Assembly (NCBI GenBank): GCA_023252035.1
Contig: JAHEXQ010000001.1
Coordinates: 1 to 48,596 of the forward strand
Source of the DNA: Actinomycetes bacterium
GTDB lineage: Bacteria; Actinomycetota; Geothermincolia; Geothermincolales; JAHEXQ01
Direction of reading: 5' to 3'
Length of the DNA: 48,596 nucleotides
Part shown: piece after piece, positions 1-48,596 of the stretch
Numbering within the stretch: position 1 is the first letter of the stretch
Layout: each line of letters starts with the position of its first letter
Notes under the pieces: generated by a model
Told to the model about the DNA's origin: nothing
The model's input: the letters and a program-made list of their open reading frames with translations, nothing else
Database searches by the model: none
Translations under genes and position numbers: made by a program

Positions 1-40
1 GACGGCGCATAAACCGCTATAATCTTCTTTGGATTTGCGC

Positions 41-117
41 GGTGGCGGTAGCTCAGTTGGCAGAGCACTGGGTTGTGGCCCCAGAGGTCGCGGGTTCAAG
101 TCCCGTCCGTCACCCCA
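41..117 (+). tRNA. tRNA-His (anticodon GTG)
   Basis: The cloverleaf is readable by eye. It has an extra 5' G(-1), acceptor GTGGCGG/CCGTCAC, D arm GCTC..GAGC, anticodon stem CTGGG/CCCAG with loop TTGTGGC, T arm GCGGG-TTCAAGT-CCCGT and an encoded CCA. Confidence 0.93.
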
Positions 118-596
118 TCCGTCTTGCCGGTCGCGCACAGGATGTGCAGGCCGAAGTCGCCCGGCGGCGCTGCAGCAACTTTGAAGTCCGAAAAACGCGC
201 ATGGCCCAGCACTTCCGTCCATCTCTCCACCGTGGTGTAGTATTCGCCCTCCGCGCTGGGAACGGCCGGGAGCGTGGCCAGTTCGATCATCATCAGCTCC
301 TCCGGCATAAGATGATGCAGCGTGTAGTCGGAGACGACGTAATCGAAATGCGATTCCGGATAGGGCAGGTGCAGGGCGTCGCCTTGCCTCGCCTCTACCC
401 TGTTCAGCGCCGGCGAATTTCGCCGCGCACCTGGCTCGCACGCCCTCGGAGGAGCCCGCGCCGGCCACTCCCGTTTAGCATATCTTGCCAAAGCGGCTTC
501 AATGACGCTGCCCCTATCGCGGCCGAGGTCCGGTACGAACTTATCGTCCAAGCGGTTGCTTGCCCTGTCTCGGCCGACGCATTTATAATGTTCCAA
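96..596 (-). CDS. class I SAM-dependent methyltransferase-like protein with degenerate SAM loop (possibly a pseudogene)
   Basis: The protein contains VEARQGDALHLPYPESHFDYVVSDYTLHHL, typical of Methyltransf_11/25 enzymes. The glycine-rich motif I reads DLGRDRGS instead of DxGxGxG. The ORF 3' end runs 22 nt into tRNA-His. Confidence 0.4.
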   Translation of the reverse strand: MEHYKCVGRDRASNRLDDKFVPDLGRDRGSVIEAALARYAKREWPARAPPRACEPGARRNSPALNRVEARQGDALHLPYPESHFDYVVSDYTLHHLMPEELMMIELATLPAVPSAEGEYYTTVERWTEVLGHARFSDFKVAAAPPGDFGLHILCATGKTDGVTDGT

Positions 597-644
597 TGGG
601 TGTACAGATATCGCGAACCTAGCGGCTGCCGTTAGGAGGGGAAA

Positions 645-1034
645 TTGTCCAAGAAGCCCAAGCTGATGGTGATAGAAGATGACAGGGACATCATCAACAT
701 CATCAGGATCAACTTCGAGCTGAAGGGTTTTGACGTATATGGTTGCCTGAAATCCAGGCGGGGCCTGGCTGAGAGCCTACTGGAGTTGCCGGATGCCATC
801 ATCCTAGACCTGCTCATGCCGGACAAGAACGGGTGGGAAGTCCTGGAGGAATTGAAAACCAACCCGGTAACCCGGGACATTCCCGTGATCATCTGCAGCG
901 TGATGAAGCAACCCCGGGCCATAGGGAAAGCGAAAGAGATGGGCGCCTTTGCCTACGTCCAGAAGCCCTTTGACAGCCTGGAATTGATCTCGTTGGTCGA
1001 GGGAGCTATTTACAGGAATGGAAAGCGGCGGTAG
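645..1034 (+). CDS. single-domain CheY-like response regulator (receiver only)
   Basis: The 129-aa protein has a receiver signature: VIEDD acidic pocket, phospho-acceptor context AIILDLLMPDKNG, and conserved Ser/Lys (IICS ... VQKPF). It uses a TTG start 5 nt after AGGAGG (634-639). Confidence 0.9.
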   Translation: MSKKPKLMVIEDDRDIINIIRINFELKGFDVYGCLKSRRGLAESLLELPDAIILDLLMPDKNGWEVLEELKTNPVTRDIPVIICSVMKQPRAIGKAKEMGAFAYVQKPFDSLELISLVEGAIYRNGKRR

Positions 1035-1121
1035 AGCCGCGCCTGTAGCGGCGCCGTACGCACCGAATAAAGCCCCGGTGCTGAGGCCCGGGCCTCTCTT
1101 TGTCAGGAGTCGCGCATCGCT

Positions 1122-1778
1122 CTACTCGTAATAGAGACGCAGCCGGCTGAAGACGGGCTTGGGCAAAAGGACCAGCTCGCCTAGGTCATGATGGAAAGTA
1201 CAGTCCGTGACGCCACCAAGGTCTTTACCGTCCATCACGCACTTGCCTTCCGTCACCATGTAGATCTTCTCCAGCATCATGTAGACCATGGTCCCTACCT
1301 CCGTCCGGCCAAAGGTCTTGAGGTCCGGACCCATACCCAGCATGGGTCCGGCCACCCTGGGTATGGTCTTCAGGTAGAAGGGGTTAAGAGCGATGAATTT
1401 AGGCAGGAATGGCAGGAGCAGGTTAGCCGCCTTGAGGATGAGATTCTCCTGGTACCGGAGTTCGATCTCGAACTTGCCGGCATCGCCGGCATCCACCGCC
1501 ATGAGCCACGAATTCGTATCGCGCTTGGATTCTATCTTCGCCAGGTGTTTCTCATCGAAGCGATGAATGTGAGGCACGAAATCCAGCGCCTTCTCCGTGC
1601 TGGCGAAAAGGGTGCGATGGCCGCCTGCGCTGTAGTGAAAGAGCGCCCGGTACGGGCCGATGGGCACCGAGTCCCAGTCCTCGATGACAAAGACATCATC
1701 CGCCCCGAACTGGACGGTAGGAAGCATGAAGCCTCTCTCTTCCCTCATATTTCGGCACCACCTTTGATCGATAGTCAA
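1122..1778 (-). CDS. hypothetical protein (no family recognised)
   Basis: This is a 218-codon ORF with non-repetitive, normal-looking composition. Alternative starts at 1748 or 1727 each have SD-like purine tracts upstream. I recognise no motif. Confidence 0.55.
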   Translation of the reverse strand: MTIDQRWCRNMREERGFMLPTVQFGADDVFVIEDWDSVPIGPYRALFHYSAGGHRTLFASTEKALDFVPHIHRFDEKHLAKIESKRDTNSWLMAVDAGDAGKFEIELRYQENLILKAANLLLPFLPKFIALNPFYLKTIPRVAGPMLGMGPDLKTFGRTEVGTMVYMMLEKIYMVTEGKCVMDGKDLGGVTDCTFHHDLGELVLLPKPVFSRLRLYYE

Positions 1779-1872
1779 TTCCGCTCTTCTACATGATAAT
1801 GCCGGAAAGGGAAGGGGGGCAAAGGGGACGAAAGTGTTGAGAACTTGGCCCCCCGAAGGGGGCCCGTTCAGA

Positions 1873-1932
1873 TTAGCAGCTCCTGGAGCACTTGCAGGTA
1901 CCGCCCGTCCTTCTCGAAACCTTCTTGATCAT
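1873..1932 (-). CDS. candidate 19-aa cysteine-containing small protein MIKKVSRRTGGTCKCSRSC
   Basis: ATG lies 6 nt after GAGGAGG, and the TAA stop is at 1875-1873. A GC hairpin GGCCCCC-UUCG-GGGGGCC (1864-1847) follows 8 nt downstream. The ORF is not in the supplied track because it is too short. Confidence 0.3.
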   Translation of the reverse strand: MIKKVSRRTGGTCKCSRSC

Positions 1933-2013
1933 GTCACACCTCCTCGAAGTGTTCAGCCATGAACAATTAGGTTATTTCCCTGGGAGCCGCAGATAAACTT
2001 CCTAAGGAAAGCG

Positions 2014-2091
2014 TGGTCGGGGTGGGCGGATTTGAACCGCCGGCCTCTTGCTCCCAAAGCAAGCGCGCTAACCAAACTGCGCTACACCCCG
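2014..2091 (-). tRNA. tRNA-Pro (anticodon TGG)
   Basis: The reverse complement gives CGGGGTG-TA-GCGC..GCGC-G-CTTGC-TTTGGGA-GCAAG-AGGCC-GGCGG-TTCAAAT-CCGCC-CACCCCG-A-CCA. This is a complete cloverleaf. Confidence 0.93.
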
Positions 2092-2200
2092 AAGGTCTTA
2101 GGGTACCATCATTCTATCCAACGGACGTGCCCCTATCAATTATCCGCATGACACCTTCCGGTCCCTATAATAGAATTAATATGAGTGGCGATGGTCGTGA

Positions 2201-2276
2201 GCGGGAGTAGCTCAGTTGGTAGAGCGAAAGCCTTCCAAGCTTTAGGTCGCGGGTTCGAGACCCGTCTCCCGCTCCA
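2201..2276 (+). tRNA. tRNA-Gly (anticodon TCC)
   Basis: GCGGGAG-TA-GCTC..GAGC-G-AAAGC-CTTCCAA-GCTTT-AGGTC-GCGGG-TTCGAGA-CCCGT-CTCCCGC-T-CCA. This is a complete cloverleaf. Confidence 0.93.
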
Positions 2277-2457
2277 AACAACTCCTCCCATCACGGGTTT
2301 CGAACCCGCGACCCAGGGGGGTTTTTCTTGCGCGGGGGGAAGGTCCCCCCGCGTTCAACATTAGGGGGTAGCGCTGAAGGGGGACACGAGTCCCCCTTCA
2401 GGAAGCGAGAGAGGATTCGCGCTGCCTCGCTACTAGGTGACCTCTCGAGCGACGGAG

Positions 2458-2484
2458 GGGGTTCGAGACCCGTCTCCCGCTCCA
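2458..2484 (+). repeat. exact 26-27 nt direct repeat of the tRNA-Gly T-loop/acceptor 3' end (att-like scar or tRNA pseudogene end)
   Basis: GGGTTCGAGACCCGTCTCCCGCTCCA at 2458-2484 is identical to 2251-2276 inside tRNA-Gly. The 80 nt ending at 2484 has a near-matching 5' acceptor (GCGAGAG) but no D or anticodon arm. Confidence 0.8.
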
Positions 2485-2518
2485 TTCTTTCTTAGCCTTT
2501 AGCCCGGCTGAACCGAAA

Positions 2519-2554
2519 GCGAACAGAAAGAGCCACGAATATGTTCGCTTTTTT
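2519..2554 (+). terminator. putative intrinsic terminator closing the tRNA-Gly transcription unit
   Basis: Stem GCGAACA / TGTTCGC has a 16-nt loop and is followed by TTTTTT. Confidence 0.5.
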
Positions 2555-2705
2555 CTCTCCGAGGATCTTGCTCTCTGCTCGCTCCCCCTTCGCCTGTTGG
2601 CTGCTCCTCATGGCTATTGATGCATACCTGTTCGCTTTAGTCGATTATCGATAGGTTCTGTTAATTGCTGTTATAAAATATAGGTGGGAGCTCACGAGCT
2701 GAGGG

Positions 2706-3587
2706 ATGCCAGTTGATGAAAGAGAGGAAGAGAAACCGGACGCCGGAAGTCACCGCTTTCTTCCGGCCACGGAATCTGAGCGGCCCAAGGGCCAGCGGGT
2801 TTGCTACGGTCCTTATGCATTGCGTTTTCCGGGTTCCGCCAAATGGAGACCCATCTAGAGCGGTTTCCTGGGCGGAGCTATAATCCGGAATCTGGCCGAA
2901 CAAGCCTGGGGTCTTCCTACGGCGGCGTTATCGCGCGCACCAGGTTCATCGACGATTACCTGCAGGACCGCCGCGCCGATGGGCTCGAGCGGCTCGTCGT
3001 ACCGGGGACGGGATTCGATTCGCACGACTACCGCTTTCCCAGGTTGAGGAGAAGTTCCGCGTCTTCGATGTTTCTCGCCCGGCGATGCAGAGGCGCAAGG
3101 GGACGGGTTCCGGAACATCTCGGGCTCTCCGGCCCACGTAACCTTTGTCCCCGTAGACATGGCGCAGGATAACCTCGGCGATATGCTCTGCGAGCACGCC
3201 TATAGAGCGGACTCGCGCTTGCTCTGCAAAAGCGTCATCATGTACCTGCCGGCCGAGGCCGTGGATGAGACCCTGGCCTACGTGAGCGGAATTTCACCCT
3301 CGGGCGGTGCCGTCGTCTTCGACTTTGCTTACCGGTTAGCCCTCGAAGGAACCGCGTAATTCCCCGGAGTCAAGGAGTGACTCGCCTTCCTGCAGCGCAT
3401 CGGAGAGCCGCCCGTCTTCGGGATAAAGAGAGGCGGCGCCGGCGATTTCATCTCCACCCTCGGCTTCACCGAGGTTGATGAGACCTCCTACGAATCGGCG
3501 AAAGACGCCTATTTCCCACCTCACCGCAGCGACCTGGAGGTGGCCCCCTACCTGGCACTCGCTAGAGCGATGGTCAAAAGGGCCTGA
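2706..3587 (+). pseudogene. multiply frameshifted SAM-dependent O-methyltransferase (mycobacterial Rv0725c-type / LCM-like family)
   Basis: Family-typical segments lie in four different frames. These are ATESERP..DPYALRF-like (2706-2855), IARTRFIDDYLQDRRADGLERLVVPGTGFDSHDYRFP (ORF 2801..3172), LLCKSVIMYLPAEAVDETLAYVSGISPSGGAVVFDF (3159..3359), and GEPPVFGI...GFTEVDETSY...ALARAMVKRA-stop (ending with TGA at 3585-3587). Confidence 0.7.
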
Positions 3588-3751
3588 GCTCGCCGTTTTA
3601 TGCACACCGTTACAGAAGGCATGCAGCAATCAAGGGAGGTTTGGTGTGATTGCAACCTCCATAAAAAAGGATCTGTTCCGAATAGCGCCGTTTTCGTCCT
3701 CCGCCGTTGTCACTACTGGGGCATGGGCGACCGACCCTTTTTTCATGAAGG

Positions 3752-4345
3752 CTACAGGTAAGGGATAAGCTTGCACAGGGCGCGCGCGCGGTGGCTGATG
3801 GCGTTCTTCTCCGCCTCGGATAGCTCGGCCATGGTACGTTCCATGCCCTCGGGGACGAAGACCGGATCGTAACCGAAACCGCCGGGGCCGCGGTTCTCCT
3901 CGATGATGGTCCCCTCGATGACGCCCTCCGCCGTGTGCTCGGTGCCGTCGGGGTTGACCAGCGCCGCCCAGCACACGAAGCGGGCCCGGCGCCGCTCGAG
4001 CGGCACGCCCTCCATCGCCGCGAGCAGCTTGCTGTTGTTGGCCTCGTACTCGCCATTCGGCCCGGCATACCGGGCCGAATGGATGCCCGGCTCTCCCCCC
4101 AGGCAATCCACCTGCAATCCGGAGTCGTCCGCCAGAGCCCGCATCCCCGTAAAGTCAGCTATGGCCCTGGCCTTTACGAGCGCGTTCTCCTTAAAGCTAG
4201 CACCCTCCTCCTCCACATCGGGCCATCCGGTGAAATCCTCGAAGGTGAAGAGGGGTACGTCTATGCCCGCGAGGATATCTCTTATCTCGCGGATCTTGTC
4301 GCGGTTCTGCGTGGCCAGGACCACCGGTTCTTCCGGGTTTGGCAT
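3752..4345 (-). CDS. rdgB: non-canonical purine NTP pyrophosphatase (RdgB/HAM1 family)
   Basis: Typical motifs are present: VLATQNRDKIREI, DDSGLQVDCLGGEPGIHSARY, FGYDPVF and ISHRARAL. It follows rph, as in many genomes. Confidence 0.92.
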   Translation of the reverse strand: MPNPEEPVVLATQNRDKIREIRDILAGIDVPLFTFEDFTGWPDVEEEGASFKENALVKARAIADFTGMRALADDSGLQVDCLGGEPGIHSARYAGPNGEYEANNSKLLAAMEGVPLERRRARFVCWAALVNPDGTEHTAEGVIEGTIIEENRGPGGFGYDPVFVPEGMERTMAELSEAEKNAISHRARALCKLIPYL

Positions 4346-4363
4346 GTCGTTCGTCGCGGCCTC

Positions 4364-5086
4364 TTAGCCCGAGGTGAGGCAGCGCCTCTGCATGGCGATC
4401 AGCTCGCTTATCCCCTTGCGTGCCAGCGTCAACATGCCGCCCAATTCCTCCTCGGTGAAGGGGTCGCCCTCGGCCGTGCCCTGGATCTCGATGATACGCC
4501 CGCTGCCCGTCATCACCACGTTCATATCCACATCGGCATTGGAATCCTCTCGGAAATCCAGGTCGAGCAAGCTGGTCCCATCCACCACGCCCACGCTCAC
4601 CGCCGCCAGGAACTCCGTGAGGGGGATCTCCTTCATCTTGTTCTCGTCCACCATGCGCTTGAAGCACTGGTAGAGGGCCATGAATGCTCCCGTGATAGCC
4701 GCGGTGCGCGTTCCCCCATCGGCCTGGATCACGTCGCAGTCTAACCAGATGCTCTGCTCTCCCAGGGCCTCCAGGTTGGTCACGGCCCGCAGCGACCGTC
4801 CGATGAGGCGCTGTATCTCGAGGCTGCGCCCGCCCTGTTTCCCCAGTACCGCTTCGCGCACAGTGCGCACCTCCGTGGACCTGGGCAGCATAGCGTATTC
4901 GGCGGTGACCCATCCCTTCCCGGTCCCGCGGAGGAATTGGGGCACGCGGAAGTCCTGGCTGGCGGTGCAGATTACCCGGGTATTCCCCACTTCCAGGAAG
5001 ACGGAACCATCGGCGAAGGTCATATAATCCAAAACGGTCTTTACCGGCCTCAATTCGTCGGGCTTCCTACCATCTGCTCTGGCCAT
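4364..5086 (-). CDS. rph: ribonuclease PH
   Basis: [42 protein letters not shown] and [18 protein letters not shown] are canonical RNase PH signatures. Confidence 0.95.
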
Positions 5087-5098
5087 GCGTACCTCCGT

Positions 5099-5854
5099 TT
5101 ATATATCCAATATCATATCCTGGAGAGCTACATCCACGGGTCCATCGTAGGCCTCCGCGGCCTCGCTGCGGCTCTGCTCCCGGTCGAAAGTCGGCCAGAT
5201 GTGCGTTAGCACCAGCCGGGCGGCGCCCGCCTCCCGCGCCGCCTGCCCAGCTCCCGCGGAGGTCATATGACCGTGCGCGTGCTCGGCAAAACTGTTGATC
5301 ATGGTCGCCTCGCACAGGAAGAGGTCCACGCCGCGGGCGGCCTCCACAAGGCCAGGACAGGGCGCCGTGTCTCCCGAATAACCCAAGGTGCGTGCAGGTC
5401 CATCTACCGTTTCCAGGCGCAGACAGAAGGCCTCGACCGGATGGAAGGCCGGGTAGCATTGCACCTGCAAAGGCCCCGCCCGAAAGCTCTCTCCCACCTG
5501 GAGATCATAGGGTGTGAACACGCGCTCTAGATATGCCCGGGAATCCTCGCCCATGATCTTACCCATGGTCGCGAGTGCGCCCCGCGGCGCGTATAGCGGC
5601 AGGCCCCAGGGCTTATCGAGATGAAACCGCATGGCATAGAAGAGCGGGTAGAGGTCCAGGTAATGGTCCACGTGCATGTGGCTTATGACCACCGCGTCCA
5701 GCCGGGTGAAATCCACGGTCTTCAGCAGATTGGCCATGCAGCCGGTGCCGAAATCCAGCAAGATATCAGCACCCGATTCCTGGATGAGAAAGCCGTTGCA
5801 GGCCTCACCCGGGCGGGGATAAGTCCCCGAGCCGCCCAGCACAATTACGCGCAT
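5099..5854 (-). CDS. MBL-fold metallo-hydrolase (position equivalent to mycobacterial Rv1339)
   Basis: MRVIVLGGSG...ISHMHVDHYLDL carries the HxHxDH metal motif. The gene order murI-MBL-rph-rdgB matches Rv1338-Rv1341 (from memory). Confidence 0.85.
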   Translation of the reverse strand: MRVIVLGGSGTYPRPGEACNGFLIQESGADILLDFGTGCMANLLKTVDFTRLDAVVISHMHVDHYLDLYPLFYAMRFHLDKPWGLPLYAPRGALATMGKIMGEDSRAYLERVFTPYDLQVGESFRAGPLQVQCYPAFHPVEAFCLRLETVDGPARTLGYSGDTAPCPGLVEAARGVDLFLCEATMINSFAEHAHGHMTSAGAGQAAREAGAARLVLTHIWPTFDREQSRSEAAEAYDGPVDVALQDMILDI

Positions 5855-5857
5855 TTA

Positions 5858-6023
5858 AGTGTTCCATTCCATAAATACACTGGCATTCGAACGCCTATCC
5901 ATCCACGCCGGCTGTGTTCCGCTCCCTCGATGTACTACTGCGAGTACGACATCGGTCGCGCGCCTTGCCGACGCGGCGCCTAGACGCTCTCGGTGCGTCA
6001 CCGTATTTATGGAATGGAACACT
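5858..6023 (+). repeat. 166-nt palindrome-ended element, copy 1 (candidate structured RNA or MITE)
   Basis: It has perfect 21-bp terminal inverted repeats AGTGTTCCATTCCATAAATAC / GTATTTATGGAATGGAACACT. The interior is ~90% identical to the reverse complement of 22396-22558. It fills the murI-MBL intergenic gap. Confidence 0.85.
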
Positions 6024-6037
6024 AGCCCAGCCTTGCC

Positions 6038-6862
6038 TCAGAGCGAGGCTTTCTCCACGTGTTCTACTTCCGGCCCCAGGAACATGCGGCCCAACCTGCG
6101 CGCCAGCTCCGTATCCCCGGAACAGAGGAAACGGTAGGTGCGCGGTTCGTCCGTGTCCCTCGCCAGTCCCTCTTCGGCGAGGACCCGCTCCACTTCGGCC
6201 GCGGTGGCATCGGCGGAGCTGATGATGGTCACACCGTCGCCGATGACCCGGGCGATGGGCTTGTGCAGGAGCGGGTAGTGGGTGCAGCCCAGGATGAGCG
6301 TGTCCACCCCGGCTACTCTCATAGGCTCGAGGTACTCTTCGAGCACCTGCTCGATGTGCGCTCCCTCCACCTCCCCACGCTCCACGAACTCGACCAGGAG
6401 CGGGCAATCCCGCGAGGTTATCTCTATCTTCCGGGAGAGAGAGCCGATTCGCCTGGTGTAGGCGCCGCTCTCGATGGTGGCCTTGGTCCCGATGACCCCG
6501 ACTCTCTGGTTGCGCGTGCGCCGCACCGCTTCCAGGGCACCAGGTTCGATGACGCCGATAACCGGCACTTCGCAGGCGTTCTTCACGTAGCCAAGACCGG
6601 CTGCCGTAGCGCTGTTGCAGGCGATGACGATCATCTTCACGCCCAGGTCCTCGAGGAAGGCCGCGATATCCATCGCGTACTTGCGAACCAAGGTCAGGTC
6701 TTTGGAGCCATAGGGGCCCCGGGCGGTGTCGCCGTAGTAGATGATCGACTCCCGCGGAAGCCTATCGATCACCGAGCGCATCACGGTGAGTCCGCCTACG
6801 CCGGAATCAAAAATCCCAATGGGGTTGTTTCTCATATTCCTCGTTTCTTCAAACATGCCCAC
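6038..6862 (-). CDS. murI: glutamate racemase
   Basis: IGIFDSGVGGLTV, the ACNSATA and GCTHYPLL catalytic-Cys motifs are present. The start is probably the ATG at 6856 (MFEETRN). Confidence 0.93.
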   Translation of the reverse strand: MGMFEETRNMRNNPIGIFDSGVGGLTVMRSVIDRLPRESIIYYGDTARGPYGSKDLTLVRKYAMDIAAFLEDLGVKMIVIACNSATAAGLGYVKNACEVPVIGVIEPGALEAVRRTRNQRVGVIGTKATIESGAYTRRIGSLSRKIEITSRDCPLLVEFVERGEVEGAHIEQVLEEYLEPMRVAGVDTLILGCTHYPLLHKPIARVIGDGVTIISSADATAAEVERVLAEEGLARDTDEPRTYRFLCSGDTELARRLGRMFLGPEVEHVEKASL

Positions 6863-7488
6863 TATTTTAACATACCCCCAGAGATCTCCCCGCTGCGTCC
6901 TTCCTGCTCTCCCTCTTCTCCCTCTTCTCCCTCTTCTTCACCCGCCTCGCGCCAACCTTCCCAGCCCTCCTTCGCCAGGAAGATAACGATCAGCAGGCCG
7001 ACTATGGGGTCAGCCAGCCAGAAACCGAAGAGGTAGTTGGCTCCCAATCCGATGAGCAGAGCCAGGGAAAGGACGGCGCAGACCAGGGTCTCCTTGGAGT
7101 CGGCGACCAGGGCACGGCTGCCGATGGCCTCCCCTGTCGTCCGTTTCCTCCAAGCAAGGATCGGCATCACGATGATGGACGCCACGGCTATGATGATGCC
7201 GGGCAGGGAATGCTCGGGCCTCTCCGTGAGGATCAGTTTGCGCAGGGATTCGTAGAGCACATAAGCGCCGAGTATAAAAAAGGTCGCGGCGACGAACCGC
7301 ATAGCCCGCTTCTCCACGAGCTCCTCCTGGGCGGCGCTGAGCTTCGCGTGCTTCCCCAGGCGCCAGATGAGCACCAGGCCGGAGAGCGATTCCACAATGC
7401 TGTCCATACCGAAGCCGACCAGGGCGATGCTCCCAGCCAGGCCTCCGAAAACGATGGAGGCCGCGGCCTCCAGGATGTTATAGCCCAC
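6862..7488 (-). CDS. cation-diffusion-facilitator-like membrane protein (TM domain only) with acidic GEE-repeat tail
   Basis: LAGSIALVGFGMDSIVESLSG and ADSKETLVCAVLSLALLIG resemble CDF TM2/TM5 metal-site helices. The C-terminus EAGEEEGEEGEEGEQEG is encoded by three tandem 9-nt units (6911-6937). Confidence 0.6.
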   Translation of the reverse strand: MGYNILEAAASIVFGGLAGSIALVGFGMDSIVESLSGLVLIWRLGKHAKLSAAQEELVEKRAMRFVAATFFILGAYVLYESLRKLILTERPEHSLPGIIIAVASIIVMPILAWRKRTTGEAIGSRALVADSKETLVCAVLSLALLIGLGANYLFGFWLADPIVGLLIVIFLAKEGWEGWREAGEEEGEEGEEGEQEGRSGEISGGMLK

Positions 7489-7562
7489 CGTGAAATACTC
7501 GAGGTGAAGCCCCCGCTTATAGAATTTCTCTATTCTGTCTCTGCTCCTTCCGGTCTTTGCGC

Positions 7563-7592
7563 AAAAAAATGGGGGCCATCCGACCTGACCCC
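7563..7592 (-). terminator. putative intrinsic terminator after ssrA
   Basis: On the minus strand, GGGGTCAGGTCGGATGGCCCCC (GGGG/CCCC-closed hairpin) is followed by ATTTTTTTG. It sits immediately downstream of the tmRNA CCA end. Confidence 0.45.
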
Positions 7593-7609
7593 TGGCGTAC
7601 GCAAAACAA

Positions 7610-7957
7610 TGGTGGAGGCGGGGGGAGTTGAACCCCCGTCCGAAGCCAAAACGTCGCAGTATGCTACGAGCGTATCCGCCGTTTAGTTTCGCCCGGCCGG
7701 CACCCGGCGGCCAGAACCATCCGAGCTATCCCGGTTAAGATTTCCCTACACCCCCACAGGATTCGGGTTTCGGTAATCCCGCTATACGACGCCCTTTCAT
7801 CAGACGCGGGCATTCTGATGAAGAACGGACCGCTTTAAGCGGCCAGTGCCAATTCGGTGTTGGCGTTTGTTTTTTTCTCCGATTTTTTAACGAGATATCG
7901 GAGAACTCGGCTCGCAACTACGTCCGCTACTAGCCCCGTCGAACCCGTGACGCCCCC
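7610..7957 (-). ncRNA. ssrA: tmRNA (SsrA)
   Basis: The 5' end GGGGGCGTCACGGGTTCGACGGG and the 3' tRNA-like end GGACGGGGGTTCAACTCCCCCCGCCTCCACCA are both present. The internal tag reading frame ends ...GCC AAC ACC GAA TTG GCA CTG GCC GCT TAA (ANTELALAA). It lies directly downstream of smpB. Confidence 0.9.
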
Positions 7958-8080
7958 TCTGTGGTTTTCAAAGAACAGGGACGGCACGGCGCTGCCGTCG
8001 CCGTCCCTCACTCTATTCTACTGCATGTAGGTGTAAAATCACCATAAAAAGGGGCCTGGGATGACCATTTTTTTCACGGG

Positions 8081-8581
8081 TCAATCGGGCACGCGCCCGC
8101 CGTACTTGTGGACACGTTCCATCTCACGTTTGGCCTCCCGCTCGGCGATGTCGTGCCGCTTATCGTGCAGCAGCTTACCGCGAGCCAGCCCCAGCTCCAC
8201 CTTTAGCTTGTTCCTCTCGTTGGAGTAGATGGCCAGCGGGACGATGGTGTATCCCTTCTCCGCGGTCTTTCCTTCCAGCCGCCTGATCTCGCCTTTGTGC
8301 ATGAGCAGCTTGCGTTCGCGCAGGGGCTCGTGATTGAAGACCGAAGCCTGTACGTAAGGGCTGATGTGCACATTCGAGAGGATAAGCTCGCCGTTCTTTA
8401 TGCGCGCAAAACCGTCCTTGAGATTGACCCGGCCTTCGCGTATGGACTTCACTTCGCTGCCCATGAGGGCTATGCCCGCTTCGAAGGTCTCCTCGATGGC
8501 ATAATCGTGCCGGGCCTTCCGGTTGGTGGCCAGGTTCTTTCTGCGCGTATTCTTCTTGGATGCCGCGGCTGGTTTGCTCAT
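8081..8581 (-). CDS. smpB: SsrA-binding protein SmpB
   Basis: NRKARHDYAIEETFEAGIALMGSEVKSIR...LLMHKGEI is the canonical SmpB sequence. Confidence 0.95.
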   Translation of the reverse strand: MSKPAAASKKNTRRKNLATNRKARHDYAIEETFEAGIALMGSEVKSIREGRVNLKDGFARIKNGELILSNVHISPYVQASVFNHEPLRERKLLMHKGEIRRLEGKTAEKGYTIVPLAIYSNERNKLKVELGLARGKLLHDKRHDIAEREAKREMERVHKYGGRVPD

Positions 8582-8616
8582 GCGTCTATCTTACGATGCG
8601 TCAACGGCTAAGGTAT

Positions 8617-8686
8617 ATCCTTACATCGGGGACAGGACTTAAAGTAAGGATATTATCCTTACTTCAAGTCCTGTCCCCATTGTAAG
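8617..8686. repeat. two inverted copies of a 35-nt hairpin repeat (REP-like); possible ctpA terminator
   Basis: Unit ATCCTTAC-N19-GTAAGGAT occurs at 8617-8651 (reverse orientation) and 8655-8686. Together they form a ~33-bp near-perfect palindrome. The same unit recurs at 28657-28691. Confidence 0.8.
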
Positions 8687-8689
8687 CTT

Positions 8690-9952
8690 TTAGCGCCAGC
8701 CCTGGCCCGCGATCATCTTCCGCATGATCTCCAGGGCCTTCTCCTTCTGCAAATCCTGATCTCCAAAGGCCGGATTGCTCACCACCACGTCGGGCTTGAT
8801 GCCCTCTTCGTCGATGTTGGTGCCCGAAGGGGTCATGTACTTGGCGATGGTCAGCTTGATGCCGCTCCCGTCCGACAGGGGAAATATCTTCTGGATAGAG
8901 CTCTTCCCGAAGGAGTTCTCCCCCACCACCACGGCGCGCGCATTGTCCTGCATGGCACCGCTGAATATCTCGGAGGCGCTCGCGCTGCCCCGGTCCATCA
9001 GGATGACCAGAGGCAGGCCACACAGCACCTTGCCGTCCGCGCGGTACTCCTGGTTCAGGGAGCTGTTCTTGCCCTTCGAGGTGACGATGGTTCCGCTGCG
9101 CAGGAAGAGGTCCGCCGCCTTGATGGCCTCGCTCATATATCCGCCGGGATTGCCCCGCAGGTCCAGGACGATACCGCGCACGCCCTGCGCCTGCAGGTCG
9201 GTGAGCGCCTGTTCCAGCTTGGCCTCGATGCCGTCCGTCCAGTCCGCCAGCGATATGAGACCTATGCCCGGCTCGGGCACGCTCTGCTCCAGTACAGGGA
9301 TGTCGATGGACTTGCGCACCAGGTCGAAGTAGATGAGTTGTGACGAGTTGCCCCTCCGCATACCCAGACGCACGGTCGTGCCCTCGGTGCCGCGGATTTT
9401 CTGCTGCGCCTCGCTGAGAGTCAGATTGCGGGTGCTCTGACCGGCCACCTCGGCTATCACGTCGCCCACCTGGATGCCCGACGCTTGGGCCGGTGCGCCC
9501 GGAAGCAGGCCGTCCACCATTATCTCGTTGCGCAGGCTCTTCATGACGATACCCACTCCGCTGAAAGATCCCGTGAGCTGGGATTCCACGGCGGCCAGGG
9601 CTTTGGGATCCAGGTAGGTGGACCAGGGATCATCGAGGGAATCCACCATGGCGGTGATGCCCCGGGCCACGATCTCGTCCCCTGAACGCCCCTCCTCCAC
9701 CAGGCGTTTTATCCCCTGGTTCGCCGCCTCGACCAGCGAGCGCGAATCGACATCCTCGAAGAAGCTGGCCGTAATCGTGGGGAGCGCGCTATTGAAGACG
9801 GCGGAGTCCGCAAGCTGCGGGTCCAGCTCGTCCTGCCCGGCGACCTCGGCGCTATGCGCCCACGGTTTGGCCAGGAGCACGCCCACTCCGCCTATCGCAC
9901 AGAGCGCGATGATCACAAAGCCGATGACTGCTTTCCTGCCTCCGGGGCTCAA
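8690..9952 (-). CDS. S41-family C-terminal processing peptidase (PDZ domain)
   Basis: An N-terminal TM helix and a PDZ-like GIQVGDVIAEVAG are present. S41 motifs are also present: LDLRGNPGGY and DRGSASASEIFSGAMQD...GENSFGK. Confidence 0.9.
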   Translation of the reverse strand: MSPGGRKAVIGFVIIALCAIGGVGVLLAKPWAHSAEVAGQDELDPQLADSAVFNSALPTITASFFEDVDSRSLVEAANQGIKRLVEEGRSGDEIVARGITAMVDSLDDPWSTYLDPKALAAVESQLTGSFSGVGIVMKSLRNEIMVDGLLPGAPAQASGIQVGDVIAEVAGQSTRNLTLSEAQQKIRGTEGTTVRLGMRRGNSSQLIYFDLVRKSIDIPVLEQSVPEPGIGLISLADWTDGIEAKLEQALTDLQAQGVRGIVLDLRGNPGGYMSEAIKAADLFLRSGTIVTSKGKNSSLNQEYRADGKVLCGLPLVILMDRGSASASEIFSGAMQDNARAVVVGENSFGKSSIQKIFPLSDGSGIKLTIAKYMTPSGTNIDEEGIKPDVVVSNPAFGDQDLQKEKALEIMRKMIAGQGWR

Positions 9953-9974
9953 AGTTAAGACCGACCTCGCGGGA

Positions 9975-10874
9975 TCAGACTTCCAGGTAGCGCCTGAGTG
10001 CGAAGACGCTTCCCAGCGATCCTATGATTATGCCTCCGGCCACTATGGCTATAAACAGGATGTAGAGCAGGCCGGAAGAGCTGCCCATGCGCAGGAAGGG
10101 CAGGGCTGTCGAAAGCCTGTCCAGTATATAGACCTTGAATAAGCCCACCATGAAGACGGCAATTATCGAGCCGATGATGCCCTCGAGCACACCCTCCAGT
10201 ATGAAAGGCCACCGGATGAACCAGTTGGTGGCACCAACCAGTTTCATGATGCCCACCTCTCTTCGGCGTGCGAAGATGGCCACCTGGATTGTCACCGACA
10301 CGAGCAAGATGGCAACGAATATCAGGCCCACCACCACGACGCTGCCGATGGTCCGGAATTTGCTGAAGACGTTCTCCAGCCGCTCGATAGCACTGCTGGC
10401 GGCCTTGATCTCATCGATTCCCGCCGGCACCGGGTTTCCGTTCTGGATCTTGGACACCACCACCCCGATGTCCTTGGGGTCCTTGGCCATCACCGTGAAG
10501 GAGGCGGGCAGCGGGTTCTCCTTCACGTACTGCCACAACTCCGGGTTATCCGCGAACCGGGTCTTGAACTCCTCCAGCGCCTGGTCCTTGGACTTATAGG
10601 TGACCTTCTGCGGGTCCACCTCGGCTATGCCGCGGATATAACCCTCCAGGGCGAAGCGGTCCGCTTCGGTGACGCCGTCCTTGAGGAAGACGTCCACCTC
10701 GCCCACTTTGCGCTCGGTGTTCTTGATCATATTGGAGAACATGTCCCATCCCATTACCACCATGCCCAGGATGCCCAGAGACACGGCCACCACAGCGATG
10801 GCGGCAATGGCCAGGATGACGTTCTTGCGAAGCGAATCGATGGTCTCTCTCGAGAAATACTTAAGATTAATCAC
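9975..10874 (-). CDS. ftsX: cell-division permease FtsX
   Basis: The protein has FtsX topology and the motif MKLVGATNWFIRWPFILEG. It is overlapped (GTGATTAA) with ftsE. Confidence 0.9.
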   Translation of the reverse strand: MINLKYFSRETIDSLRKNVILAIAAIAVVAVSLGILGMVVMGWDMFSNMIKNTERKVGEVDVFLKDGVTEADRFALEGYIRGIAEVDPQKVTYKSKDQALEEFKTRFADNPELWQYVKENPLPASFTVMAKDPKDIGVVVSKIQNGNPVPAGIDEIKAASSAIERLENVFSKFRTIGSVVVVGLIFVAILLVSVTIQVAIFARRREVGIMKLVGATNWFIRWPFILEGVLEGIIGSIIAVFMVGLFKVYILDRLSTALPFLRMGSSSGLLYILFIAIVAGGIIIGSLGSVFALRRYLEV

Positions 10875-11550
10875 TGCCGTAAACCCCTCTGTCCTGGTCC
10901 CTGATGATGCGGCCGTTCTCCATGGCGATGACGCGCTTGCGGTAAGCGTTCACCAGTTCGCGATCGTGGGTGGCCATGACAATGGTGGTCCCGCTGGCGC
11001 TGATGTGTTCCAGCAGCTTCATGATGCCGTCGGTGAGCGACGGGTCCACGTTTCCGGTGGGCTCGTCGCAGAGCAGCATAGGCGGGCGGTTGATGAAGGC
11101 CCGGGCGATGGACACTCGTTGCTGCTCGCCCCCGGAGAGTTCGTCCGGGAAAGCGTCCAACTTGTGCCCCAAGCCCACCAGCTTCAGCACCTCGGGCACC
11201 TGCTGGTCGATGAGGCGCTCGGGCTTATTGGTCACCTCCAGGGCAAAGGCCACGTTCTGGAAGACGGTCTTGTGCGGCAGCAGCTTGAAGTCCTGGAATA
11301 CGCAACCCATCTTGCGCCGCAGGTAAGGGATCTTCCACTTGCTGAGCTGGGAGATGTTGTTATCCGCGATGTATATCTGCCCGGATGTGGGCTCCTCCTC
11401 CTTGATCAGGAGCTTGATAAAGGTCGTCTTGCCTGAGCCGCTGGGGCCCACCAGGAATACGAACTCGCCCCGCTCGATGTCAACGGTTATATCCTCCAGG
11501 GCATATATCTTGCCTTTATAAACTTTGGTGACCCTTCTCATACGTATCAT
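10867..11550 (-). CDS. ftsE: cell-division ATP-binding protein FtsE
   Basis: Walker [13 protein letters not shown] signature [14 protein letters not shown] and Walker [12 protein letters not shown] are present. The start is taken at MIRMRRV (the ORF track extends to 11568). Confidence 0.9.
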
Positions 11551-11557
11551 CGTGGCA

Positions 11558-12451
11558 TCAACTCCCACACATCTCTCTCGCGACCCGAGCTATGCTGCTC
11601 GCGGTGAGCCCGAAGTGCTCCATGAGCCCCCGGACCGATCCCGAGACTCCAAACTCGTCGCGGATGCCTATCCGGTACAGGCGCCCGCATGACTTCTCGG
11701 CCAGCAGCTCCGCCACTGCGCCTCCCAGACCGCCGGTTATGCTGTGGTCCTCCACGGTGATGACCCGGCCCGTCTTTTCGCACGATTTTAGCACGCTTTC
11801 CGAATCCATGGGCTTGACGCACACCATATCGAGCACCTCGGCCTGAATGCCGTCGCCGGCGAGCAGCTCCGCCGCCTCCAGCGCCTCGCCCAGTACGATG
11901 CCGCAAGCCAGGATGGAGACGTCCTCACCCTCGCGCAGTACCGGGGCCTTTCCCAGCTCGAAACGGTAATCTTCACCGTATATGGCGGGCACGGAGGGCC
12001 GGCTCATGCGGATGTAGAAGGGGCCGTCTATGTAGGCCGCGGCCTTGACGGCATCACGCGCCTGGTAGTAGTCGGCGGGCACGATAACCCGCATCTTGGG
12101 AACGGCGCGCATGAGGGCTACGTCCTCCAGCGCCTGGTGGGACGAGCCATCCTCGCCCACGCTTATCCCTCCATGGCTCGGACATATTTTCACGTTCAGC
12201 TCGCCGTAGGCTATGGTGTTGCGGACCTGCTCAAAGGCCCTCCCGCTGGCGAAAATGGCGAAGGTGGATACGAAGACTATCTTCCCGCTGGCCGCCAGGC
12301 CGGCGGCCGTGCCCATGAGATTCTGCTCCGCCACTCCGCAGTCGAAGAACCTCTCGGGGAATCTGTCCGCGAACCTCACCGTCTGGGTGGACTTGGACAG
12401 GTCGGCATCGAGGACCACGATCCTCCGGTCCTTGGCGCCGAGCTCCAGCAA
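11558..12451 (-). CDS. transketolase, C-terminal (pyrimidine-binding) subunit
   Basis: FFDCGVAEQNLMGTAAGLA and the C-terminal domain are present. The conserved N-terminal STREGFGDAL lies upstream of the TTG at 12451, so the true start is probably near 12502-12505 (see finding). Confidence 0.88.
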   Translation of the reverse strand: MLELGAKDRRIVVLDADLSKSTQTVRFADRFPERFFDCGVAEQNLMGTAAGLAASGKIVFVSTFAIFASGRAFEQVRNTIAYGELNVKICPSHGGISVGEDGSSHQALEDVALMRAVPKMRVIVPADYYQARDAVKAAAYIDGPFYIRMSRPSVPAIYGEDYRFELGKAPVLREGEDVSILACGIVLGEALEAAELLAGDGIQAEVLDMVCVKPMDSESVLKSCEKTGRVITVEDHSITGGLGGAVAELLAEKSCGRLYRIGIRDEFGVSGSVRGLMEHFGLTASSIARVAREMCGS

Positions 12452-12498
12452 AGCGTCTCCGAAACCCTCCCGCGTACTTTTCCTCTCAACTTTTTGTG

Positions 12499-13368
12499 TC
12501 AGGATTCCTCGATCTCCTTAAGCGCTCTCTCCATCTCCTCAGGAGTCGGGGCTTTGCCGTGGAAATCCACGACGTTCTCCATGAAGGAGACGCCCTTCCC
12601 CTTCACCGTGTGAGCGATGATCATGTAAGGCCCTGCGAGCGCGTCGGTGCTGTCCAAAGCCCGACATATCTCCAGCACGTCGTGCCCGTCCACCTCCTGC
12701 ACCTTCCACCCGAAGGCCCGCCACTTGTCGGCCAGCGGCTCCAGCTCCATTACGTCGCAGCAAGGGCCGTCTATCTGCAGGCGGTTCCTGTCCAGGATGC
12801 CCACCAGATTGTTGACGCGATGGTGCGCGGCGAACATGGCCGACTCCCATATCTCGCCCTCCTGGCTCTCGCCGTCGCCGATGAGCGCAAACGCGCGGTA
12901 ATCCAGGCTATCCAGGCGGGCCGCCAGCGCCATACCCGTCGCCGCCGCCAGCCCCTGGCCTAGCGAGCCGGTGCATATCTCCACGCCGGGGGTGTTCATA
13001 CTCGGGTGTCCCTGCAACATGTAGCCGAGTTTTCGCAGGCCCCAGAGTTCCTCCCGGTCGAAGTAGCCGCAGCGCGCCAGCACCGCGTATAGCGCCGGGG
13101 CAGCGTGCCCCTTGGAGAGTACGAAGCGGTCCCTCTCCGGCCAGGTTGGATCGTCCGGGCGGTGGCGCATCTTGTAGAAGTACAGGCTGACCAGTATCTC
13201 CACGCAGGAGAGCGAGCCTCCCGGGTGCCCGCTGCCCGCCAGCCCGATCATCCTGACGATGTCCAGCCGCATCTCCTTAGCAATAGCCTCGAGCTTCTCT
13301 CTCAGCTCTCCGGCCCGCCCTTCTATGCTGGGACTAACCTCCTCCGGGGGTTTCAAGTCCAAGCGCAT
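12499..13368 (-). CDS. transketolase, N-terminal (TPP-binding) subunit
   Basis: [22 protein letters not shown] and the [11 protein letters not shown] motif are present. Confidence 0.92.
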
Positions 13369-13455
13369 TCCCGTCCTTTCGCTTCGGTGCGCGATCGGTA
13401 TTCCGCCTTTTCGTCTTGGGCCTTCTTGCTTGCCGGTGTTCTTTCATCGCCGCTA

Positions 13456-14205
13456 TCATCCGTCATCACTATGAAGGAAAAGGGGCTTACTCCGCGACGC
13501 TAGAAAGCCCCTCAAGGTTTCGAGGTCGTAGTTTATCACTTGTCGGAGGGCTATTCCAGCTTCCGCGATTACTTCTAGCGCCCTGGAGAATTCTCCTGCA
13601 AAATCCGCTATATGCGCGTCACTGCCCAGGGAGACCGGCCCCCCGGTGCGCTTGAGCGCCCTGGCGATGGCCAGGCAATTCTCCCGGCTGCCTTTGCGCG
13701 TGTAAACGAAACTGCTGTTGTTGATCTCGATGGCCTTACCCAGCCTGGCGGCTTCCTCGGCCAAAGTGTCTATCTCGATAGGAAAAGCCGGGTTTCCGGG
13801 ATGGACGATGATATCCACCTCCTTCCGGTTGAGGGCCCCTACGAGCGCGGCCGTGTTTTCGGCCGCGCTCTTCCCTTCGTACCCGCAGAAGGGGTGCAGC
13901 CCGGCGTGCACGATATCCAGGGCGTCCAGAATCTCGCCGGGCAGGTCCAGGTCCCCCTGGGGGTTCAGGATGTTCGCCTCGCAAGAACGTAGGATAAACA
14001 CGCCGTGCATATAGCGCGGGATGACCTGCATGTTCCAGAAATGGTAGATATGGCCCGACCCGGCCATCGCCGGCCCGTGGTCGGCGATGGCCACGCCCTC
14101 CAGTCCTTTCGCGGCTGCCCGCCGGGCGATCTCCTCCACTGTGGAGTAGGCATGCCCGCTGGCAATCGTGTGTACGTGCAGATCGACCGCTAACCTATAC
14201 TCCAT
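13456..14205 (-). CDS. PHP-domain phosphoesterase (YcdX-like)
   Basis: MEYRLAVDLHVHT...ADHGP...EINNSS...LGSDAH are PHP metal-binding motifs. The ATG at 14205 lies 4 nt after GGAGGGAAG. The longer ORF-track start runs across non-coding direct repeats. Confidence 0.85.
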   Translation of the reverse strand: MEYRLAVDLHVHTIASGHAYSTVEEIARRAAAKGLEGVAIADHGPAMAGSGHIYHFWNMQVIPRYMHGVFILRSCEANILNPQGDLDLPGEILDALDIVHAGLHPFCGYEGKSAAENTAALVGALNRKEVDIIVHPGNPAFPIEIDTLAEEAARLGKAIEINNSSFVYTRKGSRENCLAIARALKRTGGPVSLGSDAHIADFAGEFSRALEVIAEAGIALRQVINYDLETLRGFLASRSKPLFLHSDDG

Positions 14206-14247
14206 CTTCCCTCCGAATTCACCTCGAGTTCCGGAATAGGAGGCTGA

Positions 14248-14351
14248 GATATTCCATAACCTGTCTAACCAATTCATCACCGACGACGGACTGCTCACGA
14301 CCCGACAGCATTCGCACAGATATTCCACAACCCTTCTAACCAATTCGCCAC
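14248..14351 (-). promoter_or_regulatory. two 33-nt direct repeats upstream of the PHP phosphatase gene (possible operator/promoter module)
   Basis: GATATTCCATAACCTGTCTAACCAATTCATCAC (14248-14280) and GATATTCCACAACCCTTCTAACCAATTCGCCAC (14319-14351) match at 28/33. The period is 71 nt, which is not a multiple of 3. Confidence 0.4.
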
Positions 14352-14387
14352 TAGTGCTGGCTCTAAGCGGCGGGCCGGCCTCGACCG

Positions 14388-14438
14388 CGGCCGTTAACTA
14401 CAATCCGGGGCCAGGCCCCGGATTGTAGTTAACGGCCG
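14388..14438. repeat. perfect 51-bp palindrome overlapping the prfB stop codon (terminator-like hairpin or protein-binding site)
   Basis: Arms 14388-14412 and 14414-14438 are exactly complementary (CGGCCGTTAACTACAATCCGGGGCC-A-GGCCCCGGATTGTAGTTAACGGCCG). The prfB TAA (14431-14429) lies in one arm. No U-run follows. Confidence 0.6.
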
Positions 14439-15527
14439 GCGCGCGAGCGCAGGTAGGCGTCGATGAACTCATCCAGCTCGCCGTCGAGCACCGCATCCAC
14501 GTTCCCGTCCTCCAGGTTGGTGCGATGGTCCTTGACCATGCGGTAGGGATGCAGCACGTACGAACGTATCTGGCTGCCAAAGCCGATCTCCATGTGCTCG
14601 CTGCGCAGCTTGCGCATCTCCGCCTCCTGCTCCTGCCGGGCTCTCTCCAAGAGCCGCGCCCGCAAGATGTGCATGGCCGTCTCCCGATTCTGCATCTGAG
14701 ACCGCTCGTTCTGGCAGGAGGCCGTAATGCCGGTAGGGATATGCGTGATGCGTACCGCCGAGTCCGTGACGTTGACGTGCTGCCCGCCCGCCCCGCTGGA
14801 GCGATAGGTGTCGATGCGGAGGTCCTTGGGGTCTATCTCGATGGATATCTCCTCTTCCGTCAGGGGGATGACATCGACGGAGGCGAAGGAAGTGTGCCGG
14901 CGCCGCGCCTGATCGTAGGGGGATATGCGCACCAGGCGGTGCACCCCCTTCTCCGCGTTGAGCAGGCCGAAAGCACCCCGGCCGCGCACCGTCAAAGTGG
15001 CGCTCTTGATGCCCCCGCCCTCGCCGGCCTGCACCTCGTTGAGATCGACGGCGAAGCCGCGTGAATCTGCCCAGCGCAGGTACATGCGCAGGAGCATCTC
15101 GGCCCAGTCCTGCGACTCGAGGCCGCCCGCACCCGGGTGAATGGATACTATGGCGTCGGCGTAATCGTACTCGCCGGAGAAGAGGCTCTCCTCCTCGATG
15201 CGGTCGAGCTGACGCGCCAGCGCGGCCACGCCCGACTGTATCTCCTTCTCCAGGCTGGCATCCTCTTCCAGCAGGGATAGTTGGTTCAGCTCCTGCAGGT
15301 CTTCGAGGTTTTTCTGAAGGGTCTCCCAGGACTTGACCACCTGGGCGGCTTCCGCGAGTTCGGAAAGCAGCCGCCGCGCCTTCTCCTGATCGTCCCATAG
15401 GTCAGGGACAGATGTCTCTTTCTCCAGGCGCGCAACGATGTCGCGCTTACCGGCTATGTCAAAGATACTCCTTCAGTTGTCCCAGGTTGACGCCCATATC
15501 TCGGAGCTGAGGCGAGAAATCGATCAT
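14429..15527 (-). CDS. prfB: peptide chain release factor 2, requiring programmed +1 frameshift
   Basis: Frame 0 reads MIDFSPQLRDMGVNLGQLKEYL and ends at an in-frame TGA within CTT TGA C (15464-15458), preceded by AAGGAG. The +1 frame continues DIAGKRDIVARLEKETSVPDLWDDQEKA into ORF 14429..15340, which carries GGQ (SSGAGGQHVN). The CDS is join(15527..15462,15460..14429). Confidence 0.93.
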
Positions 15528-15554
15528 GCGGGCATCTCCTTCAGTCTGAAAAGG

Positions 15555-18182
15555 CTAGAGGCCTTTGCCGTGACAGAACTTGTACTTCTTACCGCTTCCG
15601 CAGGGACATGGAGTGTTCCTTCCCACCTTGGCCGAGTGGGCTTCGGCCTGCTTGGCCCGTTTGGGCTCGCTGCCTCCGCTCGCCTCCATTACCCGCTCCG
15701 TAGGGCGCTCCTCCTGCCGAATCATCTGGACGTGGAACATGTAGCGCAGGAACTCCTCCTTGATGCCGGCGATCATCTCCTGGAAGGTATCGAAGGCCTC
15801 CGACTGGAATTCCACGACCGGGTCCCGCCCGGCGAAAGCCCGGAGTCCCACGCTGTCGCGCAGGTGGTCCATCTCGTAGAGGTGCTCGCGCCAGCGGCTG
15901 TCGATAACCCGCAGCATGACCATACGCTCGACGTCCCGGACATCGGTTCCGTCCTTTGCGAACAGCTCCTCGCGCTTGCGGTAGAGTTCCCCGGCCTCCT
16001 CGACGAAGGCGGCTACCAGCGCCTCCTGGGTGAGGCTCTCCACCTCCAGGTCATCCGGTCCAAAGCTCAGCGGGAATAGCTGCTCCACGTGGCGGAAGAG
16101 CCCCGCCAGGTCCCATTCCTCTGGGAAGGTGCCGGGATTCGTGTAGATGGACACCGCCCCCTCCACCGTCTCCTGAATCATCTCCTCCACCTGTTCGTGC
16201 AGGTTCTGGCCTTCCAGGATGCGGCGCCTCTCAGCATAGATTATCTCGCGCTGCGTGTTCATGACGTCGTCGTATTTCAGGAGGTTCTTGCGGGTCTCGA
16301 AGTTGTTGGCCTCCACGTTCTTCTGGGCGTTCTCGATGGATTTGGTCACCATGCGGTGCTCGATGGGCAGGTCCTCGGGAAAGTGCAGCCTGTCCATGAT
16401 GCCGCCGATGGTCTTGGCAGCGAAGACCCTCATGAGGTCGTCCTCCAGGGAGAGATAGAAACGCGAAGCTCCCGGGTCACCCTGCCGGCCCGAACGCCCG
16501 CGCAACTGGTTGTCGATGCGGCGGGACTCGTGGCGCTCCGTGCCCACTACGTACAGGCCTCCCGCCTCGATGACCTCCTGTTTCTCACGCTCCGCCTGTT
16601 CCATGCAAGCCTTGAAGGTTTCCTCGAACTCCTCCTCGGCGCAGGAGGTCTTGCCCGCCAGGGCCTCGCGCGCCATCAGCTCGGGGTTGCCCCCCAGCAT
16701 GATATCGGTGCCCCGGCCGGCCATGTTGGTGGAGATGGTGATCGCCCCCAGGCGTCCCGCCTGGGCCACGATGATAGCCTCCCGGTCGTGCTGCTTGGCG
16801 TTCAAAACCTCATGCGGAATTCCCTGCCGCTGCAGCATCTTGGAGAGCCGCTCCGACTTCTCGATGGAGATGGTGCCCGCCAGGACCGGCTGTCCCCTCT
16901 CGTGGCACGCCGCTATATCCTCAACCACCGCTTTGAACTTGGTCTCCTCCGTCTTGTAGATGGCGTCGTTGCGGTCATCGCGGATCATGGGCATATTCGT
17001 GGGTATGACCACGGTCTCCAGCCCGTAAGTATGCTCGAACTCGTCAGCCTCGGTCGCCGCCGTACCCGTCATGCCCGCCAGCTTCTCGTACATGCGGAAG
17101 TAGTTCTGCAGCGTGATGGTGGCCAGTGTCTGGTTCTCCTCCCTCACCTTAAGGTTTTCCTTCGCTTCCACCGCCTGGTGTAAGCCGTCGCTCCAGCGGC
17201 GGCCCGGCATGAGCCTCCCCGTGAACTCGTCCACGATGATGACCTCGCCGTCCTTCGCCACGTAGTCCACGTCACGCCGGTATAGCTCCTTGGCCTTGAT
17301 CGCGTTCTGCAGGTGGTGGACGAGCAGGGTATTCACGTCGTCGTAGAGATTGTCCATGCCCAGGATCTGCTCGACCTTGGCGATGCCCTCCTCGCTGATC
17401 CCCACGCTCATGGTCTTCTCCTCCACCTCGTAGTCCACGTCTTTCTTGAGGCGGGGAGCTATCTTGGCGAATTGGCGGTAGAGCTTGGCCGATTCCTCCG
17501 CCGCCCCCGAAATGATGAGCGGGGTGCGGGCTTCGTCTATGAGGATGGAGTCCACCTCGTCCACGATGCCGTAATGGTGCCCCCGCTGCACGACGTTGCG
17601 GATATCCACCTCCAGGTTATCCCGGAGGTAGTCGAAGCCTATCTCGTTGTTAGTGCCGTAGGTGATGTCCGCCGCATAAGCAAGACGGCGATCCGCCTTG
17701 GGCATCTGCTGCTGGATGACGCCCACGGTGAGTCCCAGTTTCCGGTAGATGGCTCCCATCCACTCGCTGTCGCGCCTGGCCAGGTAATCGTTGACGGTGA
17801 CCACGTGCACGCCTTTACCACCCAGGCCGTTCAGGTAAACCGGGAGGGTGGCTACCAGGGTCTTTCCCTCGCCGGTCTTCATCTCGGCGATCTTTCCCTG
17901 GTGGAGGACGATGCCGCCCATGATCTGGACGTCGAAGTGGCGTTGATGCAGGACCCGCCAGGCTGCCTCCCGTACCAGGGCAAAGGCCTCGGGAAGCAAC
18001 TCCTCCACGTCTTCGCCCCGCTCCAGCCGGCTGCGGAACTCGGCGGTCTTGGCGACCATCTGTTCGTCGGTTAGCTTCTTGATATCGGGTTCCCAGCGGT
18101 TCACCGCCTCGACCGTGGAAGCAAGTTCCTCGATCTTGCGCTTCTCTCCCGCTCTCAGAACCTTGGAAAACGTCTTGAACAT
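15555..18182 (-). CDS. secA: preprotein translocase ATPase SecA
   Basis: The 875-aa protein has [11 protein letters not shown], the [23 protein letters not shown] motor, and a C-terminal zinc finger [14 protein letters not shown]. Confidence 0.97.
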
Positions 18183-18191
18183 GTCAGGGAG

Positions 18192-19532
18192 CTATTGCTC
18201 CTCGTCCTTCCAAATCTCCTGGAAAGAGGTGTCTAGGTCCTCCTCGAAGAACTTGGCCTTCTCCCGCCTCTCGCGGAGGGGCGGCCTTCCTTGCCGCGCC
18301 TCTCTCCTCCTCGATAGTACCGCGTTGAGAGCGCGCAATACCACCGAATCGTATAACGTCCCGCGCTCCATGCTCATCTCGTTGATGATGGCCCCGGGGT
18401 CCGCACCGACTCCCGCTTCCTGCGCCAGGTGGTCGTAAGCGCAGACCACGTTGAGGATACGCGCAGCGGTGGGAATGGCCCGGGCCGGTCCCTCCTCCAC
18501 CTCCCGCTGTTCCGCGCTGAGAATGTTGGAAACTCCTTCCAGCCCGGGTATCCCACGCAGAAGTTGCGCGCCCTTGGCGCGATAATCGGGCGCGGCGGCG
18601 CCTTCCACCTTGCCGATGTCGTCCAGGGCCGCAGCGAAGCGCAAGTCGCGTATCTCGTCCTCGGAGACGCCCATCTCGCGCGCCACGTCCAGGGAGAGGC
18701 TCGTCACCCGGGCCGAGTGGCCGTCATCCCCCCAGGCCAGCTCCGTCACGCCGGACACCGCCTGCACGGTCTGCAGCAGCCGGTCGTCCAGCCGCTTGTC
18801 GGTGTTGGATTCCGCCATCACGAGGAAGAGCGGCAGCAGGAACAGGACGAAGTTGAGCCAGGGTATTCTCGGGAAGTAGAGCGCCATCAGGAATCCCGAG
18901 GCCGCGATAGCGGCATAGACCGGGAAGGTCTTCCTGCTCTGGTGCGGCAGCAGGCTCTTCCAGTTCCCCGAGCGCGCCGCCCCCGTCTCCAGAGCCGATG
19001 TGATCATCTCACCCAGATAATAGACCAGGGCCATGACCGTAAAGGCGATGGGGAATATGAGGGCTCTCTGGGTTATCACCGGGTTGTAATAAGGATACTG
19101 TGTGCTGTAGGTGGGAAGGTACAACCTCCACTCCAAGCGGTTGCCGCCCAGGTTGGCTATCAGATGGTAGAAGAGGCCGGCCAGGCCCACCAGGTAGGTG
19201 CGCTGGATGATGTGGTAAAAATCTCCCTTGCTGATACGCTGCATCTTGGTGACGAGCCGCCCGCCCATGCTCCCTATGAAGAATATCCAGAGCACCTCCG
19301 GCAGCGGCCGGATGGCCACGATGCAGAGCATGACGGCCATGCCCAGGCGCATAGGCCTGCCCCAGGGGAACTTGATGCGGAAGGCCTCAGCAAAGGCCAG
19401 GAGGGCCATGAGGCCTATGGTCCGCACGAGGTCCAGGTTCGTGAACTTGATGCGCGTGGCCGCGAAGATGAGCACGGCGGCGCAGATGATGCCCGAGAGG
19501 ACGCGCATGAGAGTGAGTCGTCTATCGTCCAT
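18192..19532 (-). CDS. multi-pass membrane protein with degenerate (probably non-catalytic) HD-GYP-like domain
   Basis: An N-terminal polytopic region is followed by HSARVTSLSLDVAREMG...AALDDIGKV, in which HD has become DD. No HHExxDGxGYP segment is present. The ATG at 19532 follows GGAGGAG and overlaps the upstream stop by 11 nt. Confidence 0.65.
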   Translation of the reverse strand: MDDRRLTLMRVLSGIICAAVLIFAATRIKFTNLDLVRTIGLMALLAFAEAFRIKFPWGRPMRLGMAVMLCIVAIRPLPEVLWIFFIGSMGGRLVTKMQRISKGDFYHIIQRTYLVGLAGLFYHLIANLGGNRLEWRLYLPTYSTQYPYYNPVITQRALIFPIAFTVMALVYYLGEMITSALETGAARSGNWKSLLPHQSRKTFPVYAAIAASGFLMALYFPRIPWLNFVLFLLPLFLVMAESNTDKRLDDRLLQTVQAVSGVTELAWGDDGHSARVTSLSLDVAREMGVSEDEIRDLRFAAALDDIGKVEGAAAPDYRAKGAQLLRGIPGLEGVSNILSAEQREVEEGPARAIPTAARILNVVCAYDHLAQEAGVGADPGAIINEMSMERGTLYDSVVLRALNAVLSRRREARQGRPPLRERREKAKFFEEDLDTSFQEIWKDEEQ

Positions 19533-21177
19533 GGCTCTCCTCCCCGGGTTCGCCCTCGAAATCGGGGCGCGGCGCCTTGGCGTTCTCCCCCGGCGGTTGC
19601 GGCTCTGCGGGTGGAGCCGGTGATACATCCTCCTTCGCCTGCGCCCGCGGCGGAGCTTCCTCTTCCTCGCTCAAGGCTTGGCGCTCAGCGCTCTCGCGCA
19701 TCTGCCGCCGTTCCCGGAGTTCCCGGCGCCTTCTCTCGGTGTTGCTCTCGCGCCGGGTGAGCCGCGTTTTCCGCAAACTCCCGGCCTTCTCCTTCAGGCG
19801 CGGCCCTATGATGGCGATCTCCTCCGGCTCGAGCCCCTCTGCCTCCACCTCGGCGCCAGCCTCGGGAGCAAACACGGCTTGCCGGCGTACCTCCTCCAGT
19901 GCGGCGAGAAAGGCCCCGGTCACGGCTTCATCGTAATGGACGCCCGCGCTCTGCCTTATCTCGGCCACGGCTACCTCGTGGCTCTTCGGACCCCTCCAGG
20001 GCCTCGGGCTGACCATAGCGTCATAGGCATCCGCCAGGGCTATGATACGAGCTCCAAGGGGAATGGTATCCGCGGCCAGGCCGTCGATGTAGCCGCCGCC
20101 GTCGTACTGCTCGTGGTGGTGCTGGATGGACTCGGCTTGTCCCTGCAGGAAATCGATGGCCTCCATGTGCTGTGCGCTCTCCAGCGGGTGCCGCTTCACC
20201 AGTTCGAATTCATCCTCGTCGAGCTGTCCCTTTTTGGTCAGAACCTGCAGCGGCACGGCGGCCTTGCCGATATCATGCAGCAACGCGGTGTAGTAGAGGC
20301 GGCTAACCTCGTAGGCATTCATCCGCAGATGTTTTCCCGTTATGGCGGCGAGGGAAGCTACGCGCTCGGCGTGCCCCTCCAGGTAGGGTTCGCGCTTCTC
20401 CACATACTTGACCAGGGCGCCCACGCCCTGGTCATAGGCCTTGCGAAGCACCAGGTTCCTGCCGCTGAAATACCAGGCCGCGGCGAGCAGGACCAGAAAG
20501 GCGCCCAGCCCGAAAGCTCCCCTGGCCGCCTCGCTCCACCTACCCAGCACCTCCCCGGTCTCCAGGTCCAGGTGAAAAGCGTTCTGGGCGAAGATGATGC
20601 CGGCCGTCAATCCCACCAGCGCATAGACCAGTTGGTTTACGACCATGAGGAGGTTGGCCCGGCGGTAGAAAGCCTGCAGGGGCCGGTTCTTCTCCCAACT
20701 GGTAACGATGGCCACCTGGACGGAGTTAACGACATAGAATACCAGCGTGGCCAGCAGGATCAGCGGGATGGCCTCGAAGCCCTGTCTCAGGGTGAAAAAC
20801 TGGTGGTGGCCGCCCAGTGCGTAGTAGACGAAGGAGGCGGCCGATACCGACAGCGCGTACTGGAGGCCGTTGAAGGCCATGCGCCACGGATCACGCCGGC
20901 TGCCTCCGCGCAGCGAAACGGCTCCGAAGAGGGCGACGAGCGCCGCCGTTATCCCGTTCAAAGCGACGATGGCCCCGATGAGCGGGATGAGCGTGTAGGT
21001 GGTCTTGGTGCCGCCTTCACCCCGGTCTCCCAGGGTTTCGGCCAGTACGGTGATGATGCCGAAAAGCACCAGGGAGAACCATAAGACATGCTGATGGCCA
21101 GCAGTAGCCCGGTAGGCTATCACGCCAACCACGGCCGCCGCCTGGGCGGCCATCAGTGCTTTCAGTTTCCCTTGCAT
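19522..21177 (-). CDS. membrane-anchored HD-GYP domain protein (putative c-di-GMP phosphodiesterase)
   Basis: HAERVASL...ALLHDIGK...RHP...HHHEQYDGGGYIDGL...ALADAYDAM are present after ~7 predicted TM helices, followed by an E/R/A-rich tail. The ATG at 21177 (MQGKLK) lies 5 nt after GGAGG. Confidence 0.8.
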   Translation of the reverse strand: MQGKLKALMAAQAAAVVGVIAYRATAGHQHVLWFSLVLFGIITVLAETLGDRGEGGTKTTYTLIPLIGAIVALNGITAALVALFGAVSLRGGSRRDPWRMAFNGLQYALSVSAASFVYYALGGHHQFFTLRQGFEAIPLILLATLVFYVVNSVQVAIVTSWEKNRPLQAFYRRANLLMVVNQLVYALVGLTAGIIFAQNAFHLDLETGEVLGRWSEAARGAFGLGAFLVLLAAAWYFSGRNLVLRKAYDQGVGALVKYVEKREPYLEGHAERVASLAAITGKHLRMNAYEVSRLYYTALLHDIGKAAVPLQVLTKKGQLDEDEFELVKRHPLESAQHMEAIDFLQGQAESIQHHHEQYDGGGYIDGLAADTIPLGARIIALADAYDAMVSPRPWRGPKSHEVAVAEIRQSAGVHYDEAVTGAFLAALEEVRRQAVFAPEAGAEVEAEGLEPEEIAIIGPRLKEKAGSLRKTRLTRRESNTERRRRELRERRQMRESAERQALSEEEEAPPRAQAKEDVSPAPPAEPQPPGENAKAPRPDFEGEPGEESHGR

Positions 21178-21360
21178 AAGAACCTCCAGGGGGACTGGAT
21201 CACCAGCGAAAGGTCGCACCCTTTCGCACGAGCTGGTCGAGCAGTCTGCTTATCATCTCAACAAACCGTTTCATGTTCCTCCGTACTACGTACCTGTCCC
21301 CGTACACGGGAAAAGCGTACATCTGTACCCGACACCGGGCTTGTTCGCCTTCAGCCTCCC

Positions 21361-21903
21361 TTAACCCTCCGGCTCTATGAGGCCGTAATTGCCGTCCCGG
21401 CGTTTATAGACGACATTGGTATCGCCGGTGTCCGCGTTGATAAAGACGTAAAAAGTGTGTCCCAACAGGTCCATCTGGAGAGCGGCTTCCTCCGGCGTCA
21501 TGGGCTTCAGAGCAAAGCTCTTGCTCCGCACGATCCTGAACTCCTCCTCGGCCTCTTCCTGCGCCGGTGCCGTCGCCTTCCGCGAATTGCCGCCGTGCTG
21601 AGCACGGTCTATGACCTTCGCCTTCATCTGCTTTATGCGCCGCTCCAGTTTATCGGTCACCAGATCGATGGCCTGGTACATATCACTGGCGGATTCCTTG
21701 GCCCGTATGAGTGGCCACGAGGAGTGGATGGTCACCTCGACCACCTGGTTATCCTGTATCTTGGGATTCTTCTCGACGCTCATCACGATCTCGGTCTTGA
21801 TGATACGGTCGAAATAGCGGGTCACCTTGCTTACCTTCTCCACGGCGTGGTCGTGGAGCGGGTCAGTAACATTGATGTTCCTGCCCTTCACTATCATCTG
21901 CAT
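21361..21903 (-). CDS. hpf: ribosome hibernation-promoting factor, long form
   Basis: MQMIVKGRNINVTDPLHDHAVEKVSKVTRYF is the S30AE N-domain. The C-terminal dimerisation domain is FALKPMTPEEAALQMDLLGHTFYVFINADTGDTNVVYKRRDGNYGLIEP. AAGGAG lies 8 nt upstream of the start. Confidence 0.93.
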   Translation of the reverse strand: MQMIVKGRNINVTDPLHDHAVEKVSKVTRYFDRIIKTEIVMSVEKNPKIQDNQVVEVTIHSSWPLIRAKESASDMYQAIDLVTDKLERRIKQMKAKVIDRAQHGGNSRKATAPAQEEAEEEFRIVRSKSFALKPMTPEEAALQMDLLGHTFYVFINADTGDTNVVYKRRDGNYGLIEPEG

Positions 21904-21931
21904 GTATGGACTCCTTTTCCTCCGCTTTGGG

Positions 21932-21966
21932 AAAAGCCCCGAATCCGCCCAAGCGTATTACGGGGC
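21932..21966 (-). terminator. terminator/attenuator-like hairpin 30 nt upstream of the hpf start
   Basis: The minus strand reads GCCCCG-(UAAUA CGC UUGG GCG GAUU)-CGGGGC followed by UUUU. Confidence 0.4.
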
Positions 21967-22128
21967 ACCTTAACATCTTATCTTCCGCCGAAAACCAGCT
22001 AATGCCAATCTCCTGCCTATCTCCTGCGAAAAATCAGCCTAGCATAACGATAACTGGCCTGTCCAGCCGGCACACCTGGCTCCAGGAGCCGCAAACCAAT
22101 GGGCTGTTCTCCTCGCTCCTCCTGTTAT

Positions 22129-22363
22129 GAGGGGGCTCCGGTACCGGCTGACCTGGTCTTTTCCCCCACACTCGCCTGCTGAGCGTTCCGCAGCGGCGGC
22201 CGTGTTACGGGCCCTTCCGCCACTCCAGCGCTTCTCCAGCTTAGGCCGGGCAGGTCTTACCCCTAAGCCGCACTATGCTCACTAACGAGATGTTAGCTTA
22301 CGTGGGTCGTTTAGCCTGCGACTGGCATCGACTTTCAACCACAGACCCGGGCCGGAACCCCTC
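22129..22363 (-). ncRNA. ~235-nt structured leader domain upstream of hpf (candidate raiA-motif-type RNA)
   Basis: 5' GAGGGGUUCCGG (22363-22352) pairs with CCGGAGCCCCCUC (22141-22129) as 12 bp with one bulge. This encloses several nested GC helices and a GCUUAGG/CCUAAGC alternative pairing. The domain starts 6 nt after a TATAAT box and lies between comFC and hpf, where raiA-motif RNAs are reported. Confidence 0.35.
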
Positions 22364-22368
22364 GAAAA

Positions 22369-22374
22369 ATTATA
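22369..22374 (-). promoter_or_regulatory. -10 box (TATAAT) for the hpf leader transcript
   Basis: This is an exact TATAAT on the minus strand. The first purine 6 nt downstream (G22363) is the first base of the leader's closing helix. The -35 is not convincing. Confidence 0.35.
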
Positions 22375-22395
22375 CCATGGAGCGCAGATGGACTT

Positions 22396-22558
22396 AGTGT
22401 CCCTTCCCATAAATACGGTGACGCACCGGGAGCGCCTAGGCGCCGCGCCGGCAAGGCGCGCGACCGAAGTCGTACTCTTAGTACGTCGAGGGAGTGGAAC
22501 ACAGCCGGCGTGGATGGATTGGCGTTCGAATGCCAGCGTATTTATGGGAAGGGACACT
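22396..22558 (-). repeat. 163-nt palindrome-ended element, copy 2 (inverted relative to copy 1)
   Basis: It has perfect 21-bp terminal inverted repeats AGTGTCCCTTCCCATAAATAC / GTATTTATGGGAAGGGACACT. The interior matches copy 1 in reverse orientation, with loop indels and point changes. Confidence 0.85.
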
Positions 22559-22621
22559 TAGTGCCGGGAGTTGTTGATGGACCGTCTGGCGAAGGTGCTC
22601 TACCAGAGTCGCTCGGAGGCC

Positions 22622-22864
22622 TTAACGCAGGTGCTCTACCAGCATGCAGTGCACGAGGATCATGCTTGCTACCTCTTCGCTGGGGACGGAATAGGTCTCC
22701 TCTTTCAGGGACTGCTTGAGATCGTGTACGAGATCCCGGCGCACCGTAGGGTATATGCCTACCCTGGCCAACAGCCTTTCCACAGCGGAGCGGCTCTCCC
22801 CCTTCATGGAATTCGCGGCGAGGGCGTCCAGCGCATCGTAGATATCTCTCTGTGATACTCTCAT
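22622..22864 (-). CDS. small FlgM-like protein (putative anti-sigma factor family)
   Basis: The 80-aa protein has a segment LKQSLKEETYSVPSEEVASMIL that resembles the FlgM C-terminal helix pattern (I..G.Y.VD.E.IA.K.L). Its position between comFC and hpf matches the Bacillus-type order. The call rests on the motif only. Confidence 0.4.
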   Translation of the reverse strand: MRVSQRDIYDALDALAANSMKGESRSAVERLLARVGIYPTVRRDLVHDLKQSLKEETYSVPSEEVASMILVHCMLVEHLR

Positions 22865-23020
22865 CGCTCTTCGTTCCCCACGTTTTTGTCAGCTTTGCGC
22901 TCAATTAATTTATCGTCAGCGGGTAAGGCGACCTGAAGTCCGATTTGATGCCCTGACCAGGTTGACAAAAAGGCCAGACCCTGTTGTTAACCTGGCTCTT
23001 CACCCGGTAGTGGGTCAGTT

Positions 23021-23893
23021 TCAATCCAAAAGCGCCGCGATTTCTTCTAGCGTCCAGACGTGATCTGCTACGCCCGCTTCCATTGCCGGTGTGCGCGGAT
23101 ACGGATTCGCAAGGCTCTTGTGGGGCCGTGCGAAGTTGTAGTGCATGAAGTGAAGGCTGACCGCGCAGGCAAGATTCTCGGCCTTCTTCGAGAACGCATT
23201 GGTTAGACGAGTAAACCGCCGCATACCCATGCGCATTGTTAGATCCTGCCGCTCGACATAGGAAGTCGATATGTGATCGGGGTCCGGCTTGCCCGTGATG
23301 ATCTTTGTCTTAGTGCCCACATAATCGGCTGGAGAATAACGCTTCTGTCCCTCCGGCTCATTCCCATAAAGCTTGTGGAGCATCGCATAATCTATGTTTG
23401 CACCGAAAGCCCTCTCGACAGAGTTCAGATAAGCCCTGTGGCCGTCTGTCGTAAGCTGGACGGGGTTGCGGAGCCGCGAGGCTACCTCGGACACAAAGAG
23501 AGTTGCATCTTCACCATCGCGCTTGCCCACAAGCCAAGAGGGAACCAGCTTAGTGCCAGCATCAAGCGCAACCCAGGTCCAAATATCCCCGTAGCCGAAC
23601 TCGCCAGCGTGTTCTTCGGGAACGTTCTTCGCCTTGGAATAGACGAAGCTCCATATCTCGTCGAATTGAAGACGCTTACAAGGCAGCTCGCGCAGGACTT
23701 TGTCCTGGTATTCGGAGCAGGCCCGGCCAAGATCAACGAGCAGTTTGGTTGCGGTGTTCTTAGCCGCTCCTGTAATGCGCACTGTCGCCCGGATGCTCAT
23801 TCCCTCAGCAAGACACCCGATGATCTGTGCGCGCTTCTCAGTCGACAGCCGGTTCATACTGACCATTATACTTGAGCGGTCTAGCTTCGCCAA
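23021..23893 (-). CDS. IS1-family DDE transposase
   Basis: An N-terminal HTH is present (MNRLSTEKRAQIIGCLAEGMSIRATVRITG). The DDE context reads LQFDEIWSFV, LTTDGHRAY and STSYVERQDLTMRMGMRRFTRLTNAFSKK...HYNFARPH. The stop codon lies inside the left IR. Confidence 0.88.
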   Translation of the reverse strand: MAKLDRSSIMVSMNRLSTEKRAQIIGCLAEGMSIRATVRITGAAKNTATKLLVDLGRACSEYQDKVLRELPCKRLQFDEIWSFVYSKAKNVPEEHAGEFGYGDIWTWVALDAGTKLVPSWLVGKRDGEDATLFVSEVASRLRNPVQLTTDGHRAYLNSVERAFGANIDYAMLHKLYGNEPEGQKRYSPADYVGTKTKIITGKPDPDHISTSYVERQDLTMRMGMRRFTRLTNAFSKKAENLACAVSLHFMHYNFARPHKSLANPYPRTPAMEAGVADHVWTLEEIAALLD

Positions 23894-23991
23894 GCATTTT
23901 CGTCAGATTCATGCGAAACGATCTTTTCTTGGATGGAAGCGTTCTTAGGGCGGCCGAAGTTGGCCGCCCTAAGAAGTGATATGCATTACGG

Positions 23992-24207
23992 TTAGAGTTT
24001 GCGCAATTGTACCGTATGCCGCTGGCCCTTACTGTCCATAACCCGTGCCTTGTGTCTTTCAATGGGTGACGGAATACGAGAACTTGCGCTTCCCAATCCC
24101 ATTTCGCTTAGTTTATCGTAAAGTTCCAGCTCTTCCTTCAATTTATCGGGGTCGATGCGTGGATTGGTTTTAATTATCTGCGCCAAATCGATGGGCTTAA
24201 CCATCAC
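23992..24207 (-). CDS. hypothetical 71-aa protein (IS passenger gene 3)
   Basis: The ORF starts 15 nt after the protease stop, with AAGGGGG upstream. It is followed by the 12-bp-stem hairpin 23944-23973. No family is recognised. Confidence 0.5.
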   Translation of the reverse strand: MMVKPIDLAQIIKTNPRIDPDKLKEELELYDKLSEMGLGSASSRIPSPIERHKARVMDSKGQRHTVQLRKL

Positions 24208-24222
24208 GGCCCCCTTTCTTCA

Positions 24223-25116
24223 TCAGAGAAATGGATTGAAATCGCATTTCGTATGCACAACTCCTAGAGCCCCTATTTTACCCACGTAATCGTCTAGCAA
24301 ATCATGGTATCTGCGAACTTTATTATCCAAATCTATATCGGCACCGAAGTCTTCGATCCTCAGCTTGAGGTCTCGCTCCAGGACATCTCTTGAGATCCCA
24401 TGACCATGCGAATGCCATCTGGCCGCGTCACTCAGCTCTGTTCCCACCATAATGGCTATATCTTTTCGCATCTTGTGGGTTACTTTTAGGTTTCGTTTCT
24501 CTGTTGTTTTCCAATGCTTGAGTTTGTACACTACCAACCATTCTTCAACCATTGCAACAGATAGTTGTCTTGCCTGCTCGTATTGGTATAATTCTGCTTG
24601 ATCGAAACACCGCAATAATATCTGCAGTTCCGCCCCCGTTAATGTTTGCTGCTGCGCCTTTTCTAGAAGACTCTCATATCTTTCAAGATAGCCAAGTGCT
24701 GGGAGCAATTTACCATCCGGCCCCGCCAACTGCGGGTCAATTGGACCAAGCCTAGAATAATAATCCATAAATATGGCATCACCCGACATAACCAATACGG
24801 TTCCGGCAGAGAATGCATAATCGGGAACAACAAAATCAACGCGCTTATAATGTTTCCGAAGGACATCAACTATGCGGCGAACCACTTCGACATCGCCGCC
24901 TAGCGTTGTTAGCACAAAAACAAGATTCTTCGCAGCATCTGGCTCAGCATAACGTGTCTAAATAGCGGTGCGGACCAGGCTGTCAACGCCGGAAATTAGA
25001 GGCCCGCTTAACCCTAACGCATGTCCCTTGAAATGTCGCTCCAGTGCTTTGATTCGAGTGTTCAGTTCTTGTTCGAGAAAATCATTTGCACTACGCGGAG
25101 TCGGGGCGACCATCAT
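24223..25116 (-). pseudogene. SDH-family / ClpP-fold serine proteinase interrupted by one in-frame TAG (IS passenger gene 2)
   Basis: Track ORFs 24958..25146 and 24223..24915 share one frame, separated only by TAG at 24960-24958. The joined sequence carries LVFVLTTLGGDVEVV and the nucleophile context VPDYAFSAGTVLVMSGD...LGPIDPQ. The start ATG at 25116 overlaps the upstream stop (ATGA). Confidence 0.7.
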
Positions 25117-25379
25117 TTCTCTCCATGATCTGATCGAGATTGCCAACGTGCCCTTGCGGCTTTCCTAGCAATCTCGCTGCGTTGCTCATAAGTAAGCTTC
25201 TCCGCTCTTGCGCGGCCACCTTTCAGCCCACCTCTTCGGCCTAGTTCGACCGCAGCGGGATTCTTCTCGCGCTCCGGCTTGGGCGCAGGCTTTTCTTCAC
25301 CCGTCGCCTCAGATACAATCGCAGCGGCAAGTCTATTCAGATCTCTTGGCTTTTTCCCCTTGCTTGACCGTTCAGGCAT
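25113..25379 (-). CDS. 88-aa basic protein with KGG / ARKAAxARW C-terminal motif (IS passenger gene 1)
   Basis: It is Lys/Arg-rich, ending ELGRRGGLKGGRARAEKLTYEQRSEIARKAARARW. From memory this motif recurs in small phage/plasmid-borne proteins. It is the first gene inside the right IR. Confidence 0.55.
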   Translation of the reverse strand: MPERSSKGKKPRDLNRLAAAIVSEATGEEKPAPKPEREKNPAAVELGRRGGLKGGRARAEKLTYEQRSEIARKAARARWQSRSDHGEK

Positions 25380-25436
25380 ACTTTAACGATATCACGTTTT
25401 GTCAAATTCTGCGGTTTCAAACTGACCCACTACCCT

Positions 25437-26234
25437 TCACCCGGTCCCCGGTGCCAAGCCACCGGGGACGTCCCGGGCCAGCACGCAGCAGGTGACCCGT
25501 CCGGCGCCTGCCCGCTTCAGCGAGCGGGCGCATTCCGAGAGGGTGAAGCCCGAGGTCATCACGTCATCCACCAGCAGCACGTGCGTACGGCCCGACAGGC
25601 CCTCCTCTCTTGCCTCGAAAGCGCCGCGGACGTTTTCCCGTCTCGCCCTGAGAGCCAGGCCCGTCTGGGCCGCTCCGGACCTCGTCCTCCGCAGCAGCGG
25701 GGCCGCCTCCAGGCCCAGGCCCCGCGCCACTTCCTTCGCCAGGAGCTCCGCCTGGTTGTAGCCCCTCTCCTTCTGCTTGCGACGGTGCATGGGTACGAAG
25801 GTCACCACATCGAAAGCACCCTCGGCGGCCGTCTGCGCTCTCCATGCATACATGTCGCCCCCGGCCGCGCAAGCGGCTTGCGTGGCACCGCTAGCCGGCG
25901 CTCCCTGCCGCAGCGCTTCGCCCATCAGATCGGCCAGGTAAGGCACGAGACGGCGCCCGTTACGGTACTTGAGCCGGTGGATTATGGCGCGCAGGGGATC
26001 GCGGTAGAGGCCGGCGGCGTAAGCCCCATCGAAAGCGGGCCTGCGCAAAAGGCATTCCGCGCAGACGTCCACCTCGTAAAAAGTCGGGCGGGCACAGCGC
26101 CTGCAGCGCGGCCCTTGGAGCAATGCAAGCCTATCCCGGCAGTCGCCGCAGACCAGCTCGCCGCCGTACTCGCCGCACCCCGCGCAGGAAGTGGGGAAGA
26201 CAAGTTCCAGAAGGTATTCGCCCAACCAGCCCAT
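25437..26234 (-). CDS. comFC: ComF-family phosphoribosyltransferase (ComFC-like)
   Basis: The N-terminal zinc ribbon is CAGCGEYGGELVCGDCRDRL...CRRCARP...CAEC. The PRTase motif is VLLVDDVMTSGFT. Its stop codon lies in the IS target duplication. Confidence 0.9.
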   Translation of the reverse strand: MGWLGEYLLELVFPTSCAGCGEYGGELVCGDCRDRLALLQGPRCRRCARPTFYEVDVCAECLLRRPAFDGAYAAGLYRDPLRAIIHRLKYRNGRRLVPYLADLMGEALRQGAPASGATQAACAAGGDMYAWRAQTAAEGAFDVVTFVPMHRRKQKERGYNQAELLAKEVARGLGLEAAPLLRRTRSGAAQTGLALRARRENVRGAFEAREEGLSGRTHVLLVDDVMTSGFTLSECARSLKRAGAGRVTCCVLARDVPGGLAPGTG

Positions 26235-26236
26235 AA

Positions 26237-26300
26237 AACCTCAGCCCATAGAAATGCCGGCTCGCAGAAACCTCAGCCCATAGGTCAAACCTCAGCCCAA
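26237..26300 (-). repeat. three direct copies of the comFC start region, (T)ATGGGCTGAGGTTT, each reading Met-Gly-stop
   Basis: On the minus strand the copies are TTGGGCTGAGGTTT (26300-26288), TATGGGCTGAGGTTT (26282-26269) and TATGGGCTGAGGTTT (26250-26237). The last is followed immediately by the real start TATGGGCTGGTTGGG. Confidence 0.75.
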
Positions 26301-26368
26301 AACAAAAACCTCATAAGTTATATAACATATGAGGTATCGTCAAGCAACCGCCTGCCCCTGGAAAACGC

Positions 26369-27514
26369 TCAAGGTGCCTCCGGCGGCTCCTCGGACTCCT
26401 TCTTGACCCTCTCGTTCTTCCCGATGATCGAGCCTGGCATTACGCGCACGCTGGGGTGGATGACACTCCCCTCGCCGATAACGGTGCGGTTTCCGATGAT
26501 TGTATCCCGCATCACGGCCGCCTTCTCGCCGATCTCCGCTTCGTAACACACGATGGAGTCCACGATATTTGCGTCCTTACCTATGTAGCCCTCTCCCCAC
26601 TTGATGCCGCGGCAGAGCAGGGCTCCCTCGTCTATGACCGTCCGGTCGCCCACGATGAGTGGCCCGTAGAGCTTGGCTCCGGTCATGACGTGGCACTCAG
26701 CCCCGATGCAGATGGGCCCCACTATGAGCACGTCCTCCTCGATGACCGTGCCGTCGCCGATCCAGACATCGTCTCCGATGCGCACGCCCGGGATATTCAC
26801 GCGCACGTGCCCCTCCAGGGCGTCGAAGTTCCCCCTCCGGTACTCCTCGATGCTGCCCACGTCGTTCCAGTAGTCGTTATGGACGTAGGCGTAGAATGCT
26901 ATATCGTTCTCGAGGAGGTCGGGGAAGAGCTGGCTGCCGAAGTCGTAATAGAAGCGCTTGGGGATGAGGTCGAAGATGTCGGGCTCCATCATGTAGATAC
27001 CGCTGTTGGCCACGCGGCTCTGCTCCGTTCCCGGCTCCGGCTTCTCCTGGAAGGACCGGATGCGGGCTTCCTCGTCCGCAATGACCACTCCGTACTTGGA
27101 GGGGTCGTCCACGCGCGTGCAGACGATGCTCGCTATACCTCTCTTGGCCCGGTGGTATTCCGCGAGGCCGCCCAGATCGATATCCGTCAGGGCGTCGCCG
27201 CTGATGATGAGGAAGGTCTCCCCCCGCAACTCCTTTTCGAGTTTCTTCACACCGCCGGCCGTTCCCAGCAGCTCTTCCTCGTAGGAATACTCGATATGGG
27301 CTCCCCAGGCTTTGCCGTCCCCGAAATGGTTGCGGATGGCGTGCGGGTAGTAATGCAGGTTCACGTAGATGTCCCTGATGCCGTGCCTCACCAGCAGTTC
27401 GACGATGTGTTCCATGACGGGCTTGTTCACGATGGGCACCATGGGCTTGGCGATGTCCTCGGTGAGCGGCTTCAGGCGGGTTCCCAGGCCCGCAGCGAGT
27501 ATCATGGCTTTCAT
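26369..27514 (-). CDS. sugar-phosphate nucleotidyltransferase with C-terminal left-handed beta-helix (mannose-1-P guanylyltransferase-like)
   Basis: MKAMILAAGLGTRLKPLTEDIAKPMVP is the NTP-transferase G-loop, and hexapeptide repeats sit in the C-terminal third. The ATG at 27514 follows GGAGG. Confidence 0.85.
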   Translation of the reverse strand: MKAMILAAGLGTRLKPLTEDIAKPMVPIVNKPVMEHIVELLVRHGIRDIYVNLHYYPHAIRNHFGDGKAWGAHIEYSYEEELLGTAGGVKKLEKELRGETFLIISGDALTDIDLGGLAEYHRAKRGIASIVCTRVDDPSKYGVVIADEEARIRSFQEKPEPGTEQSRVANSGIYMMEPDIFDLIPKRFYYDFGSQLFPDLLENDIAFYAYVHNDYWNDVGSIEEYRRGNFDALEGHVRVNIPGVRIGDDVWIGDGTVIEEDVLIVGPICIGAECHVMTGAKLYGPLIVGDRTVIDEGALLCRGIKWGEGYIGKDANIVDSIVCYEAEIGEKAAVMRDTIIGNRTVIGEGSVIHPSVRVMPGSIIGKNERVKKESEEPPEAP

Positions 27515-27574
27515 CCGATGGCCTCCTGCATGATTCCTTTCATAGGCGAGCCTCCACAATACGCCGGATCGCTT

Positions 27575-28645
27575 TCATCGCGCCGCCTCTACCATCTGCC
27601 TTATCGTGGGCGCGGAGGGCGGCCCGAGTACTCCGGCCTCCGTGATGATGGCGGTTATCAGCTCGGCGGGCGTGATGTCGAAAGCGGGGTTGCGCGCCTG
27701 CACGCCGGCCGGGGTCAGCTCTGTTCCTCCGCAGCCGCAGACGCAGATCTCGCCGGGATCCCGCTCCTCGATGGGGATGCCGGAGCCGTCCGGCAGGCCC
27801 AGATCGAAGGTGGACAGGGGCGCCGCGACGTAGAAAGCCACTCCGTGGCGCTGAGCCAGCACCGCCAGAGGATAGGTCCCTATCTTGTTGGCGGTGTCGC
27901 CGTTGGCCGCGATGCGGTCGGCTCCCACCACGGCTGCGTCTATCTCTCCCCGGGACATGAAGTGTCCCGCCATGTTGTCGCAGATGAGCGTCAGCGGTAT
28001 CCCGGATTTCTGCAGTTCCCAGGCGGTCAGCCGGGCGCCCTGCAGGAGCGGCCGCGTCTCGTCCACGAAGACGTTCTCGATCTTTCCCATTTCATGTGCA
28101 GCACGGATGACCCCCAGAGCCGTGCCGTACTCCACGGTCGCCAGGCCGCCCGCGTTGCAGTGGGTGATGACCCGGCAGCCCTCCGGCAGCAAAGCGGCGC
28201 CGTTGTGCCCGATGGCACGGTCCGCCTCCTCCTGCTCCCGGGAGATGGCCAGGGCCTCGTCCACCAGGGCTTCCCTCAGGGCTGCCGCGTCCGGGTAATC
28301 CGAGCCAGCCATCCGGCGCATGCGCCGGATGGCCCAGAAGAGGTTCACGGCGGTGGGACGTGTCGAGGCGAGCAGGTCGCAAGCGGCCTCCACACTCGAC
28401 CTTGCTGTAGATAGATGCGCGGTTGGGTCCACCGCCAGCGCCACTCCCATGGCCGCCACCACGCCGATGGCCGGGGCTCCGCGGACGCTCATACGCGTGA
28501 TGGCCTCCGCCACCTCTGCGGGCTGCGTAAGCGTCAGATAAAGCTCCTGGGCTGGGAGCCGGGTCTGGTCAATCAGGATGACCTTTCCGTCCCGCCACTC
28601 CACCGATCTCGGCAAGCTTGTCCTTTCTTTAGGTAGTGACCCCAA
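27575..28645 (-). CDS. mtnA: S-methyl-5-thioribose-1-phosphate isomerase
   Basis: [17 protein letters not shown]...VRGAPAIGV...CNAGGLATV...[18 protein letters not shown] belong to the eIF-2B/MtnA family. Confidence 0.88.
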
Positions 28646-28656
28646 TGAAAGCCGTT

Positions 28657-28691
28657 ATCCTTACTTTAAGTCCTGTCCCCAATGTAAGGAT
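28657..28691 (+). repeat. third copy of the 35-nt hairpin repeat
   Basis: ATCCTTACTTTAAGTCCTGTCCCCAATGTAAGGAT has an 8-bp stem and a 19-nt loop. It abuts the ahcY stop codon and differs by 1 nt from the copy at 8617-8651. Confidence 0.8.
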
Positions 28692-29948
<1,257 letters not shown>

Positions 29949-30863
29949 CTATGTCTCCTTCTCTTTCATCTGTCTGACCGTCTCCGCCTGCCCGATCACC
30001 CGCAGCAGCAACGATCCCAGGGCGGGAGCTGCTTTCCCCGCGGCTTCCAAAATCCGTTCGTGCGAAGCCGGATGCGGCTTGCGCAAGTCCCAAGTGTTGG
30101 TTATACAGCTTATCCCGAGAACCCGTATCCCCAGAAGACGCGCCGCGAGCACCTCGGGCACGGTGCTCATGCCCACGGCATCGCCCCCGATGACCCGCAT
30201 GTAGCGTAGCTCGGCTCCCGTCTCGTAGCTGGGCCCGGCCACGGCCACGTAAACACCTTCTGCGGCGCGGATTGCCTCGACCTCGGCTATTCCCATGGCC
30301 ATCTCGGCCAGTTGTTCGTCGTACGCATCGGACAGATCCAGAAAGGCGGGGCTCCCGTCTTCTGCCTCCACTCCGGTCAGCGGGTCGGCACCCATGAGGT
30401 TGATATGGTCACGGATGACCATAAGATCGCCCGTCTCATATACGGGGTTTAGAGCCCCGGCCGCGTTGGTGAGGATGAGGTGAGATACTCCCAGCTCCGC
30501 CAGAACGCGCACCGGAAAGGTGACCGCGTCCATGCCACAGCCCTCGTAGAGGTGGCGCCTCCCCCTCTGCACCAGGCAGGGGGTTCCATCCATGAGGCCG
30601 ATGGCGATATCTCCCGTCTGACCCGGCACCCGGGGCGGCCGCATGTGCGGGATGTCTCGCATGTCGATGCGCACGGCCCCCTCCAGTGCGGGCACCGCGT
30701 CGCCCAATCCGGAGCCGAGTACTATCCCCCACCGGGGAGACGGCGTCCCCGCGGGCGTCGCGGCTTTGATATGCTGTGCCACTTCGATGACCATCGGGTC
30801 CTTGGACCAGCTCAGGCCGCGCTTCTCCGGTTCCGCCATATCAGATATTCTCCCCACCGTCAT
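29949..30863 (-). CDS. purine nucleoside phosphorylase family protein (PunA/MTAP-type trimeric PNP)
   Basis: LGSGLG, LTNAAGALNP and GPSYETGAELRYMRVIGGDAVGMSTVPE are present. An alternative start is at 30839 (MAEPEKRG). Confidence 0.88.
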   Translation of the reverse strand: MTVGRISDMAEPEKRGLSWSKDPMVIEVAQHIKAATPAGTPSPRWGIVLGSGLGDAVPALEGAVRIDMRDIPHMRPPRVPGQTGDIAIGLMDGTPCLVQRGRRHLYEGCGMDAVTFPVRVLAELGVSHLILTNAAGALNPVYETGDLMVIRDHINLMGADPLTGVEAEDGSPAFLDLSDAYDEQLAEMAMGIAEVEAIRAAEGVYVAVAGPSYETGAELRYMRVIGGDAVGMSTVPEVLAARLLGIRVLGISCITNTWDLRKPHPASHERILEAAGKAAPALGSLLLRVIGQAETVRQMKEKET

Positions 30864-31959
30864 TCCCAGCCGTCTCTGCCGTTCCGGGCTCCTCCGCCAT
30901 GCGCCGCTTCAACTCGGCGATGCGCTCCACGGGCGTGGGGTCCTCCCGGTTCAGGAGGGCCAGGTAGCAGGAGACGAAATCGCCGAGGTAGGCTGCGCCG
31001 AAGAACTTCTCCAGGGCGCTGTCTCCCCCGATATGCAGCACGCTCACCCCGCCCAGGTTGTCCCGGATGAGGTCCGCCGTTATCTCCACGCGCCGGGCCA
31101 CCCGGGGATGCGTGTCGCGTTCCACCAGGAAGATGACCTCTACGCGCCGCGTCAGGTCCGGCAGTTGCTTCCAGCCTACGATCTCGTTGTGGTCCAGCTC
31201 CGGCAGCACGTTGCAGAAAGCCGGGACCTTGGCTATCTCGTTGAGCTGGCACTTCCAGCGATAAACCACGACGGCCAGCAAACCGTCGCTGCCGTAGATG
31301 ACGGGTACATAACCGGCCAGGCGCCGCGCCAGTTGCTTGGCGAAGTTGGACCTCTCGGGCTGGGCCCTGCTCCAATCGGCGCGCTTCCCCTGGAGATGTT
31401 GGATGGCTCCCTCCGCCGCTTGCGCAAAGCCCGGTGCCAATCCCATGCGCTCCAGGAGCGTTCCGATGGAGAGCGACAAATAACCCAGGGCCGCCCTGGG
31501 TTGAAACCCGCCGGGCAGGAGCACCGCCGGGTAACCGCCGGCGCGGGCCCTCTCCAGCAGGGTCCCCCCGGAGGTCACCGCCACCAGCCGGCAGCCCTGC
31601 GCCGCGGCCTGCCCCTCCGCCGCCAGGGTCTCCTCCGTGTTGCCGGAGTAGCTGACGGCGAAGACGAGCGTCTCCGGGCCGTAGTATTTCGGTATCGTAT
31701 AAAATTTGTGCACGCTCACGGGCATGCCCATATCCTGCTCCAGCAGAGCCTTGATGACGTCGCCGCTTATGCCCGAGCCCCCCATGCCCAGGACAGCAAC
31801 CCGCTCAAGACCTGCCGCCTCCGGCAGCCCTTCCACTTCTGCGCCCAGGCGCAGCGCTTCCCGGCACTGCTGGGGGAAGTCCTCGACCGCCGGGAGCATC
31901 CCCGAGGGATCGAGTTCCGACATCATCCCGACGTCGTCCAAGTTGATAGCCTCATCCAT
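30841..31959 (-). CDS. bifunctional phosphoglucose/phosphomannose isomerase (SIS domain)
   Basis: It has SIS motifs VAVLGMGGSGISGD and VSYSGNTEETL, plus the PGI/PMI-type C-terminus NEIVGW...R. Confidence 0.82.
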   Translation of the reverse strand: MDEAINLDDVGMMSELDPSGMLPAVEDFPQQCREALRLGAEVEGLPEAAGLERVAVLGMGGSGISGDVIKALLEQDMGMPVSVHKFYTIPKYYGPETLVFAVSYSGNTEETLAAEGQAAAQGCRLVAVTSGGTLLERARAGGYPAVLLPGGFQPRAALGYLSLSIGTLLERMGLAPGFAQAAEGAIQHLQGKRADWSRAQPERSNFAKQLARRLAGYVPVIYGSDGLLAVVVYRWKCQLNEIAKVPAFCNVLPELDHNEIVGWKQLPDLTRRVEVIFLVERDTHPRVARRVEITADLIRDNLGGVSVLHIGGDSALEKFFGAAYLGDFVSCYLALLNREDPTPVERIAELKRRMAEEPGTAETAGNDGGENI

Positions 31960-32082
31960 GCGAGATCCTTTCCGGCCTCTCCCAAAAATGCCCGCGCAAC
32001 GCGGAAGATTATAACATGGGCCTTTCCCCTGATATGCGGCCTACTCGCGCTCCCGGCCTGTGCGCGCGCGTCCCCGGGCGCG

Positions 32083-33099
32083 CTAAATGTACGTGTGGAA
32101 GTGCTCTTGGTAGTATTCCAGGGTCCTGGCGAGAGCCTCTCTCAGGGGAGTCTTCGGCTCCCATCCGATGACGGATTTTATGAGGCCATAATCCGCATAG
32201 AAATCCCCTATGTCTATGCGCTTGCGGTTCTTGGGGAACTCCTTGACGACGTACTCTCCCGACCCGTGCACCTCTATCATGAGTTTCGCCAGGTCCAGCA
32301 GGCTTATCACGCAGTCCCCGCCCAGGTTGAATATCCCGCCGTTGGAATGACCGCTGGCCGCCAGCCTCAGGAAGGCATCCACCACATCGTCCACGTAGCT
32401 GAAGTCCCGCACCTGGTGACCGTCCCAGACCTCGATAGGCCGGCCCTCCAGCAATTGCCTCACCCATATCCCCAGGAAGGTCTGGCGCGAGTCCTTGATG
32501 CGCATGCGCGGGCCGATGGTGTTGGTCAGGCGCAGAATGGCCGTGCGTATGCCGTAAACGGACTCGTACAGCAGGTGGTACCGCTCCCCCGCCAGCTTGT
32601 TGATGCCGTTCACGTCCACGGGGTTCAGCGGGTGCTTCTCGTCCACCGGGAGGTACTGGGGCTTTCCGTATATCTGGCGCGTGCTGGCGTAGAGGGTCTT
32701 GATATGGCGGTTGTATTTGCGGCAGGCTTCCAGGATATATAGTTGCGACTTCGCGTTTATCTCGATGTCGGTATAGGGGTCCTGCATGGAGTCCAGGTGG
32801 CTGGTCTGCCCGGCCAGGTTGAAGAGGTAGCTCTTCCCCTTGACCAGGTACTTCATGCTGTGCTCATCGCGCACGTCGGAGATGTTGACCTCCACCTCGC
32901 GCCTGATGGGCGCGATGTTGAAGAGATTGCCGCCGTACTCGGGGATCATGCTGTCCACCAGCAAAACATCGGCGCCGAGCTCCACTAACCGCCCGGCCAG
33001 GCTGGAGCCGATAAAGCCGAGGCCGCCCGTTATCAGGACGCTCTTGCCCTCGAACGCGGCGTTCAGGTCATCCATACTTCTCTCCGTCATGAACTCCAA
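32083..33099 (-). CDS. NAD-dependent epimerase/dehydratase (extended SDR)
   Basis: A Rossmann motif ITGGLGFIGS and the catalytic YxxxK context (INKLAGERY) are present. Confidence 0.85.
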   Translation of the reverse strand: MEFMTERSMDDLNAAFEGKSVLITGGLGFIGSSLAGRLVELGADVLLVDSMIPEYGGNLFNIAPIRREVEVNISDVRDEHSMKYLVKGKSYLFNLAGQTSHLDSMQDPYTDIEINAKSQLYILEACRKYNRHIKTLYASTRQIYGKPQYLPVDEKHPLNPVDVNGINKLAGERYHLLYESVYGIRTAILRLTNTIGPRMRIKDSRQTFLGIWVRQLLEGRPIEVWDGHQVRDFSYVDDVVDAFLRLAASGHSNGGIFNLGGDCVISLLDLAKLMIEVHGSGEYVVKEFPKNRKRIDIGDFYADYGLIKSVIGWEPKTPLREALARTLEYYQEHFHTYI

Positions 33100-33217
33100 G
33101 CCCGACCTCGCAACCAGCGCTTACTCGTCAATGCACGCCTCAGACTAACACGCTGGAAATAGCCTGTTCAACTGGTCTAAGCCGTGACTTCTGCCTAGCC
33201 TCTCCGCGTCCCTTTTG

Positions 33218-33226
33218 TGCTAGAAT
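33218..33226 (+). promoter_or_regulatory. extended -10 promoter (TGcTAGAAT) giving a near-leaderless PMM transcript
   Basis: TGCTAGAAT ends 9 nt before the GTG start at 33236, and no SD fits in between. Confidence 0.35.
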
Positions 33227-33235
33227 CATGAGACC

Positions 33236-34576
33236 GTGAAAAAAATCGATCCGGGAATCTTCAAGGCCTATGACGTAAGGGGCATCTACCCCGGCGAGCT
33301 GAACGAAGACGTGGCCTACGCCGTGGCCCGCGCCTTCTGTCTCTTCCTGGGAGAGGAGAAGCTGGTCGTGGGAAGGGACATGCGCCTCTCCTCGCCGGCC
33401 CTGTCCGAGGCCTTCATCCGGGGAGCGAACGACCAGGGTGTGGACGTCGTCGATATCGGGCTCTGCTCCACCGACATGATCTATTTCGCCTCGGGGTTAC
33501 TGGACCTGCCGGGCGCCATGTTCACCGCCTCGCATAATCCCAAGGACTACAACGGACTGAAGCTGTGCAAGCGCCAGGCGGCTCCCATCAGCGAGGACAC
33601 CGGCATCCGGGAGATAAAGGAGCTGGCCCTGGCGGGCAACTGGCCGGGCCCGGAAAAACGAGGCGGCGTGGAGGCCGTCGACATGCTACCCCAGTACGTC
33701 CAGCACGTGCTCACCTTCATCGACGTCTCGGCCGTGCAACCCCTGAGCATCGTGGTGGATGCGGGAAACGGCATGGCCGGCAAGCTGATACCGGCGGTCT
33801 TCGACCACCTGCCCTGCCGCATCATCCCCATGTTCTTCGAGCTGGACGGCTCCTTCCCGCACCACCAGCCGAGCCCCATCGAGCCCCAGAACATCAAGCT
33901 GGTGCAGGACAAGGTGCTTCGGGAAGGTGCTGACCTGGGCATGGCCTTCGACGGCGACGCCGACCGCGTGTTCCTGGTAGACGACCTGGGCGAGCCGGTG
34001 AGCGGGTCGCTGACCACCGCCATGGTGGCGAAGCGCATGCTCCAGAAGAACCCCGGCGCCAAGGTCATCTACAACCTCATCAATAGCTGGGTGGTGCCCG
34101 AGACCATCCGTGAGTACGGGGGCGAGCCCATCCGGGAACGGGTCGGGCACTCCTTCATCAAGCAGACCATGGCCGAGACGGGCGCCGTCTTCGCCGGCGA
34201 GCACTCCGGCCATTACTACTTCCGCGACAACTACCGCGCGGACAGCGGCCTCATCGCCTCGCTCATCGTGGTGGAACTGGTGTCGGTGGAGGAGAAACCG
34301 CTCTCCAAGATACTCGAGCCCTTCCGCAAGTACTACGCCACCGGCGAGATCAACTCCGAGGTGAGCGATATCCCCGCCAAGCTCGAGCAGATAGCGGTGC
34401 GCTACGGCGACGGCAAGGTGGACCGCACGGACGGCATCACCGTGGAGTACGAGGACTGGTGGTTCAACGTCCGCCCCTCCAACACCGAGCCGCTCATCCG
34501 CCTGAACCTGGAGGCCAAGACCCCCAGCCTCATGGCGGAGAAACGGGACGAGGTCCTGGCGGCCATCCGGTCGTAG
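33236..34576 (+). CDS. phosphomannomutase/phosphoglucomutase
   Basis: The active-site loop TASHNP, the metal loop FDGDADR and the sugar loop GEHSGH are present in a 446-aa protein. Confidence 0.93.
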   Translation: MKKIDPGIFKAYDVRGIYPGELNEDVAYAVARAFCLFLGEEKLVVGRDMRLSSPALSEAFIRGANDQGVDVVDIGLCSTDMIYFASGLLDLPGAMFTASHNPKDYNGLKLCKRQAAPISEDTGIREIKELALAGNWPGPEKRGGVEAVDMLPQYVQHVLTFIDVSAVQPLSIVVDAGNGMAGKLIPAVFDHLPCRIIPMFFELDGSFPHHQPSPIEPQNIKLVQDKVLREGADLGMAFDGDADRVFLVDDLGEPVSGSLTTAMVAKRMLQKNPGAKVIYNLINSWVVPETIREYGGEPIRERVGHSFIKQTMAETGAVFAGEHSGHYYFRDNYRADSGLIASLIVVELVSVEEKPLSKILEPFRKYYATGEINSEVSDIPAKLEQIAVRYGDGKVDRTDGITVEYEDWWFNVRPSNTEPLIRLNLEAKTPSLMAEKRDEVLAAIRS

Positions 34577-35157
34577 CTCAAGCTGAGCCGTTTGCCTGCG
34601 AAAAGCACTGCCCGCCTTCAATCACCCTGGTGATGGCATCTTGCGTGGCAGCGCGTTCCTCCGCGGGCAGGTGTGGCTCCAGGCGCGGGATGCCGCCGTT
34701 TCTGCCTTCCGGTCACGACACTGCGCCCCTTCAGGCAGCGCTATTTCCCAGGTCAGCGCGTGCCGCCGCCTCGGTAGCAGCATCCGCCAGCCGGCCCCGG
34801 CCAGCTGGATCTTGCCCGCGCCGAGCCCAATTGCACGCAGAAAAGGGCCCCGAGGCAGCCCCCAAAGGGAGAGAACTGCCGGGCTGCTCCTTATGAATGC
34901 TCCTGCTTACAAGCCTGTTGCACAAATGCCCCTTTGCATTATCCCTGCCCTAACAATGGCCTGTTTCGGCCTTCTAGTGGAGCACGGTATTCGTTTCAGG
35001 CGCCATATGCGCAATCCAATGGGGCCAATAATCCGTTGTATTGGTTCGCGCAACAGGCTTTTGCCATATTGTCATCGTGCGCCCCTATAATCTGCTTGGA
35101 TGCCGGGAGTGTATGACATCCAATATTCATGGAATCTGAGGGAAGGCTGAATACCTT

Positions 35158-38100
35158 ATGATCATCCTGCACGGCATGTGGACCCCGGGTGAATCCGGCG
35201 CAAGTGGGCGCTTTGTGATCTGGGGCGAGCTTCCGGTTCCGGACCTGATTCCGAGACGCCGGGGCCGGTTACCGAAAAAGTCTTTTGGGAGAGTACTTCC
35301 CCACCCCTTCGCGGCGGGACCTCCTAAGCTGAGAGGCGCGCTCAGGAACCTGGCGCAGGAGAGCGGCTGCGTGGAAAAAAGGATTCGCACCACCTCGACC
35401 CAAGATGCCATCCTCTTGCCCACCGAGAGGGGTGCCCCCTGCCCATCTACGGGGCTCCTCGATCGTGAATCACGCTTTCTGCAACAGGGGGCACGCAAAC
35501 AATCCCTGGTGGCGTGGATGGTTGATGGTTTGACGGTAGGAATGGCTGACCTCATGGGGCTGCTCTGCGCTTTGCCGGAAGTGACCGGAGATGATGGCAG
35601 GGACCTGATCATCGGGCACGACCTGCGCTTCTGGAGCCGCGCCTGCAAATTCGCCATGGGGCTTCTGGCGCGAGAGAGGCTGTTCCCCGGATTGACCGGG
35701 CTGCAGGATAGCCGGACCGGAGACGGCCAGCGAGCTCGTTCCCTCTGGAATCCCTGCCTGGATGACCCGGAAGACGCAGCGACGATGAGCTTACTGGTCC
35801 GGTCAATGCCCGCGGTCTGCCTCTGCGCCGTGCATATGAGCAGCGAAAGATACGAGCCTCCGATCGCCACCTCCCTGCTCGAGAACTTCCTGAGCGCAGC
35901 GGTGGATGCCTGCGTGCGAGCCTGGGTGCCCGACTACCTTGCCCGGAACCGCGGCGCCAGCAGGACGAAAAAGCCTGCCGCCCGCACGCCTTGGGAGAAG
36001 TGGGCCTTTTCGCTGCTCGCGCCCGATCCGTACATGGATTTGGAACAGAAGGAACTGGCGCTCCTGCGCAAAGGCATTGACGCATGGCTGGAGCCGCTTC
36101 ACCGCCGCAGAGGCGCTTTTCGTACCTGTTTCCGCTTGAGCACGCCGGAAGAGCCCGGCCTGGAGAAAGAAGGGGAGCCGGGCGAACAATGGCTGCCCCA
36201 GCGCGCAGATGCCCGGGGGACCGATGATGCGGAGCAGGAAGCCAGCTCTGGAAACGAGGGGTTTGGTGAAGCGGTTGATGCGCAGGCCGTCCCTGGGGAA
36301 GATCTCTGGGCCGTGGACTTCCTGCTTCAGGCCAAGGATGACCCCAGCCTGCTGGTCCCGGCGGAATCCATCTGGGCGGCAGGGTCGGACACCGCCGTTT
36401 TTCTGAACCATTCCCTGGATAGCCCCCAAGAGAAGCTCCTGGCGGATCTGGGCCTGGCCGTGCGCCTCTTCCCTCCCATTGCCACCGCGCTGGAGGAGGC
36501 CTGCCCCTCCGGCTTCACCCTGCAGACCGAAGCCGCCTATTCCTTCCTGAAAGATGGCGTCCCGCTCCTGAAGGAAAGCGGATTCGGGGTATTGGTGCCT
36601 CCCTGGTGGGAGAAGCGGCAAGCCCGGCCAAATCTGAGGCTGAAGCTGAAACCGGATGACGACGCTTTCGAATCCGAGGGGAAATGCGGCCTGGATGCGC
36701 TGGTGAACTACGATTGGGAACTCTCGCTGGGAGGAGAACTGCTCAGCCGCGACGATTTCATGAACTTGGTAGCCTACAAGGTTCCCCTGGTAAAAGTCAG
36801 GGGCCGCTGGATAGAGATCGGCCCGGAGCAGATCCGCGAGGCCCTCGATTTCTTCAAGCGGCGCGGGGAGTTGGGGCGGGTGACCTTAGCCGAAGCCCTG
36901 CGCATGGGCTTGGCCGGCGAGGACCTCAACGCTGGAACCCTCCCGGTGGAAGTGGTGATGCAGGGACGCCTGGCGGAGCTGGCCCGGAAGCTCGCCCAGG
37001 GCGAGAAGCTGGCGGAGGTTCCTTCTCCGGCAGGGTTTGTGGGAGAGTTGCGGCCTTATCAGGCGAGAGGGCTCTCCTGGCTGGATTTCCTTACCGGGAA
37101 AGGCCTGGGCGCCTGTCTGGCGGACGACATGGGCCTGGGAAAAACCATCCAATTGATCGCCCTGCTGCTGGCGAGAAAAGAGGTCCGGGGGGGCAAGGCG
37201 CGGCCGGTGCTGCTTTTCTGTCCCACTTCACTGGTGGGCAACTGGCGCAAGGAATTGGAGCGGTTCTCCCCCTCTCTCCAGGTACTGGTACACCATGGAC
37301 CGATGAGGCTTTCGGGCCAGGATTTCGCGCGCCAGGCCCGGAAACAGGACCTGGTGATCAGTTCGTATGCGCTCTCCCACCGGGACGAGGAGGAGTTGGC
37401 CAAGATACCCTGGGATGGGGTGGTTCTGGACGAGGCGCAGAACATCAAGAACCCCTCGGCCAAACAGACTCAGGCCATAAAGAGGTTAGCTCACGGATTC
37501 CGGGTAACGCTTACCGGCACCCCCGTGGAGAATCGCCTGTCCGAGCTGTGGTCGATCATGGATTTCCTGAACCCGGGTTTTTTGCAGAGTGCGGAAGCCT
37601 TCAAGACCAGCTTTGCCATACCCATAGAACGGTTCCGGGATCCCCGGGCCACCCAACATCTGACCCGCCTGACCAAGCCCTTCATATTGAGGAGATTGAA
37701 GACGGACAAGTCCATCATCAAGGACCTGCCCGACAAGCTGGAGATGAAGGTCTTTTGCAATCTCACGCGCGAGCAGGCCTCCCTCTACCAGGCTGTCGTG
37801 GAGGACATACTGGAAAAGATCGCTGCGGCCGAGGGAATGACTCGTCGGGGTTTGGTGCTCTCGGCCCTGACCAGGCTCAAGCAGGTCGCCAACCATCCCA
37901 CTCATTTTCTAGGGGACGGAAGCCCCCTGAAGGGCCGGTCGGGCAAATTGGCGCGCCTCACCGAGATGACGGAGGAGGTCCTTCAGGAGGGCGATCGCAT
38001 GCTTGTGTTCACACAATTCGCCGAGATGGGGGAACTCCTGCGGCGCCATCTTCAAGAGGTTTTCGCGGTAGAAGTGCTGTTCCTGCACGGGGGTGTGCCT

Positions 38101-38481
38101 GCCAAGGCCAGAGACCGGATGGTAGAGAGGTTTCAGGAAGAGGACGGCGGGCCACCCATCTTCGTACTCTCCCTTAAGGCGGGAGGCACGGGGCTCAACT
38201 TGACCCGGGCCAACCATGTCTTTCACTACGATCGCTGGTGGAACCCGGCCGTGGAGAACCAGGCCACCGATCGGGCTTTTCGTATCGGGCAGAGCAAGAA
38301 CGTCCAGGTCCATAAGTTCCTCTGCGTGGGAACCCTGGAAGAGCGCATCGACGAGATGATCGAGGAGAAGAAAGCGCTGGCAGAAAACGTCCTGGGCTCT
38401 GGGGAAGGGTGGCTTACCGAACTCTCTACCGACGAACTGAAGGACGTCCTCGGGTTGCGGCCGAGCGCGATCAGCAGATAA
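35158..38481 (+). CDS. SNF2-family helicase with long N-terminal SNF2-associated domain (HelZ/YwqA-like)
   Basis: The 1107-aa protein starts MIILHGMW. Helicase motifs are LADDMGLGKT, DEAQNIKN and TGTPVENR, with C-terminal LSLKAGGTGLNL and QATDRAFRIGQ. Confidence 0.92.
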   Translation: MIILHGMWTPGESGASGRFVIWGELPVPDLIPRRRGRLPKKSFGRVLPHPFAAGPPKLRGALRNLAQESGCVEKRIRTTSTQDAILLPTERGAPCPSTGLLDRESRFLQQGARKQSLVAWMVDGLTVGMADLMGLLCALPEVTGDDGRDLIIGHDLRFWSRACKFAMGLLARERLFPGLTGLQDSRTGDGQRARSLWNPCLDDPEDAATMSLLVRSMPAVCLCAVHMSSERYEPPIATSLLENFLSAAVDACVRAWVPDYLARNRGASRTKKPAARTPWEKWAFSLLAPDPYMDLEQKELALLRKGIDAWLEPLHRRRGAFRTCFRLSTPEEPGLEKEGEPGEQWLPQRADARGTDDAEQEASSGNEGFGEAVDAQAVPGEDLWAVDFLLQAKDDPSLLVPAESIWAAGSDTAVFLNHSLDSPQEKLLADLGLAVRLFPPIATALEEACPSGFTLQTEAAYSFLKDGVPLLKESGFGVLVPPWWEKRQARPNLRLKLKPDDDAFESEGKCGLDALVNYDWELSLGGELLSRDDFMNLVAYKVPLVKVRGRWIEIGPEQIREALDFFKRRGELGRVTLAEALRMGLAGEDLNAGTLPVEVVMQGRLAELARKLAQGEKLAEVPSPAGFVGELRPYQARGLSWLDFLTGKGLGACLADDMGLGKTIQLIALLLARKEVRGGKARPVLLFCPTSLVGNWRKELERFSPSLQVLVHHGPMRLSGQDFARQARKQDLVISSYALSHRDEEELAKIPWDGVVLDEAQNIKNPSAKQTQAIKRLAHGFRVTLTGTPVENRLSELWSIMDFLNPGFLQSAEAFKTSFAIPIERFRDPRATQHLTRLTKPFILRRLKTDKSIIKDLPDKLEMKVFCNLTREQASLYQAVVEDILEKIAAAEGMTRRGLVLSALTRLKQVANHPTHFLGDGSPLKGRSGKLARLTEMTEEVLQEGDRMLVFTQFAEMGELLRRHLQEVFAVEVLFLHGGVPAKARDRMVERFQEEDGGPPIFVLSLKAGGTGLNLTRANHVFHYDRWWNPAVENQATDRAFRIGQSKNVQVHKFLCVGTLEERIDEMIEEKKALAENVLGSGEGWLTELSTDELKDVLGLRPSAISR

Positions 38482-38495
38482 AGGCGAGGTGACGG

Positions 38496-39377
38496 ATGAG
38501 ATTCCATGATTTCGACAGGTACTGGCCAACTTCCCCCCGGCCCGTAGAGGGCGGTATCAGGCCTCGCGCCCAGAGAGGAAGGTTCGGCGAAAGCTGGTGG
38601 GCGGACCGTTTTATCCGGGTGCTGGAGTCCTTTGGGTGGAGCAACCGCCTGCAGCGCGGAAAGAACTATGCCAGAAAAGGGCAAGTGCTCGAATACCAGG
38701 TGGAGCCGGGCCGGGTAGAGGCCCTGGTGCAGGGAACTCGGGTTGAGCCCTACCGGGTGACCATAAAGGTTAAGCCCATCTCCCACAAAGGATGGGATGC
38801 CGTGGTACGAGCCATGGCCAAAAGGGCTGCCTACTCCGCCACCCTGCTCGCCGGGGAGATGCCTCAGGATATCGAGAGGGCCTTTACGGAAGCGGGGCAA
38901 ACCCTTTTCCCGGCCTCAGTGCGAGAAATGGGAATGAGCTGTTCCTGCCCGGATTGGGCCAACCCCTGCAAGCACACTGCGGCGGTCTACTATCTGCTGG
39001 CGGAGGAGTTCGACCGCGATCCCTTCCTCATCTTCCTTCTGAGGGGCAGGTCACGAGAGGATATCGTCAGGGCCCTGAGGAAACACCGCTCCGGCTACTC
39101 GGGCAACGGTCAGGATGATATGGCAAGCGAGCCCGCGGAGCAGAGGCAGCCCCAGGGGTTTCGCTTGCCCGATATCCACCTGGAGGGTTTTTGGCTACCC
39201 AACCCCCTGGCTGGCGAATTCCACCTCGCCATCTCCGCTCCTTCCGCCTCCCAATCGCTCTTAAAGCTGCTTAGCGATCCCCCCTTCGCGCACGAAAGAA
39301 ATCAACCCAAGCTCAGCCTGGAGGAGATTTACTCCGTCGTATCAGCGACAGCCCAAGATCTGGCCCGGCAGCCCTGA
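38496..39377 (+). CDS. SWIM zinc-finger protein (partner of the SNF2 helicase)
   Basis: The SWIM motif CSCPDWANPCKHTAAVYY is present. The N-terminal pattern WWADRFIRVLE...RGKNYARKGQV is typical of SNF2-adjacent SWIM proteins. It starts 14 nt after the helicase stop. Confidence 0.88.
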   Translation: MRFHDFDRYWPTSPRPVEGGIRPRAQRGRFGESWWADRFIRVLESFGWSNRLQRGKNYARKGQVLEYQVEPGRVEALVQGTRVEPYRVTIKVKPISHKGWDAVVRAMAKRAAYSATLLAGEMPQDIERAFTEAGQTLFPASVREMGMSCSCPDWANPCKHTAAVYYLLAEEFDRDPFLIFLLRGRSREDIVRALRKHRSGYSGNGQDDMASEPAEQRQPQGFRLPDIHLEGFWLPNPLAGEFHLAISAPSASQSLLKLLSDPPFAHERNQPKLSLEEIYSVVSATAQDLARQP

Positions 39378-39384
39378 ATCTCGC

Positions 39385-39610
39385 TGCTGCCTCAGTACGT
39401 CCAGCACGTGCTCACATTCATCGACGTCTCGGCCGTGCAGCCCCTGAGCATCGTGGTGGATGCGGGAAACGGCATGGCCGGCAAGTTGATACCGGCGGTC
39501 TTCGACCACCTGCCCTGCCGCATCGTCCCCATGTTCTTCGAGCTGGACGGCTCCTTCCCCCACCACCAGCCGAGCCCCATCGAGCCCCAGAACATCAAGC
39601 TGGTGCAGGA
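39385..39610 (+). pseudogene. internal fragment of a second PMM copy (equivalent to 33683-33909)
   Basis: The match is near-identical: 5 mismatches in ~217 nt, of which 4 are synonymous and 1 is Ile/Val. It begins 7 nt after the SWIM stop and ends abruptly at the IS21 stump. Confidence 0.9.
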
Positions 39611-40011
39611 GGTCCCCCACGGTCGCGGGAGATACGCGTACGGCCCCTGCGACCTGCCTTGCGGAAAGCCCGCCTCCGAGCTTGAGTCTCAATACTTCCC
39701 TGATCTTTCGCATGGACAACCTCCTATTTCCCATGACCTTGAATCCTCCTTTCTTGAAAAAGCGTACACAAGGAGGATTTTGGCCTTCTTGGGGTTGTCC
39801 GGCGAGGCCTTGAGCCCTCGGAGAGCCGGCGCGAACTGCTCGTATTGGCAGCAAGCCCGGGCTTTCCTCCAAATTCTCATGACGTCTGAACACCGATTAT
39901 CACGAAGGGCCGAAAACCGTTCAGTCATCGTGAGAATCGGCGTTCAGTTATGTTGAGAATGAGTGTCCAGTAATGATGAGATTGCGTGTTCAGTTATCGT
40001 GAGCGCGCACA
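39611..40011 (-). mobile_element. IS21-family remnant: left end with four terminal repeats plus the first ~41 codons of istA
   Basis: The istA N-terminus MGNRRLSMRKIREVLRLKLGGGLSARQVAGAVRVSPATVGD is present (ATG 39734, GGAGG upstream). Four ~21-nt direct repeats of GTTCAGTnATnnTGAGAAT type are at 39918-39937, 39941-39960, 39963-39983 and 39985-40005. The terminus ...CA is at 40011. Confidence 0.7.
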
Positions 40012-40137
40012 GACTGGTGGTTCAACGTCCGGCCCTCCAACACCGAGCCGCTCATCCGCCTGAACCTGGAGGCCAAGAGCCCCAGGCTGATGGCCGAGAA
40101 GCGGGACGAGGTCCTGGCGGCCATCCGGTCCGGTTGA
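40012..40137 (+). pseudogene. 3'-terminal fragment of the second PMM copy (equivalent to 34452-34576)
   Basis: There are 6 mismatches in ~118 nt, mostly synonymous. It has its own different terminus (..IRSG-TGA). It is separated from fragment 1 by the IS21 stump. Confidence 0.88.
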
Positions 40138-40138
40138 G

Positions 40139-40569
40139 TCAATCGGCCTTTAGGAACTCAATGAACCTGCGGTGGAACTCCTCGATATCCCCGATGTCTT
40201 TTGTAATAATTTCCCAGATCTGTTCTTCGTCAACTTCCCAGTAGATATGCACCAATCTATTTCTGAACTTGACCATGTCTTCCAACCGATTCGCAAAACT
40301 CTTTTCAAAAGCTCCAGCTTCGCCGAGGACGTAAAACGCGTCGGCATAATTCGTGGGGACCCTCAATCGATTTCTGCAATCACATGGTTGCACATATCCA
40401 CCGCCGCCTCGATGGATACGATCAACAAGTATTTGGCGGAGTTCAGCTTAGTACGGTCTCCGATGAACTCATCTCGAGACAGAGATGAATACTCCCTAAG
40501 TTGTTCGACAGAAGTCAATAGTTCCGAGGAGAGCGTGGCTATTTTGTGCCTCTCAAACTTCAAGACCAA
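40139..40569 (-). pseudogene. hepT: HepT (DUF86) RNase toxin, frameshifted copy
   Basis: Track ORFs 40363..40569 and 40139..40393 together align along the intact paralogue 41927..42358. An extra A in the AAA run at 40371-40373 breaks the frame. The RNRLVHIY motif is retained. Confidence 0.85.
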
Positions 40570-40969
40570 TTGCCTCCCTCCTGTATCGCCTTCCGAAATA
40601 TTCGAAGTCGGAATATTCCCTCATGGTTAGGCTTTCGAAGTCACACCTCAGGGACTCATCCCTGGAAAATAGCAGAAAGCCCTGTGCGACCACGTTGAAC
40701 TTGAAGGGAATCGGAGCGCGGTTTATTGCCCTTACGTCGGTGGCTATTCCCGTGATGTCCTCTAGCTGTGTCTCCAGGCCCAGCTCCTAATGCAAGACAT
40801 CTCGCCTGTTCCCATCGCTTATGTAAATACCCAGGTCTATATCCCTGAAGGGCCCCTCCAGGAATGAGCCGTGGAGATATGCGAAGACTATGTCCTCGCG
40901 CGATTCGAGGACTATCCTAATCTTGTCAATCATCTCTTCGCGTTCTTTTTGAGGAAGTTCCTTTATCAT
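40553..40969 (-). pseudogene. mntA: MntA nucleotidyltransferase antitoxin, copy with in-frame TAG
   Basis: MIKELPQKEREEMIDKI...GSFLEGPFRDIDLGIY...DVLH-TAG(40789-40787)-ELGLETQLEDITGIATDVRAIN... The paralogue has Tyr (VLDYELGLE) at the stop position. Confidence 0.85.
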
Positions 40970-41077
40970 GTCGCTCTTTCTTTATTCCTCCGTCCGGCTA
41001 TTGACAATATTATATAAGTTACCAAGGACGAAGGGCAGCATGCCGTCGACGGTCGCTTTCCTAGAAATAGGATTAGA

Positions 41078-41106
41078 TTGACCCTATATTACCTTGATAT
41101 TATAAT
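41078..41106 (+). promoter_or_regulatory. sigma-70-type promoter for vapBC
   Basis: TTGACC (41078-41083), a 17-nt spacer and TATAAT (41101-41106) lie 37 nt upstream of the vapB ATG, in an A+T-rich divergent intergenic region. Confidence 0.5.
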
Positions 41107-41142
41107 TAACTTTGTTGTGGTACTTAATAGGGGTTCTTAATT

Positions 41143-41433
41143 ATGGCAGATACGAAAAGCAGAGCAAAAGCTCACATCGTCATGCCCGAAGAGTTGCTCC
41201 GGGAGATAGACCGTTTTGTCGGCAAGAGAAAACGAAGCCAGTTCGTAGCGGCAGCGGCACGCAAAGAGCTGCAGAGACTCCGGTTGGAGCACGCACTCGC
41301 TGAAGCGGCCGGGGCGTGGAAGGATGAAGAACATCCCGAATTGGCCAAGGTGGGAACCGAGCGGTGGGTGCGGGACCTGCGAACCCTGGATGAGAGCCGC
41401 ACCGCAAGCAAGAAGAAACCAGGGAGGTCGTAA
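41143..41433 (+). CDS. vapB: ribbon-helix-helix (CopG/VapB-type) antitoxin
   Basis: The N-terminal RHH pattern is KAHIVMPEELLREIDRFVGKRKRSQFVAAAARKEL. The gene abuts the PIN gene. Confidence 0.8.
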   Translation: MADTKSRAKAHIVMPEELLREIDRFVGKRKRSQFVAAAARKELQRLRLEHALAEAAGAWKDEEHPELAKVGTERWVRDLRTLDESRTASKKKPGRS

Positions 41434-41844
41434 GTGAGCCCCGATAAGAGTATGCGATCCAGAGGCGCGTTTCTTCTCGACAGCACGGTTATCATCGACT
41501 ACCTGAGGGGCAGGGCGCAAACGGTCGAAAGGGTCAAGATGCTCCATGCCGGCGGGGCTTCTCTAGGCTGCTGCCCCATCAACCTCATCGAGGTATTTGC
41601 AGGTATGAGGGATGAAGAAGCGGCGCGCACGATCGAATTTCTGGACAGTCTCGAATTTTACGAACTAAACAAAGAAGCGGCCAAGACAGCGGGGGGATCG
41701 CTGACGCAGTTTCGCGTGGAGGGAATCACCCTGTCGCTCTCGGACGTTTCCATCGCGGGCATAGCGATTGTAAACGATCTGGTTCTGCTCACCGATAATG
41801 CCAAGCATTATCCGCAGGCGGAGTTGCGGGTAGAGACTATTTAG
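41434..41844 (+). CDS. vapC: PIN-domain toxin VapC
   Basis: FLLDSTVIIDYL (first acidic residue), EVFAG and LLTDNAKHY are present. The GTG start directly follows the vapB stop. Confidence 0.82.
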   Translation: MSPDKSMRSRGAFLLDSTVIIDYLRGRAQTVERVKMLHAGGASLGCCPINLIEVFAGMRDEEAARTIEFLDSLEFYELNKEAAKTAGGSLTQFRVEGITLSLSDVSIAGIAIVNDLVLLTDNAKHYPQAELRVETI

Positions 41845-41926
41845 CGGCAAATGCCGGTCTTCTTCCGGTCCTAACCGTGCTGACTTCAACCTGCGGCCGA
41901 GCCTTAGACCGAAGTACGCGTGCAGT

Positions 41927-42358
41927 TCAATCGGATTTCAAAAAGTCAAGAAACGTTTGATGGAACTCTTCAATATCGCCGATATTGGCGGTGATAATCT
42001 CCCAGATTTGCGCGTCGTTCACTTCCCAGTAGATGTGCACCAACCTGTTTCTGAACTTGACCATCGTCGTAAGCCGATTCACAAAGTCCCTCTCAAGAGC
42101 ACCTGCTTCGCCCAGGACCATGAAGGAATCTGCATAATCAGAGGGCGCTCTCATACGATTCTGAGAAATCACATGGTTGCACATGTCTATCGCCGCCTCG
42201 ATGGACACGACTAAGAAGTATTTGGCGGCGCCTAGCTTGAATGGATCACCCAGGAACGCTTCTCTGGTCAGAGACGAGAGCTCTCTCAGCCGCTCGACCG
42301 AAGTTAGGAGTTCTGAAGAGAGTGCGGTTATTTTATCCTCGTCAAACTTCAAGGCCAA
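41927..42358 (-). CDS. hepT: HepT (DUF86) RNase toxin, intact copy
   Basis: The 143-aa protein has RNRLVHIYWEV (Rx4HxY). It overlaps mntA by 17 nt. Confidence 0.88.
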   Translation of the reverse strand: MALKFDEDKITALSSELLTSVERLRELSSLTREAFLGDPFKLGAAKYFLVVSIEAAIDMCNHVISQNRMRAPSDYADSFMVLGEAGALERDFVNRLTTMVKFRNRLVHIYWEVNDAQIWEIITANIGDIEEFHQTFLDFLKSD

Positions 42359-42755
42359 GCGCCTCCTTCATGTATCGCCTTCGGAAATGCTTGAAGTCAT
42401 GGTATTCCACAAAAGTCAGGCTTTCAAAGTCGCTCCTTAAGGATTCGTCCCTGGAAAAGAGCAGAAGGCCCTTCGCGACCACGTTGAACCGAAAGGGAAG
42501 CGGAGCGCTGTTTAGTGCCCTCACATCGGTTGGTATTCCAGTGATCTTCTCGAGCCGGTTCTCCAGGCCAAGTTCATAATCCAAAACACCTCGCCCTTCC
42601 CCAGCGCGAATATAAATGCCCAAATCTATATCCCTGAAGGGCCCGGCAAGGAAAGATCCATGGAGGTACGCAAACGCTATGCGCTCATCTGATTCCAGGG
42701 CGTCCTTGATCCTGTCAACCATTTCTTCGCGCTCTTTTTCTGAGATCTCACGCAT
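42342..42755 (-). CDS. mntA: MntA nucleotidyltransferase antitoxin, intact copy
   Basis: The protein reads MREISEKEREEMVDRI..., with the GSFLAGPFRDIDLGIY GSX10DXD NTase motif. The start is taken at 42755; the ORF track extends to 42839. Confidence 0.85.
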   Translation of the reverse strand: MREISEKEREEMVDRIKDALESDERIAFAYLHGSFLAGPFRDIDLGIYIRAGEGRGVLDYELGLENRLEKITGIPTDVRALNSAPLPFRFNVVAKGLLLFSRDESLRSDFESLTFVEYHDFKHFRRRYMKEALGLEV

Positions 42756-42938
42756 TATGACGAACCTCACTCGCACTTCAAAGATCTTTACTTTGTTGTT
42801 GGTAAATCGTCCATCTGGATGACTGCTGCTCTCCCGCACGCCCCTCGTGTTTACTTTGAATATTATACAGGGTGCCAGGACACAGCGAGGAAAGAACGGT
42901 CCGAAATTTATTGGGCTGCGCCCTTTATCGTGCCGCAG

Positions 42939-42967
42939 AAAGGCAACCTCTGAGCGAGGTTGCCTTT
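42939..42967. terminator. duplicate of the thiolase terminator hairpin
   Basis: AAAGGCAACCTC-tgagc-GAGGTTGCCTTT has the same stem as 44565-44593, with a different loop. Confidence 0.5.
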
Positions 42968-43037
42968 GCGGTAATTCAGTGGTTGAGGAAGGGCGGCCAC
43001 AGCGGCCACCCTCTTTTTCTTAAGTCTCGCTAACCGG

Positions 43038-43232
43038 CTATGCCTTCTCCAGGATTACGCTGCCGCCCTGGCCGCCGCCGCCGCACATGGTAGCGAGGCC
43101 GTACTTGCCGTCCTTCTCCTGCAGGATGCGGGCCAGGGTCCCCGTGATGCGGGGGCCCGAGGCGGAAAGCGGGTGGCCGATAGCCACGGCGCCTCCGTGC
43201 ACGTTCACCTTTTCCACCGGGATGTTGAACTC
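43038..43232 (-). pseudogene. orphan 3' fragment (last 64 codons) of a diverged thiolase allele
   Basis: It aligns without indels to 44615-44809, with 17 mismatches in 195 nt. The frame stays open ([67 protein letters not shown]), and only 5 residues differ. Confidence 0.88.
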
Positions 43233-44506
43233 TAGGAGAGCAGTATTCCAAGCGGTATGGCCCAGAGTCTATCCCCCAGCTTTAACGGCTCCGTGCCATT
43301 GTAAGCGAGAATCGCCGCCTTGCAATGCGGTGTGACCGATAAGAATGCCCGGAGTCCGCGCAAGTCTCTCGGCGACCAACTACTGGCGGCTTTAATCTCG
43401 ACCGCGAGAACCTCGCTCCTGCTTTCTATTACCAGATCGACCTCTTCTCCCGACTGTGTTCGCCAGTACAGAAGCTCGGCGCCGAAATCATGTGCCGATA
43501 GAATTCCCAGAAGATTTTGCGCTACGTAGGTCTCATACAGGTGACCCCGCAAGGGCGATTCGCGCAAGTCGTGTATGGCCGACAGATAGCGGGCGAGACC
43601 TGAATCGCAGACGATGAGCTTTGGCGCCTTCTTGATTCTGGTGGCCCTATTTTTCAAGAACGGCTGAAGCCTGCGAATCAGAAAGGAATCTTCAATCCAA
43701 CTGAGGTAGCGGTGCGTGGTCTTGACCGGTAAGCCTGCATCACGTGAAAGGCTGTTGATATTCAGAACTTGTCCCGTGCGCATCGCAGCAAGCCTGAGCA
43801 GATCCCTCAAGCCTATGGTGTTCTCGACGCGGGCAATCAAGCGGATATCCCTCTCAACGTATTGCTGCTCATACCCTTTGAACCATACCTCGGAACTGCT
43901 GGGATGTAAGAGGACTGGCGGCAGCCCACCCGCCATCACCTCGCTGTCCCTCAAAGGGGCAGCTGAAGTAACCGGCAACGTCGGTCTAGCCATGAAACTG
44001 ACGAGGAAGGGCGGCTTCTGTGTTGCTGCCGATATCTCCCTCCGGGTCATAGGGAGCAGGTTCAAGTATATAGCCCTCCCTGCAAGGCTCTCGGCCAGCT
44101 CTCCCCGCAGGTCAAAACTGGAGGAGCCGGAAAGCAGGAAACGACCGAGACGACGATCTGTGTCCACAGAGCGCTTGGCGGCAAGGAAAAGCTCGGGGGC
44201 CCGTTGAGCTTCATCAATGGTTAGAATTTCTCGGCCCTCCCACAAGACAGTGGGATCCTCCCGTGCAGCTTTTAGCGTAGCCACGTCATCGAGACTCAGG
44301 TAGGGTCTGCCCTGCAGCCCGGGATCCTTCACCAGCATGGTCGTCTTCCCCGTTTGCCTCATTCCCGTTACAGCTACGACCGGCATGTGTTGAAGCATCT
44401 CGGAGATGGTTCCCGCTAACTCGCGATGGATGTACTTCTGTGTACTCAATTCGGCATATATCCTTTTGCGTCTCCTTATGACATATTTTACGTCATCTAC
44501 TGACAT
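43232..44506 (-). CDS. AAA+ ATPase with DUF4143-type C-terminal domain
   Basis: Walker A is [11 protein letters not shown] and Walker B is ILTIDEAQ. The C-terminal half is typical of AAA_14/DUF4143 proteins. The stop codon sits exactly on the junction with the thiolase fragment. Confidence 0.8.
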
Positions 44507-44564
44507 ATTTTACACACTGAACATTACGACCTCAAGACCGCCATGGCGATCCCGGAGCAATAAC

Positions 44565-44593
44565 AAAGGCAACCTCGGGACGAGGTTGCCTTT
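44565..44593 (-). terminator. terminator hairpin downstream of thiolase
   Basis: AAAGGCAACCTC-gggac-GAGGTTGCCTTT lies 22 nt after the stop codon. The A/T-flanked stem could act in both directions. Confidence 0.5.
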
Positions 44594-44614
44594 GCAGAAA
44601 TTGTTCGAAGGGTA

Positions 44615-45808
44615 TTATGCCTTCTCCAGGATTACGGTGCCGCCCTGGCCGCCGCCGCCGCACATGGTGGCCAGGCCGTACTTGCCGCCCTTCTCCTGCA
44701 GGATGCGGGCGAGCGTTCCCGTGATGCGGGGCCCCGAGGCGGCCAGGGGGTGCCCGATAGCCACGGCTCCGCCGTGCACGTTCACCTTTTCCGCCGGGAC
44801 GTTGAACTCCTTCATGGCGTAGAGCGACACCACGGCGAAGGCCTCGTTTATCTCCCAGAAGTCTATCTCGCCGGCCGCGAGACCCGCCTTATCCAGCGCC
44901 ATCTTGGACGAGGGTACCGGGCCTGCTCCCATGATGGTGGGATCGACGCCCGCCCAGCCCATGCCGACCACCTTGGCCAGCGGCTTCACGCCCAGGGCCT
45001 TGGCCTTCTCCGCACTGACGATGAGCAGCGCCACCGTTCCGGCGTTCAGGGGCGAGGAGTTGCCCGCGGTGATGACGCCGTCTCCCTTGAAGGGCGGCTG
45101 CAGTTCGGCCATGCCCTCCAGGGTGCTGTCGCCGCGCACTGAAAGGTCCTTGTCGATGACCTTCTTGGCCCCATCCACCTCGACCTCGACCGGCACGATC
45201 TCGTCCTTGAAGTAACCGTCCTCCTGCGCCTTCGCCGCCTTCAGATGGCTGCCCAGCGAGAACTCGTCCATCTCCTGGCGGGTGATGCCGGACATGGCCG
45301 CCAGCTTCTCGGCGGTGAGGCCCATGTTCAGGGCGGTCATGATGTCTATCTCCTTGAAGCGCTCCTCGGTGAAGAACTTCGGGTTGATCATCATGAGGTC
45401 CGTATTGATGGACGGGTCCAGGGGCAGATGGGTCATATGCTCCATGCCGCAGCAGATGACCGCGTCCGAGTAGTCCAGCATGATCTCCATGGATCCCTGC
45501 TGCACCGCCGACATGCCCGAGATGCACTGGCGGTCCGCGCCGGCGGAGGCCACGCTGAAGGGCAGTCCCGCGAGCAGCGCCACCGTCTTCCCGCCCAGTA
45601 GCCACTGCTCCTTCATCTGCATGGCGCAGCCGATGATGAGATCGGAGATCTCCTCGCCCTTCAGCTTGTTGCGCTCGAGGAGCATGTTGATGAGACGGGC
45701 GAGCGCCTCATCCATCCTCAGGTTGTTGAAGACGTCCCGCTCCGGCTGCCGTGGCCGCGACCGCGAGAAAGGGGTCCTCAGGATATCGACGATTACCGGT
45801 TCAGCCAT
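44615..45808 (-). CDS. thiolase (acetyl-CoA C-acyltransferase family)
   Basis: The active-site Cys context is RQCISGMSAV. The C-terminal motifs are [17 protein letters not shown] and [10 protein letters not shown]. The ATG at 45808 (MAEPVIV) lies 6 nt after GGAGG. Confidence 0.92.
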   Translation of the reverse strand: MAEPVIVDILRTPFSRSRPRQPERDVFNNLRMDEALARLINMLLERNKLKGEEISDLIIGCAMQMKEQWLLGGKTVALLAGLPFSVASAGADRQCISGMSAVQQGSMEIMLDYSDAVICCGMEHMTHLPLDPSINTDLMMINPKFFTEERFKEIDIMTALNMGLTAEKLAAMSGITRQEMDEFSLGSHLKAAKAQEDGYFKDEIVPVEVEVDGAKKVIDKDLSVRGDSTLEGMAELQPPFKGDGVITAGNSSPLNAGTVALLIVSAEKAKALGVKPLAKVVGMGWAGVDPTIMGAGPVPSSKMALDKAGLAAGEIDFWEINEAFAVVSLYAMKEFNVPAEKVNVHGGAVAIGHPLAASGPRITGTLARILQEKGGKYGLATMCGGGGQGGTVILEKA

Positions 45809-45967
45809 TCTTGACCTCCTAAAGCTCCGATGCATTTACCTAAAAACAATCGCTTGCGTTCCAAAGGGTCAAATCCCTTTGGAACATCGATGATCTCCCC
45901 CCTAAAAAGTGACCTCAGGTAAACGAGAGGGTCAGATGCTTTCGTTTACCCACACAACAGCAGCTCT

Positions 45968-46936
45968 CTACAGCTTCCCCCTGTCCACACGGTCCCGCCA
46001 GTAGTCGAGCAGGTCCTGAAGCGTCTTCTCCAGCGGTATCTCCGTCTTCCAGCCGGTCTGCGCATGGAACTTGGTGTTGTCTGACAGGAGTATCAACACG
46101 TCGGAGGGGCGCATGCGCTCCGGCACCGGCATCACTTCGATGCGGTCGTCGGTCATGGAGAGCAGCATGTCCAGCATTTCCTGGATGGTGACGGCCGAAC
46201 CGGAACCGATGTTATAGACATCGCCCGGCTCGCCCTTCTCCAGCGACAACCAGTAAGCTCGGACCACGTCGCGCGCGTCCGAAAAGTCACGCCTCGCCTC
46301 CAGGTTGCCCACCTCGATGACCGGCTCCTTCAAGCCCTTCTCTATCATGGCTATCTGGCGGGAGAAGTCGCTGGTGACGAAGACCTGCCCGCGTCGCGGT
46401 CCGGTGTGGTTAAAGGCCCGGGTGCGTACGGCGAAGATGCCGTAACTCTGGTTGTACTGCCAGGCCAGGAAATCCTGGGCCACCTTGCTCACCGCGTAGG
46501 GCGACAGCGGCCGCAGGGGATTATCCTCGCCGATGGGCACCTCGTCCTCGAGGACGAGCCCGTACTCTTCGCTGGAGCCGGCCACCTGTATGCGTGTTTC
46601 CAGGCCCAGGTCGCGGATGGCTTCCAGCAGGTTCAACTCCGCCAGGATATTGGTGGTGAGGGTCTCCGAGGGCGCGCTCCAGGAAGCGGGAACGTAGCTC
46701 TGGGCCGCCAGGTGGAAGATGTAATCGGGCCGCACCTGCTCCAGGCACTTGCGCGTGGCAGAGGGATCCCTGAGATCGCAATCGATGAGGTCGATATCGC
46801 CAAGGATACCGTTGATATTGTCCATGCGGGACCGCCAGCGAACCGTCCCGAAGACCTCGACGTCGCCGCGCGCCAGCGCATACTCCGCCAGATGGCTTCC
46901 CACGAATCCCGTTATCCCGGTTATCAATACGCGCAA
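45968..46936 (-). CDS. GDP-mannose 4,6-dehydratase / GDP-6-deoxy-mannose reductase-like SDR
   Basis: ITGITGFVGSHL and SPYAVSKVAQD (YxxxK) are present. RAFNHTGPRRG and the GNLEARRDFSDARD pattern are typical of the Gmd/Rmd group. Confidence 0.8.
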   Translation of the reverse strand: MRVLITGITGFVGSHLAEYALARGDVEVFGTVRWRSRMDNINGILGDIDLIDCDLRDPSATRKCLEQVRPDYIFHLAAQSYVPASWSAPSETLTTNILAELNLLEAIRDLGLETRIQVAGSSEEYGLVLEDEVPIGEDNPLRPLSPYAVSKVAQDFLAWQYNQSYGIFAVRTRAFNHTGPRRGQVFVTSDFSRQIAMIEKGLKEPVIEVGNLEARRDFSDARDVVRAYWLSLEKGEPGDVYNIGSGSAVTIQEMLDMLLSMTDDRIEVMPVPERMRPSDVLILLSDNTKFHAQTGWKTEIPLEKTLQDLLDYWRDRVDRGKL

Positions 46937-46986
46937 TGTGTACCTCCTCGTATCCAGTCAGCCTATGCCGGCCAGGTCTCCCTATT

Positions 46987-48099
46987 CTAGAACTTAACCT
47001 TGCCGGAGCCTATGACCGTATCCGGCCAGACTTTGATGCCCCGTTTCAGATCGTTGTCGTCCTCCACTATCAGTCCCTCGCCCAGCACCGCTGCATCTGC
47101 GACGTGGCAGCGCTTTCCCAGCGTTACGTTGCGCGATAGAAGGCTGGAGCGCACCGCGCTGTCCTCCCCTATCACGCAGCCCTCGTGCAGGACCGAGCCC
47201 TCTATGTGGGCGCCGTGCATGATGCGGCATCCGTCCGCCAGGACCGTATGGCCCATGACGTTGGCATCCGCGGCGATGTGGCAGTCGCGCCCGATCACGG
47301 TGGGCCCGAAGACCATAGCGCTCTCCTCGATGACTGTTCCCTCTCCCACCCACACGGCGGGCTTTATCTCCTCGCCCTTGAAATCGTAGGACAGGCGGCG
47401 GTCGAGGATGTCCAGATGCGCCTGCAGATATTTTTCGGGGGTCCCGATATCCAGCCAGTAAGAGGGAGACGGGAAGCCATAGACGGGCTTGCCCTCCCCC
47501 AGGAGCCTGGGGAAGAGCTGCCGCTCGAAGGAGTGCGGCACGCCCTCCGGCACGAGTTCCAGGACCTCGGGCTCCAGCACATAAGTGCCTGCGTTGATGA
47601 GGTCGGTGATCACCTGGTCCCAACTGGGCTTCTCCAGGAACTCCGTCACGCGCCCCGCGCGGTCCAGGGGCACCAGCCCGTAGGCCGTGGGATCCTCCAC
47701 CCGCGTGAGGGTGAGGGTAGCGACGGCTTTCTTCGCCCGGTGAAACTCGATCAGGTGCTCCAGGTTGAGGTCGGTGAGGATATCCCCGTTAAAGACCAGG
47801 AAAGTCCCCTTGATGTAGCGCTCCACGTTCTTCACGGCCCCGCAGGTGTCCAGGGGGTGTTCCTCGGTCACGTAGATGAGGCGGATGCCCATCCCCGAGC
47901 CGTCCCCGAAATGGGACTCGAAGATGGAGGCGAGATAGCTGGTGGAGAGGATCACCTCTTCCACGCCCGACCGCTTGAGGTGATTAAGCATGTACTCCAG
48001 GAAGGGGCCGTTCATCAGAGGCAGCATGGGCTTGGGGGTGGTCACCGTGAGTGGACGCAGCCTGGTTCCCTGCCCGCCGACCAACATCACCGCCTGCAT
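46987..48099 (-). CDS. nucleotidyltransferase with LbH domain (mannose-1-phosphate guanylyltransferase-like)
   Basis: MQAVMLVGGQGTRLRPLTVTTPKPMLP is present, with C-terminal hexapeptide repeats. It is a paralogue of 26369..27514. Confidence 0.85.
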   Translation of the reverse strand: MQAVMLVGGQGTRLRPLTVTTPKPMLPLMNGPFLEYMLNHLKRSGVEEVILSTSYLASIFESHFGDGSGMGIRLIYVTEEHPLDTCGAVKNVERYIKGTFLVFNGDILTDLNLEHLIEFHRAKKAVATLTLTRVEDPTAYGLVPLDRAGRVTEFLEKPSWDQVITDLINAGTYVLEPEVLELVPEGVPHSFERQLFPRLLGEGKPVYGFPSPSYWLDIGTPEKYLQAHLDILDRRLSYDFKGEEIKPAVWVGEGTVIEESAMVFGPTVIGRDCHIAADANVMGHTVLADGCRIMHGAHIEGSVLHEGCVIGEDSAVRSSLLSRNVTLGKRCHVADAAVLGEGLIVEDDNDLKRGIKVWPDTVIGSGKVKF

Positions 48100-48120
48100 G
48101 CCGTCCTCCTTTGAAAAACT

Positions 48121-48596
48121 CTAAGAAGCGCTCGCTATCCTGGCTCGCCAGTAATCCAAAACGTCTCTCACCGTACGCTCCATGGGTATCGCCGGCTGCC
48201 AGCCGGTAGCCTCCCGCAGCCGGGAATTGTCCCCTCTCAGTTCGGGGATGTCCATGGGGCGCAGCTTGGACGGGTCCGTCTCCACCCGCACCCCGGCTGA
48301 GCTCGCAGATAATATCATATCGAGTATCTCTTGGACAGAATAAGAGCTGCCCGAACAGACGTTGTAGACCTCTCCCGGCTCGCCTTTCGCCGCGGCCAGC
48401 CAGTAGGCCGAGGCCAGGTCGCGCACGTCCGAGAAGTCGCGCCGGGCCTCGAGGTTTCCCACCCGCATGACCGGCTCCCGCAACCCCGTCTCTATCTCGG
48501 CCACCTGCTTGGCGAAGTCCGATACCACGAAAGCCGGGCTCTGCCCGGGACCCGTCTGGTTGAAGGCCCTCGTCCGGATGGTCTTCAGGCCATAGG
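48121..48596 (-). CDS. second Gmd/Rmd-like SDR, 5'-partial (runs off the window end)
   Basis: The frame stays open to 48596 (YGLKTIRTRAFNQTGPGQSPAFVVSDFAKQ...). It aligns with the paralogue 45968..46936, including GNLEARRDFSDVRD. Confidence 0.8.
   Translation of the reverse strand, partial: YGLKTIRTRAFNQTGPGQSPAFVVSDFAKQVAEIETGLREPVMRVGNLEARRDFSDVRDLASAYWLAAAKGEPGEVYNVCSGSSYSVQEILDMILSASSAGVRVETDPSKLRPMDIPELRGDNSRLREATGWQPAIPMERTVRDVLDYWRARIASAS

Follow-up and report, generated by a model that had tools for sequence, protein, structure and literature searches.

The element that occurs twice in the window (the whole 48,596-nt stretch of DNA analysed here) is a MITE (miniature inverted-repeat transposable element), and the base pairing of one of its strands is under selection. 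The MITE reading is established by the many copies, the duplication of a TWA triplet at the target site, the empty orthologous sites and the lack of an orientation bias relative to genes. A first-pass annotation of the same DNA had proposed either a structured non-coding RNA family or a MITE; the latter alternative is borne out by these four observations, while of the former the selection on the pairing of one strand holds and an ordinary RNA family does not, given the duplications and the empty sites. A plain MITE, expected to lack internal covariation, was not found either, because the internal helices covary and pairing is selected on one strand only. As a whole, the data are probably best explained by a non-autonomous DNA transposon of ~162 bp that inserts at TWA, is selected for the pairing of one strand and is represented in the window by one constrained copy (copy 1) and a second copy.

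The two copies in the window

Copy 1 (5858-6023, plus strand) and copy 2 (22396-22558, minus strand) were both found in the window as previously described, each with a perfect terminal stem (21/21 pairs) in an inverted-repeat search. The earlier estimate of ~90% identity between them corresponds to a mean column identity of 91% in our alignment, which includes a few flank bases. The three stem differences (T/C, A/T and T/C; AGTGTTCCATTCC versus AGTGTCCCTTCCC) are all mirrored in the partner arm, and the alignment reproduces the loop differences (GTACT-ACTGCG-AGTAC versus GTACT-AAG-AGTAC, and AUCG versus UUCG). The 21-bp stem is thus correct as to pairing; its outermost A...T pair does not belong to the element and consists of target-site duplication bases, with the final base of one duplication paired to the opening base of its counterpart. 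A target-site duplication, of which the first-pass annotation saw no clean instance, exists: TAA/TAA is perfect at copy 2, and TAA/TAG carries one mismatch at copy 1. The features of the two copies, read in part directly from the sequence, are as follows.

5859-6022, plus strand: copy 1, element proper, 164 bp, GTG...CAC, in the orientation of the family alignment
5856-5858, plus strand: left target-site duplication of copy 1, TAA (read from the sequence)
6023-6025, plus strand: copy 1, right target-site duplication, TAG, which departs from TAA at one base (read from the sequence)
5859-5878, plus strand: left terminal inverted repeat of copy 1, GTGTTCCATTCCATAAATAC (helix 1)
6003-6022, plus strand: right terminal inverted repeat of copy 1, GTATTTATGGAATGGAACAC (helix 1)
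5912-5967, plus strand: conserved asymmetric core of copy 1, CTGTGTTCCGCTCCCTCGAT, tip hairpin, then ...TCGGTCGCGCGCCTTG
5932-5936 (GTACT) and 5943-5947 (AGTAC), plus strand: tip hairpin of copy 1 (covarying helix 6)
22397-22557, minus strand: copy 2, element proper, 161 bp, in the orientation opposite to copy 1
22558-22560, minus strand: copy 2, target-site duplication TAA (minus-strand reading), located 5' of the element in its own orientation
22394-22396, minus strand: copy 2, identical target-site duplication TAA (minus-strand reading), located 3' of the element in its own orientation

Both copies match the family profile over its full length in nhmmer (copy 1 at model positions 1-162 with E = 6e-45, copy 2 with E = 1.6e-43), and the profile search returned only these two copies in 48.6 kb. 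They are oppositely oriented relative to local transcription. The stem of copy 2 reaches 29 nt at 93% complementarity. Folding of copy 1 yielded -69.0 kcal/mol for the plus strand (z = -5.7) and -89.9 kcal/mol for the minus strand (z = -9.2), judged against 200 shuffles; the better-folding minus strand has the mRNA sense of the murI-MBL operon. Exact occurrences of the inner arm motif CCATAAATAC number four, and with at most one mismatch there are six, compared to 0.9 matches expected. By these z-scores and motif counts, the structure of the copies and their repeated arm motif are far beyond chance. The CGAC-NUCG-GUCG hairpin is not kept across the family alignment. A coding reading of the core was ruled out by loop lengths that differ by non-multiples of three (ACTGCG versus AAG).

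Family, target site and orthologous loci

Genomes (one per species) were scanned with the pattern CCATAAATAC-N(100-130)-GTATTTATGG. Seventy loci matched in these species-representative genomes, ~43 of them being true relatives that share the internal sequence of the window copies, and pattern scan and profile searches together gave ~80 distinct full-length relatives. Of the ~43 true relatives, 22 lie in the Actinomycetota MAG KR13_S3.mb.41, which with two extra copies holds at least 24, and six in KR13_N2.mb.8; others come from MAGs of Candidatus Geothermincolia and of additional Actinomycetota. One or two matches each were obtained in MAGs bearing the labels Syntrophobacteria, Myxococcota and Gemmatimonadetes; how some hosts are labelled at phylum level depends on MAG binning. 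Proteins homologous to those encoded beside the window copies carry the names Candidatus Geothermincolia or Actinomycetota, and this assigns the host of the window to that lineage. Profile searches near the seeds revealed further copies, for example three within 8 kb of locus L020, and a scan with a core pattern found the core at 120 or more metagenome loci. As the public collections were each scanned with one exact pattern, these copy numbers are minimum values, and relatives that have diverged are poorly represented. In four other samples, contigs of the same species as the window stop within the element, as a repeat would lead one to expect, and there is no empty site among these contigs. 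A repeat of such high copy number breaks short-read assemblies of Geothermincolia-type genomes.

The element was not matched in the plasmid collection (distant-mode search), nor was the core in the viral contigs scanned. Rfam 15 gave no match on the element at gathering score in the window scan; in a permissive search, copy 1 produced chance-level matches only (E above 5) and the type-B element described below only weak matches to plant miRNA hairpins. Only chance primer matches came up when the literature was searched for the motif strings and for repeats of Geothermincolia, and a review of prokaryotic MITEs describes no comparable element. The earlier remark that this is not a named family is therefore consistent with Rfam and with motif strings that lack a relevant literature context: bacterial MITEs are well known as a kind, and the family of the window elements appears undescribed in Rfam and the searchable literature.

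Family members measure 160-164 bp, contain no conserved ORF and end in GTR...YAC. Their terminal arms of 20 nt (helix 1) are 98.6% paired among 41 representatives, and the inverted repeats run on imperfectly through most of the element, the ~80-nt core being non-palindromic. In the 78 distinct full-length copies, the target-site duplication is perfect in 28 (19 TTA/TTA and 9 TAA/TAA), the flanking triplets are one mismatch apart in 19 and the flanks are reduced to TA/TA in 13; shifted registers of the triplet gave 0-2 matches only. The middle base of the triplet agrees directly in 28 copies and is inverted or discordant in two, which makes the triplet a duplication rather than a portion of the inverted repeat. 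One base further out, C stands on the left in 51/78 copies and G on the right in 48/78. In copies that lack this outer C or G at one end (for instance L018, L022, L028, L037, L058, L067 and L021), the inner TWA is duplicated nonetheless, which rules out a 5-bp CTNAG duplication with TG...CA ends as in IS3/IS481-like elements. A 2-bp TA duplication with a variable extra base was ruled out for type A, the family of the window copies, by the directly agreeing middle base.

PIF/Harbinger elements duplicate TWA, their NuwaII group targets C|TNA|G with a discussed ambiguity between 3 and 5 bp, and PHIS transposases are related to bacterial IS5 (PMC4482050), within which the IS1031 group has a three-nucleotide target (PMC2516522). 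The window family shows the same 3-bp TWA/TNA duplication and C...G context as these IS5 / PIF-Harbinger (PHIS) elements (IS1031, ISL2 and IS427 groups of IS5) and as Tourist-like MITEs, down to the NuwaII ambiguity, and like the Tourist-like MITEs it is short, bounded by inverted repeats and present in high copy number. Tourist elements are, however, eukaryotic while the host here is bacterial, and the GTR...YAC ends appear to differ from the GG/GA-type ends of the IS5 groups. The insertion site of the element is T(T/A)A, with C|TWA|G as the favoured context, and these three bases are duplicated; a DDE transposase belonging to the IS5 / PIF-Harbinger (PHIS) type presumably mobilises it in trans. 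This transposase assignment follows from the footprint, since no cognate transposase or full-length element was detected in ~200 fetched loci. Inverted repeats lying 600-3500 bp apart in these loci (~1.2 Mb) delimited unrelated elements only and no autonomous element with matching ends; clustering of ORFs of at least 220 aa yielded housekeeping paralogues only and no recurrent transposase; and solo inner-repeat motifs, considered as autonomous partners, were all further MITE copies or chance matches.

The locations given previously, namely a murI/MBL spacer for copy 1 and an flgM-like/hpf leader for copy 2, were both recovered: copy 1 is located upstream of the MBL start codon at a distance of 4 nt, and copy 2 in the flgM-raiA spacer upstream of the raiA RNA and hpf. 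Two "housekeeping" spacers of the window thus contain transposon insertions, with the following neighbouring features.

5099-5854, minus strand: ORF of the MBL-fold hydrolase gene, start codon at 5852-5854
6038-6862, minus strand: ORF of murI, stop codon at 6038-6040
6031-6037, minus strand: Shine-Dalgarno-like GGCAAGG between the murI stop codon and copy 1
22369-22377, minus strand: extended -10 box TGGTATAAT of the raiA RNA/hpf unit, 22 nt downstream of copy 2
22138-22355, minus strand: raiA RNA (RF03072, 157.6 bits, Rfam scan), which precedes hpf

The murI-MBL spacer measures 183 nt in the window and in loci L195 and L197, where the element is present at the same position and in the same orientation (MBL 82-84% identical to the window), compared to 12-19 nt in L200, L201 and L202, where it is absent (MBL identity of 62%, 74% and 57%, respectively). 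The flgM-raiA spacers of L203, L204, L206 and L207 do not contain copy 2, and relatives without this MITE (hpf 93%, 88% and 79% identical) have retained the TGGTATAAT promoter box and the raiA RNA. The pattern of occupied and empty orthologous spacers indicates that copy 1 is an old insertion common to three lineages and copy 2 a younger, lineage-specific one. Copy 1 came into the murI-MBL spacer in an ancestor of these lineages, between the ribosome-binding site and the MBL start codon, and copy 2 inserted just upstream of the raiA/hpf promoter. The end of copy 2, 22 nt upstream of the TGGTATAAT box, lies where a -35 element would be located. The window scan with Rfam also placed a tmRNA at 7610-7957 (minus strand).

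At the empty L201 junction, a gap of 5 nt separates the GGCAAGG motif from the MBL start codon; in the window this distance is now 176 nt, unless the element folds. We infer that the motif is a ribosome-binding site split from the MBL start by copy 1. The orthologous MITE is 91.5% identical to copy 1 in L195 and 97.6% in L197, compared to 81-86% and 83-88%, respectively, for the murI, MBL and RNase PH genes and to 62% at third codon positions of MBL in both loci. As it has evolved far more slowly than synonymous sites, copy 1 appears to be constrained in place, judging from this one orthologous locus in three lineages. Both loops and stems of the orthologues are conserved, and the few changes include U-A to U·G on the mRNA-sense strand. 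In L195, the very terminal base and the duplication have decayed, which fits a copy that no longer needs transposition. Concerted evolution was judged an unlikely source of this conservation, the window paralogues (91%) being more diverged than the orthologues. A systematic search for further orthologous insertion pairs among the fetched loci found the murI-MBL case alone. A plausible reason for the constraint is that the closed stem of copy 1 would keep the displaced GGCAAGG near the MBL start codon, and the location of copy 1 between ribosome-binding site and start codon provides a test of whether a folded MITE is neutral or required in an operon.

Pairing of one strand and a core shared between frames

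The structure was analysed in a set of 41 representatives (at most 95% identity) aligned on the strand complementary to the plus strand of copy 1. In the consensus, 49 pairs form a rod. Standard pairs are formed in 97.4% of the cells, compared to 90.4% in shuffles and 29-43% in slid controls, and 34 of the 49 pairs show changes on both sides (13.3 +/- 2.0 in shuffles, 7-12 in slid controls). Covariation beyond the terminal stem, which the first-pass annotation had suggested to look for, was observed in three internal helices and in the tip hairpin, with the tip variants GTACT/AGTAC, ATAGT/ACTAT, ATAC/GTAT and GTGCC/GGCAC. In 79 of 80 type-A copies, it is the complementary strand that folds more stably (mean of -92.7 versus -75.0 kcal/mol), and among the non-Watson-Crick cells at its paired positions there are 339 G·U and 17 A·C. 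Many paired positions run through the full series G-C, G·U and A-U, and both C-to-U and A-to-G steps contribute to the G·U excess. Unpaired columns show all four types of transition in roughly equal measure; this symmetry rules out a strand-specific mutation bias as the origin of the excess. It is this preponderance of G·U over A·C in pairs, absent from unpaired columns, that reveals the selection on the pairing of one strand.

The selected strand folds into a rod-like hairpin, and RNA is considered its most likely acting form, because the copies sit inside transcription units. A simple consensus scan detected no sigma-70-type promoter in or beside either window copy, and a role as RNA would therefore depend on read-through transcription. 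No orientation bias was seen relative to co-directional neighbours (22 sense versus 29 antisense), and 15 elements lie between convergent and 7 between divergent genes, all as defined by a crude ORF caller. As RNA, the element might be a compact double-stranded module like Correia or ERIC, which could be processed or could stabilise or insulate the transcript.

In the orientation of copy 1 (plus strand), the middle of the element consists of GCGTTCCGCTCCCT, the tip hairpin and TCGGTCGCGCGCCTTG, and the near-invariant core stretches are TCGGTCGCGCGCCTTG and GCGTTSCGCTCC. A profile match at L016 and the metagenome core scan located the same core of ~80 nt inside MITEs with unrelated inverted repeats: those of type A are GTGCCCCGTTCCATAAATAC, those of type B GCCCGCATTTCTCACCAGGTTTC and variants thereof. 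Type-A ends read GTRCCCC...CCATAAATAC, type-B ends GCCCGCATTTCTCAC. Type-B elements are ~177 bp long and have TA flanks in 12/17 copies; further frames with the same core occur at L183, L170 and L142. An extra helix distinguishes type B, formed by matched and covarying insertions on either side of the tip hairpin (GGGCTCC/GGAGCCC, AAACTCC/GGGGTTT and GGCCTCC/GGGGGCC), and its strand asymmetry is 54 G·U versus 8 A·C. A transposase gene was never seen beside the core, neither at the core-bearing metagenome loci nor in the ORF clustering across ~200 fetched loci. Since the metagenome scan selected on the core, core invariance in that sample is partly circular, and the repeat-ascertained genome scan is the only independent sample of core conservation.

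Several loci carry rearranged or composite elements. In Acidobacteriota MAGs, the type-A terminal repeat GTACTCCCTTCCATAAATACGATGA... with TWA flanks surrounds a different interior (loci L007, L014, L016 at 6587, L019, L039, L041, L045, L049 and L062), so that repeats and interiors appear to have been recombined. At L039, a full copy and a solo right end flank a glycosyltransferase-like gene, and at L118 (~6013-6220) one type-A copy is nested in another. At L121 (metagenome contig Ga0102851_10102297, 603-1877), an insertion splits a type-B MITE near its right arm, the displaced right end being found at ~2087; the insertion contains an ORF of 424 aa that by eye resembles IS110-family transposases. 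A 1.5-kb element at L141 (182-1677) with 19-nt inverted repeats GGAGTCTGCGCGGCAGGAA and TA flanks within CTAG abuts a type-B-like MITE end and is the parent of neither MITE type.

Alternative explanations and related systems

An argument against the preferred explanation is that cut-and-paste transposition of double-stranded DNA alone leaves a family-wide selection on the pairing of one strand unexplained. Such selection at the level of the family, combined with the lack of an orientation bias, keeps two alternatives under consideration. According to one of them, the function resides in the core, a payload that would be a structured RNA or a single strand to which protein binds and that travels on several transposon frames with the inverted repeats as vehicle. 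As a functional RNA or protein-binding single-stranded DNA, it would have spread across MAGs labelled as several bacterial phyla on at least two unrelated frames and been retained after insertion through purifying selection by the host, as at the murI-MBL junction. We regard both the payload itself and this wider history as rather unlikely, at the same level. The core with TCGGTCGCGCGCCTTG, GCGTTSCGCTCC and the covarying tip hairpin inside unrelated inverted repeats, the extra covarying helix of type B and the conservation of loops as well as stems in the copy 1 orthologues all agree with a payload, and a core that never neighbours a transposase gene is not simply the end of an insertion sequence. 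However, no promoter, orientation bias or Rfam relative accompanies it, the circularity of the metagenome sample weakens its invariance, and the pattern would likewise arise, with no function for the host, if related transposases whose ends have diverged acted on one ancestral MITE held in common.

The second alternative, movement as single-stranded DNA with the hairpin as substrate (as for IS200/IS605-derived palindromic elements or REP/REPIN units, with a transposase of the Y1/RAYT type), is improbable. It predicts the strong strand-specific pairing selection observed, and in its favour, G·T is also the mismatch that DNA hairpins tolerate best. REP/REPIN (RAYT) and IS200/IS605-derived repeats are, like the window family, multi-copy intergenic palindromes with a strand-specific single-strand hairpin. 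Yet they are short palindromes, and to our knowledge neither IS200/IS605 nor REP/RAYT produces a target-site duplication or has full-length terminal inverted repeats, as opposed to the element-long inverted repeats and the clear duplication seen here; it is the directly duplicated triplet (19 TTA/TTA and 9 TAA/TAA versus 2 discordant) that disfavours a single-stranded substrate, and no Y1 transposase was present near any copy in the fetched loci. The least probable reading is that two operons use an ordinary family of small RNA genes, or a cis-regulatory leader, that is not mobile. The stable fold, the covariation and the operon spacers occupied by both window copies would suit it; dozens of copies per genome in unrelated contexts and in both orientations relative to genes, target-site duplications, empty sites in close relatives and nested copies (L118) do not, nor does the failure to find a promoter or an Rfam match.

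Correia elements (NEMIS) of Neisseria are units of ~100-160 bp that are bounded by inverted repeats, have a TA-containing duplication, are scattered in intergenic and operon spacers and are co-transcribed with their neighbours into long hairpins that can be cut by RNase III. The window element resembles them in size, architecture and locations; it appears to be unrelated in sequence and differs in its 3-bp TWA rather than 2-bp TA duplication, in its hosts (Actinomycetota and MAGs of other phyla) and in a core shared with MITEs of other inverted repeats. ERIC/IRU sequences of enterobacteria are imperfect palindromes of ~127 bp in transcribed spacers, and their compensatory substitutions have been read as a sign that RNA structure is selected. 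Covariation is likewise found in the window family, together with a G·U excess on one strand; sequence and hosts are unrelated, and mobility is here documented directly by duplications and empty sites. The family is unusually well placed to address the old question of whether the hairpins of bacterial MITEs are tolerated or selected, and three independent signals point to selection: the pairing of one strand, the core maintained across unrelated ends and the several-fold slower evolution of the orthologous copy.

Other repeats were noted in the window. An unrelated imperfect palindrome of ~36 nt (ATCCTTAC..GGGGACAGGACTT.AAGTAAGGAT) with a REP-like look is present as two head-to-head units at 8617-8686 and as one good and one degenerate unit at 28618-28691; it belongs to a family separate from the MITE and was in none of the fetched loci. 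A perfect palindrome of 25+25 nt with a 1-nt centre (CGGCCGTTAACTACAATCCGGGGCC and GGCCCCGGATTGTAGTTAACGGCCG on its two sides) is located at 14388-14438. The 3' end of the tRNA at 2201-2273 is repeated exactly over 26 nt (2251-2276 and 2459-2484) ~200 nt downstream, the kind of scar that is left by an element integrating at a tRNA gene. Finally, several direct repeat pairs of 120-300 nt with 75-97% identity lie 1.6-5.7 kb apart between 33684 and 48519 (e.g. 33684/39385, 40378/42167, 43039/44616 and 46200/48350) and suggest tandemly duplicated genes.

Follow-up and report, generated by a model that had tools for sequence, protein, structure and literature searches.

The DNA upstream of hpf in this Geothermincolia-type actinobacterium raises the question of whether a structured RNA encoded there is a gene in its own right or the opening domain of an hpf leader. 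The window, by which we mean the whole stretch of 48,596 nucleotides that was analyzed, carries on its minus strand a long-form hpf gene (21903–21361), with S30AE and S30AE_C domains (Pfam E values 3e-30 and 1.3e-22); the nearest hpf loci are from Actinomycetota and Candidatus Geothermincolia MAGs. The original prediction gave hpf a single long leader, beginning with a closed domain that might be a raiA-motif RNA of the kind found between comFC and hpf. The assignment to raiA is borne out by the analysis described here, and we consider it very probable that raiA at this locus is a separate gene for a discrete, trans-acting RNA, while hpf is served by a promoter and leader of its own.

Judged from its sequence, the segment from 22363 to 22129 (minus strand, ~235 nt) encodes a raiA-motif RNA (ModT) closed by an extended P1 helix. 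The covariance-model check with Rfam gave a significant match inside this segment, to RF03072 (raiA) at 22355–22138 on the minus strand. It scores 157.6 bits, well over the gathering score of 101.3 bits, with an E value of 1.3e-39, and it is aligned along model positions 1–209 of 209, the full length of the family. The sequence places the RNA in the subtype that lacks P2, has a short P7, and carries an E-loop in P8. A search of the 2.34-Mb assembly returned this one copy.

The long-range pairing that the original prediction proposed as the closure of the domain is real, and corresponds to P1. The sequence GAGGGGUUCCGG, starting at 22363, pairs with CCGGAGCCCCCUC (22141–22129) on the minus strand, in agreement with the minimum free energy fold of the single sequence. 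The helix extends inward through CCGG/CCGG to a total of ~17 bp, and its sequence identifies it as a raiA P1 that continues ~8 bp beyond the Rfam model. On the 5′ side, P1a with its 8-nt extension (GAGGGGUU CCGG C CCGG) occupies 22363–22347 and is followed by a GU bulge (22346–22345), P1b (CUG, 22344–22342), and P1c (UGGUU, 22341–22337). The 3′ strands span 22158–22129 and comprise P1c (GACCA, 22158–22154), a GGU bulge (22153–22151), P1b (CAG, 22150–22148), and P1a with its extension (22147–22129). P1 has been described as having three segments, with a GU bulge separating P1a from P1b and a GGU bulge separating P1b from P1c (PMC12968392, whose nomenclature is used here); the window has both bulges, and its CUG/CAG and UGGUU/GACCA segments are invariant in 39 relatives. 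The extension forms in every order-level relative from sequences that differ, the full duplex having a dG of −22 to −41 kcal/mol. For the distal extension alone, cognate arms give a mean of −11.3, compared with −7.8 for non-cognate pairs; the arms of the window give −12.8, and its 5′ arm combined with 3′ arms from other genomes gives a mean of −7.9.

The interior of the RNA follows the conserved raiA architecture, which, including P1, has been described (PMC12968392). The region from J1 through P3 (22336–22306) is invariant or nearly so in the 39 relatives. J1 is GAAA (22336–22333), so that P2 is lacking. P3a (GUCG/CGAC) and P3b (GCC/GGC) enclose the A-rich asymmetric loop AU/UAAA, the first base of which is U in the window and G or A in the relatives. 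The P3b loop, AGUCGCA (22323–22317), forms the 7-bp pseudoknot PK1 with UGCGGCU (22272–22266). This 3′ strand lies within the pseudoknot linker (22276–22257), between AUAG (22276–22273), the 5′ region of PK2, and the single-stranded UAGGGGUAA (22265–22257). The conserved single-stranded linker UUAGNNGUAA reads CUUAGGGGUAAG in the window. P4 joins CCAC (22305–22302) to GUGG (22169–22166). PK2 is defined by two Watson–Crick pairs between the 5′ region of the pseudoknot linker and the P4–P1c linker; mapped on the published numbering, U22275 and A22161 can pair, and the next position is A22274·A22162, where most relatives have G–C, L112 also has A·A, and L109 has G·A.

The P6–P7–P8 domain (22256–22175) contains P6 (CCUGC/GCAGG), a short P7 (CCGGC CUAA GCUGG), and a long P8. 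An E-loop is found in P8 of 68% of raiA members, and here P8 has an E-loop-type AGUG/GAA core, with flanks that differ (CUGGAGUGG vs YANUAGUGG in relatives). The distal P8 stem, GGCGG/CCGCC (22221–22217 with 22199–22195), varies among relatives with compensatory changes. Two of the GC-rich helices listed in the original prediction are thus consensus elements, GUCG/CGAC being P3a and GGCGG/CCGCC the distal part of P8; the others are not. GGCCCGGGUCU/AGACCUGCCCGGCC, GUGG/CCAC, and GCUUAGG/CCUAAGC were rejected as functional alternative folds and are read as coincidental, because their partners differ in the relatives, for instance with AGUCC in place of AGACC and with other P7 loops. In the alignment of 39 raiA sequences, 120 of 254 columns are invariant. 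The window departs from an otherwise invariant column only at A22283, where the change is compensated by U22295 (C–G to U–A), and the idea that this copy is a strong outlier or a pseudogene was dismissed for that reason.

RaiA is a regular resident of these genomes and of this position. Of 41 related genomes belonging to the same order or class, 39 gave a match above the cut-off, one copy each, and none of 14 well-known genomes searched as a control did so. At all 39 loci (29 order-level and 10 class-level), raiA lies upstream of hpf and is co-oriented with it, across spacers of 173 to 508 nt. Such co-orientation would be expected of a cis element too. In nine of the 10 class-level relatives a csp gene sits between raiA and hpf; a search for a csp remnant in the order-level hpf leaders found none. 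The comFC–raiA–hpf order recognized in the original prediction holds in the window, where comFC (26234–25437, minus strand) encodes double zinc ribbon and phosphoribosyltransferase domains by Pfam; a comFC homologue is upstream of raiA in 18 of the 24 distinct relative loci examined. The placement is the typical one of raiA in Bacillota or Actinomycetota, a single copy with comFC upstream and hpf downstream, interrupted by mobile elements: the comFC–raiA interval of ~3 kb holds an IS1-type element, a flgM-like ORF, and a MITE. The FlgM-like ORF (22864–22622, minus strand; 80 aa; Pfam FlgM, E 6.3e-06) has homologues at the equivalent position in L022, L023, L024, L017, and L021. Downstream, the raiA/hpf neighborhood includes secA and prfB, and two HD-GYP-type genes lie 3′ of hpf, the first of them conserved across the order. 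Of KhpA and KhpB, the protein partners of raiA RNA, the assembly encodes the first, in one KhpA-type gene (PF13083, C169:9123–9341); no match to KhpB (Jag_N, R3H) was found in the assembly searched, which is 91.7% complete.

A putative promoter stands at the foot of P1. The exact TATAAT at 22374–22369 on the minus strand is present as originally predicted, and the distance from it to GAGGGGUUCCGG is 5 nt rather than 6. With TG at 22377–22376 it makes a predicted extended −10 element, TGgTATAAT (22377–22369), a 9-mer with three occurrences in the window where 0.32 would be expected. In order-level relatives a TATAAT-type hexamer ends 12–14 nt ahead of the start of the Rfam model. The −35 position (22397–22392) reads CTAAGT and agrees with TTGACA at two of six bases; a sigma-70 consensus scan of 21300–23100 called no promoter, which for raiA is explained by this weak −35. 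The 5′ end of the RNA is predicted at ~22363–22361. The MITE (22557–22392, minus strand; ~166 bp, bounded by 21-nt terminal inverted repeats and flanked by TAA) was defined by alignment with a second copy at 5858–6023, and it ends at about −33 relative to the raiA promoter.

The leader of ~450 nt (~459 nt) that the original prediction assigned to hpf is probably wrong, in view of a conserved promoter motif lying in the raiA–hpf spacer. In the window this predicted promoter, TGGACA-18-TATGCTAGGCT (22065–22036, minus strand), was recognized by motif conservation. It has a −35 element TGGACA at 22065–22060, an 18-nt spacer, and a TRTG motif with the −10 element TATGCTAGGCT at 22046–22036. The window contains this motif a single time, the expectation being 0.06. 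A motif of this type is present in the raiA–hpf spacer of all 39 loci, and TTGGCA-17/18 is found upstream of the hpf promoter motif at every one of the 29 order-level loci. The consensus scan missed this promoter because its −10 element matches at just three of six positions; both promoter calls were retained, as predictions, on the strength of their TG extensions and their conservation across genomes. The start site is expected at ~22029–22027, which would give hpf a 5′ leader of ~125 nt (22029–21904). The distance from the −10 element to the ATG is 132 nt in the window and is identical in L007, L008, L009, L022, and L108; the Shine–Dalgarno sequence AAGGAG is at 21916–21911.

Two hairpins are predicted in this leader by the minimum free energy fold. 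Hairpin 1, GGAGAUUGGC AUUA GCUGGUUUUC (22016–21987), has a GC-rich counterpart at the equivalent place in relatives. The second is the terminator-like hairpin that had been pointed out at 21966–21932, ahead of the hpf Shine–Dalgarno sequence, and its stem and U-run are indeed visible in the spacer fold: GCCCCG (21966–21961) pairs with CGGGGC (21941–21936), followed by UUUU (21935–21932), and the stem ends 32 nt 5′ of the hpf ATG. A simple terminator scan overlooked it because of the long loop and the presence of only four U residues. An equivalent hairpin with a U-run lies 28–35 nt 5′ of hpf in 24 of 29 order-level loci, a count that combines a strict scan with five relaxed calls made by eye; at two further order-level loci there are insertions after the equivalent hairpin. 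The stem is invariant in all 20 sequences of family f3 and differs in sequence between families, and the layout of the leader keeps its position in three families. The hairpin is not a repeated element, being present once per genome in five relatives.

Searches for anything larger or already catalogued in this leader were negative. The fold z-score of the raiA–hpf spacer is +0.55 and so gives no sign of a large structured domain. Scans at E ≤ 10 with all 4227 Rfam families over window positions 21880–22140 and the L007 spacer, and an Rfam scan at the same threshold of the region upstream of hpf in L042, returned only chance matches, for example to HOTTIP_1, trpB, and miRNAs; nor did the 21966–21932 hairpin match the covariance model of the raiA-hairpin motif at E ≤ 10. 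The alignment fold contains no conserved antiterminator, with 4–6-bp GC-rich options discernible by eye, and no uORF or conserved junction resembling a ligand pocket was found in the leader. A leader peptide starting within the conserved TATGCG was rejected, since the ORFs vary in frame and length; this ATG, 1 nt after the −10 element, cannot be part of the transcript.

Three other interpretations of the locus were weighed. That the helices are a product of chance in GC-rich intergenic DNA has a negligible probability. The fold z-score of the raiA region, −1.98 for the single sequence, is weak support by itself, and the three unconserved helices of the original prediction would also fit such a view. 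The E value of the full covariance model is decisive, and together with a core that is nearly identical in 38 other genomes it already refutes the chance reading. It is highly improbable, too, that the RNA is real but decaying or silenced, its upstream promoter DNA displaced by the MITE and its core drifting. The bit score is indeed the lowest of the 39 copies (157.6 vs 164.5–185.6), an IS1-type element lies nearby, the end of the MITE reaches about −33, and one PK2 pair is A·A instead of G–C. Against this, the score is still 56 bits over the cut-off, the one changed invariant column is compensated, and the A·A recurs in L112 with a comparable G·A in L109. The −10 element is perfect and has its TG extension. 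The −35 hexamer, as we read the TAA target duplication, would be the same before and after the insertion.

The third alternative is control of hpf in cis, with raiA as the aptamer-like domain that opens a single hpf leader of ~459 nt. This we regard as very unlikely, despite several observations that would suit it: the invariable position of raiA upstream of hpf in the same orientation, the terminator-like hairpin ahead of the hpf Shine–Dalgarno sequence, the Rfam type label "Cis-reg; riboswitch," and the lack of a U-run 3′ of P1 in the window, which makes co-transcription of raiA with hpf possible and some read-through likely. An hpf riboswitch would share one transcript with its expression platform immediately 5′ of the ORF and would have neither a promoter nor a gene between itself and hpf, and this is not what the loci present. 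The conserved promoter motif intervenes between raiA and the hairpin at every locus, the csp gene stands between the two in nearly all class-level relatives, and the spacers are of widely different lengths (173 to 508 nt). In several relatives, including L002, L004, L016, L104, L105, and L107, a U-run comes immediately after P1 and makes it a terminator at the end of raiA, which points to a discrete transcript in those genomes. Published work likewise reports that raiA can be complemented in trans, that no ligand was bound, and that expression platforms are lacking (PMC10861870, PMC11706538, PMC5737381). Since hpf has its own promoter and a hairpin-bearing leader, the Rfam label should not be trusted outright in the annotation of such loci.

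The conserved promoter and short leader of hpf make it most likely that raiA is its own gene. For raiA as a separate gene the following scheme may be proposed. The RNA would be transcribed from the extended −10 promoter at 22377–22369, starting at the first base of P1 or no more than 1–2 nt from it, and would fold into the conserved, doubly pseudoknotted core closed by P1. The product is most likely a discrete RNA of ~235 nt that accumulates, because the long P1 would shield both ends from trimming. A portion of the transcripts probably reads through to the 21966–21932 hairpin or into hpf, given that P1 is without a U-run in this organism; the 3′ ends are predictions from the sequence. RaiA is described as trans-acting, abundant, single-copy, and without expression platforms (PMC10861870), and ModT has a SigA promoter, two 3′ isoforms, and a half-life that is very long (PMC11706538). 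Judged by its counterparts in Clostridium acetobutylicum and Clostridioides difficile, the RNA of the window would be abundant and stable, would act in trans, and may influence the stationary-phase switch; it would not be a riboswitch for hpf. The hpf gene would be transcribed from the promoter at 22065–22036 with its leader of ~125 nt, in which the hairpin may attenuate transcription.

Comparison with characterized members of the family supports an ordinary assignment. Ca-raiA of C. acetobutylicum (Soares et al. 2024, PMC10861870; He et al. 2026, PMC12968392) has the same bulges between P1a, P1b, and P1c, the GAAA junction in place of P2, the A-rich P3a/P3b loop, the 7-bp PK1, P4, P5, the UAGGGGUAA linker, P6, a short P7, and an E-loop-type P8. 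It too is a single copy in a comFC…hpf neighborhood with secA and prfB downstream. Unlike Ca-raiA, the RNA of the window has a P1a that exceeds the Rfam model by ~8 bp, a property common to the whole order of the host; it has A·A at one PK2 pair and no terminator after P1, and its host is an actinobacterium of the Geothermincolia type, a class that does not appear by name in the main text of the 2024 survey. ModT of C. difficile (Lence et al. 2024, PMC11706538) belongs to the same family and shares a housekeeping-type promoter directly before P1. Its two alternative ends parallel the two candidate 3′ ends in the window, at the base of P1 and at the 21932 hairpin. Starts, ends, half-life, and phenotypes have been mapped for ModT, whereas the raiA of the window is known from its sequence. 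ModT affects c-di-GMP levels; the HD-GYP-type genes after hpf in the window are an association only. Ns-raiA of a Nocardioides sp. (He et al. 2026, PMC12968392) is of the same family and from the same phylum, Actinomycetota, and has a P2 and a 14-bp P7, neither of which is present here.

The raiA RNA of the window is thus an already known element in an ordinary full-length copy, and the only possibly new item is the conserved leader hairpin of hpf, which has no match in Rfam. The raiA-hairpin motif (Weinberg et al. 2017), which PMC8388888 cites as an Rfam family, is, like the 21966–21932 hairpin, a conserved hairpin 5′ of raiA/hpf in Actinomycetota. With intrinsic-terminator attenuators the hpf leader shares a promoter, a leader of ~100 nt, a GC-rich stem with a U-run, and a Shine–Dalgarno sequence and start codon ~30 nt beyond; it differs from them in that searches disclosed no antiterminator pairing, uORF, or ligand-pocket-like junction. 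The ~125-nt stretch from the promoter to hpf may, tentatively, be an undescribed cis-regulatory leader of Geothermincolia-type Actinomycetota, an idea favored by the single-copy hairpin, whose stem is constant within one family and different from family to family. The hairpin could attenuate transcription into hpf, and relief might come from a protein, for example a cold-shock RNA chaperone, given that csp occupies that very place in sister lineages. Alternatively, the unit from the hpf promoter to the terminator could itself be a small RNA gene. More weakly, the maintenance of raiA, hpf, and HD-GYP genes together across the order may be a hint that raiA RNA is connected with c-di-GMP turnover, as has been reported for ModT.

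The identification of raiA here adds little in itself: the family is curated in Rfam, and both cryo-EM structures and knockout phenotypes have been obtained for it. The analysis shows that the RNA occurs almost universally, and once per genome, in a class of uncultured actinobacteria that has been little studied. The closing stem, longer than in the Rfam model and with a predicted promoter exactly at its foot, helps to define the mature RNA. The leader hairpin, csp, and the HD-GYP neighbors of hpf are leads on the control of ribosome hibernation in these organisms.

The RNA encoded upstream of hpf is a member of the known raiA family, in a phylum where raiA is already known. Comparison of the whole window with Rfam 15 gave a full-length match to the raiA model (RF03072) at 22355-22138 on the minus strand, with 157.6 bits (E 1.3e-39) against a gathering score of 101.3 bits, and this search, which the original prediction had called for, confirms its proposal of a raiA-motif RNA. 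The score is the lowest among 39 copies, yet lies 56 bits over the cut-off, and the copy is the only one in the assembly of 2.34 Mb, which is 91.7% complete. The same scan located a tmRNA at 7610-7957 (194.9 bits) and three tRNA genes at 42-114, 2017-2091, and 2201-2273.

In the nomenclature of the cryo-EM study of He et al. 2026 (PMC12968392), the minus-strand RNA is closed by P1a with its extension (22363-22347 with 22147-22129), followed by a GU bulge (22346-22345), P1b (CUG/CAG), P1c (UGGUU/GACCA), and, on the returning strand, a GGU bulge (22153-22151). A GAAA junction replaces P2. P3a (GUCG/CGAC) is separated from P3b (GCC/GGC) by an AU/UAAA internal loop; PK1 pairs AGUCGCA (22323-22317) with UGCGGCU (22272-22266); P4 (CCAC/GUGG) and P5 are present, as are the single-stranded linker UAGGGGUAA, P6 (CCUGC/GCAGG), a short P7 hairpin, and a long P8 with an E-loop-type AGUG/GAA core. 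Without P2, and with a short P7 and P8 present, the RNA corresponds to the Clostridium acetobutylicum subtype. The defining features that could be tested are present, except that PK2 is canonical only in part: one of its pairs is A.A here and in one relative (L112), G.A in another (L109), and G-C in most. Two of the internal GC helices suggested earlier correspond to family elements, GUCG/CGAC to P3a and GGCGG/CCGCC to the distal stem of P8; the remaining three are not consensus pairings, and relatives do not keep their partner sequences.

Of 41 genomes belonging to this order or class, 39 yielded one match each to the family model, always over the cut-off; 14 control genomes yielded none. By protein comparison, the closest hpf loci come from metagenome-assembled genomes (MAGs) labeled Actinomycetota, Candidatus Solincola tengchongensis, and Candidatus Geothermincola secundus, all of the class Candidatus Geothermincolia. 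The raiA core is nearly frozen, with 120 of 254 alignment columns invariant over 39 sequences. The window copy deviates at only one otherwise invariant column, A22283, where U22295 compensates by converting a C-G pair of P5 to U-A. In all 39 loci raiA lies upstream of hpf in the same orientation; the first 24 distinct loci examined have intervening spacers of 173-508 nt, and 18 of them have comFC upstream of raiA. The predicted order comFC, raiA, hpf is borne out in the window by Pfam assignments of both flanking genes, comFC at 26234-25437 and a long-form hpf at 21903-21361 (both minus strand).

The exact TATAAT at 22374-22369 (minus strand) is present, and GAGGGGUUCCGG does follow it, but it begins at 22363, leaving a gap of 5 nt rather than 6. 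Its pairing with CCGGAGCCCCCUC (22141-22129), with one bulged C, is likewise correct. The minimum free energy fold of the single sequence closes the domain by the same helix; its z-score is just -1.98, so that thermodynamics by itself is insufficient for a claim of structured RNA. This helix is P1a, made about 8 bp longer than in the Rfam model by an extension that every order-level relative forms with differing sequences, as in GAGGGGUU/AGCCCCCUC of the window, GGAAGGCU/AGGCCUUCC of L007, and GUGAGGCU/AGUCUCUCAU of L003. The full P1 duplexes of these relatives have ΔG values of -22 to -41 kcal/mol, and when only the distal part is considered, the mean is -11.3 for cognate arms and -7.8 for non-cognate pairs. 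A TATAAT-type hexamer ends 12-14 nt upstream of the model start in order-level relatives, so that the expected transcription start falls on the initial bases of this lengthened P1 helix. In the window TG at 22377-22376 completes an extended -10 element, TGnTATAAT, which occurs three times in 48.6 kb (0.32 expected).

A MITE of about 166 bp (22557-22392), with terminal inverted repeats of 21 nt flanked by TAA, is an oppositely oriented copy of the element at 5858-6023. It reaches to about -33 of the raiA promoter, so that MITE DNA makes up everything before the -35 position; because the target duplication is TAA, the -35 hexamer (CTAAGT) would, as read from the sequence, be the same before and after insertion. 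Between comFC and raiA lie an IS1-type element with passengers and a FlgM-like ORF of 80 residues (22622-22864; Pfam E 6e-06), with homologues at the equivalent position in L022, L023, L024, L017, and L021.

Was the ~450-nt span correctly viewed as an hpf leader? The Rfam 15 record types raiA as "Cis-reg; riboswitch", but the literature of 2024-2026 and the architecture of the locus argue for a trans-acting RNA gene. Neither ligand binding nor an expression platform has been reported for raiA (PMC5737381), and the layout that defines a riboswitch leader is absent here. raiA/ModT is a single-copy, very abundant, stable, trans-acting RNA without which C. acetobutylicum is impaired in both sporulation and aggregation (PMC10861870); in C. 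difficile, ModT has a SigA promoter and two 3′ isoforms, and its loss leads to late stationary-phase entry and altered c-di-GMP and sporulation (PMC11706538). Several relatives have a U-run immediately after the 3′ arm of P1 (for example L002 GGCCCCUUUUUU, L016 CCCGUCUUUUUU, L105 CCUUUUUUU). There P1, judged from sequence, is also an intrinsic terminator, making raiA a discrete transcript. The window arm is followed by CCCCCUCAUAACAGG, with no U-run, and read-through is therefore probable: a long co-transcript may exist physically yet not be a regulatory leader.

The single-leader view is further opposed by a strikingly conserved second promoter motif in the spacer. Its form across the 29 order-level loci is TTGGCA, 17-18 nt, TRTGnTA(G/A/C)(G/C/T)CT, and a -10 element of this kind was located in every one of the 39 spacers. 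The predicted hpf promoter of the window comprises TGGACA (22065-22060), 18 nt, and TATGCTAGGCT (22046-22036) on the minus strand, as suggested by sequence and conservation; TRTGnTAGGCT occurs once in the window (0.06 expected). Neither this promoter nor that of raiA meets a plain consensus scan. The -10 element lies 132 nt from the hpf ATG, as it does in L007, L008, L009, L022, and L108. In nine of ten class-level relatives a cold-shock protein gene, csp, lies between raiA and hpf behind the same motif (L005, 1888-2088; also L016, L103-L107, L110, and L115); no csp remnant was found in the order-level leaders.

The predicted hpf leader of about 125 nt (within 21904-22065; within 1760-1915 in L007) contains a predicted hairpin at 22016-21987 and the terminator-like hairpin noted originally, GCCCCG...CGGGGC plus UUUU at 21966-21932 (both minus strand), which is indeed present; a simple terminator scan missed it because its loop is long and its tail has four U. 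A strict scan found an equivalent hairpin and U-run ending 28-35 nt before hpf in 19 of 29 order-level loci, and allowing a four-U tail, with sequences read by eye, adds five (24 of 29). The U-run is missing in one genus only (L006, L010, and L015). Insertions separate hairpin and hpf in L018 (about 1655-1865) and L019 (about 1900-2036); they span ~100-210 nt, and that of L018 is palindromic, MITE-like, and holds a TATAAT. In family f3 the single-copy hairpin has an 8-bp stem, CCCAUACC/GGUAUGGG, invariant in 20 of 20 sequences, with variable loop and flanks; the stems of family f2 and of the window differ in sequence and share a GCCC/GGGC base. At E ≤ 10, no Rfam family matches the spacers of the window or L007. 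A different GC-rich hairpin is conserved about 38-42 nt upstream of hpf, a distance similar to that in the window, in MAGs of other Actinomycetota and of Coriobacteriia type (L041-L043, L056, L058, L061, and L066). It reads GCCCGCCCGGGCG...CCCGGGCGGGU then AUCUUC, and the L042 copy likewise lacks an Rfam match at E ≤ 10.

Transcription of raiA would start near 22362 (minus strand) from the extended -10 promoter, and the RNA would fold into a P1-closed core trimmed to ~235 nt that, by analogy, may act in trans. Part of the transcripts would probably run on to the 21932 hairpin or past it. hpf would be transcribed mainly from about 22028 (minus strand), with the 21932 hairpin limiting or regulating entry into the gene. 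raiA RNA binds KhpA and KhpB (PMC12968392); the assembly has a single KhpA-type KH domain gene (G000:C169:9123-9341, L116), and no match to KhpB (Jag_N, R3H) in this 91.7%-complete genome.

HD-GYP-type genes (18192-21219) lie downstream of hpf, followed by secA (18182-15555) and prfB (15340-14429). Of the 29 order-level loci, 20 have a membrane HD-GYP-type (HD_5) gene after hpf, as does L017; most of the remainder end soon after hpf. The second paralogue is present in L023-L025, the three loci whose downstream flanks are long. These neighbors are worth noting because ModT is reported to change c-di-GMP levels; their connection with raiA is one of association only.

Only one element at the locus may be new: the hairpin of the hpf leader, together with the promoter that precedes it. 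Its identity as a real attenuator or small RNA not described before is a tentative proposal that we regard as rather doubtful; in this phylum, hairpins placed shortly before hpf may be a recurring feature.

Follow-up and report, generated by a model that had tools for sequence, protein, structure and literature searches.

A 2,429-bp segment of the window (the whole stretch of 48,596 nucleotides analysed here), at positions 23006-25434, is an IS1-type mobile element that has recently transposed into 8 bp spanning the stop codon of comFC; a terminator-like hairpin lies immediately downstream. Taken as a whole, we consider it probable that the element is an IS1-family transporter insertion sequence (tIS) with two conserved modules and a variable slot, and that the protease and p71 genes in this slot are addiction- or defence-type cargo. 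Its mobility, boundaries, modular architecture and cargo variability, and the pseudogene state of its protease, can be regarded as established. The features of the locus are as follows.

22622-22864, minus strand: flgM-like gene, 80 aa (PF04316)
22973-22996, minus strand: terminator-like hairpin with a T-run, beginning 2 nt past the target duplication
22998-23005: left target-site duplication, 8 bp, CTTCACCC
23006-23027: terminal inverted repeat at the transposase end, GGTAGTGGGTCAGTTTCAATCC
23021-23857, minus strand: DDE transposase of IS1 type, single ORF, 278 aa from a conserved ATG (MNRLSTEKR...)
23865-23893, minus strand: promoter-like TTGGCG-N17-TATAAT, 10/12 matches, ending 7 nt before the transposase ATG
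23942-23975, minus strand: perfect 14-bp stem-loop (arms 23942-55 and 23962-75) between the cargo and the transposase promoter
23992-24207, minus strand: p71, 71 aa, basic (pI 9.7), cargo; conserved downstream partner of the SDH-protease clade
24223-25116, minus strand: SDH-type ClpP-fold serine protease (PF01972), 297 codons, cargo, pseudogene
25113-25379, minus strand: p88, 88 aa, very basic (pI 10.6); judged from its contexts, a conserved accessory gene of the IS lineage
25413-25434: terminal inverted repeat at the p88 end
25435-25442: right target-site duplication, 8 bp, CTTCACCC, an exact copy of the left one, holding the comFC stop (25437-25439)
25437-26234, minus strand: comFC, ComF family, with a double zinc ribbon and a PRTase domain, intact despite the insertion

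The two ends of the element are marked by inverted-repeat arms of 22 nt that are 91% complementary and both start GGTAGTG, in agreement with a preliminary description of this DNA, which had reported near-matching repeats starting GGnnnTG. The 19-mer GGTAGTGGGTCAGTTTSAA was found at only two sites in the window, both of them element ends (expected number 0.03; two matches in 0 of 100 shuffled sequences), and a 16-nt core of the repeat is common to related elements, being present in more than 30 related loci. The same description had placed an 8-bp direct repeat outside the arms, which proved exact, and the comFC TGA within its right-hand copy, where we located it on the minus strand. It had also proposed looking for an empty site. 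We found one in a conspecific contig, L147, which is 99.4-99.8% identical to the flanks in the window: its positions 1-1021 align to window positions 26455-25435 (99.4%) and its positions 1011-1447 to 23008-22572 (99.8%). The 8-bp target is present as a single copy at 1014-1021, and the whole 2,429 bp are missing. As this empty site comes from the same population, the insertion is proven, and the absence of p88, protease and p71 from the empty-site allele speaks against their being fixed neighbours of comFC in relatives. The element is also more A+T-rich than its surroundings, as had been noted, with a G+C content of 50.8% compared with 60.7% in the rest of the window and approximately 46.5% in the protease and p71 genes.

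The comFC product has the same length, 265 aa, in the empty-site allele. There, a counterpart of the hairpin at 22973-22996 lies directly 3' of the comFC stop, and the flgM-like gene follows 135 nt after comFC. This hairpin is most likely the comFC terminator, from which the insertion has now cut comFC off, and the locus also provides evidence of recent transposition in this population. Of the gene order that had been proposed for the region, comFC/flgM-like/hpf/secA, the first three genes stand as described, whereas hpf and secA are separated by two genes for HD-domain proteins.

The transposase is intact, as previously described, and its open frame reaches further upstream than the conserved ATG, to a TTG at 23893; a start there would yield 290 aa. 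Its best match in NCBIfam was IS1 (NF033558; E = 9.5e-14), at 51.8 bits and thus below the cut-off of 100, and in Pfam it gave weak matches to DDE_Tnp_IS1 (21.6 bits against a threshold of 24.1), DDE_Tnp_IS240 and HTH_23. Homologues numbered more than 8000, many of them labelled 'IS1 family transposase' in NCBI and JGI names. IS1 is thus its best family match, its N-terminal HTH resembles that of InsA, and the GGnnnTG ends, which are an IS1-family feature in the ISfinder tables, and the 8-bp target duplication are like those of the IS1 family. Together with the empty site, these properties support the earlier identification of a genuine IS1-type mobile element. The element nevertheless differs from classical IS1 in several ways. 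The HTH and DDE regions lie in one uninterrupted ORF of 278-290 aa, matching the 'single ORF' type, and the two-ORF insA/insB' layout with a programmed -1 frameshift was not found in the window transposase. Unlike in InsA, no paired cysteines of a zinc finger were seen on reading the translations of the transposase N terminus or p88, and the transposase scores below the curated IS1 cut-offs. Because of its cargo, the element is also longer, at 2.4 kb, with relatives of 1.9-4.3 kb, than IS1 at approximately 0.77 kb. One IS1 subgroup in ISfinder (ISMhu11) reaches approximately 4.6 kb and may carry passengers.

The promoter-like sequence upstream of the transposase recurs among relatives: TTGACA-N17-(T/C)ATAAT-N6-8-ATG was present in most of the 20 sister elements in which the conserved transposase start could be located (27 examined). 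Since the putative promoter ends 7 nt before the ATG, a leaderless mRNA is implied, and transposase expression is presumably leaderless. A motif similar to the core of the inverted repeats, GGTCAGT, overlaps with the start of transposase transcription. Between this promoter and the cargo, the stem-loop at 23942-23975 has a dG of -28.4 kcal/mol (z = -6.3), and none of 200 shuffled sequences folded as well. A hairpin had been recognized here before, with a 12-bp stem at 23944-23973; the stem in fact extends to 14 bp. No U tract was found at this stem-loop, which may be a terminator, an insulator or an RNA-stability element.

Next to the opposite inverted repeat lies p88, which the preliminary description had grouped with the protease and p71 genes as a three-gene passenger operon. 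The distribution of p88 argues otherwise. We found at least 5869 homologues, the closest 86-87% identical. Among 42 full-length p88 loci, 28 had an inverted repeat within 2.5 kb upstream, 13 of these at a distance of 56-67 nt, and a transposase was present in 11 of the 14 loci with enough downstream sequence. Conversely, nine of ten loci seeded with the transposase contained p88, one of them as a fragment only. The gene occupies the position immediately internal to one inverted repeat in elements that carry unrelated and often opposite-strand cargo, including those on plasmids of cultured Mesorhizobium, Hoeflea and Acidiphilium. On these comparisons p88 is a conserved backbone gene of the IS lineage and not cargo, and the cargo here consists of the protease and p71 genes only. 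A predicted model of p88 has three helices (pLDDT 72); no structural match to this model and no family match in Pfam or NCBIfam was found, and members of the family are mostly annotated as 'hypothetical', with 'histone H1' in two of the records seen. The position of p88 resembles that of InsA in IS1, but the two are not known to be homologous or to resemble each other in sequence. We infer that p88 serves the element as an accessory or regulatory factor that binds nucleic acid. It is often tightly packed directly upstream of co-oriented SDH proteases, and at one locus (L169), with no inverted repeat or transposase detectable around it, a p88 gene (86% identical) is followed by a distant SDH protease and then a 60-aa gene. 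These arrangements make a specific functional link between p88 and the protease possible.

Comparison with sister elements showed how the remainder of the element varies. We collected 21 distinct complete elements of 1.9-4.3 kb with exact target duplications, of 8 bp in 20 and of 9 bp in one; three of them are on plasmids of cultured Alphaproteobacteria. The hosts seen comprise a Firmicute-like MAG, Alphaproteobacterial plasmids, and Actinobacterial and Acidobacterial metagenome contigs. The lineage is widespread and seemingly undescribed, though it may already be catalogued in ISfinder. One element of 2476 bp with its own duplication (L165) has the same four-gene layout as the window element, with all four genes intact, and its p88, protease and transposase are 54-59% identical to those of the window. 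Elsewhere the slot carries toxin-type genes (HipA_2, Gp49/HigB, ParE and PemK/MazF), restriction or methylase genes (a BglII endonuclease paired with an MT-A70 methylase; an N6_N4 methylase) and others (Panacea domain, RelA_SpoT, XRE with Peptidase_M78, DUF3800, P63C, HARE-HTH and several SDH-protease clades). Protease cargo was the commonest, with approximately 13 SDH and 9 XRE-M78 cases. The element is built from two conserved modules that flank a slot of variable content. On the left, an inverted repeat is followed after approximately 56 nt by p88; on the right, a single-ORF DDE transposase, probably leaderless, lies between a conserved sigma-70-like promoter and the second inverted repeat. 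In this copy the slot holds the protease and p71 genes, with the strong hairpin closing it.

As had been described, the protease is an SDH-type enzyme of the Clp fold, scoring 45.0 bits against PF01972 (cut-off 31.3); against the NCBIfam equivalog NF047768 it reached 56 bits, far below the cut-off of 250. Like other members of the SDH family (PF01972, NF047768), it has Ser, Asp and His in the characteristic order, and S103, D127 and H237 were invariant among 30 sequences. Its homologues of approximately 295-305 aa cover 97-100% of the query, the closest being 60% identical. The coordinates bear out an ATGA overlap between the end of the p88 gene and the protease start and a p71 gene that begins 15 nt after the protease, as had been reported, but the operon is not an intact unit. 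An in-frame TAG at 24958-24960, at which the preliminary description had hinted by speaking of a repaired operon, replaces codon 53, a conserved Glu in homologues, and the protease gene is therefore a pseudogene. Because the residues before the stop are conserved too, a truncated product should be inactive. The TAG occurs in three assemblies (the window, L148 and L149), which may derive from related samples. A GAG-to-TAG change has inactivated the protease, so that the element here behaves as a plain IS, probably still mobile.

Homologues of p71 lie directly 3' of the protease at L083, L084, L094/L118 and L104. Gene calls placed 73-75-aa genes at the p71 position in L163/L164 and L165, which were not detected by tblastn with p71 at E <= 1. 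The p71 family is small, with 24 representative clusters, 23 of them of 61-75 aa, and p71 had no match in Pfam, PADLOC, PHROG or PDB. The window clade differs from other SDH proteases in having this dedicated partner of approximately 70 aa and in being often IS-borne, and the window copy in being a nonsense pseudogene. The protease and p71 are kept as a pair across many contexts at 42-61% identity. Neither they nor p88 matched the defence models of PADLOC-DB v2 at E <= 0.01 or toxin and antitoxin families in Pfam, NCBIfam and PADLOC. Given that slots of sister elements carry toxins, proteases and restriction-modification genes, we infer by analogy that the pair most likely forms an addiction- or defence-type two-gene module. 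An addiction, stress or anti-phage role is plausible for the cargo, and the spectrum of sister cargo would favour addiction and anti-phage functions. In such a module the protease would be the effector and p71 its inhibitor, sensor or substrate, and the module would help the element to be retained or would protect its host.

We considered other explanations. The tight packing of p88, protease and p71, in which an ATGA overlap is followed by a gap of 15 nt, could reflect one functional three-gene operon that is passenger cargo throughout. This order is repeated in L094/L118, L104, L134 and L165, with relics in L163/164 and L083, and L169 has p88, a protease and a 60-aa gene at a site in which neither an inverted repeat nor a transposase could be detected. 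However, p88 is found equally beside the inverted repeat with XRE-M78, HipA-like, HigB/Gp49, HARE-HTH, DUF3800 and P63C cargo, often on the opposite strand, and the closest p88 relatives are 86-87% identical compared with 60% for the protease, indicating different histories of the two genes, which makes a single operon quite unlikely. It is also possible, though still unlikely, that p88 is a promiscuous antitoxin or cleavable repressor that partners any slot effector, with SDH or M78 proteases cleaving it to switch on the element or a toxin, as in ImmR/ImmA and DdrO/IrrE. Consistent with this, p88 lies immediately 5' of co-oriented effectors with probable translational coupling, both proteases (the window, L097, L157 and L165) and HipA-like kinases (L001 and L158), proteases dominate the cargo, and the GGTCAGT motif at the transposase transcription start could be read in the same way. 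Yet the cargo often comes with an antitoxin or HTH partner of its own (an HTH protein with Gp49, or XRE fused to M78, for example), many cargo sets have a divergent orientation, a partner of this kind is not needed by restriction-modification and methylase cargo, and searches of Pfam, NCBIfam and PADLOC and structure comparison found no antitoxin or repressor homology.

That the protease/p71 pair is a neutral hitch-hiker, or what is left of a phage head-maturation protease, and does nothing for element or host, seems very unlikely to us. In favour of this view, the protease gene is broken not only here but also in L104, by a frameshift, and in L134, by truncation, and it matches head-maturation protease models weakly and a phage family of unknown function, phrog_11747, strongly. 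Against this, the pair is conserved across its many contexts with an invariant catalytic triad and N-terminal region, no phage structural genes lie nearby, and the diverged L165 copy keeps its four genes intact. A bolder extension of the favoured reading, which we offer tentatively, is that the lineage is a dedicated vehicle for conflict systems, with a p88 arm, a leaderless-transposase arm and a cassette slot exchangeable by recombination, and that protease/p71 is an unrecognized toxin-antitoxin or abortive-infection module. On this extension, p88 might act as a switch, sensitive to the protease, through which stress is linked to transposition or cargo expression.

The preferred assignment, a tIS with addiction- or defence-type cargo in a variable slot, can be compared with described elements. 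A tIS has IS-like ends, one transposase and unrelated passenger genes, with one duplication around the whole (bioRxiv 10.1101/2021.05.26.445724, PMC3129680; also PMC7986276), and has been described for the IS1595 and IS66 families (bioRxiv 10.1101/2021.05.26.445724, PMC3129680). The window element likewise has the protease and p71 genes inside its inverted repeats, one transposase and one duplication, but is of IS1 type. It further differs from tIS in that its cargo has a set place, flanked by two conserved modules, and is swapped among close relatives, and in that its lineage has a conserved accessory gene, p88. Toxin-antitoxin pairs are embedded in Tn3-family transposons (PMC7157771), and sister elements similarly bear bona fide HigB, ParE, MazF and HipA-like genes within the transposition unit, although the transposon family and size are different and the window protease/p71 pair belongs to no recognized toxin-antitoxin family.

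Small IS1-type elements are usually thought to carry a transposase alone. If the pattern described here holds, such elements would be systematic carriers of toxin-antitoxin, restriction-modification and protease modules from phylum to phylum, and the slot genes, including SDH-protease/p71 and several uncharacterized families, would be candidate addiction or defence genes. If the pattern holds throughout the lineage, the p88 family, with at least 5,800 members, would gain a concrete and testable context as an IS accessory factor.

The insertion at comFC is real and recent, and an allele without it exists. A genome scan for a close comFC relative returned a best match of only 37% identity, and the host species is absent from the representative genome set; the comFC cluster at 90% identity, by contrast, held two further members from other read sets, which gave access to the empty site. 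The preliminary description had proposed looking for an uninterrupted comFC locus, and it was found in L147, a 1,447-bp contig (Logan SRR23674758) with a comFC cluster member in which the flgM-like gene follows comFC after 135 nt. Positions 1-1021 of this contig align to window positions 26455-25435 (99.4%) and positions 1011-1447 to 23008-22572 (99.8%), and the 8-bp target is single-copy. L147 is the empty site, to which the insertion added exactly 2,429 bp and one target copy. The occupied allele is also present in two other assemblies, L148 and L149. L148 (ENA ERZ27279942 k141_1270006), an independent assembly that is 100% identical to the window, stops at window position 23897, immediately before the transposase gene begins; such a break would be expected were the transposase part repeated in the community. 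A 1,124-bp contig separate from L148 encodes a transposase with at least 90% identity (P0246). These observations suggest that the community contains the transposase arm in several copies, which perhaps differ in their cargo.

In the window, the element has a 22-nt inverted repeat at each end; the two are 91% complementary and start GGTAGTGGGTCAGTTT. Both are flanked by an identical 8 bp, CTTCACCC, the target duplication, and the comFC stop codon (TGA, 25437-25439, minus strand) lies inside its right-hand copy. The inverted repeats, the 8-bp direct repeat and the placement of the TGA had all been read from the sequence in the preliminary description and were all recovered. The 19-mer of the repeat has only two sites in the 48.6-kb window, against an expectation of 0.03, and none of 100 shuffles gave two matches. 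A chance pair, or ends belonging to two separate elements, was ruled out by the empty site and by homologous units elsewhere that have these same ends. The layout is as follows.

Features of the element in the window
23006-25434: insertion, bounded by the inverted repeats
25379-25113, minus strand: p88 ORF (88 aa)
25116-24223, minus strand: SDH-type serine protease ORF, with an ATGA overlap with the p88 ORF
24207-23992, minus strand: p71 ORF (71 aa), 15 nt after the protease
23942-23975: hairpin with a 14-bp stem (-28.4 kcal/mol, z = -6.3), without a U tract
23893/23857-23021, minus strand: transposase

The hairpin had been noticed earlier at 23944-23973 with a 12-bp stem; it exists, and its stem is 14 bp. 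The element was also correctly seen as richer in A+T than its flanks (50.8% G+C, compared with 60.7% in the rest of the window). The supposedly conserved order comFC, flgM-like, hpf, secA needs amending, as genes for two adjacent HD-domain proteins (HD_5, 478 and 565 aa; 18192-21219, minus strand) lie between hpf and secA.

A terminator-like hairpin with a T-run (22996-22973, minus strand) starts 2 nt past the target duplication, so that the element landed between the comFC stop codon and the probable comFC terminator. The element is oriented like comFC, and transcripts from comFC should now continue into p88 and the cargo. Read-through from comFC and an own sigma-70 promoter are alternative ways in which p88 might be expressed; a sigma-70 promoter with a leaderless start recurs as a pattern in several relatives and is not convincing in the window copy.

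We found that p88 belongs to the IS backbone and not to the cargo. The preliminary description had grouped p88, the protease and p71 as a three-gene passenger operon, a grouping that fails because p88 adjoins the repeat across elements with differing slots, the slot being the variable region between p88 and the transposase. A p88-seeded metagenome scan yielded 62 loci, 42 of which had a full-length p88 match and enough upstream sequence to be counted. The GGTAGTGGGTCAGTTT end lay within 2.5 kb upstream of p88 in 28 of these 42, and at 56-67 nt, as in the window, in 13 of the 28. Downstream, a same-strand IS1-type transposase was found in 11 of the 14 loci with more than 2.5 kb of downstream sequence. 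Loci matching only the C-terminal motif of p88 were IS-associated in 2 of 18 cases. In the reverse test, with the transposase as query, p88 was inside the element in nine of ten loci, one of them a fragment only. It is also inside the element on complete plasmids of Mesorhizobium loti 582, Hoeflea sp. IMCC20628 and Acidiphilium multivorum JZ-6. Altogether, 21 distinct complete elements of 1.9-4.3 kb had exact duplications (8 bp in 20, 9 bp in one).

For p88, at least 5,869 homologues of about 80-90 aa were found, and the closest share 86-87% identity with it; one homologue and the Mesorhizobium plasmid copy are named ‘histone H1’. The protein is very basic (pI 10.6), and its AlphaFold model has three helices at moderate confidence (pLDDT 72). 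No match to the model was found in the PDB with Foldseek, a profile search of PDB sequences gave nothing meaningful, and PADLOC, Pfam and NCBIfam returned no family match; in PHROGs, the only match was a weak one of the C-terminal motif to the N terminus of phrog_2384 (function not known). We infer, with moderate confidence, that p88 serves the element as an accessory or regulatory factor that binds nucleic acid. Alternatively, the function of p88 may be linked to the proteases, one possibility being a cleavable repressor: it is frequently packed tightly with co-oriented SDH proteases, and in L169 its closest relative (86% identical) precedes a distant SDH protease at a locus with no detectable inverted repeat or transposase. 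The C-terminal motif (residues about 38-80), AAVxLGRxGGLKGGxARAxxLTxEQRSEIAxKAAxARW, also occurs alone in proteins that are not IS-associated (L105, L109, L114, L137-L139), and may represent a small domain of wider occurrence that has no assigned family.

In every element, 0.7-1.9 kb with differing genes, on either strand, separates p88 from the transposase, and a few have extra genes between the inverted repeat and p88 or past the transposase. The slot types below were assigned by Pfam annotation.

Cargo of the window element and its sister elements
Slot: XRE HTH fused to Peptidase_M78 (ImmA/IrrE type), about nine elements
Slot: SDH-type proteases of several clades, about thirteen loci, relics included
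Slot: HipA-like kinases
Slot: Gp49/HigB, ParE and PemK/MazF toxins
Slot: SocA/Panacea antitoxin domain
Slot: RelA_SpoT-domain protein
Slot: DUF3800, P63C and HARE-HTH proteins
Downstream of the transposase, sister element (L089 1986-3250): complete BglII-type restriction endonuclease and MT-A70 methylase
Between inverted repeat and p88, one sister element (L093 51-1505): 484-aa N6_N4 DNA methylase

In L089, the BglII-type/methylase cargo is within the 8-bp-duplicated unit; no exact duplication was found in L093. Among transposase relatives with context, the closest is L001 (80-81% identical, with an identical 16-nt repeat core), which has a HipA-like kinase in place of the protease, behind a p88 homologue that is 58% identical. 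These comparisons show that the element moves p88, cargo and transposase together, with defined ends and 8-bp duplications, and that the cargo is exchangeable between conserved arms.

The actual cargo in the window is the SDH protease with p71. The protease had been recognized from the start as SDH-type with a Clp fold, and its match to PF01972 is above threshold. It has about 1,500 homologues, nearly all of 291-321 aa and covering the full query, the closest only 60% identical, and Ser103, Asp127 and His237 are invariant in 30 sequences. An in-frame TAG (24958-24960) occupies codon 53, where homologues have Glu, and many residues upstream of this codon are invariant or nearly so. A one-off assembly error was ruled out by the identical TAG in L148 and L149. 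We considered recoding of the TAG as pyrrolysine, but homologues have Glu at this position and a single G-to-T change explains the codon. The window protease gene is therefore a nonsense pseudogene. Damaged IS-borne protease copies were also found in L104 (frameshift) and L134 (truncation).

In L083, L084, L094/L118 and L104, the gene immediately after the protease encodes a p71 homologue, and L163/L164 and L165 have gene calls of 73-75 aa at this position that tblastn with p71 did not detect. With 24 clusters at 50% identity, of which 23 are of 61-75 aa, p71 forms a small family. No match to p71 was found in PADLOC, Pfam, NCBIfam or PHROGs, and its AlphaFold model, of moderate confidence (pLDDT 68), gave only noise against the PDB in Foldseek (E above 1). 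L165 contains a complete element of 2,476 bp that shares the four-gene order of the window, is flanked by an 8-bp duplication of its own and has 54-59% protein identity to the window in the three larger genes, which indicates that the four-gene configuration is old and moves as a unit. In L163/L164 and L083, the protease and the small gene behind it are kept, the inverted repeat and p88 survive as relics, and there is no transposase.

Relics beside chromosomal protease pairs: degenerate repeat and decayed p88 fragment
L083: 3868-4023 and 5326-5341
L163: 1492-1738

Some ‘stand-alone’ copies, at least, are thus remnants of this type of IS; L084 and L162 had no IS trace. Pairing of the protease with a small protein encoded downstream may hold across the family in general. 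Following p88 in L097 and L169, distant SDH proteases (about 30% identical) have downstream ORFs of 60-70 aa (L097 2354-2566; L169 1826-2008), which share an ‘...I.PFV...’ motif and are unrelated to p71 in sequence. The company in the slot, the strict two-gene design, the patchy distribution, the repeated inactivation and a strong match to phrog_11747, a phage protein family (function not known), together make it plausible, if slightly short of probable, that protease/p71 is an addiction- or defence-type module.

The transposase had been called an IS1-type DDE enzyme. IS1 is its best family match (NCBIfam NF033558, E = 9.5e-14; IS6 and IS1595 far weaker), at a score of 51.8 bits that is below the curated cut-off of 100, and Pfam matches to IS1 DDE, IS240 DDE and HTH_23 are all sub-threshold. 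It has more than 8,000 homologues, many of which bear the name ‘IS1 family transposase’ in NCBI or JGI records, some on plasmids of cultured bacteria; exact look-ups of the 290-aa and 281-aa forms gave zero matches. GGnnnTG ends and 8-bp duplications, defining features of the IS1 family in the ISfinder tables, are both present in the element, whereas its transposase differs from that of classical IS1 in being a single ORF without the insA/insB' frameshift.

The right arm is conserved at the DNA level, with TTGACA-N17-(T/C)ATAAT ending 6-8 nt before the transposase ATG in most elements.

Promoter-like block of the transposase in the window
23893-23865, minus strand: TTGGCG-N17-TATAAT, with the ATG at 23857

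The block with TATAAT is also found in L001, L086, L091, L095, L097, L122, L124, L125, L145, L165 and others, and this arrangement argues for a dedicated promoter and a leaderless mRNA. We infer, with moderate confidence, that a promoter of its own drives the transposase and yields a leaderless transcript; the true start of the protein is likely to be at MNRLSTEKR (278 aa). The hairpin at 23942-23975 would insulate this promoter from cargo transcription, a role to which we also give moderate confidence. Between the -10 box and the ATG lie 7 nt, GGTCAGT, that resemble the inverted-repeat core GGGTCAGT and may be an autoregulatory site.

An IS1 subgroup whose members reach about 4.6 kb and may carry passengers is listed in ISfinder. 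IS elements with passenger genes are termed transporter IS (PMC3129680, PMC7986276), a category then restricted to the IS1595 and IS66 families (2021 TnCentral preprint, 10.1101/2021.05.26.445724), from which the element differs in that its transposase best matches IS1. Tn3-family transposons contain toxin-antitoxin genes (PMC7157771), a functional precedent for the cargo. In the literature covered, we found no mention of ISMhu11, no link of PF01972 proteases to defence, addiction or toxin-antitoxin systems, and nothing on this IS lineage or p88. Taken alone, the one insertion in the window is nothing unusual; what merits attention is the architecture shared across the lineage, together with the uncharacterised p88 and protease/p71 families.

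Follow-up and report, generated by a model that had tools for sequence, protein, structure and literature searches.

Integrase-less islands known as cis-mobilisable elements (CIMEs) occupy the 3' ends of housekeeping genes such as fda in Streptococcus thermophilus, with an att repeat on either side; their repeats are short att sites that are used in trans by the integrase of a related element. Defence-island hotspots hold variable cargo between conserved core genes in E. coli, Pseudomonas and Vibrio and, to our knowledge, their descriptions seldom include traces of the route by which that cargo came in. According to PMC13626634 (Hill et al. 1989 cited there), e14 and phage 21 bring an alternative 3' end to the E. 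coli icd gene, leaving an intact hybrid gene; the original 3' end lies at the far side as the truncated pseudogene icdC, with mostly synonymous differences, and e14 excises by recombination between the two icd 3' ends. At rhs and T6SS effector-immunity loci, incoming DNA anchored in the conserved part of a gene supplies a new 3' end plus downstream genes (PMC5361080). The old 3' end is moved downstream as an orphan (Jackson et al. [quoted passage not shown] Duplications by transformation (merodiploids) also place direct homologous repeats around an insert, in a RecA-dependent process that needs no dedicated recombinase (PMC3784515).

The island described here lies between a phosphomannomutase/phosphoglucomutase gene (PMM) and an acetyl-CoA C-acetyltransferase (thiolase) gene in a window, that is, the whole stretch of DNA analysed, of 48,596 nt from an uncultured actinobacterium. 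The order is PMM, a 581-nt spacer, an SNF2 gene with DUF3670, a SWIM gene, a 5'-truncated second PMM copy (PMM'), an IS21 stump, HepT/MNT, VapBC, a second HepT/MNT, terminator hairpins, a truncated second thiolase copy (thiolase'), an AAA_14-DUF4143 gene, a terminator and thiolase; gene calls and Pfam domains bear out the order given in the initial annotation. Each of the two blocks of defence-type cargo runs in the same direction as its own target gene, in the arrangement intact gene, cargo, 5'-truncated copy. As at icd, what appears to be an intact hybrid gene is accompanied by a displaced, truncated 3' end. However, e14 is a prophage with its own integrase and excisionase whereas no recombinase gene was found here, and the present locus further differs from e14 in having a single-gene unit of 1.6 kb, a repeat unit of ~890 nt, and both flanks of one hotspot hit. 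The rhs and T6SS tips encode different toxins, new versus old; here both tips are alleles of one housekeeping function, with the entire payload downstream of the gene. Unlike the repeats of CIMEs, those seen here are 0.2-0.9 kb long and diverged. The direct repeats around inserted DNA do resemble Campbell-type (insertion-duplication) integration, but the described Campbell and merodiploid cases are mainly laboratory constructs or large IS-bounded duplications; such a route, if true here, would be a natural and possibly recurrent entry for small defence cargo.

Three repeat pairs define the structure, and all lie where they had initially been placed. The first part of PMM' (39385-39610, forward strand) matches 33684-33909, codons 150-225, of the intact gene with 7/226 differences, six synonymous and one I to V; the count of 5/217 reported at first is the same alignment begun 9 nt later. 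From 33684 onward the 3' part of intact PMM forms the resident copy, and its segment 34454-34572 pairs with 40012-40130 with 6/119 differences. On the other flank, the last 194 nt of intact thiolase (44616-44809) pair with 43039-43232 with 16/194 differences, or 17/195 when the stop codon is counted (TAA versus TAG). There are no indels in any pair and the reading frames remain open. BLAST E-values of 1e-48 to 1e-106 exclude a chance origin of the repeats. The changed codons comprise 11 synonymous and 3 conservative changes in PMM, and 11 synonymous and 5 non-synonymous changes in thiolase; 22/30 are therefore synonymous compared with ~25% expected if random (P = 4e-8). It is clear that the differences are allelic and shaped by purifying selection, and their description as indel-free and mostly synonymous or conservative holds. 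Identical blocks inside the repeats are 31-50 nt long, so that RecA-type pairing is possible by length; with 92% identity, the thiolase repeats are poorly matched for efficient homologous recombination.

Intact PMM (33236-34576, forward strand, 446 aa) has 4/4 PGM_PMM Pfam domains, with NF007088 as its best NCBIfam match. The non-coding DNA behind it (34577-34954) is 92% identical to that downstream of PMM in a related contig, L169, which then runs on into IS debris; no similarity to this stretch was found in the other hotspot haplotypes. The first ~380 nt of the spacer are part of a PMM haplotype also found in L169, and hence not specific to SNF2-SWIM. They can be removed from the 580 nt initially assigned to that block, while the remainder, the upstream region of SNF2 (34955-35157, forward strand), is absent from L169. 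The SWIM zinc-finger gene (38496-39377, forward strand; Pfam SWIM) is full length: alignments with homologues of ~290-320 aa reach within 1-10 residues of its C-terminus, and its stop codon lies 7 nt upstream of PMM'. Within PMM', 544 nt (the equivalent of 33910-34453) are gone and in their place is an IS21-family stump (39611-40011, reverse strand), the left end of the element, comprising four terminal repeats and istA codons 1-34, whose translation (MRKIREVLRLK...) is 71% identical to annotated istA N-termini in >1000 plasmid records (tblastn). At the outset PMM' was described as split by the stump; it is not merely split. PMM' then resumes (40012-40137, forward strand) with the last 41 codons and then an additional Gly codon before the TGA stop, ending in ...SG-TGA as opposed to ...S-TAG, and the toxin-antitoxin (TA) cluster starts right behind it.

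On the opposite flank, thiolase' (43038-43232, reverse strand) consists of the last 64 codons and stop of a second allele, with an open frame and zero decay; its peptide is the consensus of relatives and its private changes are 5/5 synonymous (P = 0.0012). Those of the first part of PMM' are 2/2 synonymous, making 7/7 for the truncated copies (P = 6e-5); the copies are young and without pseudogene decay. Two terminator hairpins lie downstream of thiolase' (42939-43037, reverse strand; fold -49.7 kcal/mol, z = -4.6), the ancestral arrangement, which also stands behind the intact thiolase of the related contig L165. The thiolase repeat unit takes in ~100 nt of these hairpins. Intact thiolase (44615-45835, reverse strand; Pfam Thiolase_N and Thiolase_C, NCBIfam NF005033 above cut-off) is followed by hairpin 2 only (44566-44596, reverse strand; -25.2 kcal/mol, z = -6.7), hairpin 1 being missing; the hairpins at both places are strong folds. 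Between the two thiolase copies is the full-length AAA_14-DUF4143 ATPase gene (43232-44506, reverse strand; Pfam matches), with a likely true start that gives 405 aa (43232-44449). Its unit measures 1577 nt and has space for no other gene. The homologues all share its ...LLS* ending, and the last base of its TAG stop is the first base of thiolase' homology. At this boundary there is a 9-nt identical stretch, GAGTTCAAC; at the PMM boundary 2 mismatches fall within the first 9 nt of homology. The cargo blocks end 0 nt and 7 nt past native stop codons, which random illegitimate joints do not predict and which hints at a more precise mechanism.

In related contigs PMM and thiolase are convergent with variable cargo alone between them; this actinobacterial lineage has a variable hotspot in that gap. 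It holds an M48 peptidase and other genes in L166 and L168 and an IS in L167, and in these three relatives with unrelated cargo no duplicates of the PMM or thiolase ends were found. In L165 (~91% identity) the order is thiolase, TA cluster, PMM 3' end; this contig reaches just 153 nt into PMM, and the side where SNF2-SWIM would lie falls outside it. The main initial expectation for relatives holds: the two genes are convergent with only variable cargo in between, and in L165 the TA cluster runs from thiolase to the PMM end. Direct adjacency was never found in close relatives. In L165 the PMM end is likewise ...SG*, as in PMM', with the TA cluster starting immediately behind it, and the second part of PMM' differs from L165 at 4/119 positions although the adjoining TA cluster is 8% diverged. 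Traces of both the AAA gene and a truncated thiolase copy survive in L165: 98 nt of the AAA leader remain at 76% identity and, behind them, 74 nt of the thiolase copy at 84% identity, the latter starting within 2-3 nt of the AAA/thiolase' boundary of the window. The AAA/thiolase' structure is therefore not unique to this genome. Over the same 79 columns the L165 remnant has 12 private states and thiolase' one, so that thiolase' is far less decayed, and this same boundary with unequal decay means that one ancient event does not explain both. Thiolase' retains both downstream hairpins and the states of outgroups L166 and L168, while a derived 5-site block is common to the resident thiolase tail and the tail of the intact gene in L165.

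The locus fits recombination anchored in housekeeping genes, as an unusual variant of known processes. The best explanation, which we hold at about an even chance, is a displacement of 3' ends anchored by homology, whether by Campbell-type, one-ended or ordinary homologous recombination, similar to what is known for e14/icdC and for the C-terminal ends of rhs. The older state was probably PMM (ending ...SG*), TA cluster and thiolase, as in L165, to which two cargo blocks would have been added later, one per flank: the spacer with SNF2 and SWIM, and AAA_14-DUF4143. Each cargo probably arrived on DNA that also bore a 3' part of the adjacent housekeeping gene; recombination within that gene would fuse this new 3' part with the 5' part already present, leaving the gene intact, and the genome's own 3' end would come to lie further downstream, orphaned and 5'-truncated. 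Such recently displaced native ends are most likely what the truncated copies are, because their private changes are 7/7 synonymous and the PMM'-TA junction is shared with L165; the hairpins and outgroup states of thiolase' point the same way. What probably came in with the cargo is the 3' part of each intact gene, a direction inferred from sequence comparison; it was originally the duplicates that were thought to have arrived. Later, an IS21-family element would have entered PMM' and a deletion would have removed most of it together with the 544 nt of PMM'. With X as the target gene, both ends of the resulting X-cargo-X' are homologous to any genome without it, and RecA-type recombination alone could therefore excise the unit or pass it on. 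This could proceed by pop-out and Campbell re-entry or by an ordinary double crossover with the right-hand exchange inside X'; by either route the same boundary would be recreated and the new host's undecayed 3' end left behind. The route itself is inferred, and the crossover points cannot be placed because the informative sites give no clean mosaic. A circular DNA entering by a Campbell crossover had been proposed; the topology does fit a crossover in the 3' part of the gene, but a circular donor is not required, as the product is the same with one-ended homologous plus illegitimate recombination and with double-crossover transfer of a ready-made unit. No empty-site or circular form was observed, which counts against this explanation, as do the missing mosaic, the cargo ends next to stop codons and the low identity of the thiolase repeats.

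The precision of the cargo ends would sit well with site-specific integration, with the blocks as remnants that lack an integrase, or as cis-mobilisable elements, of islands targeting the 3' parts of PMM and thiolase. A replacement 3' end would be carried in attP, as for e14 and phage 21 at icd, and the tyrosine or serine recombinase lost or encoded elsewhere. The anatomy is like that of e14/icd/icdC, with an intact hybrid gene, a displaced 3' pseudogene and mostly synonymous differences (PMC13626634), one thiolase boundary occurs in two lineages of very different decay, and the 9-nt identity could serve such a reading. Yet neither the gene calls of the island nor the larger ORFs elsewhere in the 48.6-kb window yielded a recombinase domain, in agreement with the initial view that an integrase is lacking, the AAA unit has space for its own gene alone, the PMM repeat unit is far above usual att homology in length and the PMM boundary is mismatched; we consider this unlikely. 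An integrase encoded beyond the window could nevertheless act in trans. It is barely credible that AAA_14-DUF4143, as an ATPase carrying a PD-(D/E)XK nuclease-fold domain, itself moves the 1.6-kb unit into the thiolase 3' end: no other gene lies in this unit, whose end is precise and whose boundary recurs, and DUF4143 is placed in the PD-(D/E)XK superfamily (PMC3424549), but five other homologue loci (41-69% identity where recorded) have no flanking duplications, and the family, a listed defence candidate, has other defence genes as neighbours.

Alternatively, a long target duplication could have been made in place with the cargo, initially as identical copies, and the 3' part of the intact gene later changed by allelic replacement. 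The allelic differences, biased to synonymous sites, would fit this, as would the private changes of the resident thiolase tail and the 55-nt deletion downstream of it; it is nonetheless distinctly improbable, since it needs one extra event per flank and leaves unaccounted for both the shared boundary with unequal decay in L165 and the derived block common to the resident tail and the AAA-linked intact copy there. A single nested insertion is very improbable. Here an older array of PMM-spacer-SNF2-SWIM and AAA-thiolase, with the SWIM and AAA stop codons nearly abutting, would have taken up one linear fragment from a TA-type strain in the 7-nt gap by end joining, and this fragment would have held PMM from codon 150 onward, the TA cluster and the tail of thiolase; one event would account for both junctions at stop codons, and the inner segment is one contiguous haplotype of L165 type. 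But the AAA/thiolase' junction of L165 is decayed while its PMM end is so close to PMM', a single event cannot be old (thiolase side of L165) and young (both sides of the window), and two independent captures at one nucleotide are implausible. The possibility that strain variants were joined into a chimeric contig is raised by the metagenome source, by truncated copies that resemble live alleles of co-occurring strains and by a break inside SNF2 in the ENA assembly. We regard it as most improbable: the SWIM/PMM', PMM'/IS21 and AAA/thiolase' junctions lie in unique sequence, where an assembly graph cannot switch strains, and L165, from a different sample, bears a remnant of the same structure. 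Moreover, three assemblies agree, with ENA contigs L001 and L082 matching the window at 99.98-100% and Logan contig L083 covering the two AAA junctions at 100%, the two differing thiolase copies included.

As in defence hotspots, the same two core genes enclose differing cargo from relative to relative, with TA modules, an SNF2 helicase and a PADLOC candidate among it; unlike in the usual descriptions of such hotspots, displaced core-gene ends mark the cargo boundaries here. The AAA_14-DUF4143 protein matches PADLOC defence candidate PDC-S01 (E = 1e-110). The SNF2-family gene (35158-38481, forward strand; Pfam SNF2-rel_dom, DUF3670 and Helicase_C) has the SCO1167/SCO6262 helicase family as its best NCBIfam match, under the family cut-off, and its helicase core is similar to ZorD and DpdE. 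In the TA cluster, a VapB-like antitoxin gene (41143-41433) and a PIN-domain VapC toxin gene (41434-41844; Pfam PIN), both on the forward strand, stand in the same order as in L165. HepT/MNT module 1 (40139-40969, reverse strand; Pfam HepT-like on two ORFs) is inactivated, HepT being frameshifted and MNT having a stop at codon 61, while module 2 (41927-42839, reverse strand; Pfam HepT-like, Polbeta and NTP_transf_2) is intact and 75-77% identical to module 1.

The gap between the phosphomannomutase/phosphoglucomutase gene (PMM; 33236-34576, plus strand) and the acetyl-CoA C-acetyltransferase gene (thiolase; 45835-44615, minus strand) holds two blocks of cargo, each lying between an intact core gene and a second, truncated copy of the 3' part of that gene. 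On the PMM side a 581-nt spacer leads to an SNF2 helicase gene with DUF3670 (35158-38481) and a SWIM protein gene (38496-39377), both on the plus strand. The truncated copy, PMM', begins 7 nt past the SWIM stop at the equivalent of PMM codon 150. It is in two parts (39385-39610 and 40012-40137, plus strand) with a 401-nt stump of an IS21-family element (39611-40011, minus strand) in place of 544 nt, and it ends ...SG-TGA. A toxin-antitoxin (TA) cluster follows directly, in the order dead HepT/MNT, VapBC and intact HepT/MNT. On the other side, the intact thiolase and one terminator hairpin are followed by an AAA_14-DUF4143 gene (44506-43232, minus strand), then by thiolase', a copy of the last 64 codons (43232-43038, minus strand), and by two hairpins. 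The polarity is common to both cargo blocks: intact gene, co-directional cargo, 5'-truncated copy.

The repeat coordinates and difference counts in the initial annotation were essentially right, as judged by repeat search and direct alignment. The two parts of the PMM repeat (33684-33909 with 39385-39610; 34454-34572 with 40012-40130) differ at 7/226 and 6/119 positions, and the thiolase repeat (44616-44809 with 43039-43232) at 16/194, or 17/195 with the stop codon included. All three pairs are direct and indel-free with open reading frames, and 22 of the 30 changed codons are synonymous, against about 25% expected for random changes (P = 4e-8). On each side the cargo lies between direct repeats drawn from the target gene's 3' part, one copy reconstituting the target ORF and the other truncated. 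RecA pairing needs identical blocks of about 25-30 nt or more, and this is exceeded by the longest identical blocks in the repeats (31 nt in thiolase, 50 and 46 nt in PMM). At the boundaries themselves the identical core is 9 nt at thiolase, and the first mismatch in PMM comes after 4 nt; the AAA/thiolase' joint could have microhomology of 1-3 nt at most. When PMM and thiolase were set against relatives in sliding comparisons, no breakpoint of recombination stood out clearly where the repeats begin or end. Elsewhere in the window, a 76% direct repeat (46200-46369 and 48350-48519) represents two paralogous NAD-dependent epimerase/dehydratase genes and is unrelated to the island.

The IS21 stump retains four terminal repeats that end in 5'-TG and 34 codons from the start of istA, which tblastn aligns to annotated istA N-termini at 71% identity; the rest of istA, istB and the right inverted repeat are all absent. 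In the first HepT/MNT module (40139-40969) HepT carries a frameshift and MNT is interrupted by a stop at codon 61. The second module, 75-77% identical to the first, is intact. The 581-nt spacer has no translated similarity to cargo of the other haplotypes of this gap, and Rfam and tRNA scans inside the island gave no matches. Exact-protein look-ups of the resident thiolase (406-aa ORF version) and the second MNT also came back empty; a likely reason is that different start codons had been chosen in gene calling. Outside the island the window is housekeeping sequence (tmRNA, SmpB, FtsEX, transketolase, SecA); its RNAs include a tmRNA with tag peptide ANTELALAA (7610-7957), a raiA RNA motif (22138-22355) and three tRNA genes for His, Pro and Gly (42-2276).

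Close relatives were found only through protein searches with thiolase and PMM followed by contig look-ups; PMM scans of GTDB representative genomes and JGI metagenome contigs yielded nothing above 73% amino acid identity and no thiolase synteny. One relative is contig L165 (JGI 3300007061; thiolase 91% and TA cluster 91.9% identical to the window in nucleotides). Its order is thiolase, two hairpins, the TA cluster as in the window and the PMM 3' end, so that PMM and thiolase are separated by the TA cluster as the initial annotation had expected of relatives. The L165 PMM, of which the contig includes 153 nt before it stops, has the ...SG* ending and the direct TA junction of PMM'. Since L165 has this matching order, the inner segment PMM'-TA-thiolase' is read as a contiguous native haplotype. 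The first HepT/MNT module is dead in L165 too (13457-14288), by a different lesion, an in-frame HepT stop at codon 48 with MNT intact. In L166 and L168 the thiolase-PMM gap contains an M48 peptidase and a 165-167-aa protein, with a methyltransferase as well in L168, and in L167 it is occupied by an IS. The cargo between these two core genes changes from one of L165-L168 to another, which makes their convergent gap a variable hotspot. A further contig, L169 (93.7% nucleotide identity to the window), shares PMM and the first ~380 nt of the spacer and then has IS debris to its end. This debris (3031-3827) includes the N-terminal 73 codons of a transposase, which by eye we take to be IS1634-like in appearance, cut by an IS21-like left-end stump. 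The stump has 78 codons of istA-like sequence on the minus strand, in the orientation of the window's stump and from a different IS21 subfamily. No duplicates of the PMM or thiolase ends were present in L166, L167 or L168, and no partial PMM duplicates lay near PMM among about 160 other PMM loci. In a distant actinobacterial MAG (L033, 10001-12780) PMM and a thiolase only 35% identical are convergent immediate neighbours, possibly by coincidence.

The truncated copies in the window show no decay. The private changes of thiolase' are all synonymous (5/5, P = 0.0012) and its peptide is the consensus of the relatives; those of PMM' are likewise synonymous (2/2), giving 7/7 when pooled (P = 6e-5). 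Between PMM' part 2 and L165 there are differences at 4/119 sites. For comparison, the window and L165 thiolase genes differ by ~9%, with 79 synonymous and 21 non-synonymous changed codons, and two pseudogenes as old as the split between window and L165 should have diverged far more. Given the absence of decay, the exclusively synonymous private changes and the closeness to L165, the truncated copies were part of working genes until recently. The initial annotation had held that these duplicates evolved as functional genes in other lineages and then arrived here; recent function is borne out, and the direction appears to be the reverse. Thiolase' retains outgroup-like states and both of the downstream hairpins found in L165-L168. 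The resident thiolase tail (44615-44809) and that of the intact L165 gene have a derived block of 5 sites in common. The resident tail has three non-synonymous and one synonymous private changes, and the sequence downstream of it (44597-44614) lacks the 55-nt hairpin 1 kept in L165-L168 and in the truncated copy. Along with the junction of PMM' and TA cluster that recurs in L165, the outgroup-like states and the hairpin pair of thiolase' lend some support to one direction. From these sequence comparisons we infer that the truncated ends are native to this genome and were displaced, and that the 3' parts of the intact genes probably came with the cargo, a reversal that is itself an implication of the integration model put forward in the initial annotation.

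An older trace of the same arrangement is found in L165, where two remnants lie between the intact thiolase and the TA cluster. One, 98 nt long, corresponds to the leader and first codons of the AAA gene and has 76% identity to window positions 44557-44460; the other is 74 nt of a truncated thiolase copy, 84% identical, which begins no more than 2-3 nt from the window's thiolase' boundary. Over the first 79 columns of the alignment, 12 states, an indel among them, are private to the L165 remnant, as against 1 to the window copy.

The observed structure would arise if incoming DNA carrying a gene 3' part plus cargo recombined inside the gene. The single Campbell-type crossover with a circle proposed in the initial annotation agrees with this as far as the crossover inside the gene is concerned, but the circle is one of three routes. 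[quoted passage not shown] The third route would be double-crossover transfer of an already formed unit (intact gene, cargo, displaced gene end), with the right-hand exchange inside the displaced end. The three routes yield an identical product. The third, and also pop-out and re-entry, would recreate the same boundary and orphan the new host's intact end, which would account for an orphan at one and the same nucleotide that is fresh in the window and decayed in L165.

A chimeric assembly could in principle join differing alleles in this way, but this is unlikely: ENA contigs (ERZ27279942) reproduce window positions 23897-36645 at 99.98% and 36661-48528 at 100%, an independent Logan contig (SRR14366796) covers 43062-44667 at 100%, including the AAA gene and both differing thiolase copies, and every junction falls in unique sequence, which gives a graph assembler no point at which to switch strains. 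A possible agent is an integrase supplied in trans, in the manner of e14/icdC (PMC13626634) or of a CIME, as direct repeats of a target gene 3' part with a reconstituted target ORF are what integrative elements produce. Against it, the island's gene calls and ORFs, and the larger ORFs in the remaining window, yielded no tyrosine or serine recombinase domain, in keeping with the earlier statement that no integrase is present. A single nested insertion, with the inner segment placed between abutting SWIM and AAA stop codons, would account neatly for the stop-codon junctions; it conflicts with the L165 and window data, in which an old remnant in the former is set against young copies in the latter. 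Recombination inside the flanking core genes is the reading preferred here.

The AAA protein carries Pfam AAA_14 and DUF4143 and matches the PADLOC profile PDC-S01, a candidate defence family only, over its full length (E = 1e-110; residues 23-423 on profile positions 9-418 of 422). DUF4143 is listed within the PD-(D/E)XK nuclease-fold families (PMC3424549). Homologues begin near residue 20-24, and the ORF from ATG 44506 is probably 19 codons too long; a promoter-like TTGAGG-17-TAAAAT upstream of the gene ends at 44507. The leader (44450-44560) holds a repeated AAAATATGTCA motif and is the part of the AAA region that survives in L165 (11358-11455). The C-terminus, ...LLS*, matches all homologues, and the last base of the TAG stop is the first base of thiolase' homology. 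The SWIM protein is likewise full length. Two such stop-tight cargo ends are not predicted by random illegitimate joints. Three distant plasmid homologues (L171, L172 and L173) neighbour defence-type genes, namely Cas3 with type I-C cas genes, a restriction endonuclease with HEPN/nucleotidyltransferase, and an HNH endonuclease with DRT3, which fits a putative defence-island role. No flanking target duplications were found around the homologues in five loci (L170, a 69% homologue, and four plasmid homologues at about 37-42% identity), the sole repeat there being a CRISPR array; the idea that the AAA protein is its own mobility enzyme is accordingly unsupported. An AAA alignment scan of viral contigs found no relatives.

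Many defence islands have a fixed place between core genes but no mobility gene, and the way in which their contents are exchanged is still debated. The closest known cases to the present locus are e14 and phage 21 at icd, C-terminal displacement at rhs and T6SS loci, insertion-duplication by homologous recombination and integrase-less cis-mobilisable elements. Four features set it apart: it yielded no recombinase gene, the two flanks of a single hotspot are both involved, its repeats are allelic and as long as 0.2-0.9 kb, and the boundary recurs in a relative. The locus is a concrete, testable footprint of possible entry of defence cargo into hotspots lacking mobility genes: undecayed displaced core-gene 3' ends mark the entry points on both flanks, and at that same nucleotide L165 preserves an older footprint that has decayed. 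If the pattern were general, integrase-free homologous recombination in flanking core genes would suffice for the gain, loss and transfer of defence genes, and orphan core-gene ends would be a searchable marker of cargo entry. A bolder and rather improbable proposal is that, at hotspots flanked by core genes, defence genes travel as integrase-free "homology-arm cassettes". Cargo held between a gene 3' part and a displaced copy would be excised by homologous recombination and re-inserted into naive genomes, each insertion regenerating the same boundary and orphaning the new host's gene end. Repeated moves of this kind would then have left their footprint in the AAA/thiolase' boundary, which recurs with one orphan still fresh and the other decayed, and the stop-tight cargo ends might hint at a further precise step.

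Variants of the SWIM protein with at least 90% identity (among clusters P0524, P0525 and P0529) are on contigs of 4524, 4527 and 5156 nt, sizes that would suit a unit running from the spacer to PMM', and an AAA variant (P0517) is on an ENA contig of 2836 nt. A 59-aa truncated-thiolase ORF (P0522, on a 1099-nt contig) from another ENA sample is of a different allele, with PLAAS as against PLSAS.
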